DNA of 64,000 bases from the NCBI GenBank assembly GCA_029717555.1, contig JAMDHS010000012.1, positions 62,001-126,000 on the forward strand. Direction: 5' to 3'. The notes beneath the pieces are model-generated. The model made no database searches. It saw only the letters and a program-made list of their open reading frames with translations, and was not told the DNA's origin. The DNA comes from Peribolospora baueri (lineage: Eukaryota). Positions within the stretch are counted from its first letter, which is position 1; each line of letters begins with the position of its first letter. The translations under genes were made by a program, and so were the position numbers. This document shows positions 1 through 64,000 of this stretch, piece by piece.

Positions 1-1145
1 ATCCTCCTCTACCTGTCATGTTTTCTTGCGGAACGTTCACATCACATCCAACCCTTCCCTTCTTTCCTTCCCGCTCGTATCGCGCCACATCACACGAGAG
101 TCTCGTCCGTCGCGATTAGCGAGCGCCAAGGACAAGGACGTCCGATGTGATCCGATAGCGTGACGTGCGTCGTGGGGTTGGGAGTGGGAGCTGCTGGACT
201 GGCGAGCGACTGACGGACGGATGGACGGACATGTCTTTCGTATCACAACCAACCAGCCAACAACCAGCTAGCCAACCAGCCGGCCAGACAGACAAAATAG
301 ACGTGTTCGAATTCAGGGAGGGGGGTTAGGACGAAGAGTGTATTAAGCAGAAGGCGTTGCAGGGTTGTGGGCGTACTCGACTCGAACTCGAACTCGACTC
401 GTAGACAGGGGCGTTAAAGCTACATGCGTGCATGCTAGCGTAAGAGGGCAAGCGGAAAAGGAGGAAGGAAGGAGTCAAACACGGGGCGGGGATAGGCTAG
501 AGGAGGCAAGTGGACGGATGGACGCGAGGGGTGAGAGGGGGGGGTTAGGGGAAGCGGTAAGGTTTGACCGACCGCGACGAGGAGAGCCCCTGAAGTGAAG
601 TGAATGCCCCTGGGGCCTTGAGGCCAGGCCTGCCTGGGATGGGACAAGACTAAAGTGAAGAAAAAAAAAAGAGTAGACGAAAATGGGTTTCGTGATACGT
701 AACTAGGTGACTACGAGTGCGGGCGAAGGGAAGGGACGCGGCCCGATCCAAAGGATCAGGAGGAGACGGGGGGCGTACGGGAAGGAAAGAGCATAGCGGG
801 GAGAAAGGCGGGCACTGGACGAGAGAGAGGACACAAGAGCGGGGGCACAGGGGAACGGCAGCATAGATCGGGGAAAGGATAGGAAGGACGAATGGCACAA
901 GAAGGGGAGGCAGAGCAAATCTCGCGGACGAAAAATGGGCGACGGGCGCGCCCAAGTAAAAAATAAACTGACCGTGCCGGCGCGAGCAGATGGGGTACGG
1001 CGGGGCGGCAGCTCGAAGGGTCAAATCAAAGAAAGGACGCCGCCTCGGGCGCGGGGGGTGAATGAATGACGAATGGGAGCCATTAAAAGACGGGGTCGAA
1101 AAGGGGGGAAATAAAAGATGGGAGAAAAGGGGGTGTGAAACCGGT

Positions 1146-2211
1146 TCAACACAAGATGGCGTCCAGGCCAGTCTTGGCGACGCTGTCGCCGGGGAGACAC
1201 TTGCTCGAGCTCCTCGGCCTGCCGGTGCCCAGGCTGGACCTCCGGCCGCCCGTGCTGCCGGCGGGCGTAGCGGCGACTCCGGCGGGCGAGACCGAGCAGC
1301 CCGAGCCGCTGCTCGAAGGCAAGGAGCCCCGACGACCGGCAATGGTCACCGCGGCGGCAGCGGCGGCCGCTGTGGCCGCTTCAAAGGTGAGGTCTTGCAG
1401 GCTCGTCCTGCGGCCACTGCTACGAGGGCGTCGGGAGAAGGAAGAGGAAAAGTAGTCGCTCGTGCCGGCGACGCCGCTGACCCAGGTGGCCTTCGTCGGG
1501 AGAGCCGAGCTGGACTGATATCGACCGGGCATGCTAGGTCGGGAGCGTATGGCGGGAGGAGAGGGATTGGAGGGTGTGATCGCGGGCGAAGGGGCCGAGT
1601 GCGAACTCACGGGCCTCGGCAGGGAGGAGGGCGTGAACGGAGGTGAGCAGTCACCGGACCCTCCGCCGGCCCGCCGACGACCCGCGGAGGGCGGCGGCGA
1701 GCTGGTCGCGTCGGAGCCGGAACCCGAGCCAGAGTTGCCGTACTCATCACCGTCTTCCCTCTTGACCCGATCCGCATTCGAGGCATCGACACGACGAGGC
1801 AACCTACGAGGGTCGCCGCCGGTCACTTGACGAAGGGAGGCGTCCCCGTCGCGGTCGAAGGTGCGATCGACGTCCATCTTCTCTTCGTCGTCTTTGCCGC
1901 CGCCGCCGGCCTTGGGGTCCTTGCCTCTCTCCCGCTCGCCTCCCCCACCACCATCGCCCTCCTCCTCCTCTCGTTTCCGCTTCTCGCCCCTGGGAGGCGG
2001 GCGTCCATCGCTGGAGTGGTGCGAGTTGGGGGACCCTCCATGGCCACCACGACGACCCTTTCCGTCGTCGTCCTCGAGCCGACGACCGGCGCCCTCCTCC
2101 TCGATGTCGCTCATGTCGCGAACCTCCCTCTCCGACGCCTTCTCACGCGTCTGCTTTTGCGACGACGACAACGAGTCGCGATCGGCGCTACCGGGAGCGC
2201 TGCTGCGAGCA

Positions 2212-2246
<35 letters not shown>

Positions 2247-5200
2247 CGAAAGCGACGGCGGACGAGGAGCGGGAGCGGCCGGAGGGGGCAGGGGGTGCAG
2301 GAAGACGCCGGAGCTGAAGGTGCCGGAGACGACTCCGCTGGCGGCGCCGGTGAACGTGCGCGACGAAGACTGTTGTTCCGGCGAGCGAGCGAAGGCAGCG
2401 GCGGCCTTGTCATGACCTCCATCCATCCGAGCGGCGTCGTCGTGGGAGCGTCTGAAAGGAGGCAGACGGGGTCTATCAAAGTCCCTGTCGCGGGCGTCGA
2501 CGACTGCGCCGGCGGACCACTCCCTAGAGTGCATCGGCGGCGAGACGGGACGGAAGGATGAGGAGGGCCCGGAGTGGATGCGGGTGTGGAAACGCTCTTC
2601 TTGCGAGGCACCGGGCGACGACTGGAAGGGATGAACGGGACCGGAGAAAGGGTGGGAGGGCGGATAGCCGTACCTTGCGTCGGCAACCCTAGCCGAGTGC
2701 GAATGCTGTCGGGGCGAAGGGGCGGTGTGGGCAGAGGCGTTAGAAGGCGCGGGAGAAGAAAGCGGCGCCACAGGTGGTCCCCCTTGCTGCTGCTGTGGAT
2801 ACGGGCCCTCGACGGAAGACGCCGACGACGCGCCTACGGGCGGCGGCGCGGCGTGCGAAGGACGAGGAGCGGGAGAGGGCCTATCGGTGTGGAAACGCTG
2901 GATGGGAGGAAGGGAGAAGGCGGGTTGCGAAGCCGGCGGCGTCGGGTTCGCGGACACGGGAGGACGGGCATGAGAGGAGGGCACGAGCGAGGTCGTATGC
3001 ATAGGACCGACGTGAGGCGCCGACGGCTCCGGTCTGGCCGGGTGCGACGGACGTGGAGCGCCCGGCTGAGGAGAAGGACCAGGATAGGAGCCATGCTGAT
3101 GCGACGGAGGCGGAGGATAGCCGGGCGAACGCGGGTCAATGGCCGCCGCCGCCGTCGTGGTGGTGGTGGTGGGAGCTGCGGGGGGAGGAGGACCGTTGCG
3201 AGGAGGGACTTGAGAATGCGTCGGAGCGTTTCCGGGAGCGTAGCCCATGAGCTGCTGATAGCGGATGTTGCGGATGTGGGCCAGGTCCGGAGGCTCCCCC
3301 GTCTCGTTGTCTCCGCCTGTCAGACGGACCATCTTGGCGACGACGTAAGCCTTCTCGAGCGTCTCAGGCCGGTACAAGTCGGCGCCAAAACCTCCGCCGA
3401 TGTGCAGCTGGATGCTCCACCAGTCCCACTTGCCGCTACGCTGCCTTAACCTCATGCGCTCTGTGACCCAGACGGTGCCGTTGGCAGGCACCTCGAGGGC
3501 TTGGAAAGGCGATCCAAGGACGGTGCGAGCGGAGGCGGGCACGACCTGGGGACGAATGCCGATGGGCGAGAGGAGGGCGGAAAGAAGAGCGGTGAGCGCC
3601 TGGTCGTCGTCCGGGTGGAGAAGGGAGAAGAGCGAGGTCTCGAGAAGCTCGGTGGGATAGAAACCGAGAAGGGCGAGGGAGGACTGGGAGATGCGAGCGA
3701 GGGAAAGCGTGGTGGACAGGATGATGGTGACCGTCGACGCCGGGTCGGACGGCGTCGCAGGCCGATGCCTCGTGACGGGCCCGGTGGGAGGGAGAGGGGC
3801 AGAAGACGCCTGTCCTTGGGCATGCGCTTGCACCTGATCAGCGGGAGGCGGAAGATCGCCGGGGCCTTGCGGATGGACGGGTGTCAGCGGCCTTTCGGAT
3901 GGTGGCAGACCCGAGCCGCCACTGAAAGATCTGACCGGCGGACGGACAGGGTCCTGTTCGACCGGGTTGTATACGACGGCGGCGGCCGAGATGCTGCGAC
4001 TGTGTGGCTGCATGGGCTCGCCCCTCGGTCCATCCCATCCTGATCCTGGAACGGACATCTGTTGGGATGACGTCCTGGCTGCCACCGTTTCCCGCGCATG
4101 ATGTGGTCTCTGAAGGGGTGGAGAATAAAAGTCGGCGAACTCGGTGCGCTGGTCGGCGGGATGGACGGGGTACGTTCCCGCGGGGCCCATCATGGGTGGC
4201 GGTGTGTCGGAGTGGGAAAAGCCGTTATAGGAGGGCATGTGAGGCGCCTGAGGCGGCATATTTGCCGTGGCGAGAGGGACTGTGGCGGCGTTGAAAGCTC
4301 CGGCGGCGGCCTCCTTGTCCTTGAGTCTCGGTCGACCTCGCTTCTTGTGCTAAAAAGCGCGAAACGAACAGAGACGACGACGACAGCGACAACGACGACG
4401 TTCGAATGAGCGGCCACATCCTCGATCCCTGTCGGGCGCAAAAGTCGGATGGGAAGAAGGATACGTACCTGAACGTCATAGCAAGTCGCGCTCTTGCCGA
4501 GGTTGACGCAACGATGGCAAGGGCGAGACACTGTCGGCGGTCGGCGGGACGCACGGAGAACGATGAACGACGAACAGGTCAGCGGAGCCAAAGCCTTCCC
4601 AACGTCCCCGGCGCTCCCCGACCAAATAGAAATAAAACAAAAAGAGCAAGGGACGATGGGTTACGACTTGAGATGTCAGACATGAGCAACTCACCATCGC
4701 AGGCCAGGTGGGCCTTCTTACAATTCAAACACGCGCTCGGGACGTGGCTCTTTGCCGTCTTGCGGGGCGGGCCGCCAAGCATGCGCGTCGTGGCGTCGGC
4801 GGAGACGGAAGAGGCGATCGAAGCGCTGGCGCTGCCACCACCACCGCTGCCACTACCACCACCGCTGCCGTGGACGACGAGGGCGTCGTCGGCGACAGGA
4901 GGACGATGGTGCGGGAGCGGGTGCGGCTGGGCGGGCGCCATCATGCCCGGTGGAGCAGGGGCTCTTGGCGGGAGGACAGCTGGGGGACCTCTGTCAGCGA
5001 TACCCGTCGGCAGCGGCGGCTGACCGGGGGCACGCGAGTGCGAAGGCGGCGGGTATGGAGCAGAAGCGGGGTAGAGCCCGTCTGCGGCGGCAGCAGCCCT
5101 GAAAAAGGCTTCGTGCGGGGGGCGAGAAGAAGAGGAAGGAGGAACTCCGTCGGCCATGACGGGCGTCGCGGGAGCGGAGATGACCGAGGGCGAGCGCGTG

Positions 5201-5913
5201 TCGCCGGCGCGCGAAGCCGGTCCGGACGTGTTGGCGGAAGAGGAGCCGGCGCTTGCATCGCCCTCGGCGACGGTCGTGACAGCGCCGTTGACGTTCCCAT
5301 CCGCCGTCGCGCCTGACGGGGGATGATAAGCGTAAGGGTTGGGCTTGCCAGCGTGAGCGGGGAACCTAGGCGAGAGGTGGTCGCGGCGGAAGGAGGAGGA
5401 GGGCGGGGGCCGAGGGATGGCGGAGGGGTAATACGGCGGGGGGGGCGGGCTCTCTGGGGCGCCGACGAGGGGCTGCTGCTGCTGTGGTGGGGGCGGATGT
5501 GCGGTTGGAGAGAAGGACTCGGGTAGGTAGGAGGCGCGATGGTGGAGTGCAGGAGAGGGGTCGTGGGGCGCTTGGTTGGGGTACGGGTGGTAAGCAGCAG
5601 AGGGGGGTCGATGGGGGTCGGCGTAGTCGTACTGCTGCTGTTGCGGGTGGCCATGCGGCGGCGGCTGGGGAGGGTGATGGTGAGGGTGAGTGTAAGGGTG
5701 GTGAGGATAAGGGGCGGAATGGCGTTCGTAAGGATGAGGGGCGTCGGCGTCGTATCGGACGACGCGTGGCGGCGACGGGCGGCGGGAGTGGCGGTCGTGC
5801 GACGACGGATGGGCCGAGCTCGAGCTCCCGGGACCGGGACCGGGGCCGTGGTCAGGCCTAGGAACGCGAACGTCGTCCCTGACCGACGGTGGGTGTTCGC
5901 GAAGGTGGCGCAT
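1146..5913 (-). CDS. Zn(II)2Cys6 binuclear-cluster transcription factor with PAS-like domain and long Pro/His/Ser-rich low-complexity regions (about 1494 aa, 3 exons)
   Basis: Exons 5913-4695, 4530-4469 and 4349-1146 joined at GT-AG introns (GTGAGT..CAG; GTACGT..TAG) give SHVPSACLNCKKAHLACD-VSRPCHRCVNLGKSATCYDVQ-HKKRGRPR, a complete C6 cluster plus basic linker. Downstream PAS-like segment VTIILSTTLSLARISQSSLALLGFYPTELLETSLFSLLHPDD. Confidence 0.85.
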
Positions 5914-7063
5914 GGTCTGTTCTCAAGTCCTTTTCCTCGCCCTCGCCCTCGACCTTGTCCTTGTCCTGATCTTGACGTCGTCGTCCTGTCCTGGACCTCG
6001 ACGTCGTGCTCGCCGTGCGCTCGCTCGCGGTCTGTCCTGTCCTGTCCGTCTCTTGCGACAAGGGGCGCCGGCGCCGACGAAAGGGGAGGAAAGAAGCGGC
6101 GTGACGACGGCGACAAGAGGGGGGCGTGCGGAGAAAAGCGAGGCGCGGCGATGGATGGGTCGGCTGGACTGGGCTGGACGGGGTGCAGGGAGGATGGCGG
6201 CGGGAAAGGGAAAAGAAGGGAATCGGGGGATGGGATGGTGGGAGGGGAGGAGGCCGGGGCGGTGCGCGCGAGGGGGCGACGGCGACGGGGGGGTTGATTA
6301 AATGGCGGAGGGAGGAGGGCGGCGGATATAGGAGGAAGGCGCGGGCGGGGAGGGCGGAGGAGGATGGTCAGGAAAGGGATGGTCGGGGATGAGATGGGAT
6401 GGGCGAGAGGAGAAAATGAGGTGGGTGGGTGGGTAGAGTGAGTGGGCTCGAGGGAGGGCCAAGAAAAGAGAGGCAAGCAAGGTCGGATGATAGGAGCACG
6501 CGTCGAGTCGAGTCCAACGACAGACGACAATCCAACCGACAGACCGACAGACGACGAGCAGACGACGACGGATCGAGCCGAGCCGAGTCGAGTCGGAAGC
6601 AAGGGCGGGAGAAAGGGCGGAAAGGGCGGGGTGGCGATGATGAAGGTGGGACCAAGGGTGTGGGTGGACCTGACCTGGTCGACGACGACCCGTGTCCAAT
6701 TGTCCAACCGGCAGACGGAAGGGAAGAGAGGGGAAAAAAAGAAGAGGAAAGAGGAAGACGGACGGAGAGATGGAGGCAAAGGTGGTGCGATGCGGGTGTA
6801 TGTATGGTCGCGCGTGTGTGTGCGCGGAATGGGGGAGGGAAAACGGCGGTCGGTCGGGCGGTGTACGTGAACTATGAAAGAGTAGGCTTTGGGACTAGAG
6901 TAGGAAGAAAAGGCAGGCAGGAGCGAAAGGGAAAGCGCCGACGCGAGGGGGCGGCGGAGGGTGGTGGAGGGAGAGAAAGTAAAAGCGACGGCGGCGGGGG
7001 AGGGAGGTGTGGGAGAAGTGCAAGTGGATGCGATGCGAGTGGGAGATGAAGGAGATTGAGCGG

Positions 7064-7260
7064 ACAGGGACAGGGACAGGGACAGGGGCGAGGCAAGACA
7101 AGACAGGCAGCCAGGCAAATCAAGTCAAGCCAAGGAAAGACAAGACAAGACAAGACGGACGAAACGAGACTAGACAGAACCGCCGCCCACCGCCCATGCC
7201 GCGCTTGTCGAGGAGCCCTCGGCGACGGCAACGGGCAACGGGCAACGGGCAACGGCACGG
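7064..7260. repeat. Cluster of short tandem repeats: (GGGACA)n, (CAAGA)n, (GGGCAAC)n
   Basis: Visible runs ggacagggacagggacagggacag, agacaagacaagacaagac and ggcaacgggcaacgggcaacgggcaac. Confidence 0.8.
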
Positions 7261-10200
7261 CGGCGCGACGGGTACAGACAGACAGACAGCCAATGCAAGC
7301 GAGCCAAAAGCGCTGGTCAGATGGCTCTGCTCCTCTCTGCTCTCGCTTGCGATCGGGTCGAATATCGCGTCGATCGACTGGGGCCGTGGTGGAGAGAGAC
7401 AGACAGTAAGCGAAGCGAAGGCGTGACGTGACGGCGCACGGCGGAGCGGAGCAGAGCGGAGCGCCCAACCGTTCGTTCCTTTTCTCTTCCCGCTCCCGCT
7501 CGCCGCATTCCTGCAGCGATCTAACTAAATTTCTCCTCGGGACACGGGCGACGGGAGCAGAGACAGACACAGGACGAACGGGGACAAGGCAAACCGAGGA
7601 GCCGAGGCGGCCGAAAGCGGGTAGGCGGGCGGGCCGGGGAAGGAGGGAGATCGATGTGCGTTATGTGGGTGCGAGCTATAATTTGGCGATCGAAGCGAGC
7701 GGCGGGTCCATGCATGCCATGTCTTTGACTTGGACGGCACATCACTCCGCTCGCCTCGCCGCACCACCACAAGCACAAGCACCACTCCCGCCAGTCTCGC
7801 ATCGCGTTTCGGGGCGCAGCGCACAGCACAGGGAAAATCGATCCGAGACGAGACGGGTCAGGGCTCGCATCGGCCACACAGCCTTATCTGTCTGCGCCGC
7901 CAGTCAGTCAGTCACATCGGGTCGCTCGCTGCTGGGGCGGGGAGGCGGAGATTAGAGGGAGCGGATGCGCACGCACACACGCACACACGCACGCACGCAT
8001 GTCCGCCGGGGACCGGTGGACGGTGGGAAAGTTCGGGCGGAGGAACGGACAGATTGTGGGAAGGAGGGAGGGACGACGACGACGATGACAGTCCCCTCGT
8101 GGTGAGGGCGGAGAAGCAACGAGAGAGTGTCGACACACTCTGCCCTCGTCTACGTCTGTGTCTGCGCTGGGCTGCGCGCCCTGTTCTGTTCCCTTTTCGA
8201 GCCCACCCTGGCCATGTCATGGCCTCGCTCGCGGTGGATAAATAAACCGTCGGCGTGGGTGTGGCGTCGCGTGGCGTTGCGGTTTTTTTCTTCCTTTTCT
8301 CTTCTTTATTATTATCTCGGCTCGGAGGGAGGGACGGACGGGTGAAAACGGAGGAAACGAACCAAAGATGGAAAGGCGTCGGCTGGCCGGCGTAGAGGGG
8401 GAAAACAAGGAAGGCGGAGAGCGGCGAGAAAGGGCAAGAGAAAGCGAAAACGACAAAACGGATAAGGAGTGCCGGAGCGGGAAGTAAGCAGGTGCAATAA
8501 AAGGCGGGCCCTCTGCTCCCGCTTAGCGCTTAGCGTCGGCTCGGCAGCAATCACACGGCGAAACCCAGCCGACCGGTTCGTTGCCGCCTGATAAACTCCT
8601 AAACTCTGGCCGGCCGGAGGGGAAGCCACGCGGCGCCGTCCCGTCCCGCGACCGGTGGCTCCACGACGACGCGAACGTTGTCGTCGTAGCGTAGCGCCCC
8701 CTTGGCTGCATCCCGCCCAACGTCCACCCGCTCGCCCGTCACAAGTCAGTGAACCTCCGCTCGTCCGTTCCCCCCTTTCCCCTCCCCGTGTGGGAGCGAG
8801 CACGTCATCGACCGACCACAGCACGGTACGGTACGTTACGTTAGGTTACCGCATATCACCTCCTCATCTCGACCGACCGACCCTTCCCAGCATTTCGCAT
8901 CGGACTGCACTGCATATGCAGGCAAAAAAAAAACAAAAAAAAACAAAAAACAAACCATCGACGAGCGACGAGCGACAAGCGGACCGGACGCGAGACGCAA
9001 CGCGTTTCCTCCTTTGCTCCGAGCGCGCAGGCGGCGGACAGAGATGAAAAACGGGGTGGGACGGGGCGACGAGCGAACGAGTGAACGCCGCATACATGGA
9101 GGTCGGCCGGTCGGCCATGAATGGGACGAGTGATCAGATCAGGTCAGTCGATCCATCCCTGTCCTTCCTTGCCGTCGTCGTCGTTGTCGTCGTCGTCGTA
9201 TCGGGATCATTCGTCACGCGACACGGCGAAGCGAGCGACAAAAAAAAAGAAAGGATTCTTGTCCCCGGCCAGCGTGCGACCGGTTCGGTTGAATAGAATA
9301 CAGGAAACTACGGGACGACCGGAACGACGGGGGCGGTCGACGCTTCCTTCCGGTCGTCCGTCGGGACCCTTGCCTGAGACATGTGGCGCCACGACAGCGG
9401 CGGCACCGACCGAGGGCGTCCGTCATCCTCCGTCCGATCCAAGCCCGTCCAAGCACCAAGCGAAAAACGCGCCTTCCTTCCGCCTCTGCATTTCCGACTC
9501 GAGGGAATTTTCTCGTCGTCTTCACGGCACCACACACGGTTCCGACGAAGAAAGCGTCCGCCGATGGACCCTCGCGGCGGTGGGAGCGAGCGAGCCACGC
9601 GCTTCTTCCGCCGTTCGCGCCACGGCACTGCTCGCTGGACGGGGAGGAGCGTTCGTCGTCTCTGTCGTGGCCGGCCCATCATCGCTCCACCGCGTTTTCT
9701 CGTCCCTTCAAACGGCTGTCATGCCGTGTCGTTCGTTCGTGCGTTCGTCGTGCACCCCATCGGTGCTGTCCCATGCAGAACATACATTTGCGCGTATCCT
9801 CGCTGCCTCCGTGTCGCCCGTTTTGTGCGCGGACGGAGGGCCGTCGTCGCCAATTCGCCTTCAAAGTGACGTTTGAGATTCCCAGGTTTCGCTTGCCTGT
9901 CGTGTATGTGCGCATACGTACATGGTGCGCGCTCGTTCGCCTCGTATGGATGGCATAGCATGGCCTGGCCGTCATCAGTTGGGTACACGTACGACAGCGC
10001 CGCGGGTGGGAAGTGGGGAGAGATGGAAAGGATCGGGATCTCCTCCTTGGCCACCATCTTAACCATACCACTAGTGGTCAGATGGCAGATCGTTCGCCTT
10101 GACGCTCGGCGACGCGGCCGCGGCTGGGAGACGGAGCGGCAGCAGGGCTTGACAGGGATGGTGCGTGTGGAGAATCCTCGATTTGCTTTCGCAAATCGTC

Positions 10201-11302
10201 GCTTCGCACGCCCTTCGATCTTGGACAGCACCTCGCTCGTCTCGCCGCGTCGACAGGGCACCTCGAAGCGATCTCTGATCTGCCGCCTCCTTCGTCCGAC
10301 GATCTTCCACGCCGGGCACGCCGGGCACCTTTGTCAGCGACGGGACACGCCCACTTCATCAGGTCGGCCGGCCCCTTTCGTTCTCGGAACGGAGCGGGGG
10401 GAGGGGCGGAAATGAATCGACACCGTGCCCCCCATCTCATGCCGACGACCGCGTCACGTCCGGAGAACCTTGTCGCCCCTGGAGATTTCATGTCACTTCA
10501 ACCCTGGTTTGTCCAACCCGCCGCCCGAAGCGAGCCGTCGTTCCATTGCGTCGATACTTTGCGTCGGACTTTTAAAAAGTCTTATCATGATTTGATCGGC
10601 CGCCAACGTTGCTTCGAGCGGCTGGCTCCCTGAATTCGCGTGGAGCCGAGACTCTCCTTGGTTACACCACGCTGCGCACTCGTTCGTTATTTCCCCGACC
10701 GGGACGCTATGACGAATACGACTGGTAGTTTAAACGAACCAATGAGATTCGTGCGCATAACCTCGGCTAGTTTGTGACGTGAGAGCGCCTGAGAACGAAC
10801 GAGGACTAGCTACTTACCCACCCGGCGGCGAGGCGGTGCGCGAACGAAGGGGACGCCTAGTTATGAGCGCGGAAGATGTATAACGCCGGCGACGTCGACC
10901 TGGCCAGAGCGTTGTGAGACAGCCGTCCGTCCACCCGCCTCTCTCTGTCTCTGTCTCTCTCTCTCTTTGTCGAGCCATAAGGACGTCCCCATACGCTCGC
11001 TGCCACTGACCGGCCCGTCTTCTGCGCTGCGTTGCTCGTGTTGTATTGCGTTACATAATGTTGCGCAGCCGACACGGCCTCGCCTCGCGCGGCGAGGATC
11101 GCGTTTCCCCAACAAGTAAGCAAGACAAGTACTCGCCAAGGTCGGGGTCGGAGAAACGAGATGAGCACACAGGGTTGGGCGGCACGTCGGGATTGAGCAA
11201 ACACGCGGTGTCGGAGCCAGCGGCCGTTGACGTTGAATCGCGAGCACGCTGTCGAACCTAAGCGTGGAGAGCCCGTTGGGCCTGAATCTGTTCATAGTTT
11301 GG

Positions 11303-11353
11303 GTCAGTCAGTCAGTCAGTCAGTCAGTCAGTCAGTCAGTCAGTCAGTCAGTC
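11303..11353. repeat. (GTCA)12 tetranucleotide microsatellite
   Basis: Perfect GTCA tandem run 11303-11350 plus a partial unit. Confidence 0.95.
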
Positions 11354-12308
11354 GATCGGTCGGTTGGTCGGTCGGACGATCCGCATCGCCTTGCGCCTCT
11401 CGCTGCACGCCGCGATTGCTCTCAGCTCGTCATCGTCGTCGTTGCCGTTTCGAGCACCGGCGGTGACGGCCCACGGACGGGGTTGTTGTGCGTGTCAAAT
11501 GTCCGATCGACGACGGGCCATTTGCGGACCTGAGCCTCCGCTCTGGCGTGGGAAGGACCGCGAGCGTGGAAGGCCGAGGCGGGCGGTGGCCACGCCCGGA
11601 CCCTCCAACGTTCGCCGGTACATTGAACCTACTGTGCTTACAAGACAAAGCGCCCGAGTCGCATTTGCGATCTCCTCGCCTCGGCTCGTCCAAGCCATCG
11701 AATACAGGTCGGATGAACCAGCGTCGCTCTTGTCGACCCACCACCAGTCTGTCGTCCTCCCTAGGACACCACCCGTTGCACAACCTTCGTCCGCCGTCCA
11801 AATCATCCGCACCGCATAAAGTTAAGGGACGTCCCAGACAATAGCGGTAGCGGCACCGAGCTCGCTGGCTTGGTTACTCCACCCCTCTTCCGTCCTGGCG
11901 CGAGCGGCATTGGGGCCACGAGTGTCGTGGACACTCGAGTCCATCGTACTCGAGTGCTACGCCATGATTTCTAATGCACCCGCGCGCGTCCCATCTCTCC
12001 TTTCACAACCGCATCTCCCTATTCGCAGACCAAGGCGGAGGGAGGAACATGCGCCACTTCTTTCATAATTTGACTCTCGGCCCAACTCGGGGCCGTCGCC
12101 GGTGTGGAGGCTCGCAAGGTATAGACGTCGTCTTCTTTGCGGCCGCGGAGAACGTGAATTTGCGCTGCCCAGAGTGTCACTGGTCAGGGAGGGCAAGGCA
12201 GGAAAGAGAAGAGAGAGGATTCGACGTTGACTAGCACAGGGCCTCGGGCTATAAAGCTATAGAGCCAAGCCTAGCGGTGCGCCTTCATCATCCGTACTGG
12301 CTGCGGAA

Positions 12309-12773
12309 ATGTCGAGTCGCGACGTCCGAGACTGCTCGGCGTGCGTTCCGCCGAGTCAGTGGCGGGCATGGGACGTAACGTTGGCGAGTAGGACGGGTAA
12401 GTACTCGGATCGGAATGGCCTCCATGAAGGGGACCAGTATCCACCAAATCACAGCGCCCATGGTTTCTGGACGTAGCTAGATCCTGAGGGACGCCACCGC
12501 GGTGGAAGGCAGGAACGGACTTCGGAAGTAAAACGACCGAAAACGGGCCTGTCCAAGGGTAAAGAGGAAACAGTTAGAAGCCGTAAGGTGCGCGAGCCTC
12601 CGTCCGACCCAGACGACGACGCACCGCTCAAGCGCTCTCAAAAAATTGGCCGGCGACGATCGAGGCTGTGGGAACAACGGAGAAAGTGTGAGAAGAGGGA
12701 AGAAGAAGCCGTCAAGCTTGCTGCTAAAATGCGACATAGTCATCAGCGAGAGAAAACTGGAGGAACGAAATGA
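12309..12773 (+). CDS. Possible small basic orphan protein (2 exons, about 126 aa)
   Basis: TATAAA at about 12250, ATG 12309, GTAAGT donor at 12397, TAG acceptor ending 12480. The phase is compatible with the open frame ending TGA 12773. No recognisable domain; weak branch point. Confidence 0.25.
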
Positions 12774-14456
12774 GTGAGATGAGCATGGCCTCGAGAAACG
12801 ACGTTTAAAACAGCATTTACAAGTTGAAGATAAGAAAAGGTCACCGTGAGCGACTGTCGTCGGTTTTCTGCCGCTCCTGGCCGCCTTGACATTTTATTGT
12901 CGTTCGCACCCGATCTCCTTCTTGTGAGCAGCTTTGGAGCTCACGCTTCAAACTTTGAAAAAAGACGGGCCGGAAGGTGGTGTGGAGAGTTTGTGGGTCA
13001 TCGCTCACGACCCGGAGAATCTTTTCATCCGACCTGAGCGGGAGGGTAAAGAAAGGACCTTGTCATATGCACGGGTGAGATGGGCGCGGCCGGCCCGGTT
13101 GGCTGTTGAGAGCTCATGCTTGTTGCGGGTGCGTACAGCGCCTTTGGGTTGAGTGTCGCGTTCGGAAGCGCGATGCAGTGCGCAAAGGTCATTTGGGTCT
13201 GCGAAACGAGATGGACGGCGAAACGCCTCAGCCTGGAACGGAGTGTACACATGCTCCTTCGATCCCTTAGGCCGTGGGTCAGTCACCCCCCGTGGATCCT
13301 GACAATTAAATCTCGGACAAAACGTCGATTTGGAGGCTCAATCCGCGAGCATATCCATCGTCGCTTAATCGGACTCCTTTTCCGAACCTCTGTTGTGCCA
13401 ATCATCAGAATCACCGTTTTACGGTGTAGCGACGAACGGTGCCAAAGGGAGGTGCCGGCGCAACTCAGCTAGGGCGTCCTAAACTCTGTCGTTTATTATC
13501 ACACGGATGAAGACGAAGTTAGCCACGTCCATATTACCTGGCGGATCACCTTGGGCGGCGGCGATTCGTCGACCAGATGAACTGTGGAACGGCTTCGGGT
13601 CTTTAATTTAAGCGCGGCCGTCACCGAGACTGGCAGCTCTGTGCCCGAGTGGGGTCTCCGAAAAGCCGACGCAGTAAGACGTAATCTAGGCTCCATGCTC
13701 CCGGTGGTGCGTTTGGAAAGGCCGGGACGGGTCGCGTGTTCGTTCGATTCGTCCTTTTGTTCTTTCTCTCTGTCTGTCTTGTGGCTGCGGTCGAACGCGT
13801 TTCCGCTCGCGCAAGCAGGATCGTTGTTTCCCTGCACCCTTGCACCCGACTGGCCATACACTGACTTTCGGAAAGCAAATTCTGGTATGAGCTGGCCGGT
13901 GGTAGATCTGTCAGGCGGACGGGAAGTCACTTGGTCTCAGGTGAGCACGGAACGCGCTCTCACGAAAGGAAAGCTCCGGAGCCGTCAGCGGGCGAGACAG
14001 ACAACCTAACACTAGCTTACTTACACATGTTGCACGGTGGGGATGTGAGCTAGGGACGACCTCGTAGAAGTTAACTAGGATGGGCTCTAACGTTCTCTTA
14101 TGGAACCTCTGCCTTGTATGCCCGACAGCTCCGTTGGCTGAGCTGCCCGATCTGCTAAGTGTCACTATCTGCCCGACACCCTCCCTCGTTTCAGGCTTGT
14201 CGATAATCAAGTGCGCGCCCCAACTACAGCTCCATCGTTGCATTTGCATTCCTCCTTTCTTTGTCCATTGCCTGCTTGAAGCTTCAGCAGGATATGCTTC
14301 ACCAAGCATAGCCAGCTTCTACAAAACGCACGAGACGAGCGTAGAGAGAGAGACACGCTGTTGCTGCGGCAAGATCGAATGTGAACTTTCCCGACGCTTG
14401 GTATCTCATTGCCGCCATCGAACCAACACCTCTCCGACTCGTGAACTCAGCAAGAA

Positions 14457-17325
14457 ATGCCGCCGACGCCATCCCACAGGGCGAGCAGGGTCAACCTCGA
14501 CCCGTCCGACGACGAAGAGGACGAAGCATTGCTTGCTTTTGTCCAGGCTTCCAAGTCCTCGCGAACCGGTCCTGACGCCGAAAGGGCACGCGAGCTGGAG
14601 CAGGCCAAGATGGCCCAGTTCGAGCGCGGCGTGAACAAAAAGAGCCGGTTCCAGAGGGAGAAGGAGGAGCGCGAGGCGAAGAAGAAGAGGGAGGAGGAGG
14701 AGGCGAGCAAGGCTTTCAAGGAATTTGTTGAGGCCTTCGGAGAAGGCAGTGGCAAGGCCGGTGGGACGGCGGCCAAGCCTAAGGGCTTCGTCCGCGCTGG
14801 TGGAGCCGGTAAGCAGTTGCCTAGTCGGCACTCTCCGTTCGACGTGTCCCTCTTCCGCTCCACCTTGATTTTCTCGGTCCGCTAAAAGTCATCTCGTCGA
14901 TGGCCATCGCTGAGGATCCGTCAGACGGTGCCCCTGGCGAAGCATACGTTCCGCCCAATCGTCCTAGCGCTAGCAAAACAGCAAGCAAACCCACCCTTTC
15001 CATGTTCGCCGATGACGACGAGCCGGTGTGTCTCTGCTTTGTTCCTTTCACTTCCACCTGTTGGGTACCTATCCAACCTCGCACAATCCCGTCCGACTCT
15101 TACAGGAGAATAAACCGGCGCCGAAGGAGCCACCGGGAAAGCGCAAGCGCGCGATCGACTCTTTCCTAGAGGAACTTCAGCGCGATCAAGCGGAACGGGA
15201 AGAAAGGCTCAAGTCAAAGTTGGCGCAAAGTGAGTTCTACCGGTCCGCATTTCGGCTCTCTCATCCTCCAGCTGAATGCCACTGGTCTCTGCACAGACCG
15301 CGACGGAACACCTCAGTCGATTAGTGCTCTCGCAGGTGAGCCCTTTTCGCTGTTTCTTCCTTCTTTTCACGAATGGCTAAGATGTTCCATTATGCGTTTG
15401 ATAGCTTTTGAATCGCAGCGCCTAGGCTCACGCGACCTTGGCGACCCGCTCACCACGAACCTATGCGTTCTCAATTTGCCCGCCAACATCTCGGAACAAG
15501 TTTTGGGCATGTTCTTTGCAAAGTATGGTCCTATCGGAAGTGTCAAGGTAAGTTGAAGCCGGTTCCATGTAGCTGCGTCATGGTAAGGGCGCTTATGATA
15601 GCTCTGTCACCGTGTCACGTCTCCGTATGCAGATTATGTGGCCGCGTGGAGATGATTTCACCCTCGGCGGCGCGGGCGCAGGGATCACGGCCTTCCGCCG
15701 GGATCGCTCAGCTGGCCTTACCGGCTTCGTGAGCTTCATGAAGCGTAAAGATGCCGAGTACGCGCTCAAGGAGACAGACGGCATAAACTGGGGCGGCAGC
15801 GTCCTCAAAGTGGGCTGGGGGAAGGCCATGCCCTTACCCCCCGTGCCGGTCTATGGTGAGCGAATGTGCGGTTTTCGTCGCTTCTCCTGCTGCACACGTC
15901 TAATAGCAGGCAATGGTCTCTTCGCGTGACGCCCCAGTTCTATCCGAGTCTCGTCCGTCTCGTTCTAGATCGCGTTCTCCAAAGCGACACCGTCGTTCAT
16001 CGCGCTCGACGTCTCCTCATCGCGGAGAGCGCGAGTGGCGGCTGCGATCCAAATCGCCTCGAGCTCGTTTCATGTCGAGCTTGAAGATTGATCCAGAGGT
16101 CGAAAAGGTGGTTCGAGCCGTCGCTGCTCGGGTCAAGGAGCATGGCAGGGCTTTCGAAGAAATGGTCCGAGAACGGGAAAAGAACAACGACAAGTTCAAA
16201 TTCCTTAGGGATGAAGAAGTACGTCCTCCATTTATATCGACGGATCGCCTGTCGGTCGCCCCCGCCGACCATCAATTCTTCTCTTGCCCACAGCTTCCAG
16301 AGTACCACCTTTTCAGACTACTTATTGATCACCGCTATCGTCCGCCCTCGCCTCCGCCTGAATTGTTCGACGACGAGGTACGTGCTCGATTTGACGTCTG
16401 AACGAGCTTAATTTGGAGATGGCGATTCACTCTCCACATGTCGCCTTCGCGCAGGGCTACGCTTCCTTGTACTCGACCGACTCTGCTGAGGAGTCAGAGC
16501 GCGAGCGCGTTCGAAGGGGTAACCTGGGCAGGCTTGCGCGCAAGAGGTTCGAGGCGATGCTTAGGAGCATCACTCTCCGCCGAGAGCGGATCGCGAAAGC
16601 AATGTCGTTCGCGTTGGAGCATGCCGACGCTGCCGATGCGGTGAGCGTCTTCTGGCAGAACCCTGCTTGGCGCATGCGTGGAAATTAAATGCTTACCTCT
16701 TGATCGTCTCCAATGGGCGCTGGGCGAACCAAAGGTCGCTGATGTGCTCATCCAGTCACTCGCCTTGCCTTCCACGCCTGTACCACGCAAGATCTCGCGT
16801 CTCTACGTCGTGTCGGACATCCTCCACAACGCCGCGTCCGTCCCCGCGGCTTGGAAGTATCGGCAGGCCTTTGAGGCTCGCCTTCCGATTGTCTTCGACC
16901 ATTTCAACGCCATCTATCGTTCCTTCCCTGGTCGGATTAAGGCGGAACAGTTCAGACGGCAGATCACTGCCGTGCTAGAAGTCTGGGATGCCTGGCTGAT
17001 TTTCCCGCCGGCTACGCTTGACGACCTCAACGCTCGGCTTGTAGGCGCTGGCTTCGTCGGTGGCGAAGACGAAGGGAATGTCGAGGCGTTTTCGGCGGCC
17101 CCTGCGGAGGCGCAAAACGCGGAGGAGAAGCCCCCGCCGGTGGGCTTCAAACCGGCGGGCTTCAAGGCCGCGGCGTTTCAACCGGCCACGGCACCATCAG
17201 CGGATGATGACGAAGATGTGGATGGCGAGGCGATGGAGGACGTGGACGGAGAGGCGATGGAGGACGTGGATGGCGAAGCTATGGACGAAGGCGACGAGGA
17301 CATCGACGGCGTGGCCATGTCTTGA
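14457..17325 (+). CDS. U2SURP: U2 snRNP-associated SURP-motif protein (SR140/U2SURP), multi-exon
   Basis: RRM (TTNLCVLNLPANISEQVLGMFFAKYGPIGSVK-IMWPR; GFVSFMKRKDAEYAL..LKVGWGKA), RS-rich stretch, SURP (VAARVKEHGRAFEEMVREREK), CID (KISRLYVVSDILHNA) and acidic DVDGEAME tail. Canonical introns join the ORF fragments. Confidence 0.9.
17214..17321 (+). repeat. 24-nt coding tandem repeat (DVDGEAME units) at the U2SURP C-terminus
   Basis: gtggatggcgaggcgatggaggac / gtggacggagaggcgatggaggac / gtggatggcgaagctatggac. Confidence 0.75.
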
Positions 17326-17584
17326 TCCGAGCTCTCGTTGTCCACGTACTTTGCCTGCCTCAGTGCACTCGTTAAGGTATATATAAGCTACTCGACGCGC
17401 TCTCAGCGGACCGAATGACCAAGTCTCGGAGCCTCTGATTTTAGAGGGTTATGAGCCCAGTTGGCACTCAAGGAGGAGTCCTCGACGATGGGTTAGGGTT
17501 TTCATGTCACCCCCACTTGAAAGACGGCCTTGCAAGTCTGAGAAGTGCAAGTCTGGGAAGTGGAGCGCGCAGGATTTACAAGCA

Positions 17585-19817
17585 TCATCCCCCACCATCG
17601 TCGACAGCCCCGCCATAAATGATCCTGGTGACGACGAACGCGGCCGATACACACATCGCGTAGAGGGGCGAGGCGAAGTAGCAGTACATGAGCTGAACCC
17701 AAAAAAGTGGAGTTGGGATGGTCAGTGCGTTCGTTGGAGAGATGCCCTCTGGAGGGAGCTAAATTTCGGTCAGTGGGCTCACCAGACGAGTGATGGTAGC
17801 ATCCTCTTCCTCTGAGACATGAGCGAGTGACGCGACCTGGAAAGACAAAAGTACGAGATGGAAACACGAGACCATGAACGGCCGGCTGCTTATTAGGCTA
17901 GAGACATCGCAGTTGAGATGGTGGGAACATACCGCCGCGAGTGTGATGGCCGGGGGGCCAGCTGGTGCAATGGAGAGCACAAAATCGAGCGCTGGATCGC
18001 GGCGGAAGAGGCGAGGGGAGAGGTGGCGCAGCGTCCAGACCGAGCCGATAGAAAGTGCGGACATGAGGAAGAAGCGGCAGGCGATGAGGATCGTCACCGT
18101 GGTCGCGGAGATGCTAGCGGAGCTGCATCCGTTCCAAATCAAAAAAAAAAAGGTGAGGGGAGGTTAAGATGAATTGAGGCGTGGATAAAGTAAACATTCG
18201 ACGTTTCACGCACGTTTCGCGGGAAAGCTTGCCACCAAGCACGAACGCCTGTGTGGCACTGAACAACATGCCAATACTCTCTATACTGTCCGTCACTGTC
18301 GACCTGAGCGGAGCATCGGGCTCGACAAAGAGTTGGCGAAGAGGCGGTACCAAGCCGAAGAGGATGGCGAGCAAGCCGGCAAGTAAAGGAGGATTGAGAT
18401 GACGTTCGAAAAAGCTCTTCACTGCTTGCCATCTGTGGGCCCAACCTGCTGGAGAGGAACGTGGGCCGGGGGATGCCTGCCCTGAGGGGAGCCGCAAAGG
18501 GAGGGACATGGGCGACGTGGGCGGTGTTAAGGGGCTCCACAGATCGGTTACAAGCCTGCCTAGGTCTGTCGTCGACCTTGACACGGAGTGCCACGGGGTG
18601 GGCACAACGAGAGGGGTGCCATGGCTCAGCATCTCGGACTCTCCGCCCGGTGGCAACGGCTCATATTGATCAAGCGGCAGCCTGGCAAAGTCGTCCTCAG
18701 ACAAGGGGCTCCGTGATGATAATTGTCCAGAAATACTTGCGGCGTCGGTATAGGAATGAGAGCGCTGGAGAAGAGGCGATTCTTCATTCACCACTAGCCT
18801 CGAGGTTGGCGGTATGACTGGCGGGGACGGGTGTTGGCTATCGGGTCGTTGGGTCGTCGGGAGCGCTGGCGTGCCGCGCCGGGATGAGCGATGGCTCACG
18901 GACCGTCGGCCGGTCATGAGGTGAGGTCCAATGGCGAATCTAACCTCTCGAGAAGAGGGACGTCGGTGTCAAAGCTCAAGAAGTCACCCGCCCTGTTGGG
19001 TCCCCGAACGAAGGCGAGACTAGAAACTGGCGTTGAGGTGAGGTTTCGAACTCACTTGAAAATGTTCTGCACCAAAGAATTGATCAAGATGTATGTTCTG
19101 GTCCGTGTCAAAACGGCATCCACCGTGTCGTCGGGACCACAACGGAGAACGTCTAACTTGCCCATCTTGGACAGAGACTGGACTAAGAGAATCGGCAGGG
19201 CGGTAGACTGGTAGATATGCGAGGGCGAGGGCGATCTATTCAGCCTTATCAACCCACCACTTCCGTCTTGGACCCAACAAAGAAAGGCACAGCTCACATT
19301 ATTGAACACGAGTGCGATCGGTAGCCATGCGGGCATGCCTGCCCATCTGCGCAAGGCAAGGCCGAGGCACATGGGCACGCTCATGTAAAAGATGCAGAAC
19401 GCTGGGATGATCCAGTATGACATGAGGTTTGACGGCGTCACCTGTTCTGCGATCTCTGAGAACAGCAGCGCAGGCAGGTAGATCGAGGCGCATAGGGCAT
19501 TGATGTTCTGCGATGCGGGCGGGCGGATGACGGGACAGGCATGTGGAGTAGGTCCAGACATCAGAAGAGAGAGAAACGACGAAACACGCGCGCTCACCCG
19601 CTCTCCTTCGGCCGTCAGCCAGTTGCGTTTCCGAGCGATGAAGCCATACAGCATGACCAGCAGGGCCGAAATCGAAGCCTGAAGGGGACGACGAACAAGC
19701 GAACACCCAGGTCAGCAAACACGAACTAGGTTATTTTTTTTAACCGAGCGCCCTCCCGCAAAAGACGCTCACGCCCGCCGAAGCTCGCACAGTTCCGAAT
19801 ACCGTCTTCTTGTCCAT
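17585..19817 (-). CDS. Auxin efflux carrier / PILS-like membrane transport protein, multi-exon
   Basis: Spliced product MDKKTVFGTVRASAG-ASISALLVMLYGFIAR..INALCASIYLPALLFSEI..ALVFNN-STALPILLVQSL..YILINSLVQNIFKFAIGP, a Ser/Pro loop, LNPPLLAGLLAILFGLVPPL, FVLGGKL, GPPAITLAA, and last exon LMYCYFASPLYAMCVSAAFVVTRIIYG..TGA. Confidence 0.8.
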
Positions 19818-20570
19818 GCATGGAGTTATGCTGCTGCAAGACGCTGGCTCCCTGGAGGGAAAAAAGGTGTGGGGGGGGGAAAAAGGTCAGCTAGGACCCA
19901 TCGGCGACGTCCGTTGTTTTTTGTCGTGCGCGCATGCGCTTATTCAGTACTCGGCGCGTCTGCGGGGGGCTCGGGGGGAAGGCATCGGCAAGGACAGACG
20001 ATGCCGTAGCATGATGTTCGACTTTTTTTTTCTTAGTCTGTCTCAAGCGTTACGTAGGGGTTGTTCAGTCAGGGAGTTGAGTGAGTGAGTGAATCGAGTG
20101 TGAAAAAGAGCATGGTTGATATGGCTTGGTAAGAGGAGGGAACAGACCTGAGACCGCACTGCAACGACGAGCATGGGGAAGCAAGCAGGGAGAAGTAGAG
20201 CCGCCGGCCGAAACGTCGACGCGGGGATAGGAGCCGGACGACTCGTCACGTGTGCATAGGCACAACAAAAACCCACACCGCATCCAGGATAATGCAATGC
20301 GAATTCTTTTCATGGTTGCGGTCCCGCTGGGCGGGCGAACGACGAGGTGAGGTGACATGGCATGACGGACGACACGGGACGGTGACACGCAGGGCGAGAC
20401 CGGAAAGGAGCGAAAGAAGGAAGATGGGAATAAGCAAGGTGGGTGGGTGGATGAGTGGGGTGGCACGAGTCGAAGGACGAGCGGTAGCGATTAGGCGGGG
20501 ACACGATGATGACGACGATGACGACGATGACGATGATGCCGACGACGACGATGACAAAAGAGGGAGGGGA

Positions 20571-23500
20571 TCATGATCGGCGGACAGACTTGGCCTGTTT
20601 GACAAGCAACTCCTTGGCGGCCAACACAGCCTGCCGGGACCCGCGAACGAGGATGAGACCGGTCGAGTTGCGGGGCACCTCCACCTCTGCGCCCGATTCG
20701 GCTTGTACGCTCGACAGACCTGCCCCTCCGCGGCCGATGATCCTCGGAATGGCCGAGCGTTCGACGATCAGCTTACCCGTGCAGCTCGCTCCCTCGGCGC
20801 GCTTCATCGCGCTCTCGATTCGTTTTCGCGCCCCTTCCACGCCTTCCCGGTCTCGGCCCGTGAGCGTCCACTCGATGACGGTCTGATCGCCCTCCGCCGC
20901 CGCCGACGGCTCGTCCTCCTCTTCCAACTCCCAGGACATGTCGTCCTCATCGCCTCGCTCCTCCTCATCCGCGTCGATACGGGCGGCGGTGGCGGACACT
21001 TCATTCGCGCCGCTCCCGTTTGCCGTCGTCGCCTTTTTCTTCTCCGGCTTGGGCACCTTGGGATGATCGACGTTGACTTGGTGCTCGATGCGGAGCGTGC
21101 GGAACAGCAGCGGCGTGCCAACCTTGTGGTGAAGGGAGACGGGCATGGAGAGGGTGTCCGAGGCGGACGGGTGAGACTCGGCCACATCTGCGGCCGCCTT
21201 CTTGGCGTTTTCGAGCGCGCCGAGGATCTTCACGACGCTCTTCGGGTCCACGTTCGCCAGCTCGTCCGCGTTGGTAGGCTCGCCGGCCGACTCGTAGTCT
21301 CGCCAGGTGGGGAGGAAGAGCCGCACCTCGTGTTTGGCCTGAAGCTCCTGGAACCGGGAGCCACCGCGGCCGACGAGGGCGCGCTGCTGCGAAGGGGCGA
21401 CGACGATGCCGTAGACGACGCGCTCGGAGAGGGCTTTGGCGGCCGCCTCCAGCTCGTCCTTGATCTTGGTGGCCAATTCGCGAGGGCCGCGGACGACGAC
21501 TCTGTCCATCTCCTTATCGCCTCGTCGCGGGAAGAGGACGAGCTGAGAGGAAGCGCGGGCGTCGGAGGGACCGCCAGCCTTGACGACAAGGTCCCGAATA
21601 GCCGAACCTCCGGCACCGATGAGGGTACGGTGGTGGGCAGGGTCGATGGTGATGACGAACGAGGCCTCGCCGTCGACCTCCTTAGCAATGGCCACGATCT
21701 TGTCCTTGGCCGCCGCGATGGCCTTCTTGGTTCCGCGCAGCTTGATGGTCGTCACGCCGGCCTTGTCGCCGTCGCGGTCAACGTCGATCTGCGCCTCGGT
21801 CTCCTCGCGGATCTGATTGATGTTCGCGCCGCCCTTGCCCATGATCCGGGCCACGCTCTTTGTGCTCACGGGCACCTCAACCACGTTGTTGTGCTCCTTC
21901 TCATACTCCAGCAGCTCCATCAGCTCAGCCTTGGCGCCCGCCACGCCCTTCTTCCCGCCCTTGATCACCACTTCGTCCGCCTTCTGAGCCGAACCACCAC
22001 CGGCGCCAGCACTGCTGGCGTCCCCGTTGGCGCTGCGGTCCTTGGGAAAGTTAATCCGGACGGAGTAAGTCTCCTGCAGCCTCGTGACGTACTTGCCGCC
22101 AGAGCCGATCATGCTCGCATGAAGGTGAGCGGGGATATTAACCGTCGCCGTCGTCTCGTCGGCCAGGCGCTCGACCTGCGTTTGGATGCGCCTCTGCGCC
22201 TCCTGGACGGCCTCTTTGCGGCCCGTCAGCGTCACCTTGGTCTTGGCCGCGCTCGCTTTCTTTTTGGACGCCGCGCTGGCGCCGGTGCCAGCAGGCTTGC
22301 CTCCGCGGACGTCTTCGGCAGGCTCACTGAAATCAACGCGGACGCCGAGCTCGTTACGCAGCTTGGTGACCGTGGCACCGCCCTTGCCGACGAGGTGGGG
22401 CACGTGAGACGCGTCGATGGAGAGCTCGGCGACGTGACCGTTGACGATGGCGTCTTGCTCCGCCTCGTCTGCGATGCGCCGGATCTCCTTGGCCACGCGC
22501 TCGACCTCTATGCTTGGCCCGCGAATCACCACCTCATCCTCTCCAACCGGCTTGGCGCCCTTGGGAGGGGCGGGCGAGCCGGCCTTGGGCCGGCCGACCT
22601 TGATGGAGACGAGGCGCTCCTCTCCGATGAGCGCGTTGAGCGTCGTACCGTTGGGGCCGATGATGTGTCGGTGGTGCTTGGCGTGCACGGTCAGCGTCTC
22701 GGTGCGAATGTCGGCGACGTCCTTGGCGAGTTCGAGGAGCTCCTGTCGGACGCCGTTAAGAATCTCTTGCACCTTGGCGTCCCGCGCCTTGCGGTCGTTC
22801 GGCAGCTGAGACGTCACGGCCGGGCTGGCGAGGACGAGGAGGACGTCGTCGCGGTCCTCGCCCTCGGAAGGGAAGACAATGTCGACGCCGGTGCTCTCAA
22901 ACTTTTTGAGGTTCTGCCCCTTGCGACCGATGAGGAAGCGGTGCAGGAGCGACTCGATCTCGACGGTGGAGACGAACGTAGGCGGGACGGACTTGACGAG
23001 GGCCATGATATCCCCTCGGACCTTGGACACCTCGGCGTGGTCCGCACCGACGATCTCAATCACGATCTGGCCCAACGTCTCGATGGCCGCCGGCCGAGGC
23101 GGGTAGACCTGGACGCCCTGGACGCGAGGAAGCTTGCCGTTGCGGACGAGCCAGCGGAGAAGATTCTTTCCGTACGAAAGCGGGTCGTAGGTGCCGTAAG
23201 CGGAGCGGTGAGCAGAGGTGAGATCGACGGTCTCCACCTGCATCTTGTTCGCCTTCTCCATGACCGCCTGGAGACCGGTGGGCAGGCTCGACTGGGGCCC
23301 GCGGAGGGTGACCGAGTCGGAAGGGTCGTCGATGGGAGCGAGCTCGATCGAGCAGCCGGTGGCCGCCAAGACGTCGTTGGCACCGTCTCCGACGAGGAAG
23401 CGATGCTGTCTCTTCGGGCAGCTGATGGTGAGCGTTCGCAGAGTGCGCTTCAGCTCATCGTGCAGGGCGTCAATGGCCTCGACGACCTTGCCGACGGCGT

Positions 23501-24814
23501 CCCTGTCTCCGGAGACGACGATGGCGAGATCCTTCTCCCTCCTTTGTTTGTCCTCTTCGCCTTCCTCCTCTCCACCGGGAGCGGGATGGCTCAAGAACGC
23601 GGCGCGAGGTGGGACGCGGACGCTGACGACGCCCTGGCCCTCCTCCTGCTCGAGCCTGGCGGCGTTGGCGCCCTTGGGACCGGCGATGAAGGGGTAGTAC
23701 TCGTGACCGATGTGGGTGAGGCGGGTCGTGATCTTGCTCGTGCGCTCGTTGACGATGGCCTGGATGAGCGACTGGGCTTCCTTGGCGTGGATCTCGTCGC
23801 CTTCGATGGTGATCGCGATCTGTGCCTCGTCCTCGAGTAGGTCGTCCGACGGGGCTGCTGCTGCCGGCTTGGCCTCCTCGGCGGGGTCGCGGGGCGGGAT
23901 GTGAATCCGGACGCCGGTCTGGTCAATGATCTGCTTGAGGTTGCGACCTGGTCCGAGCGCAGGCGATTGGAAAGGGAACGAAATTCAGCGTGGGCGCGCG
24001 CGCTTCACGTGGGGCGGTGGATCGGATCGGATAAGGAACGGCGACAACGATCTCCTCGCCTACACACCTTTAGAACCGATGATGTATGCACGAAGCGATG
24101 CGGGTACGTTGAGCGAGAGGGTGACCTGTTGGAGATGAGGAACGAATAGCGGCACGTTAGAAAAGCTCTGCCACCGAAAAGCTTCGCAAACACTGACGTA
24201 GCAGTAGCGGCACTCACGTTCCTGGCGAGCTGGACCTGGAGCTCCTTCTTGGCCTTTTTGACGTCGGCCTCGTTGGCGCCCTTGATGACAAAGGTGGTGG
24301 AGCCGGTCTTGCGGGTCGTGCTCGCCTCGACGTGGGCCTTGGTGCGCTGCATGACCCTCTGCATGACGGCGCCGAGGCGGGGCAGGGCGTCTTCTGGAAT
24401 GGCGACGGTGAGCGTCTCGGAGTGGGATGCGCGCTGGATCACCGGTGTGGGCGAGCTCCAAGCGGGGGCGGCGGCGGGGGCTGCATGGCCGTTGGCGTGG
24501 CCGGCGGCAGGGGTGGAACGACCGGAGGCGGAGGCGAAGGTCGGCTTGGACTTGGCTCCCCACTTGGCGGGAGTGGCGGGAGCGGCGGCGGCGGCGAGAG
24601 AGGGGAAGGCGGCCTCGGAGGAGACGTCGAGAGGGGCGGCTGCTTCGGCGTTCCTGCGAGTGGACGAGGGGGCGTGACGGGGTTCGACGTCGTCGTCCTT
24701 GAGAGCCGGGAACGGATCCTCCATAGGCGCCTGGGCTTGGGCTTGGGCGGCGGAGGAGGAGGGAGCGCCTTGGTCGTGAAGACGGGCGAGGTCGGCAGCA
24801 GAGAGGGTTGCCAT
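20571..24814 (-). CDS. SCP160: Vigilin/Scp160 multi-KH-domain RNA-binding protein (3 exons)
   Basis: Exons 24814-24218, 24125-24068 and 23947-20571. Many KH GxxG loops (IIGSKG, FIAGPKG, LIGRKG, IIGPNG, LVGKGG, MIGSGG, IMGKGG, LIGAGG, LVGRGG, IIGRGG). N-terminal 'SEAAFPSL' motif. Confidence 0.92.
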
Positions 24815-26130
24815 GATGGCGGCGAGACGGCGGGGGGTACCTTGAGCAGTTGTGCGATGGCGACGGGTGCGACGAAGACGTGAGCTGGCTGCGCTCGAGC
24901 TCGCGAGTGAGGGCTACTCGGAGCGGGAGCGGACGACGGGGGACGAGGAGGAGGAGGAGGGGGAGTGGACGACCGCGAAGGGGCGTTGAGGGGAAGAAGG
25001 AAGGAGTGACGATGGCGAGTGGAGAGCGGCGGTGCTGGCGCCTCGACTCGACTGCCAACGCACTCGGCGCCGCAGCAGCTCCCCGGCCGGCGTCCTTGGC
25101 TGCCGGGCGAGTTAAAGGAGATTACAAAACGGCATTATCCCCTCGACCCACGTCCCTATTCGCCTTGTATTCCCGCCCGACGTCCGTCCGGCTCGGGTCG
25201 CACGAGGGATGAATGAGAGCGGCGAGGGAGGATGGATGGAGGACGGATTCGTTCCGACTACCACCATCATACATCATCATCCATTTTATCCTTTTCCACC
25301 CGTCCTCGTCCTTCTTCTCGCCGCCTTCCTTCCCACTGCCGTCCGCCGATGGTGCCTTGCCTTGTGTCGGCGGCGTATGTGGATCCGATATGTTGGAAAG
25401 AGTATGTAGTAGCGTGATCGCCGTGTGAATACAACGAGGCGTGGCCGAGAGAATGGGTGTCGCGGGGACGAGGGAGAGAAAGGGGACGAAGGGGAACGGG
25501 CCGAGAAAGGCAAGGCCGGCGTTGCCATCGCCGACGTCCTCGCTGTTCGCTCGCTGGCCGCCGGTGCGGGGGCGTGCGAGGCGGACAATGGATGTGGGAG
25601 GCCGTCTGTGGAAGGACATGGACCGCTCGGCTCGGCTTGCTTGGCGACGAGCACAAGCACGTCGTCTCGTGTCCGGCAGCGTGGCGTCTATACGACTGCG
25701 TTTCGTGGTCTCGCTTCGTTTGATCGCGTCGCCGTCGGATCGGTTCACCGTTGGCCGACGTCGGCGTCGTCGTCTTCGCCAGCGAGCCAGCGCGTAAGCC
25801 AGCGAACGAGACGGGACCACCCGAGTGAATCGATTCGGCTCGGCTCAACTGAACTGGAGGACGCCGTCGCCGTCGCCGCCGCTGTCGCCGTCGCCGTCGC
25901 TGTTGTGGATGATGAGCAAAGGCGGAGCGAGGACAAAGAGCGTCATCGTCTGCCACCGTCGCCGCCGCCCCGTGTCCGTCGTCGCTTTCGCTTCTTCCAC
26001 GCCGCCTCGCCAACCGGCTTCCTTCCTTTTCCCGTCCGCGTCGGCCGTCGTCCGCCGTTTCCGTCCCCGTCCCCGTTTTCCACCCGTCGCCATCCTCCTC
26101 TCCGCTCGTCGTCGTCGCCAGCCATCGCCA

Positions 26131-26163
<33 letters not shown>

Positions 26164-26716
26164 AGTCGCCCGTCGACGACGCCCACCATCCTCCCTCTTC
26201 TCTCCACCTCCTCCTCACCGCCGTCATCCGCGCGTGTCCACTCCCCCCTCACCCCATCCCTCCCTTCCGCTCCTCACCTCGCGACAACGTACATGGTCGC
26301 TCGGGCATCGCATACCACGGACACTCATACACCCCACCTCGCACATTCATCCCCTCCCCTCCCGCCTTCCCACCGCCTTCGCTCCCTTTCGCTCCCCTTT
26401 CCTTTCCCTCCTGCTCGCCCACCCACTTCGCTGCCGTCGTCAAGAGATAAGAGATGCAAGGTGAGAGTGAGACTACCGCCCGCTTCTCCGGCCTCTGCAC
26501 CTCGCCCGTTCCCGGACCGAAGCGCGAGCGCGCGTCTCCCTCTCGTCTCGTCTCCCTCTCGCTCACTGGTCGACCTCCCGCGCCGTTGCTTGTCCCCCCC
26601 GTCTTCCTCCAGACTCCACCATACACCCCGCCCCACCAGCACCACCACGGCTGACCGCCCACCCCGTCCCACTGCCGGCGCCAGGAGCACTCGCGGCCCA
26701 GAACGGCATCAAGAAG

Positions 26717-29700
26717 ATGCCCGCGAGCAACGACGTCGCCGTCGCTGCCAAGCTGGTTGCTGAAGGCGGGGCGAGCTCGGCCGCGGAGGCCCGTACCAAC
26801 GGTCACGCTCTCCCTCGGCTCGAGGGGCAGCAGCAGATCAAGGCCAACGGCTCTTCCTTGGTACCTCCCTCTCCCACGTCCGACCTGTCCGCTCACTCTC
26901 CCATCTCAGCCAGCCTTGCGGTGACGGTCCCCACCCCAGCCTTACAAACATCCCAACCCCCATCAGCGACTCCCTCCTCCCCCACGACCGAAATCTCCCC
27001 CGCGGACGCCGACGCCGACGAGGAAGAGCAGGAACAGGAACTCGACGATCCGCCGGGCAGCGAGCAGGAACACGAACACGACGATCCGCCGAGCAGCTCG
27101 GAGGAGGAGGACGCGGCGGCCAAGCCGGACGACCTCGACGCCGATGGCGACTTCGAGCTCGCTGATGAGCCACAGCTTGGACGGGGAAAAGTGGACGAGG
27201 ACGAGGACCAGGACGAGGATGCAGAAGAAGAGGCGGACACCGACGATAAGGGCGCCCGCCTGCCCGCCGGACCGAGGCCATCCGGAGGGGCGCCGCCGAC
27301 GACGAAGAAGACAAAGTTGAAAAAACGCGGCTTTGCAGATGCAGAGGCTGATCCCGCTTTGTATGGCTTGAGGCGGTCGGTGAGTCGCCAGCCCGTGGCC
27401 TTTTTCTTCTTTTTTTTTTATCCCTTCGTCTCTTCTTTTTTTGTCTTTTTTGATTTCTCCTTTCGCTCGGCCTCTTTTCTTCTTTTTTTGTCTTTTTGGT
27501 TTCTCCTTTCGCTTGGCCTCTTTTCTTCTTTTTTTTTTTGTCTTTTTTGGTTTCTCCTTTCGCTTGGCCTCTTTTCTTTTCTTTTTCTTTTTCTTTTTTA
27601 GTCTTTTTGATTTCTTCGTTCGCATGGCCTCTTTTCTTCTTTTTTTTTAATTGTCCTTTTGCCCTTCCTCTCTCGCCTCTTTTCTTTTTTTTGTCTTTTT
27701 TGTTTTCTCCGGACGTTTCGGCGGTCGAGGAACCGATGCACGGGTGCTGACGACCGGGCTTCTTTCTCGTCCTCGCTCCTCGGTGCAGGGACGTGAGCGA
27801 GCAAAACCTCAGGTGAGTCCACCGATCGCTCTCAAGCGCTCGTAACGCCCGGACGCTGAACGAGGCGCATACATTCCTATCTTGTCCTTCACCATCGCTC
27901 GTAGGTATACACCGGCATGGAGACCTCGGACGACGACGATGATGATGAGATCCGCGGCTATGCGCCCAGCAAGCCGTCCAAAAAGGGGAAAGCCAAGGGT
28001 GAGCACGTCGATGGAAGGTGGCCGTACGTACATACGTTTTACCGTCTTGTCTGACGTGGTCCGCCTCTCCTCCTCGCCACAAAGACACCTCCAACGGCAC
28101 CTTTCCCTCTCGTTCCCTCGCTACGCCCGGCTCTTCCGAATCCGACGAGGACTACGGCGCACGCTCTAAAAAGGCCGGCATGGGCCGCTCCCGCAAGCGC
28201 TCCCGACTCTATTCCCCTGGCGCCACCGCCATCCCCGCTGTCTCATCGGGCGCCGGCGTCGGCGCGGCCGGCGCGGGACCAGCGTCCGCGTCCGGCCACC
28301 TCGGAGGCGAGTTTGCGGACGTGACGCGAATCTCTGCGAGGAACGGAAAGCGGATTCCGAACTATAATGAGGAAAGCATGGCGCTCGACTTGAGCGACGA
28401 GGAGGACGAGGAGTATTATCCTGCGCAGGTTCTGGTTCAAGAGGGTGAGCGAGCGGTCGAGCGTCGTCTTTCTCCGCATGGTCCCGATCGCTCACCTGCG
28501 TCCTGGACGCTATCCCTCTCGTTCGCCCGCCTTTTTCGTTTTTTGTCTCGCAGAAGAGACGGACGTCATAGACGGCGTGTTCGGTCACGAGCGCGACGAG
28601 GAGCACTGTGAGTCGAGTCGGCCTGGCCTTGCCGCCCGAGGACGATTCGGAAAGCTGGAAGGAGTCGCTGACATCTTCGACCTTTGATTCCCCTCGGCGT
28701 CATCCAGTGGACGATCCAGAAGACATTCCGACGGTCAACCTCCGTTTCCTGATCAAGTGGAAGGACTACTCTCATCTCCACAACACGATGGAGCTCTACG
28801 AGTTCCTCAAGCGCTTTAAAGGCTTCAAGCGCGTCGAGAATTATATCCGACAGGTCTGGCAGCCGCAGAATGCCATCCTCAAGGACCCCACAACGAGCAG
28901 GGAAGATCTCGAGGCACTGGAGATCGACAAGGAGAGGCAGAAAGAGGTCCTCGAGAGCTTCCAGACCGTCGAGCGCATCGTCGCCCAGCGCGACGCGCCC
29001 GCGAACAAGGACGTGCCGTACCCGCACCTGAGCTACTTTGTCAAGTGGAAGGGCCTTTGGTATGCGGAGTGCACATGGGAGGTGAATGGCTGTCTCGTAA
29101 CGCTCGCCTTGCGTATCCTACACGTCACTCACTCTTCTCGTTCGCCTTCCGTGTCCCACACGTCACTCACTCGTCTCCTTATCGCCTCGCGTAATCGTCT
29201 GACCGTCTGCCAGTCTCACGATGACATCAAGAAGATCGCTCCGAACGCCATCGAGAGCTATCTCAAGCGCGCCGCTTCGCCCATGGTCCCTGCCAACTCT
29301 ACCAATTACGGAAGGGAGAGACCGGCGTACCAGCGCATGACCGAACAGCCCGAGTACATGAAGGTCGGAGGCACACTCAAGGACTTTCAGGTCACCGGCC
29401 TCAACTGGCTCGCTTATAATTGGAGCCGGTTCGCTAATGGGATTTTGGCCGACGAGGTGAGGTTTCGCTTTTCGTTTTGAAGCTACCGCCGGACTGCCAA
29501 GGGATGGGATGGGATGGTCCGAGTCACTGATGGACTTTCTCGCCGTTTCGCCTCTGTCCAGATGGGTCTCGGCAAGACGGTGCAGACAGTCTGCTTCCTC
29601 TCCTGGCTTTGTCACACGGCCCGTCAGTACGGACCGCACCTCGTCGTCGTGCCTCTGTCCACCATCCCCGCCTGGCAGACCACCTTTGAGACCTGGGCGC

Positions 29701-32700
29701 CGGATCTCAACGTGGTGACGTACATGGGTAACAGCAAGAGCCGTCAGATCATCCGCGACTTTGAGTTCGGCCCGCTCAAGAGGCTCCGGTTCAACGTCCT
29801 CATCACCACGTACGAGTTCATCTTGAAGGACAAAGCGGACCTCGGGCAGATCAAGTGGCAGTTCATGGCCGTCGACGAAGTGAGCGACGAAACGCGGCGG
29901 TTCTTTCGCCTACTCCTGCGCTTCATGCTCAATGGACTGCCCTCTTCGTTTTCTCCCGCTTGTTCTCTAGGCCCACCGGCTCAAGAACTCGGAGGCTCAG
30001 TTGTACGACTGTTTGAGCGGCTTCCACACCTCGGGAAAGCTCCTCATCACCGGCACTCCTCTTCAGAACACGGTAAAAGGTGAGTGGTGGGCCGTCTGAT
30101 AGGATTGACCGCGGCGCGCTAGTTATTTGTAGCCTTTCTACGCGGACTGAACGTACTTTTGTCGGTCGTCTCCGTTTCTTTCATAGAACTTCTCGCCCTG
30201 CTCCACTTCCTCCGACCGGAACAGTTCCAACTCACGAGCGATTTTGACATGAACGACTTTGATCAAGCAAAGATCAAGGATTTGCACGACAAGCTGGAGA
30301 ACGTGATGATCCGAAGGTTGAAGCGTGACGTGATCAAGGAGCTGCCCACCAAATCGGAGAGGATCCTGCGCGTGGAGATGAGCGCACTGCAGAGGCAGAT
30401 GTACAAGGCCATCTTGACGAAGAACTTTAGCTTGCTCAACGGCACCAACACGGCTCAGTTTAGCTTGCTTAACATTGCCATCGAGCTCAAGAAGTGAGTT
30501 GCGGAGCCCCGGGGTGAGGGTCGGGGTGGAGGGATGCCTTCTTTGGGGGCCGGGGGCCCGGGGGGGGGGGGGGGGGGATGCCTCCTTTCGAACCGTTTTT
30601 ATGGTGCGCCGCGCGTCGGTCTGGCTCGGCGGGCTGACTTTGTCATCGATTGCTTTTACTCGCCTTCTCGTCGTCGCTCAGAGCGTCCAATCATCCCGTG
30701 AGTAGATGGTTCCACGCTGGCTGGCGTTCATGCGTTCGTAGCTTCTCTCGGTTGACGCAACAAAAATTGCCGTCGTTTGCTTCGCAACAGTACCTCTTCA
30801 ATGGCGCCGAGAAAAAGACGGACAGTCGAGAGGATACGCTCCGTGGGCTCGTCATGCATTCTGGCAAGATGGTCCTACTCGACAAGTTGCTGGTTAGGTT
30901 GAAGCAGGATGGCCACAGGGTCCTCATCTTCAGCCAAGTGAGTTTCGAAGGCGAAGCGGGGGGAGCACCTGGATTGTGAGACACTTACTGGCTTGCTCGG
31001 ACGGCGCTGTTTTGTCTCCTTTGTGCAGATGGTGCGCATGTTGGACATCCTCTCCGACTACTTGTCTCTGCGAGGCTATATCTTCCAGCGGCTCGATGGC
31101 ACGATCTCCTCGGAGATGCGTCGCAAGGCGATCGAGCATTTCAACGCTCCCGGTTCGCCGGACTTTGCCTTCCTCCTCTCCACTCGTGCCGGCGGGCTCG
31201 GCATCAACCTTGAGACGGCCGACACGGTCATCATCTTCGACAGTGATTGGAACCCACAGAACGACTTGCAGGCCATGGCGCGTGCTCATCGACTCAATTC
31301 CAAATTCCACGTCAGCGTCTTCCGCTTCCTCACCAAGGACACGGTCGAGGAGGACGTCCTGGAGCGCGCTATGAGGAAGATGGTCCTCGAGGCTGCCATC
31401 ATCTCCCAAATGGACACGTGCGTAGTCTTCGTCGAGGAGGAGCGAACGCGGATGTACGCTCCGGATGCTTACTCTTCTTCTTCTCGCATTTTGGACAGAT
31501 CTGGTGCTACGTTTTCCCCCAAGGCGTCGACCGCCAACAAGGCCAACAATTTCAGCAAGGAAGAGCTGAGTGCCATCCTCAAGTTCGGTGCGCAGAACAT
31601 GTTCAAACACGATGACAACGACGAACAGCAGAAAAAGCTGGACGCTATGGACCTTGACGACATCCTCAGCCGCGCCGAAGCGCACGAGACGCAGGGCGAT
31701 CCGACTGGCGCCTCCGCTGGCGGTCAAGGCTTCCTCGAGTCGTTCGCCGCTGTCCAGGACTTCAAAGCGGACGATATGAACTGGGAAGACATCATTCCCG
31801 TGGAGGAGAGGCAGAAGATAGAGGAAGAGGAGCAGCAGAAGGCCGCGGCCGAGCAGGCCGAGCTTCAAAGCCGTCGACGGGCCGCCGCACAGGTCGCGCC
31901 GGGCACGTACGAAGGCGCTGACGGCCCCGATCCCGGTGCGTCAAAGTCTTCGGACGGAGGCGAAGGCAACAAGAAGCGGCAGACGGGTCCACGTAAATCG
32001 GCGGCGCAGCGCTCGATGGAGATGAAGGAGAGGGACGTGCGCGTCCTCGTCCGCGGCATTCAGCGGTGGGGCGACCCACAGTATCGGTATGAGCAGACGG
32101 TCACCGAGGGTAGGCTGCAGGACAAGAACCGGGCCGTCATTCTAGAAATAGCCGAGGAACTCTTGAACATTTGCGAAAAGGCCATCGACGACCATGCGGC
32201 GTCTATGAAAGCAAAGCAGGAGGCAGGCGAGGAAATCTCGTCTGCGCTCAAGCAGAAGGCCGTCCTTGTCGACTATCGCAAGGTCGGAAACATTAACGCG
32301 GAGACGGTGAGTTTTTACATTCTACCGATTTTCTCCTCTCCCCCGCTTCTCTTTCCCCTGCATCTCGACTGGCCCGGCTCGGTGTCCATCGTCTCGGTTC
32401 TGACGACCGTCATCGCGTTATATATCGTGTTCGCGCAGTTTGTGTCTCGGTATAGAGACCTGCGCTTGCTTGCGGAGACTCTGGACAAGGTACCGGATAT
32501 TTTGGACTGGAACATCCCCGTCGAGCATCTCAAGGCGACCTTGAACTGGACCGGCGGATGGGGACCTCAGGAAGATTCTAAACTTCTCGTCGGCATCTTC
32601 AAGTACGGTTTCGGCGGCTGGGAGGCGATCCAGGCTGATCCGGACCTCGGTATGGAAGGCAAATTCTTCCTCGAGGACAACAAGGCGAAGAACGAGGAGG

Positions 32701-33539
32701 GCAAGGCCAAGGCGATCCCCAACGCCATCCACCTCGTTCGCCGGGGCGACTATCTCCTCAAGGTGCTTCGCGAGTACGACGAGAACCTGAAAAACTATCA
32801 GCGAACCGTGCAGCAGCAGGTTCAGACCGGGTCGTCGTCGTCGTCGTCCAAGAAGTCGGCCAAAGGTCGCGCGAGCGACTCTCCTGCGCCCTCCACCGCG
32901 AGCGCCAAGGGTGCCAAAGGGACGAGTGCGGAGGAGACGGGTCGGAAACGGCGAAGGACGCCGACGTTCACAGATTCTTCGGACGAGAAGAGCGCTTATT
33001 CGAGCATGGACGAGGTGAGGACTCCGATCGCGATCGCCCGCAGTGGATGGTGAGAGGAGGGCCAGGGAGGCTATGGCGCTGATGTTGCCTGTCTTATCGC
33101 GCAGACCGAGTGCAAAGAGCTCCTGCGACCAGTCAAGAAGGAGCTCAAACAGCTCAAACAGGGTACCGATCACCTTCCCCGGGCCGAGAAGGTGCAAGTG
33201 CTCAAGAGCTGCCTGTCCGCCATCGGCGCGCGTATCGACTATGTCGTCAAGAACGAGGTGGACGCGAAGTCGGCGAAGGAGAAGCAAAAGTGGCGGAAAC
33301 ATCTTTGGGTCTTTTGTTCCTTCTTCTGGCCCAGAAAGGTGAGCAGGCCACCTCCGCCCGGGTGCCGCACTCGTTCTCACCCTGGTGTGCCAAGCCCAAA
33401 ATCTGACGACCATCCGTGTTCTTCACGCCAGGTACAATGGTCGAAGCTCGAAAGCATCTTCCAGAAGCTCGTCGGGAACGGGGCGTCGACGGCGATGGAG
33501 AGCGGCAGTCCTCCGCGCAAGGCGCCGCGATTGACTTAG
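26717..33539 (+). CDS. CHD1: Chromodomain-helicase-DNA-binding chromatin remodeller Chd1 (Hrp1/Hrp3 type), multi-exon
   Basis: Tandem chromodomains ([30 protein letters not shown]), SNF2 motifs ([70 protein letters not shown]), SANT/SLIDE-like [22 protein letters not shown] and C-terminal [14 protein letters not shown]. Confidence 0.95.
27430..27710. repeat. T-rich degenerate minisatellite (unit about 48-60 nt, 4-5 copies) inside CHD1 intron 1
   Basis: Repeated core gtctttttggtttctcctttcgcttggcctcttttct separated by T runs of variable length. Confidence 0.85.
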
Positions 33540-34313
33540 AAAAAGCGGTTCCTGTCACCCTTTTCTCTTTTTTTTTATGTTTTTTTCTTGATACATTAGC
33601 CTCGAGCGACGCTGCTTTCGTGCACACAGATTACGCTGCTTTCTTGTTTTCTCTTTTTCTCAACCTCGCTCCTTTCCTCTCCTTTGCTCCTTTCATCCAT
33701 CGGTCGGTTCACGCTACGGGCTCTCCCCTTCCTCCTCGTTGCTCCGTGTACAACATCCCATGTGACGCTCGCTGGCCTCTTCTCGCTCGCCGTAGCATAC
33801 CGCACAGTCCCCCACCCGCCTAGCTGGAGCTCAGGGTTTCTTTCCCTCGTCTGCCTCTTCTGTCGGCCTCGCCAGTGGGTCGGTAGTTGAGATGTACTGT
33901 GAATGCCGCTCGTCTTGTTATCCCTTTCATGCATTCTATATGACTAGAAGGACTCTTGACGATGTTACTCGTACGCCACTCGAGTCCGTCCGATACGCAG
34001 AGCGCGACAATTCCCCGCGATCGCGGCAGCGGCGACTCCGCACCTCTGGACGATCCACGGCGCCAAGACCGATGGTGGTGGCGATAAGGAGCGCCTGGGT
34101 CGACGGCGGAGAGCGACAGACAGACGGATGATGAGCTGGTTTCACCGGAGAAAAAAGGAAGACCGACGAGGCCCTTCATGCGGGGGGGAGGGGTGGTTGT
34201 CTGAAAGCTAAGGTACATTCTATCGCGTCGACGATCGAGCATTTCGCCCGTCTCGGACGCAGACGGCAGGTGGGAAGACGTTCCGTTCCGTTGGATCACT
34301 TAATCTACATACA

Positions 34314-35414
34314 CTACACGCTCATCTTCATTTCGATCTTTCCGTGCGGTTTGTAACCGTCGACGACAAAGTCCTCGTACCGGTACGCGTCGACGCCGCC
34401 AGCGCTCTCCACTTCCTCCCTACTCCTAGCGATGCGCACCTTGGGAAACGGCTTGGGCTCGCGCTCGAGCTGCACGCGCAGAGCATCGACATGATCGAGG
34501 TAGACATGCGCGTCACCGGCCTGAAGGATGAATTCGTGTGGCTCAGTGTCGGTGAGGTGGGCGATGAGATGGGTGAGCAGGGCGTAGGAGGCAATGTTGA
34601 ATGGCACGCCGAGGCCTAGGTCGCAGGAGCGTTGGTACATGAGGCAAGACAGCCGCGGTCGTTGAGGGGAAGAGATGGAGGACGAGGAGGAGGGTTGAGG
34701 AAGTGAGACGAAGAATTGACAGAACATGTGGCACGGCGGGAGAGCCATCTGGGGTATATCTGCGTGTGAGACGGAAAGAAATGACGCCCGGTCACCATCG
34801 GCTCACACAAGAGATGAAGCTCTGACGGCTCGGACCACAGAGACTATCCCACCTGCAGGGTTCCACGCGCTGAGAATGATCCTTCGATCCGTCGGGTTGT
34901 GTTTGATCTTGTGAATCACCTCGTTGAGCTGGTCGACGCCCTGGCCGGTGTAGTCGGCGTCGCAATCGGTGTAAGTAGCGCCAAAGTGCCTCCATTGGAA
35001 ACCGTATACCGGGCCCAAATCGCCCTCTCTGCGATGTCCAAGGCCCTGCTTCTCCAAAAATTCCTTCGAACCGTTGCCATCCCAGATGTGTACGCCCTTT
35101 GCGGAGAGCAGCTTGGAGTCCGTGCGGCCCTGGACGAACCAGAGGAGCTCCTCAAGCACACCCCGGAGGAAGACGCGTTTCGTGGTAAGCAGCGGCAAGG
35201 TGCCGTCCGCTAGAGAAAAGCGTAGTGAAGGGGGGGCGAAGACAGCGAGCGTGCCGGTGCCCGTTCTGTCGCCTCGGCGTTCGCCTTCGTCCATGACTCT
35301 TCGGATGAGGTCAAGGTACTGGTACTCCTCGTGCCGGCGGCCGAGAGCATTCTCGCTGTGGCCATTTGAGGCCGTCTGACACGCTGGGCCAGTGGAAAGC
35401 TCGCCGTCTGCCAT
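34314..35414 (-). CDS. CDC21: Thymidylate synthase (2 exons)
   Basis: [65 protein letters not shown] (catalytic Cys), [21 protein letters not shown] and C-terminal KIEMKMSV. Confidence 0.97.
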
Positions 35415-35464
35415 GATTGCTGCCGGAGGAGGATGTGATGGTGGATGGTTGCGATGTCCCGTCG

Positions 35465-35560
35465 AGCGCGCGTGAGCGCGTCCGATTCATTTACGCGTGC
35501 ATGTGGCCTTCGTGGCCCTCCGCACGTGACGTTCCTTTGTGCGCGCCAGGGGGACGCGAA
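35465..35560. promoter_or_regulatory. MCB-like elements (ACGCGT at 35493-35498, GCGCGT, ACGCGAA) and a GTCACGTG E-box in the divergent thymidylate synthase / NimA-kinase promoter
   Basis: Motifs read directly. MCB control of the yeast thymidylate synthase gene is established; function here is inferred. Confidence 0.5.
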
Positions 35561-35807
35561 CGCTCCCGGCTGCGGCAGCTCTCAACAAACTGGGAATGCC
35601 TGCTTCGAGGGCGAACTGTGAGACAACCAACCGAGCGGATCTCGTCCACACCGACCGACCGATTTACGCAATGCAGCCGCCTCCGAGCACATAGTATTTG
35701 GCTCTCCTTTATTCAATATACCCTTGTCCCTTTGTCGGGGACCGATTCAATCGTGACGACTCTCCTTTCGTCTTCCCCCACTCTTACCCTCAACCCCGCC
35801 CCGCACG

Positions 35808-38800
35808 ATGGCATCAAGGACACCAGGCACAGGGCCCCAGGGCGAAAGCCGCCCACCGAATCAGCCCCGGCAGTCTTCCGCCAATTCGGTGGCTACCATG
35901 TTTGACCAATACGAGTCTTTGGACGTGATCGGAAATGGCACGTTCGGCATCATCCGGAAGGTTAGGAGGAAGTCCGACGGTGAGGTGAGCGATGATTGTC
36001 CAGCGTATGCGTATGAGAGGAAGAGCCTCCCCGGACGGAAGTATGAGAAAGCGTATTTTCGCGGCAAATAATGCTGACTCTTCCTTCTTGCATATTTGAC
36101 CAGGTATTTGCCCGCAAGGAGCTCAATTTCGAACGCATGCCGGAGAGGGACCGAAAACAAATCGTAGCGGAGGTGTACGTCCCCTGAGCTCCCAGTGACC
36201 ATCCAAGAATTCGATGAATTTACTCATATTTTCCTTGCGTTTTTGATGTGCTTACTTGTCTTGACAGTAATATCCTCCGAACACTGAACCACGACAACAT
36301 CGTCCGGTACATCGAGCGCTTCGTCGATGCCGAAAATGGCATGCTCTACATCGTCATGGAGTATTGCGAGGGAGGGGACCTGGGGAGCGTCATCAAGAAG
36401 TGTCGAAAAATGAAGTGAGCAGCCTTTGGCTTCATTTTGGCGCGACAAACGGTCTGATTCACCGTGCTGGTGCATGCCGGGTTTAGTCGATATCTGCCCG
36501 AAGACACCGTCTGGATGTACCTCGCCCAGCTCGTTTCGGCGCTCGACACCTGCCATTACCGAGTTGCTGCTGCCTCCACAACGCCAGCGCAGGGTGCTGC
36601 ACCCAACGGTGCGGGCGCACAGCCTCGGAACACACCGACGCTGTTGCCTGCCATTTTGCATAGGGACCTCAAGCCGGAAAATGGTTAAGTCGGATTCTGT
36701 CTCTCCGTTGTCAACAGTGCATGGTACTTTGGCGAGCTTTTCGGTCAGCCAAAGCAATTTACTGATTTCGTGGGTGCTTTTTGTTCTTTTATTTTTTAGT
36801 GTTCCTCGACAAGGATGACAATGTCAAGCTGGGAGACTTTGGCTTGTCGAAACAGATGGGCCCAGCGTGTTTCGCGCAAACCTACGTCGGCGTGAGTGAG
36901 AAGCGGACACCACTCTTGGAGGTCGGCCGAAGTCTTGCTGACAGCCGTTTTGGACTCTGGAACTCGAAATATAGACACCTTACTACATGTCTCCCGAGCT
37001 GGCTACCGGCTCACCTTATGACATCAAGTCAGACGTTTGGGCATTGGGCTGTATTGCGTACGAATTGTGCGCCTTGATGTGAGTCTTCCTTTTCATTTTA
37101 CCTTTTGCTCGCCACGCACTTACGGTCATTGCACCATGCCTTTACAGGCCTCCTTTCGACGCATCCTCTCAAGCCGAGCTGACGCAGAAGATCAAGCGGG
37201 GTTTGGTTCCTGAGCTTCCGCGCGGATTCTCGCCCGGCCTCAGCGTGGTCATAAGAAGCATGCTGCAATTAGATGTGAGCTCGCTTTTCCCTGCTGCGAG
37301 CAGTAGTCAGCGTCTCCTACCGGCACGAGGTCATTGACATGCTTCTTTCGTGTTCAGCCGGCAAAACGACCAACCACTCGAGATCTCCTGAGTCATATGC
37401 AAATTAAAGCAGCAAACCGATTGGTAGAGGCCACCAAGCTGTGAGTCCTGACCGATGCTAGCCCGCACTTTGTTGTGGATTGTCCTTCTTATCCCATCAT
37501 ACGGTTTCTTCTCTTTTCGTGCCAGTCGCAATTTCTTACGTGGCGAAAAACTCGCTTACTCTCAGAAAGCGGAAGACCTTTCCTGCCGCGAGGCAAAGCT
37601 TCAAGAAGCACTAGCGAGTCTTTCGACGCGAGAAGCCGAGGTGGCAGCGCGGGAGCAGGCCTCTGCGGCGGCCATGGAGCAAGCGGAGACTTACGCACGG
37701 CGCGTCAAGGAGCGCGAGGAGGAATTATCGTCCAAATGGGAGGAATGGAACAAGGAGGTCATCGCCACGAGGGCGCAACTGGCCGCGGAGCTACGAGAGA
37801 GGAGAAAGAGCGCCAAGGTGTTGACGAAGGAGCCGAACTTGGAGATGGAGAATGATACGCTCGACCGAGAGAAGGGGACCGTGGACACGGATGGCGAACC
37901 AGATAAGGGGCCCGTCATGAACGAGAATATGGACCCGTACGTTTCGCCCACCGTGGACCGTTCCATGAAGTCTGCAGTTTTTACGGGCCGAAATCAGACT
38001 CCAGCCCGGGCGGATAGGCTACCGCTCTCACCGCGTCGTCAAAAGTCCATGTGAGTCGCCGGAGAACTAGACGAACGAAGGGAACGAAGGGAGTGAGCTG
38101 CCGCGGTGAGAGCTTTTCACGGATTGACTTTAATGCCTTGCTTATTACAGGGATCTGGGGACGCCGGCATCTGTCCTGTCTCTCATGGACGTAGACACGC
38201 CGTACCGACGGTTTGATGATGAAGGCACGCCATCAAAGGTCCCCGTTCCCGCAGCGTCCGCATTATCGAGAAGACTCACCAATGGCCCTCGTTCTTCTTC
38301 TGCTCGGCGTCTGCAAGACCTAATCAGCTCCGGTGGCAATACGGCTGGCTTGGCTTCCGTCAACCACCTCGGCGCCGCCGTCGATAAGGAAAGAGAGAGG
38401 CTACGAACTCTGGGCTTGGGCAGTCGGCGTTCAAGAAGCAGCTGGAACTTGCTTGAGGAAGAGGCTGAGCGGTCACAAGATGAGGAAGATGGGGTGAACA
38501 ACGACAACGAGGAGAACGGATCTGACGACTTACCAGCTCGGCCCCGCACCACCAGCCGCCCTTCAGCACCAGCGGTCCTGCAACAACACCAAGCCGCCTC
38601 AGCACGAGCACCAGAGCCAGTATATGACCTGGACGACGAAGAGAATCTCCCATCGCCGTTTCTGCGCAAGGCCGAGATTTTGCTCGGTAAATCCGCCACG
38701 GCTGAGGCCGCCGCTTCAAACCATAAGGGCATGACCGAGCTGAGGAGGAGGGCGACGATGGCGAACGCGGAGAGGGCGCGGGAGAGGAGGAAAAGCATGG

Positions 38801-39132
38801 GTATCGTGGGCACTTCTTCTCCATCTCTAGATACAGCCGAGGCGTTCTCGTCGCCGTCGACGGCCCCTATCCAACAAGTCGCCTTCCCTTCGCTCTCCAA
38901 AGCTCCTACGTCGACGTCCACACCGGACGGCGGAGGCGCCTCCGCCGTCGTGGCCGGCGCAAGGAGGACTCGTCTGTCTCTTGCTGCGCGCCGACTGTCG
39001 GCTGTTGACAGTGCTATTGGCAGTTCTGGTTCGCTTTTAGCGACCGCCTCTTCTCGAGCACCGGTGGGAGCGCCTAGGTCTTCCGCCGCTGCTGTCAGGG
39101 TTGGTCCAGCGAGAGTAGGGACAAGATCATAA
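35808..39132 (+). CDS. nimA: NimA/Nek-family Ser/Thr protein kinase with coiled coil and disordered tail, multi-exon (alternative start 35898)
   Basis: [102 protein letters not shown]. Tail motif [16 protein letters not shown]. Confidence 0.9.
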
Positions 39133-39480
39133 TCCTTGTTGTGGACAGCATTTTTTTTTTCTTTTTGGCTTTCGTCCTCGCGTTTTGCTTTCATCTCCTG
39201 CCTTGCGTCTTGCTGTGCTTTCTCTCGGATGGGCTCCCTCTCGTTCGGACGATCCTCCCTTCCGTGGACCTAAACAGTAATATATTCGTTGCATTCGACC
39301 ATTGCCGAGAGCCGCTGGGCATGAGTTGCAGTGGCCCGAGCGCGCGTGGTCGCCGACCTCCGCGTTTGTCCGATGGAAGAAAGGTCGCGCCACGATCAGG
39401 TCGGACGTCTGGACGACGGTTCCCTTTCCAACTTCACCCCACCCGCCGACGTCTTGCACCTTTGCCACAACGTGTCCTGA

Positions 39481-41314
39481 ATGTCAGAACCAGCGGCAGC
39501 GACACCTGCGCCCCTGTTGCTGTACGTCTGGGGCGAGAAGCATGGTCTTCCATCGTGAGTGTCGGGCACTGTTTGCGAGACTAGCTTCCAGAACATGCAG
39601 GGACTCTTACGAGGCTATGGGCAGAGGCTTCGTAGGAAACTAACTCCCTAACGGTCTTGTTTTTTTCTTTTTTTTTTATCTTCTATCGGTCTTGTGTCCT
39701 GTAACTCTTTGTTCCCTTATTCCTCGTCTTAATCTGCACCGCTTTTGCTACCTTACGGACCCACAGCGTCGACCCAAGCTGCTTGGCTGCTGCGTCCCTT
39801 CTGCAAGCGACCGTGCCAGATCAATTTGCCATCGTAGAATGTAATGACCCTGACATCTCTCCCAGTGGTATGTATAATTATTTTCTTCTGGTGAATACTG
39901 TTGTCACGGACCTCTCGGAAGAGGTCAACTCTTATAACTTCGTCTTGTCTTCCCGAGCAGGGCAGCTCCCTTTCCTCCGCGATGGGCCCACGATCTTCTG
40001 CGGTTTTCATGAAATCGCTGCTCACTTGAACAAGAGGCACCTCTCTGACGATTCGGAAGCCTTGGGTGACAGGAGACTGACATCACGTCAGTTGGGCGAT
40101 TTAGCTGCCTACACGGCTTTCGTTGAGGATGGCTTGGCGGATTTGGTTGTGAGTGCAAGACCAGTATCCCTCCGCTGCCTTTTAACTATGCGGTTCGCAT
40201 GCCTTGTGAAATTTTGACGCAAGGCCTTCGGTATGCTCTTTCTTCATCAGGCACACACGCTCTTTTCTCTTCCCCAAAACTGGCTCCTCTTCACCAGATC
40301 CCTCTACGCGTCCCTTCTACCAATACCTTCTCGGTACTACGTTCCTTCTCGCTTGCGCTCCTCCATAAAGACACGCCTGATCACTAGCGGGATATGGGGT
40401 CTTGGTGGAGAGGCAGAAAAGGAAGTGGAGGAAGAGAGGAAGCGAAGAGAACAAGGGTGGAGGCTCATGGTGGAGAAGGGAAAAGGTGTCATGGGCCGAG
40501 ACGAGGTAGAAAAGGCGAGGAAAGAGTTTGAGAAGCAGAAGGTAAGCGGTGGCGGGAGAGCCCGGTTATCTACTGAATGGCCCTATCTTCGTCTCGTCCA
40601 AGGATCTTATTTTCGGTCTCCACTATCTCTTTTCGAAACGTCTCTGCCGGGCGTCCTGTACAGGTCGCCACCCTGGCCCGGGAGACTTTCTCAGTGTTCT
40701 CTTCTGCGCTGTCCAAGTCAAGCACGCCTTACTTCTTCTCCTCTGCACGAGCGACGACGCTGGACATCCTTCTCTTTTCCTACCTCGCACCTGTTCTCTT
40801 CTTCCCCCTGCCCGCTCCTGTCCTCTCTGACCTCCTCCGCTCCTCATTTCCGGACCTCGTCGCCCACTCCGAGCACCTCCGTCGCGAGCTGTGGCCTCCA
40901 CGGGACGAGACGATCGCCACGCGGAGTTGGCCTCGCAAGCTCGATTCGGAGCCGACCACTATGTTGGGTCTCGTGAAGAGCCTGGGAGCCCTCCCGGGCG
41001 CGCTGTGGGGAGCCCTCCCGGCCAATCCCCTCTCGCCCACCTCGCGGCCGAAGCGGAGACGGGAGGGTGCGGGCGGATACGACAAAGGCGGCGAGGGGGA
41101 AGGCAAACAGTTCAGCGAGGCGGAGAAGAAGCTCAGGAGACGAAGGTTGTGGTGGATCGTCTTGGCGAGCGTAGGCAGCGTTGCTTATCTTTTCGCTAGT
41201 GGTATCTTGTCGGTCGAAGTAGGACGGGAGGAAGAAGACGATGATTATCAAATGGTGGAGGAGGACGAGGAAGAGGACGAGGACGATGAGATGGAGGAGG
41301 ACGAGGAGGATTGA
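39481..41314 (+). CDS. SAM37: Mitochondrial SAM complex subunit Sam37 / metaxin, multi-exon
   Basis: Spliced N-terminus MSEPAAATPAPLLLYVWGEKHGLPS-VDPSCLAA..CNDPDISPSG-QLPFL, GST-like region YFFSSARATTLDILLFSYL..FPDLVAH and C-terminal TM segment WWIVLASVGSVAYLFASGIL. Confidence 0.82.
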
Positions 41315-41519
41315 GGAAATTAATGTCATGGTACCAAGAACTATGCGTCGTACGTTATTATTTTCTGAACTTAGAAGGTCTCGTCCCCATACCTGTCCAT
41401 CACGCATTCCTCGATGGGAATAGTTCAATTGCATTCCATTGTGCCCGAACCTGAGCATCTACCCGTAATTCAACTCGCCGCTCATTCGGTTCCCGGATCC
41501 AGGCGGGCAGCTCAGTCCT

Positions 41520-43146
41520 TTAGGCCGGTATTGGCAGCCCCAGATTGACGTGCAAGCGGGACACGATCTCCAAGTACTTCGGCTCGTTCTCCGGCGTTAC
41601 TATACCGTGGCGGATGAAGAAGTCGATCAAGACTGAGTGGCAGGAGCGTGCATCAGAGCCGGAGGGAAAGAACAGAAGTGAGCATGCATGCAACTCTTCT
41701 TAGAAATCGCCTACCAAGACATCATACACCTGAACAAAAGACGTGGATCGGAACACACCTAGGGCGGTATTCGGTTTGAACTCTCCGGAATGCATCCTGG
41801 GCAGGATCTCTTCAACCGACAGAAGCTCGAACGATTCAGCTTCGCCATCGGTCGGTGTAAGCTTGATGTCGGCCGAAGGTAGGGCGAGATCATAGATGTA
41901 TCTGAGGCCGTCAGGATAGAAGGACGTGGCGTGTAGACACTTTATCAGAGCTTGGTCGTGATGCATGCAGACGACGCGTGCGACGTCGCAGGCGAACCAC
42001 TGAAGCATCGAACTCACTGAAGCTCGGGCTGAACTCTGGACGGAGACTCGGCCGAGCCCTTGGTAAGGTAGAAATAGGATACGGCGCCGGCGGGTTTGAG
42101 GTGCTTCTTCACCAAAGCCTCGTCCAGGCCAGCTTCTTCCCCGCACTCCTTGACGATGGTGTCGAAAGGAGAGTAGCCATGGGAGATACCACCGGCGACC
42201 TAGAGAGGGCGCGCGTGGGTGGATCAGTATGAGGTTGATTGAAGGTGTCCACGGCGAGGACTCACGCTATTATCGAGATAGCCGGGCCACCTGCGCCGTG
42301 GAGAACACGCTGTTCAGCCTCATCCTCGGTGAGCACCTCAAGACTTATATGTGCCTTGATTAAATACTCACGTCGGTTTGGTCTTTGCCCTGCGAGGGAC
42401 CCAAATACGCATGTCCGGGGTGTATGCTGCAAACGCATTCCATCAAAGGCAGAGAAAAAAGTTCACGGTCATCCTCGACGAGTCAAGAGGTGGAAGGAAT
42501 AACCACCAAGTCGGCTCTTGGGCAGGACTCCCGATTGACTTACCCGTCAAGTGCACGCCAAACGTAGTGAGTCCAAACAAGGCGCAGGCCGCCCTCTCCA
42601 TCGCGAAGATGGGTTGGCTTGGCTGGGTGGGAGATGTAGCTGGGCCGTAGATCGTATATAATTCGTCTCGCCAGCCTGGAAGCAAAAGTGGAAATGGACG
42701 AAATGAATCGCTTTGACTGAATGCCACCGGCAGAGAGCAGCCCTGTGGGGACGAGCGATGGAAGATGATAAAGACACACCGTCCAGCTCCTCCTTGAACA
42801 TGCCCCGCTCCCGCCAGCCGCTGACTGTCTCTGCCACCAAAGAGCAGCGCTCATCAAAGGTCCGGACGTTGTCCGCGAAGGACGCGCTCACAAGCGCTGC
42901 AAAGTTCCTTTCTCGCCAGAGTTTCCAAGCTGGCGCTTGACCGGCTTTCGCTCGCTGGATGTTGTCAAGCTCGAGTGCTTTTATCACGTCGGGTTGGACA
43001 TATCCGATGGTATGTTTCTGCGATGCAGAAGGCGAGCTCTCGCCGTCAGCAGGGTGTTCGAAGAGGAAGGGGATGGTGCCCGAAGTGGAGGAAGGGCGCC
43101 AGTTGTCGCATGCTCCGATAACTGGGAGCAGAGTGGTCGGGGCCAT
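41520..43146 (-). CDS. Nudix hydrolase, YJR142W / thiamine-pyrophosphokinase-related family, multi-exon
   Basis: [56 protein letters not shown], Nudix box IVKECGEEAGL, YIYDL, DGEAESF, FKPNTAL-VLIDFFIRHG. Confidence 0.88.
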
Positions 43147-43286
43147 GTTTGGCGGGCGAGTCGGGCGAGACCGTCGCCTTGGCTTCGGTATGGAGGTGGA
43201 CAAGAGGGACGACCTGGGACGTGGAGGATGTGATCGAAGAGCGAAGCTAAGCTCGCCCGTCACCACCATCACCGTCGGAGGGCACC

Positions 43287-43780
43287 ATGGCTGCCGACCC
43301 AACGACAGCGGGTCAGAAGAGTTTCTTTGAAAGGGAGAGGGACAAGCTCATTGGAGAGATTGCAGAGGTGAGTGTTTGTTTGCCTGTTTTCGTCTGTCGG
43401 CTTCGCTGCCACCCTAACTCTCGGTTGTGACGGCGAGCTGACCACCCGGCGTCGTTGCTCACCCTCCCTCTTCGCTTAATCTCGCCGTGCAGGGCCTCGA
43501 GACACTCCTCTCAACGTCGAACACTCTCAATCGAAAGCTAGAAGAGTCTATCAGCGTTGGGAAAGAATTTGAGCCCATCGCGGGACTCTGGGGTCGCTTC
43601 TCGGAGCTCATGACCGCTGCTGGCGTGCCCGATCCCACTCGCGATAACGACGGCGGCGGGCCGTCAGACGCCACGAACGCGGCCAGCGGACAGCTTGGAG
43701 AAGAGAGGGATGTCCTGATGCAGTCGTTGCCTAGAGGTGTCGCACCAGGAGGTGGAACGGTGTACGGTCGAGAGACGTAG
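43287..43780 (+). CDS. DAD1: DASH/Dam1 kinetochore complex subunit Dad1 (2 exons, about 122 aa)
   Basis: Exons 43287-43367 and 43493-43780 give SFFERERDKLIGEIAE-GLETLLSTSNTLNRKLEESISVGKEFEPIAGLWGRF, the Dad1 pattern. Confidence 0.88.
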
Positions 43781-43993
43781 CTCGACGGGGCAGTCGCCTA
43801 CGCGACTGTACGACTTTGAATCCTATTCATTCCCAAGGAGAACGACGTAGCTAGCACTGGCCGGCCTCTTTTCCTTGCTTCTTTCACCTGTGTCTCCTTG
43901 CTCTCGGCGCATATACCCAGCTGGTGCTCGTCGGCGTGAGCGGTCGTTGCCGGACGGGCGGATTCCATCCCGACTGCGTCTCTTCGGAAGTTG

Positions 43994-44031
43994 TTTACGC
44001 GTGCGAACAAGCGCGTCGAATGACGACGCGT
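43994..44031. promoter_or_regulatory. Two MCB elements (ACGCGT at 43997-44002 and 44026-44031) upstream of the DUF2439 gene
   Basis: Motifs read directly, with a GCGCGT between them. Confidence 0.45.
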
Positions 44032-44114
44032 ACGGGAAACTGAATCGTCGCTCGACTCACCACTGCGAACAATCAGCAGCGTGTGGGCCCTCGTCGTAGC
44101 ACGTCGTGACTACC

Positions 44115-45370
44115 ATGGGCACCCCGACCCCTGGACCGAGCACTGCTTATGCGGTCACACAGGTGGGGAGCAAACTGCGTCTCGTGCTGTCGCCTTCGTG
44201 CATGACTGAAACTTTGCCGGTCAATACTTACTCAAACCACTGGCCGCCGTCGTCCTCGTGCGCCGCTCCTGTCCCGGCCGAACGTAGCACTACACATGTC
44301 TTTACACGGCTGACAAGCACAAGTCCAAAACTAACCGACTCTGGCATGACGGGTGAGCAGCGGGATGTCTAAGTCCTCCCATAACAGATTACTGATGATG
44401 GGCACCCTACCTACCTTTGGCCTACACGCAGCAAGTTGGCCTTCCACACGTTCAATCGACGGGTGAGGATTGGGCGTTCGGTGTGCTATTGCCGACGTAT
44501 CTTCTCATTCCTTTCCCTTGCTTCTCCGATTTGTTCTTTCTCTCCTCCCCTCTCTCTCTCTCCGGTGCCGTTAGCTCATCCTCCGTGATTTGTACAACCT
44601 CGAGATCGACGCCATTTTCTATCCGCGATCGCCCGGGCAAAGGAAAACGGGCAATGGCGAAGGCAGCGTGCTCTTTGATACGGACGACGAGATAGAGATG
44701 GAGGAGCATCTCGTAACGATCGACAGTTTTCAGGGGCTGTCTAAAACGGTGGGTGCTCGGTGCTGACTGAAATTCCCCTCGTTCACTGATTGCCGGCGTA
44801 TCCAGATTCACCAGAAGCTCGATTTTCCTCACCTCTTTGAACTTGTCCGTATTGTACCAGGACGTTACAGATGTCATTGCCCCAGCGGGCCGGCGGAAAA
44901 GAAAGGCCGGACATGAGCCGACGGACAATCTGATAGAATCTGGTATCAGCCCTCGCGGAGTCCAGGCGTCGGGAGGAAGAAGCGGTTGGTTCAGCCCTCG
45001 AAAGCGCGCGGAGCGAGGCTCGCCTGCAGCTCTTAGGCGGGTGGAGGACTTATCGTCAGGACCGATAGCGGGCGTCAGCACGACGGCGGGCGGTCAACGA
45101 CCCTCGACTGGGTCATCGCCACGTCAAGTGCACCAGTCGGCGGTCTCGGCGGGCACTCCCTCGGCAAAGGCGGTGGCGCTTCCGAAATCCGTGTCGAGGA
45201 CACTCTTGAGCCCCTTCCGAACTCCGTCCCGAACGATCAATACAGCGGGGACGAACAGTCAAGACGAGCGTTCAGGAACGACGTCGACCTCTATGGCACA
45301 AAATCGAACGGAGGAGAAACAAGTCGAGGCGCCGGCACCTCTTCCGAGGAGTCGCAAACCGCGACTTTGA
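44115..45370 (+). CDS. DUF2439 (Mte1/ZGRF1 N-terminal-like) domain protein, 5 exons, about 275 aa
   Basis: Exons 44115-44162, 44288-44352, 44432-44462, 44575-44748 and 44861-45370 keep frame and give HYTCLYTADKHKSKTNRLWHDGKLAFHTFNRRLILRD..DEIEMEEHLVTID, matching the Y-x-CLYT..WHDG-x-L-x-FH..N pattern of the family. Confidence 0.75.
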
Positions 45371-46160
45371 CATCCCCGAGCGTGCGCGCAGCGAGGAGCG
45401 GACATCCTCGGCCGGAGAAGGCGATGGGCAGCGGATCGGAGGCCAGCGGGTCACTGGCGGTGGGGCCAGGAAGGGACTGATGGAGTCCCGCGACCGGAAC
45501 CGATCTGCGATGACCTTTTGCGTCCCTGGTGTTCCACTGTAGGATATGTGGTGGATCCTTGGAAGAAGGACGCTGAGGTCTCTGTTTGGTTGGGACCGAA
45601 CCGGAGACAGCTCCAGAGGCCCTGTCGCGGGGAGCTCGCCTCTACCAGAACGACCGAACCGCGGACGTGTCGACCGAGGCGAGATTAGTTTCCCATTAAG
45701 TGAACCGGCGCCCCCCCCCCCCCCCCCCCCCGCCCTCCCTTTCTTAATGATGACGACCGTGCAACCGGGTGACCACGACGGCACGGCCGATGCTGGCTTG
45801 CGCTTTCATCAGTGGCCGCCGTGTTTCGCACTCCCCTCAAAACTTGCTCAGAACACGATGGAATGAATGCATTGGTCGGGCAGATCGGAGTGACGGAACG
45901 AGGAGAGGCGAGAGACGCGTCCGTATCTCGCCATGGACCGATGTGGACAGGGGCAGACGTAGAATGAGGGGGTATCGCCGAAGAAAAGATGGAAAGGCGG
46001 GACAAAAAGTACAGAATATACTACATGAGGGAGAGCGAGAGGAAGAATCGCGACAAGAGAAGAGGAGGGAAATGCAACAGAGGGAAAGTTCGCAGTTCGG
46101 GGTCCGTGGGCCTCGCATCGTGCAGCCAGCACACTTCTGGCGCTCGTCCGGCCCTTTTCC

Positions 46161-47839
46161 TCAAGTAGGCTGCACCTCCGGCCCAGCGCTGACGCCTGTG
46201 ATGGCAGGTATGACGAGGTCCCGAAAGACGCGCAGCCTAGCGTTCCTTGTGACGAACAAATTCCTCGAAGGCGTGGCCAACGGCAGGGGGCGGAAGTTGC
46301 GCGCTGCTTTGAGGATCTCATCCAGTTCCGCGTCGACGTCCAGTTCCGCGTCGTCTGCTCCGTCGTCGTCGCTCCCTCCACCACCGCCTTTGCCCGTGCC
46401 CCCGCCTCCTGGCCCACCTCCCCCGCCACCGCCTCCACCACCACCACCACCAGCTCCAGAAGTCGCCTGAGCCGCTTTTTTGTCCTTCTTCTTCGGCTTC
46501 TTCTCACCCGCAAGTCCGCCCTGCATTCCGCCGGCCATGTAGTAAGACGATTTATGTGCGTGCTTCTCGTAGATGTGCGGATTGTGCACCTTCTGCCATT
46601 GGAGGTAGAGCCAGTCGTACGGCGCCGAGCGGCCGACGACAGAACGCTTTGCGCTCATCGAGTGGGACTTGCAGGTCAGAGAGCGCGAGCAGGGAAGGCC
46701 CTTGTCGTTGATTACTCCGCACTGAGTGTTGAGATCAACGGCGCCTGGCAAGGGAAAAGACGAGGCATGCAAGTCAGGAAATCGCTCGCCCCCAAAGGGC
46801 TCCTTGAACAGAAAAGCCATCGACCACCCGGCCGCGCGCTCACCCTTAAGCTTCCTCCCGCCCTTCTTCTTCTCCTTCTTGGTCTCCTCCTCTCCGCCCT
46901 CCTTCCCATCTCCCTTCTTGCGCTTCTTCCCCTTCTTACGGGGCGATCCCTCCATTGTGCTCGATTCGGATGCTACCGTACGAAGCGGAGGGGTGCAGAC
47001 GAAGACATCGTGCAGGAGACGGGTAACAGATTAAAGAGAGAGCGACGGGTGAATGAAATGCGCAGTCTTCAAATTCACTCGGCTCTGAAGCAGGCACCAT
47101 CCATGTACAACTTGGAGAGAACTCTTGCCATGCCACGGCATGAGAACGAGAGGTCCGCGCTCCGAACTCACCATCCGATCCCCGTCGCCTCCTCTCCTCA
47201 AGAGATGGTCCCTCCCTAATCCTACGGCAGTTCTCTGTAACGCCGGCCGTGGAAATTGCAAAAGGGGGGTGAGGAACAGACAGAGAACGCAAAGAAGAGG
47301 GCTTCATATCAGCCTTGTCATCCGGTCGCCGAGCGCTCGGCTCATCCGGTGGATTGGCTGGCGGATCCTGGTCGACTTTCGGCCCCCCTGGGTCCATACG
47401 TCGATCCGAGAAGGTGGACGATCGGCGAGGTGAAACGAAGCGCTGAGCGCACGCACCGAGATGCTTGCCCAGAGCGATGGCGAGCACGGGTCTGCTGCAG
47501 TCCTTGCATTCCACTACCGTCAACTCGTCCTCGAGCGGCCACATGCCGAAGGTGAGGAGGTCGTCCGGCTCGATCGCGTTGGCGAAGTAGTCTGGTTGGG
47601 AGGGGGAGACTACGTCGACAGCGGGAGAGAGACGAGTACGACGGGAAGGGGCGCGGACCGGGGATATCGTATGAGAAACGGGTGTTGGATGGACGGCGGG
47701 CATGAAGAAAGGAACGACGTACAATAAGCTTGTGCGAGGCAGCGTTCCACAATGGCGACTGCGCACTCCCAAGCTCACCTGGATTCCTCTTTCCAACTTC
47801 CTCGATCTCAGCCCAGGAAAATCGTGTGGGAGCCTCCAT
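46161..47839 (-). CDS. SGF73: SAGA deubiquitination-module subunit Sgf73 / ataxin-7 (SCA7 domain), multi-exon; start uncertain (47839 or 47703)
   Basis: N-terminal zinc finger [34 protein letters not shown] and SCA7 domain [42 protein letters not shown]. Confidence 0.9.
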
Positions 47840-48383
47840 TTCGCGAGAGTCGTCTTGGGGTAGGGGTGGGGAGAATAAAGGGCACCGGAGCTTCCCGCGG
47901 GTGGGTTAATTCGCCGGCGGTCTTGGTTAGTACTGGTGGGAGATGGTGGGAGATGGTAGGAGAGGAAGGAGACTCGACGCGTTTCGTTCACTCCTGGTTG
48001 GCGGGTTGCGCTGCTCGACGACTTGTAGAACTCATATCGAGAGGCGGGCATGTCGCCATCATTCGACAGCCAAGCTTTGGCTACGCCCGTCTGCTTGCGC
48101 CTCAGCGCACGTCGCTCATCCTGTAGCTACACCGGGAATCCATGCAGAGACTGCTCTGGCTCTTGACGCGGCGAGACGTCGTGGATGCACGCCATGCCCA
48201 TATCGACACAGGAGATCGACGACACATAGCACTTTTTATTCCACCGGATCCTCTAATGACAAAAATCAGGCTCGGAAACATGCATGCCGCCGTTGACGTT
48301 GACATGACATGTCGTCGACGCTCTGCTCTTGACGCTACACTCCACGCCCTCCCACATCGAAGGCCGACCTGCCCACGGCATCG

Positions 48384-48596
48384 TCAATGCTCTCCCCGTT
48401 GCTTCTTGGCCGACTCCTTGAGCTTGTCGACGTTAGCTGGGTGGGTGAGGTTGTCAAAAGCGACGTAGGCGGTGAAGGCGACGATGGCGATGCCGAGCCC
48501 GGGGAAAAGGTTGCGGAACATGTTGCGCTGGGAGAATATCGGGTGTCGGCGCCATGCCTCGCGCTTCGCCCAGGGGTCGCGGTATTGTGTGGACAT
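48384..48596 (-). CDS. NDUFB3: NADH:ubiquinone oxidoreductase B12 subunit (NDUFB3/NB2M), 70 aa
   Basis: RDPWAKREAWRRHPIFS..FPGLGIAIVAFTAYVAFD signature; single exon. Confidence 0.92.
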   Translation of the reverse strand: MSTQYRDPWAKREAWRRHPIFSQRNMFRNLFPGLGIAIVAFTAYVAFDNLTHPANVDKLKESAKKQRGEH

Positions 48597-49359
48597 CTGG
48601 TGGAGATGGGAAGGACAGGAAGAGAAGAGGACGTGGATGAGGAAGGAGGATTAGAGCGACGGACAGGTGACGGGGAAAGTCAGGGAGGGGCTGGGCCGAC
48701 CTTGGAGGAACTTTCTCGTCTTCCCGTTCTTCTTCTTCGTCTCCGCTTTCGTCAGCAAAATGGAGGAAGTCCCGTGAAGGTCGAGCAGCGGCTGTCGCGG
48801 CAGACGAAGGGCGCGGTAGAAAGCAAGAGGGTGAGCGTGCCATTGCGTGGCTTGGCGATGGAGGGCTACAAGTACGCAGGCTCTCTCCTTCTCGCTTACA
48901 TACTCGCTCGCCTCGCTCACCCACTCGATCACTCAATCACTCACTCACCTATCAGGAGCTAGCTCGACGGCGGGCGGGGTAGTGGCGACGACGGCGTTTC
49001 CGACTCCCTTTGGCCGGTTGGTTGGATGGAAAGAGCAAGTGAGTGAGTGGTCGACGTCGGTTGGCTGACTTCGCCCAGCTCGTCCGCTCTCGCCGCTCGG
49101 GCAGACCGGGCAGACACCAAGCGGAGGTGAGACTGCCCGTTAAACACCGCCAAACACCGCCAAACGGCGCTCGAGGGGGCAAGTTGGTTAAATTTCGCTA
49201 AGTCCTCATTTTGTCCTTCTCTGCCCTCTACCCTCCGACCCCTACGCAGTCCCACTATTTGGTCGCCCTTCCTCCTTGTTCCTCCATCTCTGTCTTTCGA
49301 CCCGCTCGTCCCTCTTGCCGCCCTCCCTCCTTCTCCCTTTCCCGCCTTCCTTCGTCAAG

Positions 49360-52300
49360 ATGGACGTCGATGCGGAGCTCAGCCCCGGTAAGGTCAAGCG
49401 CGAGGACTCTTCGGATGGCGAGCCCCTCGCCATCAAGTCTAAGGTCAACGGCACTTCTGGCGTCAAGCGGAACCAAGCCATCGCGAATGACAGTAGCGAT
49501 CTCAGCAGCGAGGACGATAAACCACTGGTGGGTTGAGTCGACGGACCCTGCTCTCGTCTGACCCGCCAATTCGTACTTCATTAGCGGCGCGTCTTCTGAC
49601 ACGTGTTGGATCGCTCGATTGTACTCCCCTTCTCCCTCAATCCCCTCCCGTCCGTTCGACCCAGGCGAAACGCGTGAAATCCAACGGAGCGCAGGCCAGG
49701 TCGGCTCCCGTCAAGCCTAAGGTGGAGAGCGATTCCGATTCTGATTCGGAAGATGACAAGCCGCTGGCAAGGAAATCCTCGGCCAGGACGGCCAAGACCA
49801 CGCCTGTTCCCAACACCACCACCACCGCCGATGCCCGTCCAAAGCGCGAGAGCGCTGTCGCGGCATCGAAGCTCAAGATGAAGGAGGAGGACTCTTCCGC
49901 CTCGGACTCTGAGGACGATATGCCACTCAAGAAGAGAGCCAAATCCGTGTCATCGACGCCTGCTAAGAAAGGTGGCCTGTCCAGAGCTACCTCGACGGCC
50001 TCGACGCCTCGACTTAAAGAGACATCGACGTCGGCCGAGGCAGCGGGCGAGGATGAGGACGAGCAGGGCGGTGAGGGCGTGGACGCTGAGAAGTGGAAGC
50101 AGATGACTGAGGGAGACGGCTCGATCCGCTGGACGAGGCTCGAGCACAACGGCGTCACTTTCCCGCCTCCTTATCAACCCTTGCCGAAGAACGTCAAGAT
50201 GAAGTACGACGGTGAGCGATCCGCCCCCGGAAGGAGCAGGGCGAGGCCGAACTGGCTTCTCTAACATTTCCTGTCCTCCGTGCGCGCATCTTGTTGATCC
50301 TACGTACTTTGATCAGGCAAGCCACTGGAGCTCCCTCCGGAATCCGAAGAGGTGGCATACTTTTATGCGCAGATGCTCGAGACACCGCACGTCAACCCCG
50401 ATGAAGTGACGAGGTCGAAGCTCAAGGACCCAGACCTGTTCAAAAAGAACTTTTTCAACGACTTCAAGGATATCCTTCGAAAGCATCCTCCGGTAGGTCT
50501 CATAGTCGTATGGAGACGGTTGACTCGCGCTCAGGAGATGGGCGACTGCTCGCAGGTCTTGTCTGATGCTCAATGCTTCCGTCTCCTCTCCCTCACACCG
50601 CACATACAGCGGGACGGCACGAAGGTGACCTCTCTCGAGAAATGCGACTTTCGTCCGATGTGGGAGTACTGGGAGGAGGAAAAGGCCAAGAAGAAGAGCA
50701 TGACAGCGGCGCAGAAGAAGGCGCTCAAGCAGGCGAAGGACGAAATAGAGAAGCCGTACACACATTGCCTCATGGATGGCAAGGAGGAGAAGGTTGGCAA
50801 CTTTCGCCTCGAGCCTCCGAGTCTCTTTCGTGGGCGCGGCGATCACCCTAAGAGGGGCAAGGTCAAGGTGAGCCTGGAGGGCAGGCCGGCTCTCGACTCA
50901 TCTCTGCTCTTCTCGACCGCATTGGTTGAATCCTCATGCTTGGTTTCGCCCATTCCCCAGCAACGCATCATGCCGGAGCAGATTACGATCAATATAGGCA
51001 GAGAGACAAAGGTGCCTGAACCTCCAGCTGGTCACCGATGGGCGAGCGTGATCCACAATCAGACAGTCACCTGGTTGGCGCATTGGAAGGAGAACATCAA
51101 CGGCAGTGAGTGCTCATCCCCCTTGCCGTTGGCAGAGGTGACGTCAGGTGACTTGCACGATCACGGCGCAACATGCATATTCATTTGCATTTGCGCGGTC
51201 ATATCCAACAGACGCAAAGTATGTCTTCCTAGCACCTACGAGCACCATCAAGGCCAGGAGTGATGAGGCCAAGTATGAGAAGGCTCGCGAGCTCAAGGTC
51301 AGTTTGCTTTGAATGGATGTGCATCGTACAGAGATGAATGGCTTCGCTGACACGCCTTCCGTCGGCCGTGCTCGATCGCTACTTGTCACAGAAACACATT
51401 GAGCGGATCCGCCGAGATTACACTAACAATCTCTCAAACAAGATCATGAAGGACCGTCAGCTGGCGACGGCTGTCTACTTCATCGATCAGTACGCCCTGC
51501 GTGCGGGTAACGAGAAGGGCGAGGACGAGGCGGACACGGTGGGATGCTGCTCCTTGAAGCGGGAGCATCTGACGCTTTACCCAGGAGCCGGACCAGATGG
51601 GAAGGATCAAATCAAGCTCGAGTTCTTGGGCAAGGACTCAATCCGATACGTCAACACCATCACCGTCGAGAAGCGCATATTTAAGAACCTCGTACACTTC
51701 CTGCAGACGACGGACGAGAAGGGACGGAAAGGTCAGAAGAGCGAGGGAGATCTCATCTTCGACCGCGTCTCGGTGAGTGGCTTGGGTTCGCCGGCCTTCA
51801 TTATTTCGTCTCGTCCGAGGGTACGGGTTGCAAACGTTGTCTGAATACTTTCAATCCGATCTCCCTCCATACCTTTTCTTGTAGACCACGGACGTGAACA
51901 AGTGGCTCCAGTCCCACATGGCCGGCCTGACCGCAAAGGTGTTCCGTACCTACAATGCCTCGGTGACGATGGAGAGAGAGCTCGGAGCGCTCACTCAGGC
52001 GGATGCGACCGAGGCCGAGAAAGTGCTGGCATATAACCGCGCCAACCGACGGGTGGCCATTCTTTGGTGAGCGCCGCAGAGCATGGGGACGCCGGATCGA
52101 TTTCCTTCCTTTTAATTGAAAACGACTCACTCTTGGATTAACACTTCCATCGATCTCGTGTAGTAACCACCAGCGGACAGTCGCGGCATCGCATGCACAG
52201 GGCATGCAGAAGATGACGGACAGGGTGAGCAGGCGTTGGCAAGCTAGTCGTCACTTTCCTTTTTCTCGCACAGGCACCGATGCGCTTGCTCGTGTCGGTA

Positions 52301-53402
52301 TTGACGCGCTTCCTTCATCGCACCGCAGCTGCGCGCGCTGAAATACGAGCGCCGCAAGCTCCGACACCAACTGCACAAGCTGACGACGGATCAGAAGGAC
52401 GCCAAGGCGGACAACAAGCCCGAGTCGGGGGACAAGAAGCTGGTGAAGGACGCAGAGTCGGATCTGGATGACGAGTGGATCGCGCAGTACGAAGACAACC
52501 TTTACGAGCAGAAGACGGAGAAGTTGAAGGCCAAGTTTGAGAAGGATCAGGTACTCAAGGCGGAAGAGTGAGTTTTGGTTTCGCCGGTCGACGCCACTCG
52601 CTTTCCACTGCTCTGCCTTTCTGAGGCGGCGCAAAGACGGAGGCGGCGATCCCTTGTCAGCTTCGTTGATGCATGCGATACTGTCCCGTTGCCGACCTCG
52701 CAGTGATGACAAGAGGATGACGAAAGAGCAGCTCGACGAGAAGCTGGGAGCGCTCAAGGAGGAGTTCGCACGACTGAAGAAAGAGCGTGGCAAGACCAAG
52801 GCCGACGGAGGCGTGTCGGCGGCGAGCGTTAGGAAGAAGCTAGCGACCATGGATAAGAGGATCGAGAAGTTTAGGACGCAGATGTGAGTCCGCTGTGATC
52901 TCTTCACTTGCGGTGCCGCTCGCCGTTCACCACGTTGGACACTGTGGACGGACCGACCGTGTTAACCTAACCATGTCGCTACCGTGCGTATAGGACGGAC
53001 AAAGACGAGAACAAGGAGACATCGCTCGGAACGTCCAAGATGAACTACATCGTAAGTAGTTCCCTGCGGTTGTTGGCCTCCTCATTTCTACTGCCGAGGC
53101 GGTTCTCTGAGTACAAATAAATGGATTGATTGGTGAATGGTGTTATAGGACCCTCGAATCACGTTCGCTTGGTGCAAGAAATATGACGTCCCCATCTCGC
53201 GAGTGTTCGCCAAAACGCTCCAGGACAAATGTGCGTCCCTTCCGTCGCTTCTCAGCTGTCCTTTATGGGTGTCGCCTCGCCCTCGTGCTGCTCTTGCTGA
53301 ACTGAACTGAACTGGCTGCGGACCCTGTTTCGCTCCTCGTCGGTCCTCCCTCGTCCGCCAGTCGCTTGGGCCAAGGATGTGGACGAGGGTTACAAATTCT
53401 GA
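49360..53402 (+). CDS. TOP1: DNA topoisomerase I (type IB), multi-exon
   Basis: [85 protein letters not shown], and catalytic-Tyr motif [15 protein letters not shown] (split by an intron). Confidence 0.97.
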
Positions 53403-54031
53403 AGAGGTCCTTCCGCGGCCCTTTCCACTGTCCTCGTAATTTTGGTCCGGTCGGACTCCCATTTCTAGAACTCGCAATACGGATTTCCCACCCGCTTAAA
53501 ACTGCGTCTCTTTCCTTTCTATGCTCCGTTCTCAGCCCGGCGAGGCACCCTTCTCGATTTTCCCTCTTTCTTTTCCAAACTTTTTTGACATTCGCAAGTT
53601 GCTCACGCCCATCATCTCGCCTTTTCTCAAACCCTTTCCGTCCGTCCGCCTCGGGATTCCGACAAGATATTAAAAAAAAAATTGAAGATCGGAGAAGAGA
53701 AGATGGAGCGGTGTTTCTCGCTGTATTACTAGGCAATCTAGGCAACTCCCATGTTCCCCTCCGGTCGCCAATGTTTGTTGTAGACAGGATATTTGGCTGG
53801 ATTAAGGGGGGTCAACGGGGTAAGATGATTTCGCTTCGAACGGTATTGAGGTATCGAATGAGATATCGGCCGGGGACGGGCGGTCAGACGTGCTCTAGTC
53901 ATGGATGAACGACGATGGAAACACGGGAAAGGGGCATCTAAGGTCGTCGTCGTGTCGCCTGATGCCGAGAGCGTTTGTTCCGTTCCTCCCATTCCGCTTC
54001 CTCTCAGCCCCAGGTCCCGAGAAACATCGCA

Positions 54032-55102
54032 TCACTTGAGCGCGACGGCGGCCTTAATGAAGAGGGTGAATATGGAGCCCATGCCGAGCCCGAAGGCGAT
54101 CGAGCGCAAGAAGGCCAGCTTTTCCGAATTGGTGTAGATGTAGAGGAGAGCTGTGAAGGAGTGCGATGTGCGATGCGACGGGATGAAGGTATGCGAGGCG
54201 GAGGAGGTGAGCGCTGAGCTCTAGTTCGAGGACGACCGGCCGCGCCAGCTGGAGTGTGTCCGTGGCCGATGACGCACGAGAGGAAGGAAAGAAGGGGACG
54301 ATAGCCGAACTGGCAGCCAGGCGGACGGAAGAGGGGAAAGGCTAATAAGACTCACAGTACGCGATGCGAGAAGCGACGTAGAAGAAGGCGAGCTTGTTGA
54401 GCAGCGCGGGATCGAGCTTGACCACGCTGCCGGCCAAGACGGCGGTGGCGAAGAGGGGGAGGTTCTGCACACGTGTGCACGGTGGGGGAGGAGGGGGAAG
54501 AAAGAACGTCGACGGTCAGTGTCGGCGTCGAGGCCAGGGAGGGACGCGGAAGATGAATGTGCACAAGCAAGCACGGTCTGGAGGGAGACTTGGCTGGGGA
54601 TAGCGCACCTCGAAAGTGTTTTGCTGAGCCGCCTCGGCCCTGATGATCCTGTAGTGGGCGGGCGTCTTGACCTGGGCTCTGTTCAGCGCGGCCACGTATC
54701 CGCGAGGGCTAGAGGGTCCATCACACCGGACGGAGGAGGGACGAAGGAGGGCGGGTTGAGCAAGACAGGGAGAGAGCAGCAAGAGCATCGTCATCGAACG
54801 GCCCGCGCCATTCCTTCCTCGAAACGCTCACTTCGCATTCTGGAAGCCCGGCACGTCCTTGCTTATCTTGGAGGTGATGATAGCGTACCAGTGCGTCGTC
54901 ATCCCCACCATGAAAGCGGCGGGCTAGGGGGGCAACGCACAGATTGGGAAAGAGGGAGAACGGGTTGGGAGCGAGGTGAGCGAATAGACCGCGCGCCGAT
55001 CCCGATCTCGACACGTGAAAGTGCAGACAGAAGAAGGCAGGGCGTGCTCACGACCGCCAGAAGGGAGTAGTTGGTGTGGGCGAATTCAGCGAGGGAAGAC
55101 AT
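54032..55102 (-). CDS. MAPEG-family membrane protein, 5 exons
   Basis: Spliced NYSLLAV-PAAFMVGMTTHWYAI..FQNAN-PRGYV..RAEAAQQNTFE-NLPLFATAVLAG..FYVASRIAY-SLLYI..LRSIAFGLG. The R-A-x-A-A-x-x-N-x-x-E-N-L-P motif is typical of MAPEG. Confidence 0.82.
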
Positions 55103-56310
55103 GATGTCTGGAATGGGGAGAGAGAGACGAAGAGGAAGCGTGGAGGTAAAGAATAAAAGGTCAAGGTGATCGTCGTTCTTGTGCGTGCTGGGTTGGGGGA
55201 CTGACGAGGCCTTAGCCGGCGTGCGTCACCGGGAAGATTAGCCGGCGTCATCCACGAAGCCTTCTTCCCCGTACATTCGTCATCCGTGTAGGCTGGTCGG
55301 TTGGTTCGCCGGCGTGGGCCATGTCAGCTAGTAGTCTGTTAGTTATCGCGATCCACGACGCCTTTGGTGGGACCACTTCGAGCAGGCTTCCGTTGGGTCC
55401 CGCCAGCTCTGGTCGGAGCACGAGAGGCAGACAGATGGTGGAAGATGCACGGTGGTCACTGGTGTCAACGCTCGGACCTCTCACCCACGTTTCGCCCGGT
55501 GTGAGCTCGACTTGGGCCCAGCGGCAGCGATACACGAAAACGTATCTATCGAGTGTCTTCGTTTCTTCGCTAACCCTCCGCCGTCCTCGTTCGCTCTTCC
55601 TCAACTTTCACTCGCCAGCAGACGGACATGGAACTCTCTGCTGTGCCAAGCACCGCTTGAGGATTGGCCAAATAAGCCGTTTCACGCGCAAGCCTCTTCA
55701 TGGTTTCACTCTCGGAGCCCCAAGCGACGGCACCTGAGATTCGATCCGGCCGTCAAGCGAGCGAGCGAGACTGCGCTCCGTCGTCAGGTCTAACTAAGCT
55801 GCGCGCATGTCGTCATCTAGGACTACCAACCTCGTCCGGCGTTCCAGCCCGCCTCGAGCCGGATGCACCGACGGCCGCCGTCCTGTCTCCATCTTCGAGC
55901 CTCGCCAGGGCTTCCACGTCCGACTGGTGACTCCATGGGCGGCGAAGCCTGATAAAGTCCCGCGCTGGCGTTCAGCTCCCGGCCAAGGTCGCCTCAAGTC
56001 GCTGCACTGCCTCCAGGCGGCCGTATGCCTTGCACGGCGTCTGTCGTCGTGCCCGCCCTCGCCTTGCCCGCTTCACTCGGACGAGGTCTCGCGAAAATTC
56101 GCCAAGTCGCGCGGTGGCTGTGTTAGTTTCCATCGTCGAGGAAGGCGTCAGACGGCGAGAGCGTCGGTCGAAGAGCGGGCCTAGGAAGCAGGAATGAACG
56201 CTAGTCATAACATGGTATCGCGCTCGTCTATCCAGCGCTACGGGCTGAAATGCATGGACATCCATATATCATCCGGCCTCTCGTGCCCTGCGACGCTCCA
56301 CCGTCCTTCC

Positions 56311-57791
56311 TCAGTCGTCCCAGATGTCGTCGTCATCGTCCGCTATTGCGGCCCTGCCAAAGCCCATAATGGGCTTCTGTGTTGATGCACGTTGTGGTGG
56401 TTGGATCACACCTGGGACGTTGAGGGGGGGAGGGGAAAAGAGAGGTAAGAGCGGATTAAGCAGAGGCGCAAGATGGCACGTGCGTCCAGACGTAAACGTC
56501 GGTAGGAGAAGCCTGCCTAGATCTAATCACCGCTTTGACTCAATCGTAGCTCGAGAGACGAGGTGGTGAAGTTGTCCGTATTGCCCACGTCTTCGAAGCC
56601 CACAATCCTGATAGAGAGTGAGAGGAGCAGAGCAAGGGAGGGATGGCTAGTGAGAATCTCATATGGCGCACGAAGAGGATGGACTTTCTAAGCCTCAAAG
56701 GACACCGGCACATTCCGAAGAAGAGAGGCGCGATTGTGTGCAAAGGCTCGGGTCAGAACGCACCTGTCCTTGGTCGCACCGTCCACGAAACATATCACGC
56801 AAGGCAGGACCTTGATGCCCAAGCGCTCCACGAGCCAGGGCACAGACTCAACGAACACCTTTATGAACCGAGTCTTAAAGTGTCGCGGTGCGATTTGCTG
56901 GCGACGGCGAGACGATGGAGAAGAAGAGAGGAGAGGGTGAGAGACGAAGCTTGGTCAGGACAGTCGCTTCGTCCTGACTTTTGCCTGCTCGTCGGCACCG
57001 GCCCCAAGGAAAGCCCCCCGGCTCGTCTCAAGCGACTCACCTCAAGGTGCTTATCCATGATCTTACACCTCGTGAAATCCCGATGATAAAAGTGCACGAC
57101 GCAGAACTTCTCCTTGGCGGTCACGTTCATCACCTCCTTCTCGTTCGTGATCTCTGAGAGCACACCGTGCGAGGACTCGCGCATGTCGCGCACTCGGGAC
57201 ATTCTTCGGAGGCCAAGAACGAGGATAGTAAGTGGATGGGGAACACGAGGACGGACTTGTAGGAAGGCGCAAGGACGTTTGCAACGCCGCGCGGAGGAAG
57301 GTCAGGTCGAAAGGAAAGACAGGACCACTCACTCTGTTTTCAATTGCTCCAACCTTGCCTCCCTAAACTGGATGTAGTCAAACCCATGCGATCCATCTTC
57401 CTCCCTCTCCAGTTCTTCCAGCAGCTCAGAGTCGCTTATCTCGTCGTCGTCGTCCGCGGCCCCTGCACCTTTTCTTCCCTCGTCTTCCTCGTTCCCCTTC
57501 TCCGCATACTGCCCCCACCCTCCCGCCGAACCCTGGATCTTGCCCTTGCCCACTGGCGGAGGAGAGGCGGAACGTGCACGCGCCGTGATGGAGCCATGGA
57601 GCGAGTCTGCCAGCTCTGTGAGCGGCGCGGCGTCGATGTCTTCCTCTTTAGGCACGGCGTAGAGCGGTCTGAGTAGTTTGACGGGCGGGCGGGAGAAGGT
57701 GAAGAGAATTTGGGGGATCGAATGTTTAGACCTTTCGTCCTTCCTCCCCCTCGCCTCGTAAAAGCGCTGCTCATGGGACCCACTCTGACAT
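56311..57791 (-). CDS. PLP1: Phosducin-like / thioredoxin-fold protein (Plp1/TXNDC9 type), multi-exon
   Basis: 8-nt first coding exon (ATGTCAGA) gives MSEPLYAVPKEE. Also FREARLEQLK, CVVHFYHRDFTRCKIMDKHLE, TRFIKVFVESVPWLVERLGIKVLPCV, IVGFEDVGNTDNFTT and an acidic C-terminus. Confidence 0.87.
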
Positions 57792-58112
57792 TCTTGAGAT
57801 TGTGTCGCCGCGCCCGGGCGAGGATAAGATATGAATATCCTCGGTCGTCGTCTGTCACCGCTGGACCGAGAAGAACGATCGCACCCCCCATCTCGCCCGC
57901 GCATCCGTCCTCGCCGCAGCTTTTCTTAATCACACATGCAAAGTTTGTAATTGTGGGCTTGAAATTTGGAAGACCCGAGTTGTGCCCCGTGCGTTGTCGC
58001 AGCGCTGGAAAGAAGCCTCGGAATTCAAACCTCCATGACTGCCTTCTCGTCACCTCGCCTTGCCGTTCCCGTCTTTTGTAGCCAGGTGACCCCCCAGACG
58101 GCCAAGCTCGCC

Positions 58113-59670
58113 ATGTCGCCTACGCTCAGTCTCTCGGCGCTCCTGCCTACGCCGACGACGCTTCTCCTCCGCTTCCTCTCCATCGGCCCGATCCCAGCAC
58201 ACATTGCCTTCGTCATGGACGGCAACAGGCGCTGGGCCACCTCGCATCACCGGGACGTCAAGGAAGGGCACAAGGACGGCTTCGAGGCGCTTAAGCGGGT
58301 GCTCGAGATGTGTCTCGAGTTGCACGGTCTTCGAGCCGTCTCCGTGTACGCCTTTGCCATCGAGAACTTTCACAGACCGAGGGAGGAGGTGGAGACGCTG
58401 ATGGGCATGGCCAAGACCAAGCTGATTGAGATGTGCGGGCACGGGTGCGTACAAAGGGAGAAGGGGATTTCCAGTTGGAGATCACACAGTGTCCCCCAGC
58501 GGCTCATCTTTTTGTGCTCCAACTTTCTTCATGACCCATTTCCCCCTCGCTCCTTCCCTTCTCGTTCAGCGAGCTCATAGCGAGACATAACGTGCGAGTG
58601 AAAATCGTGGGGGCGAGACATCTTTTACCCCCGGACGTGCGGGCAGCGATGGAGGAGGTGGAGGGGATAACGGCCAGCCATACGGGGTGAGTTGTCGTCC
58701 GTCCTCATCATTACATTTGTTATGTCCCACCTGCCCCCAAGGACGCGCTGCATCCAACGCTGACCCGAAACTTGCCGCCGCCCGCATCTCGTTCATCAAG
58801 AACGACGCTGAACATCTGCATGCCTTACGCCTCCCGAGACGAGATGGCTTCCGCCATTCGACTATCCATCCAAGACAAGCTCATCGACGCCGGCACGCCC
58901 TCTTCTCCTTCTCCTTCCCCCCCCTCTTGTCCCGATACGCAGACGCTGACACCGACGTTGACATCGACGACTGTCCCCTGTCCCCCCACCTCGGCGGGTA
59001 CGACCCCGATCACCGTGCAAGACATCGCCGATCACCTTCAGATCTCGCCCACGGACCCGCAAGTGGACGTGCTCGTGCGCACGTCTGGCGTGAGCAGGTT
59101 GAGCGACTTTCTGCTCTGGCAGGTGAGTCCGGTTGGCGGTCGACTTGTGTGAGCACCAGGTGGCATTACGGGAAGGATTCCAGCCTGGAACGGTTCGGTC
59201 TCGCCCAGTCGGGCCTTTTTCTTTGGGACGGGTCCAGAGGAGGAAAGGAAGGCGGTGTGTTCTGACCTCTGACGGAAAGAAGAAAAGCGCAATCTGTTCC
59301 CGTATTTTGCGAATTCCGTCCAGCTATAAGGCCATCAAACTGACGCTCTTCCATTCGCGACTCTCACATTCGTCTCCATTCCCCTCGCCTCTTGTCTCCT
59401 CTCCTCGCGTCCCCCTCTCCCCGAACTGACCGGCGAAACCAGTGCAACTCGACGACGCAAATCCATTTTGTATCTTCCTACTGGCCCTCCTTCGGCCTCC
59501 GAGACTTGGTTCCCATCCTGCTACACTTCCAGCGCGAGGTGTGGTGGCGAAAAATGTCCGCATGGTGGTTTGCGGAGGAGGGGGACGGGGAGGGTAGGAC
59601 GGGTGAAGGGGAAGGGGGAAGGGAAAGGAAGCGGGACGGTTCGGAGAGGCAGACGTACAAGGGGCGATGA
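58113..59670 (+). CDS. RER2: cis-prenyltransferase / dehydrodolichyl diphosphate synthase catalytic subunit, 4 exons
   Basis: PAHIAFVMDGNRRWA, VSVYAFAIENFHRP, TLNICMPYASRDE, DVLVRTSGVSRLSDFLLWQ and YWPSF. Confidence 0.92.
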
Positions 59671-60339
59671 CGAAGATCCCTTTCCGTTCCTTTCCTGTCG
59701 CGTTGTACGCATTCTCGCTATGACAACCCCCTCCCCCCAGGAGAGACGCGACGCGATGCGACGCGACGTGTGGCGAATAGCGGACGCCATGTTCCGTTCG
59801 TCCCCAACCCCTCGAAGCTTGATGGCTGTGGCCGTAAGGTCGAATGAAAAGTGGGAGGCGCATGACTTTGATGAAAGGGTGAATGGCTCGTCTCAGATGG
59901 AAGGAAAACGTGGCTGGGGCGGTTGAGTTTTGCTTCAGGGAGGAGGAATAGGGAGATGGGAATGCTCGGACCGCGTCTGACATGGGTACGCCTTTTACGC
60001 CGCTGCGAGCCAGGTTATGGGAGCCGGCCGTCGGACGGAGAGACGAGCGATATACGCGCTGCCTCCGGGTCGAGAAACGACGTCCATCGACCGTCGTCAT
60101 CATGTGTCGTCGTCTCGTCTTGTCGTCCGAGCGTCACCCTGGATCGCTTTTGGATGGCCAGTCGAAGCTGCGTACGTTCAGACGTGAGCGGTGTGGCGGA
60201 ACGAACAAAGAAGAGAGCTGTAGGTCAGTTCATTTCAACAAAAGTTTCTTTTGCGGGACGTCATCATAGAGGTTTCCCAGATCGGACGACCATCGATTCG
60301 AACGTGGGGGCAGGGGGTCCTCGAACGACGTCGCTATCC

Positions 60340-60960
60340 CAAAGTGAATGAAAAATTCAACCGAGGCAGACCCTCTCAAATGGGCAACAGCGCACCGTCT
60401 CTAGCCACGAGCTCTAGTATACCGGCATTCGTCCCCCTTGTTTATTGACACCCTAGTCAAAAACAATGAGGTACACAACATTGCCGGTAAACCTCTGTCA
60501 CTCCAGGTCAAACGGACCCTAGCTTTCAATATGAAGTTTATTCCGAAATCTAGAATGTCAGACGCCGAATGGTCAGGTGACGTATGTGCGGTAAGTCGCG
60601 TGGCTAGCATTAGGGTCGTAATCCAACTGCACGCGTTTAACGCGACTCTCCCTTGGATAGATCTCTTGTTTGACGCGTTGAAAAGGTCACCGAGGCTCTT
60701 CTTCTGCTGCTTTGTTTTATCCCTGGGTTTATCCTTGGATGGCCTGGAAGGTTCCGAGGATTGGGGTACATGCAGCGATGACCTGCTGGAAGTGGCCTTG
60801 GAGGTACTACTAGCGGTTTCAGAAGAAGGTCCTGAGGTAGGGAGGGTACTGCTACGCAGTCGCCTCTCCACTACCTCGTTAACCATTTCCTGTAAAGTCG
60901 TTGAGCCATGAGTATTAATGACATCATGTTGACTGCGTAGGAAAGGGTTCAGCTCTAACC
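60340..60960. mobile_element. Degenerate low-GC insertion, possibly an internally inverted fragment of a Penelope-like retroelement
   Basis: GC drops (line 60481-60540 counts 45%, versus 70% for 61321-61380). The + strand encodes VHNIAGKPLSLQVKRTLAFNMKFIP, resembling the pre-RT N-L-S..L-x-x-G-L-K-F-x-P motif of PLE proteins. The - strand encodes TLQEMVNEVVERRL followed by a Ser/Lys-rich tract. No RT motifs present. Confidence 0.4.
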
Positions 60961-61681
60961 ACGCTTACGTGACCTCGTGCCTGGTGAAGCGCAGGACGAG
61001 GGCGTGGTCGGGAAGGAAGGGGCGCTCGACGAAGGCGCGCTCGCAGCTCTCCTTGTTACTCCTCCAGTTCCGGAGGAAGAACCAGAGAATGCTCTTCTCA
61101 CGGTCGAAGAAGGTGGTCGAGAACGACTCGACGCACCCGCTCCTACCGAACAGCTCCTTCTTGGCCCAGCATCTTGCCACGGTCCGCTTGAGCAGCCTGG
61201 CGAAGGTGAACAAGAAGGGTAGTCGAGGTAGACGAGGTGCGTGGCTTTGGACAATGTGAGGTCCAGAACGTGCGAGTAGAAGCCGTCCACCGTGCAGGAA
61301 GGGTGCTGGCGCAGCGTCGCCTCGACGTCCGACCGGAACTCGGGCCAGGGCACCTCGACCCAGTCGTCGCGAGACGATCGAGCTCGACGTGGGCGATGCC
61401 CAGCGCATCCGCAAGCTGCTTCGCGAGCGTGGACTGTGGGGACGCGAAGTCAAAGTCAGCCGTGTCAAAAAGAAGGGCGATCAAGCCAGTGAGCAACCAC
61501 GAGGAAAAACATTTAGTCACAAGAGCGACTCGTAAAGGGGGAGGCGGAAGAGAGAGGATGCACGAGGAGCGCGTGGATTCGACTAGCTAGCTACCTTTCC
61601 CGAGCCACACATGCCGATGATGACGATCCGGATCGCGGGCGATGAGTTGGTCGGCGTCGTCTTCGACGATGTGGATGCCAT
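60871..61681 (-). pseudogene. Adenylate-kinase-like / FlaR-type P-loop kinase with two frameshifts
   Basis: Exon 1 (61681-61595) RIVIIGMCGSGK plus exon 2 STLAKQLADALGIAHVELDRL, frameshift at about 61372, then RDDWVEVPWPEFR..TVDGFYS..ATHLVYLDY, frameshift at about 61217, then FLFTFARLLKRT..ELFG..VESF..SILWF. Confidence 0.75.
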
Positions 61682-62164
61682 GGCGAGCGGGTGTTGGCCG
61701 GAAAGGTCAAGACTTGGCCTTGGCCCCTCGACCAGGGCCCGAGTGGTCCACTTTTTATGGCCGTCGATGTCGACGAGCCAAAGGAATGACTCGATCCACC
61801 ATCACGTGGCGCGTAGTGCTCGCAGTGTGGCAGTCCCGCGCGCTCGGGCAACCCATGCGGCAGTCACGATACGACGTCCAACCAGGAGAGGACATGGACG
61901 ACACGACGACCCGACGACGACGACGACAACCGGGACGAAGGAAGGAAAAGGCGATTCGACGAGAGCAGCTTCCGTGTCATGGAGTGGGATGAGATGAGAG
62001 GGATTGGATACATTGTCGATGTACGTGACACGAGAGAAGAGCTTGTAAGGCACGGCGGGGTCGAGGAACCATTTCAAAGAAACGAAGGGCACAAAGCCAA
62101 ACTGGACGCGGAAGGATGGGACACAAATAAGGACAAGGACAGACGATTGCACCAACGCAAGGGT

Positions 62165-63598
62165 TCAAGCGGCGACGGCGACGGGCTTGCTCTCCGTCAG
62201 CGTCTCCATGCCCTCGCCTTTGCCGTTCAACACGTTGAGATCTACGAGCGCGCTGTCCACCTCCTCGCCCCTCTCCTTCCTCAAGGCCTTGACGGCGCGG
62301 CACTCCTGCACAAAGTCGGAGAACATGCCGATCGTGTCCAGGGGTCCTCCCGCCGACTCGGGGTGGAACTGCACGCCCCAGATCTTCTTGCCCGAATCGT
62401 TCGTGCTCTTCACACCCTCCACCGAAGCGTCATTGGCGTTGATGAAGAAGGGCTCCCAGCCGTCGGGGAACTTGTCCTCGAGCGTGAGGGCATACTGGTG
62501 GTTCTGGCTCGTAATGTAGCATCGGCCCGCTTTAATCGAGGCAGCGTCGGCGAGGGCGAGCACGGGCTGGTTGTGGCCGCGATTGCCGAAGCGCATGCGG
62601 TGTGTCTTGAGACCGGCGGCCATGCCGATAATCTGGTTGCCCATGCAGATGCCAAAGATGGGTCGCTCGCCCCATTCTGGCGAGTTCATCACCTTGCGCA
62701 CATTGGACGCTGCCAGGCTGCAGTGCTGCGGGTCGCCAGGACCGTTGGAGAGAAAGAGACCGTCGAAGGAAGACATGATCGTCGACATGTCCGTGTCCCA
62801 CGGCAGCACGGTCACAGACGCGCCGCGACGGACGAGCGAGCGGAGGATGTTGGCCTTGGTGCCGAAGTCGAGCACGGCGATCTTGACGTCGCCGGTGGGG
62901 TTGAGCGTGTAGGCCTGCTTGGTGGACACCTTGGCCACCTGGTTGTCTTCCGTCGGGTCCCAGTACTCGCTCACGGGGTCGAGGTGCGAGGGTCCGACAG
63001 CGAGCTTACCGAGCGTGGTGCCTTGCTCGCGAAGGACGCTCGTGATGGCGCGCGTGTCGACGCCGGTGATGCCCGGGATGCCGTAGCGGTGGCACCACTC
63101 TGACAGGCTGTTTACGGCGGTGTAGTGGCTGTACCGGTCCGCGAGGTCAGCCACGATCACACCGGCGACCTGAACTTTACGCGACTCGAGGAGACATCCG
63201 ACGTCGATGCCGTCACCGAAGCCGTACGAGCCACTGGCGGAGGGCGAGGCATAGTTGTCCGGGACGCCGTAGTTGCCGATCATGGGTGTGGTGAAGACGA
63301 GGATCTGGCCGTCGTACGACGGGTCTGTCAGAGACTCAGTGTAGGAGGTGATCGAGGTGGAGAAGACGGTCTCTCCGAACGACGAACGAGGGGCGCCGAA
63401 CGCACGGCCGGTGAACTTCTCGCCCGACTTGAGATGCAGCGTTGCGGGTAGGTGAGGGTGCGAAGGCGGCTGGGTGGACGGGCGATAGCCGGACTCGACG
63501 GTAGCGAAGGCGCGAGAAGGGCCAACGGTCGCACGAGCGAAGACGGCCGAACGAAGGACGCCGACGTTCGCAGCGCTGGGACGGAGGAGGGCAATCAT
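62165..63598 (-). CDS. CPA1: Arginine-specific carbamoyl-phosphate synthetase small (glutaminase) subunit with mitochondrial-type presequence, 477 aa
   Basis: GETVFSTSITSYTESLTDPSYDGQILVFTTPMIGNYG, GVDTRAIT, FLSNGPGDP, FGICMGNQ (nucleophile Cys), GNRGHNQP, SQNHQYA, VQFHPESAGGP. Confidence 0.97.
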   Translation of the reverse strand: MIALLRPSAANVGVLRSAVFARATVGPSRAFATVESGYRPSTQPPSHPHLPATLHLKSGEKFTGRAFGAPRSSFGETVFSTSITSYTESLTDPSYDGQILVFTTPMIGNYGVPDNYASPSASGSYGFGDGIDVGCLLESRKVQVAGVIVADLADRYSHYTAVNSLSEWCHRYGIPGITGVDTRAITSVLREQGTTLGKLAVGPSHLDPVSEYWDPTEDNQVAKVSTKQAYTLNPTGDVKIAVLDFGTKANILRSLVRRGASVTVLPWDTDMSTIMSSFDGLFLSNGPGDPQHCSLAASNVRKVMNSPEWGERPIFGICMGNQIIGMAAGLKTHRMRFGNRGHNQPVLALADAASIKAGRCYITSQNHQYALTLEDKFPDGWEPFFINANDASVEGVKSTNDSGKKIWGVQFHPESAGGPLDTIGMFSDFVQECRAVKALRKERGEEVDSALVDLNVLNGKGEGMETLTESKPVAVAA

Positions 63599-63676
63599 TC
63601 TGCTTATTTGAGAGAGAGGGGTTGGAAGATAGTTGAAGAAAGAAGACGAAGAACTGGCGTTGCCTGTTTGTCAAGT

Positions 63677-63811
63677 TCAAATGTAACCGAGACTCTTGTA
63701 GCTGAAACCCGAGGGAGCAAAGAGGGGGGGTTTAACAGGGACGGGTGAGCATGGAGAAACTCTGGCAAAAGCACGGCGGCTCCCGTCACTCACACAGCGT
63801 CGGAAATGTAA
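63677..63811 (-). promoter_or_regulatory. Arginine attenuator peptide (AAP) uORF, last two exons; first exon probably beyond the window end
   Basis: 18-nt exon 63811-63794 (CAG|T TAC ATT TCC GAC GCT GT|GTGAGT) plus exon 63701-63677 (CAG|C TAC AAG AGT CTC GGT TAC ATT TGA) read (D)YISDAVYKSLGYI*. This aligns with the AAP core DYLSDHLW/DYISDHIW and ends 78 nt before the CPA1 ATG. Confidence 0.85.
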
Positions 63812-63821
63812 CTGGTTAGAA

Positions 63822-63868
63822 GAGGAAGGAAAGGAAGACAAGGAAGGAAGGAAGGAAGGAAGGAAAGG
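63822..63868. repeat. (GGAA)n microsatellite forming the polypyrimidine tract of the uORF intron on the minus strand
   Basis: Run aggaaggaaggaaggaaggaaggaaagg. Confidence 0.8.
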
Positions 63869-64000
63869 ATGAGCGGTCCGTAGACTCGATGGGGGCCATG
63901 CTCTTCGATGATGATAAGGTCGTGCTCGCGGTCGCCGTGCTGGACACGGGGCACGCCGTTGCGCAAGGAGCGGGCAGGCTCGAGCGAGCCATGGGCGCGG

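Follow-up and report, generated by a model that had tools for sequence, protein, structure and literature searches.

A predicted arginine attenuator uORF, split by at least one intron, upstream of a basidiomycete CPA1 gene

Does the leader of this CPA1 gene encode an arginine attenuator peptide (AAP) that can only be read once its coding sequence has been joined from small exons? Among eukaryotic nascent peptides that sense a metabolite while still in the ribosome tunnel, the AAP is the textbook case, and comparative AAP papers, among them Hood 2007 and Spevak 2010, reportedly already describe introns in AAP coding regions as well as basidiomycete AAPs. In the accessible literature, we found no text on an intron inside an AAP upstream open reading frame (uORF). 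An earlier note on the DNA analyzed here (a stretch of 64,000 nucleotides, referred to as the window) had proposed that two tiny minus-strand exons, absent from the ORF track, join to an AAP-like peptide ahead of the carbamoyl-phosphate synthase small-subunit gene. We asked how far this proposal holds, how many introns divide the uORF, and which other readings of the leader have to be considered.

The gene downstream of the proposed uORF is as follows:

63598-62165, minus strand: CPA1/arg-2 orthologue, arginine-specific carbamoyl-phosphate synthase small subunit, 477 aa, single ORF without introns

Pfam assigned both expected parts of the protein, i.e., the carbamoyl-phosphate synthase small chain (PF00988, E 1.2e-42) and the class-I glutamine amidotransferase (PF00117, E 4.6e-43). 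The best 120 of 8000 scored candidates in a protein search were 62-72% identical to it, and those with a name were basidiomycete CPA1, all recognisable names belonging to Basidiomycota. The window's own CPA1 protein was not among the best 120 of the 8000 scored candidates, and a close sequenced relative of the source organism seems to be absent from these 120 matches. One of the 120 proteins (P0120, named Agaricus bisporus var. burnettii) starts with M-L-F-S-K-N-T-R-D-D-Y-L and continues as CPA1. This looks like a gene model in which exon 1 of a uORF was fused onto CPA1, a mis-annotation that would hide the uORF.

Upstream of CPA1, the following elements make up the proposed split uORF:

63811-63794, minus strand: exon 2, a micro-exon of 18 nt, preceded by ...ctaaccAG (AG at 63813-63812) and followed by GTGAGT (63793-63788); from the third base of an Asp codon, it reads through Y-I-S-D-A to the second base of a Val codon and holds the conserved peptide core
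63793-63702, minus strand: proposed intron 2, 92 nt, GTGAGT...CAG, containing an ATG at 63752
63701-63677, minus strand: exon 3 in the reading with the 92-nt intron, 25 nt, preceded by ...gggtttcAG (AG at 63703-63702); it holds the last base of the Val codon, Y-K-S-L-G-Y-I, and TGA (63679-63677)
63676-63599, minus strand: spacer of 78 nt that separates the CPA1 ATG from the uORF stop and holds no ATG itself

A coordinate-based join of exons 2 and 3 gave Y-I-S-D-A-V followed by Y-K-S-L-G-Y-I-stop, so that sequence and join agree on the two exons with AG/GT boundaries that the earlier note had drawn. Its observation that the pieces are missing from the ORF track was likewise correct, as the peptide is missing from every ATG-started ORF of the six-frame list. 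The same is true for the dependence of the Asp on an upstream exon ending in GA, since the first base of exon 2 is the last base of a split codon and completes it. In the spliced leader, the start codons of the uORF and of CPA1 are the only ATGs. The 9-mer GTTACATTT occurs twice on the minus strand, at the start of the micro-exon (63812-63804) and at the end of exon 3 (63687-63679), where it encodes G-Y-I-stop. We considered this repeat as a sign of duplication and dropped the idea, as the flanks could not be aligned; the recurrence is probably due to chance.

For comparison with outside DNA, one metagenome scan was performed with the CPA1 protein, yielding 65 loci. Fungal-type CPA1 was present in seven of them (L001-L007; 60-67% identity), and the 58 others (≤36% identity, bacterial-type) were left out. 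L007 starts inside CPA1 and has no upstream DNA, which leaves six loci; L004-L006 are near-identical, so that the six count as four lineages. These three loci differ in the uORF stop (TAA vs. TGA) and in one synonymous Leu codon, and we regard them as strain-level variants of one lineage. Scanning of the upstream regions revealed exactly one Y-[ILVM]-S-[DE] match per locus just before CPA1 (6/6). In each case it belongs to a uORF of 22 codons reading M-[LF]-F-T-x-x-T-R-D-D-Y-L-S-D-L-V-F-S-L-..-stop, which ends 10-25 nt before the CPA1 ATG. The stretch T-R-D-D-Y-L-S-D-L-V-F-S-L is invariant in the four lineages. Across these lineages, DNA differences are present in 18 of the 22 codon columns and protein differences in only 6 of the 22, and pairwise comparisons gave 7-13 synonymous and 1-6 non-synonymous codon differences. 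We read this as purifying selection on the peptide, not on the RNA. The window element is homologous to these uORFs: its micro-exon aligns codon for codon with the relatives' Y-L-S-D-L-V, and the Ser is conserved despite a switch between the TCN and AGY codon families (TCC vs. AGT/AGC). In three of the four lineages (all except L001), the Asp codon preceding the Tyr is interrupted after its second base by an intron of 49-55 nt.

The comparison also changes how the peptide core is to be judged. The earlier note had called it divergent on account of A-V-Y at the positions that read H-L/I-W in the ascomycete peptides that it quoted. The window does read A-V-Y; however, the divergence is not peculiar to it, as the relatives lack His and Trp as well and read L-V-F at these positions. 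We consider the loss of His and the replacement of Trp by another aromatic residue to be lineage-wide, with A-V-Y of the window as one more state and Leu/Val/Phe as an agaricomycete-wide AAP variant. No Pfam family was matched at E-values up to 10 by the complete 22-aa uORF of L001, and hence the basidiomycete form of the AAP appears to lie outside the curated Pfam model. Unspliced window frames of the uORF region likewise matched 0 Pfam families, and a PDB sequence search with the same 22-aa uORF of L001 returned 0 chains at E-values up to 10.

A likeness between short peptides may arise by chance, and we therefore examined 50,000 dinucleotide-preserving shuffles of the 402-nt leader. The motif Y-[ILV]-S-D occurred in any frame in 130 of the 50,000 shuffles. 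When the motif additionally had to follow an AG/Y split or an Asp codon and to be followed by x-[ILV], 2 of the 50,000 shuffles contained it. These 2 shuffles bear on the possibility that the likeness is accidental, with no uORF being translated, the CT-rich tract serving as a promoter element, and transcripts starting downstream. CT-rich tracts are often found upstream of fungal transcription starts, which this alternative draws on, and it is further compatible with the lack of a strong donor or a well-placed start codon within the window. Against it stand the rarity of core plus phase among the shuffles and the presence of the same motif before CPA1 in all six relatives, with an intron at the same codon phase; we give it hardly any credence. 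In the window, Y-I-S-D-A-V is contiguous (in exon 2), and the aromatic residue (Tyr, or Phe if only 34 nt are removed, see below) follows only after splicing. The pieces end 78 nt upstream of the gene with the PF00988 and PF00117 domains, a position just ahead of CPA1 as in 6/6 relatives. The claim of an AAP-type uORF ahead of CPA1 that is split by at least one intron was upheld by the homologous uORF in 6/6 relatives and the split Asp codon in three of four lineages. Judged from sequence comparison, we regard the split element as a real but divergent AAP uORF; as a control element, the AAP is of an ordinary, known kind.

To judge individual splice sites, introns of neighboring genes in the window were collected as a local reference. 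A first screen based on flanking open frames gave 198 rows and was discarded as too noisy in DNA of 59.5% GC. It was replaced by Pfam profile continuity, for which profile coordinates were mapped onto open-frame pieces (36, then 144 of 174; the Tom37 and KH regions were left out of the 144-piece mapping). Frame-compatible GT-AG pairs were enumerated at 11 junctions with a profile running between the pieces, and one pair per junction was then chosen by the author, who favored donors close to the consensus, acceptors of the YAG type, and profile numbering without a break. Shorter introns (51 nt in the thymidylate synthase gene and 53 nt in the CHD1-like gene) were rejected, as they broke profile continuity. 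The 11 resulting introns span 85-112 nt, with the donors GTGAGT (four), GTGAGC (three), GTAAGT (two), GTCAGT (one), and GTGGGA (one), and the acceptors CAG (six) and TAG (five). Genes recognized by Pfam elsewhere in the window are listed below:

29601-32798, plus strand: CHD1-type SNF2 helicase
34317-35486, minus strand: thymidylate synthase
39705-40730, plus strand: Tom37/metaxin-like protein
46491-46970, minus strand: SCA7-domain protein
23466-23945, minus strand: KH-domain protein
17762-19711, minus strand: Mem_trans-family transporter
15170-16200, plus strand: RRM plus Surp protein

A topoisomerase I gene at 49521-53298 (plus strand) has at least six introns of 94-112 nt, one of them with the unusual donor GTCAGT (51298), and the intronless CPA1 gene contrasts with this intron-rich neighbor. 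Regarding repeats, the window contains a perfect (GTCA) microsatellite at 11303-11353 (12.8 copies) and a T-rich tandem array at 27397-27648 (periods of 37-60 nt, 2-4 copies).

The first intron of the uORF is anchored by conservation. Its acceptor in the window (cAG/T TAC) lies in the same phase of the Asp codon as the intron of the relatives. Because the relatives' intron occupies the identical codon phase, there is strong evidence for intron 1 being a genuine, old intron and for an exon ahead of it that ends in GA. The following features are candidates for the missing 5' part:

63885-63812, minus strand: 3' end of intron 1, the acceptor being secure by its conserved position; taken as candidate intron 1a, it measures 74 nt, opens with the donor GTCTAC, carries a (CCTT)n tract, and has CTAAC 4 nt ahead of the AG
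63899-63886, minus strand: candidate exon 1a, an ATG (with A at -3 and G at +4) followed by A-P-I and, at the 3' end, by GA as the start of the Asp codon
63992-63990, minus strand: upstream ATG in the same frame as the ATG at 63899, giving, with exon 1a, a 49-residue peptide that ends in the attenuator
63999-63902, minus strand: alternative exon 1b, open to the window end and ending in ...I-I-I-E plus GA, with GCATGG following the GA (63903-63900)

The GA at 63887-63886 is the sole GA/GT in 63812-64000, and the in-frame ATG at 63899 would give a peptide of 18 residues. Exon 1a would provide only four residues before the Asp, with Ala where the relatives have Thr at Asp-3, and its strong Kozak context differs from the weak start contexts of the relatives. 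Its donor GTCTAC reached a PWM score of -2.6, compared to 4.2-9.9 for the verified donors, and intron 1a, which overlaps a tandem AGGA/CCTT tract at 63823-63865, would be shorter than all 11 verified introns; the narrow gap of 4 nt from its CTAAC to the AG also counts against this candidate. Exon 1b would use a GC donor (GCATGG at 63901), resulting in an intron of typical length (90 nt) and the junction ...I-I-I-E-D-Y. Its frame contains no ATG inside the window, so that the start would lie beyond 64000. The ATGs at 63899 and 63992 are in frame with the attenuator for exon 1a only; with exon 1b, the ATG at 63992 would open an out-of-frame uORF of 68 codons. No GT is present between 63896 and 63923, the donor zone for an intron of 85-112 nt, and the first exon is for this reason possibly located beyond 64000. 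In sum, exon 1a is a weak candidate, and the true first exon may lie outside the window.

The second intron is where the readings of this locus diverge. If it were retained, translation would end at an in-frame TGA (63792-63790) 6 residues after the Asp. The proposed intron fits the 11 local introns by its commonest donor GTGAGT, its length of 92 nt within 85-112 nt, and its CAG acceptor. By a rough PWM, its donor (9.9) is level with the top of the verified donors (4.2-9.9), and its acceptor (5.0) lies just below all 11 verified ones (5.6-13.5). Of the YAG acceptors located 60-130 nt from the donor, only the CAG at 63704-63702 leads to a peptide with a stop. Removal of the intron restores an aromatic residue at Asp+7, Lys next to it, Leu at +3, and a near-normal length: the stop comes 13 residues after the Asp, compared to 12 in the relatives. 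In 20,000 shuffles of the downstream 189 nt, an aromatic first residue with 5-8 residues to the stop was obtained 366 times, and with an additional Leu at +3 only 48 times. However, intron 2 is absent from the relatives (0/6). Two other readings of the same uORF were considered.

According to the first of these, the attenuator is decaying. Intron 1 would be spliced and the GTGAGT stretch kept, so that the peptide would end in ...D-Y-I-S-D-A-V-stop and no longer stall ribosomes in response to arginine, leaving a relic downstream and CPA1 under some other control. The in-frame TGA directly at the proposed donor fits such decay, as do the restriction of intron 2 to the window among the seven sequences, the weak first-exon candidates, and an F-S-M-L remnant 34 nt downstream that resembles a displaced ancestral C-terminus. 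The Y-I-S-D-x-V core and the conserved phase of the acceptor are intact, however, and the Ser has been preserved through a two-step codon change. Under decay, it would also be odd for GTGAGT without a mismatch, an ordinary intron length, and a CAG recovering the aromatic residue, Lys, Leu, and near-normal length to coincide (48/20,000). Moreover, a retained intron 2 would expose the ATG at 63752 as an extra uORF. We consider decay unlikely, although it deserves to be kept in mind.

The F-S-M-L stretch is also central to the other reading, in which the attenuator uORF is the same and only 34 nt (63793-63760) are removed, yielding ...D-A-V-F-S-M-L-T-R-P-C-stop:

63759-63733, minus strand: alternative C-terminus F-S-M-L-T-R-P-C-stop, stop at 63735-63733, acceptor gAG

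F-S-M-L agrees with F-S-L-L of the relatives, in which F-S-L is invariant and the next Leu usual, at three of four positions (Met for Leu) and is nearer to it than Y-K-S-L, and the ATG at 63752 would become an in-frame Met instead of a stray start. In that case, the 92-nt version would be coincidental or represent a second isoform. In a post hoc test on 20,000 shuffles, two acceptors that both provide an aromatic residue and a suitable length were found 21 times, and 2 times when each also had to give Leu at +3. On the other hand, all 11 verified introns are 85-112 nt long and end in CAG or TAG, with 0 GAG among them, no plausible branch site is found inside the 34 nt, and F, S, and L are readily encoded by a pyrimidine-rich intron interior. 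The stop would fall 14 residues after the Asp. The 34-nt excision is in our view quite improbable, and F-S-M-L may represent a displaced ancestral C-terminus, a second isoform, or a coincidence. The three-exon structure of the earlier note stands in part: donor, length, and YAG acceptor of intron 2 match the 11 local introns, whereas its absence from all six relatives, the low acceptor score, and the 34-nt rival speak against it. A second intron, and hence a uORF of three exons, is moderately supported by these sequence features.

As an overall reading, with odds slightly better than even, we favor an AAP uORF of a basidiomycete CPA1 that is encoded in pieces, namely an upstream exon, an 18-nt exon, a 92-nt intron, and a third exon. 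The upstream exon would contribute the start codon together with GA of the key Asp codon; Y-I-S-D-A-V would come from the 18-nt exon; and, with the 92-nt intron taken out, exon 3 would add Y-K-S-L-G-Y-I and the stop. The analysis itself shows the sequence, its splice-site anatomy, the homology to uORFs under purifying selection in the relatives, and the conserved position of intron 1. We infer the removal of the introns as drawn and the place of the start codon, and likewise every aspect of an arginine response. By homology, the nascent peptide would sit in the ribosome exit tunnel, and high arginine would arrest the ribosome at the uORF stop or close to it. Such an arrest would prevent ribosomes that scan the leader from reaching the CPA1 AUG, 78 nt further downstream, and would probably expose the CPA1 mRNA to nonsense-mediated decay (NMD).

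This scheme follows what is described for known systems. According to PMC11550727 and PMC7969011, the AAP acts in the exit tunnel, where high arginine causes stalling at the uORF stop, block of scanning to the CPA1 AUG, and NMD, while low arginine permits expression by leaky scanning past the AAP uORF. D12N, which alters the Asp directly ahead of the Tyr, abolishes arginine-dependent stalling (PMC7038982). In Cryptococcus, the CPA1 uORF is conserved and ribosome-occupied, with the main ORF translationally repressed and the mRNA NMD-sensitive (increased 5-fold in upf1-delta; PMC7049704). Similar behavior may be expected for the window uORF, a likeness drawn from described behavior and not from residues.

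In the window, as in N. crassa arg-2 and S. cerevisiae CPA1, the gene for this enzyme is closely preceded by a short uORF with a D-Y-[IL]-S-D core (for which the Asp needs the predicted upstream exon), an aliphatic residue at Asp+6 with an aromatic one at Asp+7, a basic residue next to the latter, and a stop about 12-13 residues past the Asp. Arginine-dependent ribosome arrest would be expected by analogy (PMC7038982, PMC11550727, and PMC7969011). In contrast to these peptides, the window has Ala for His and Tyr for Trp (relative to the quoted ascomycete peptides), its coding sequence is split by one conserved and probably a second intron, and the segment before the Asp may be short. For agaricomycete-type uORFs, we compared the metagenome loci L001-L006 (CPA1 60-67% identical to that of the window), the N-terminus of P0120, and a putative AAP uORF reported for Coprinopsis cinerea (PMC12230235). 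They share with the window their place in the leader of a basidiomycete CPA1, the intron that splits the Asp codon behind its second base, the replacement of His/Trp by an aliphatic residue plus Phe/Tyr, Val at Asp+6, and Leu 3 after the aromatic residue. Unlike the window, these relatives have 22 codons, the conserved N-terminal part M-[LF]-F-T-x-x-T-R-D, no second intron, Phe-Ser in place of Tyr-Lys, a spacer of 10-25 nt instead of 78 nt, and weak start contexts. Two putative peculiarities of the window are a lineage-specific second intron, which would set the core apart on an exon of 18 nt, and Ala/Tyr in place of His/Trp.

Placement of the sensor core on an 18-nt micro-exon raises a further idea, namely that splice choice sets the attenuator and CPA1 is gated by splicing as well as by arginine. 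Removal of 92 nt would give the Tyr-Lys C-terminus and removal of 34 nt the agaricomycete-like Phe-Ser one. The earlier note had suggested that intron retention or loss of the 18-nt exon could turn attenuation off. Among the computed isoforms, retention of intron 2 would truncate the peptide by the stop 6 residues after the Asp, retention of intron 1 would lead to an unrelated 27-residue peptide, and skipping of the micro-exon would delete the core in frame. We found no description of a coupling between splicing and arginine for the AAP in searchable literature text, and we regard this idea as very improbable. Should the second intron turn out to be real and variable, it would provide a splicing input to a translational switch.

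Regarding its wider meaning, the predicted uORF indicates that the AAP persists far from the model fungi, in a lineage with no CPA1 above 72% identity among the best 120 proteins. Annotation based on ORFs is blind to split uORFs of this kind, and the P0120 model, with exon 1 of the uORF fused to CPA1, illustrates the consequence. Together, the window and its agaricomycete-type relatives form a natural series with Leu or Ala in place of His and Phe or Tyr in place of Trp, which could guide mutational and structural work on the tunnel contacts for arginine sensing.
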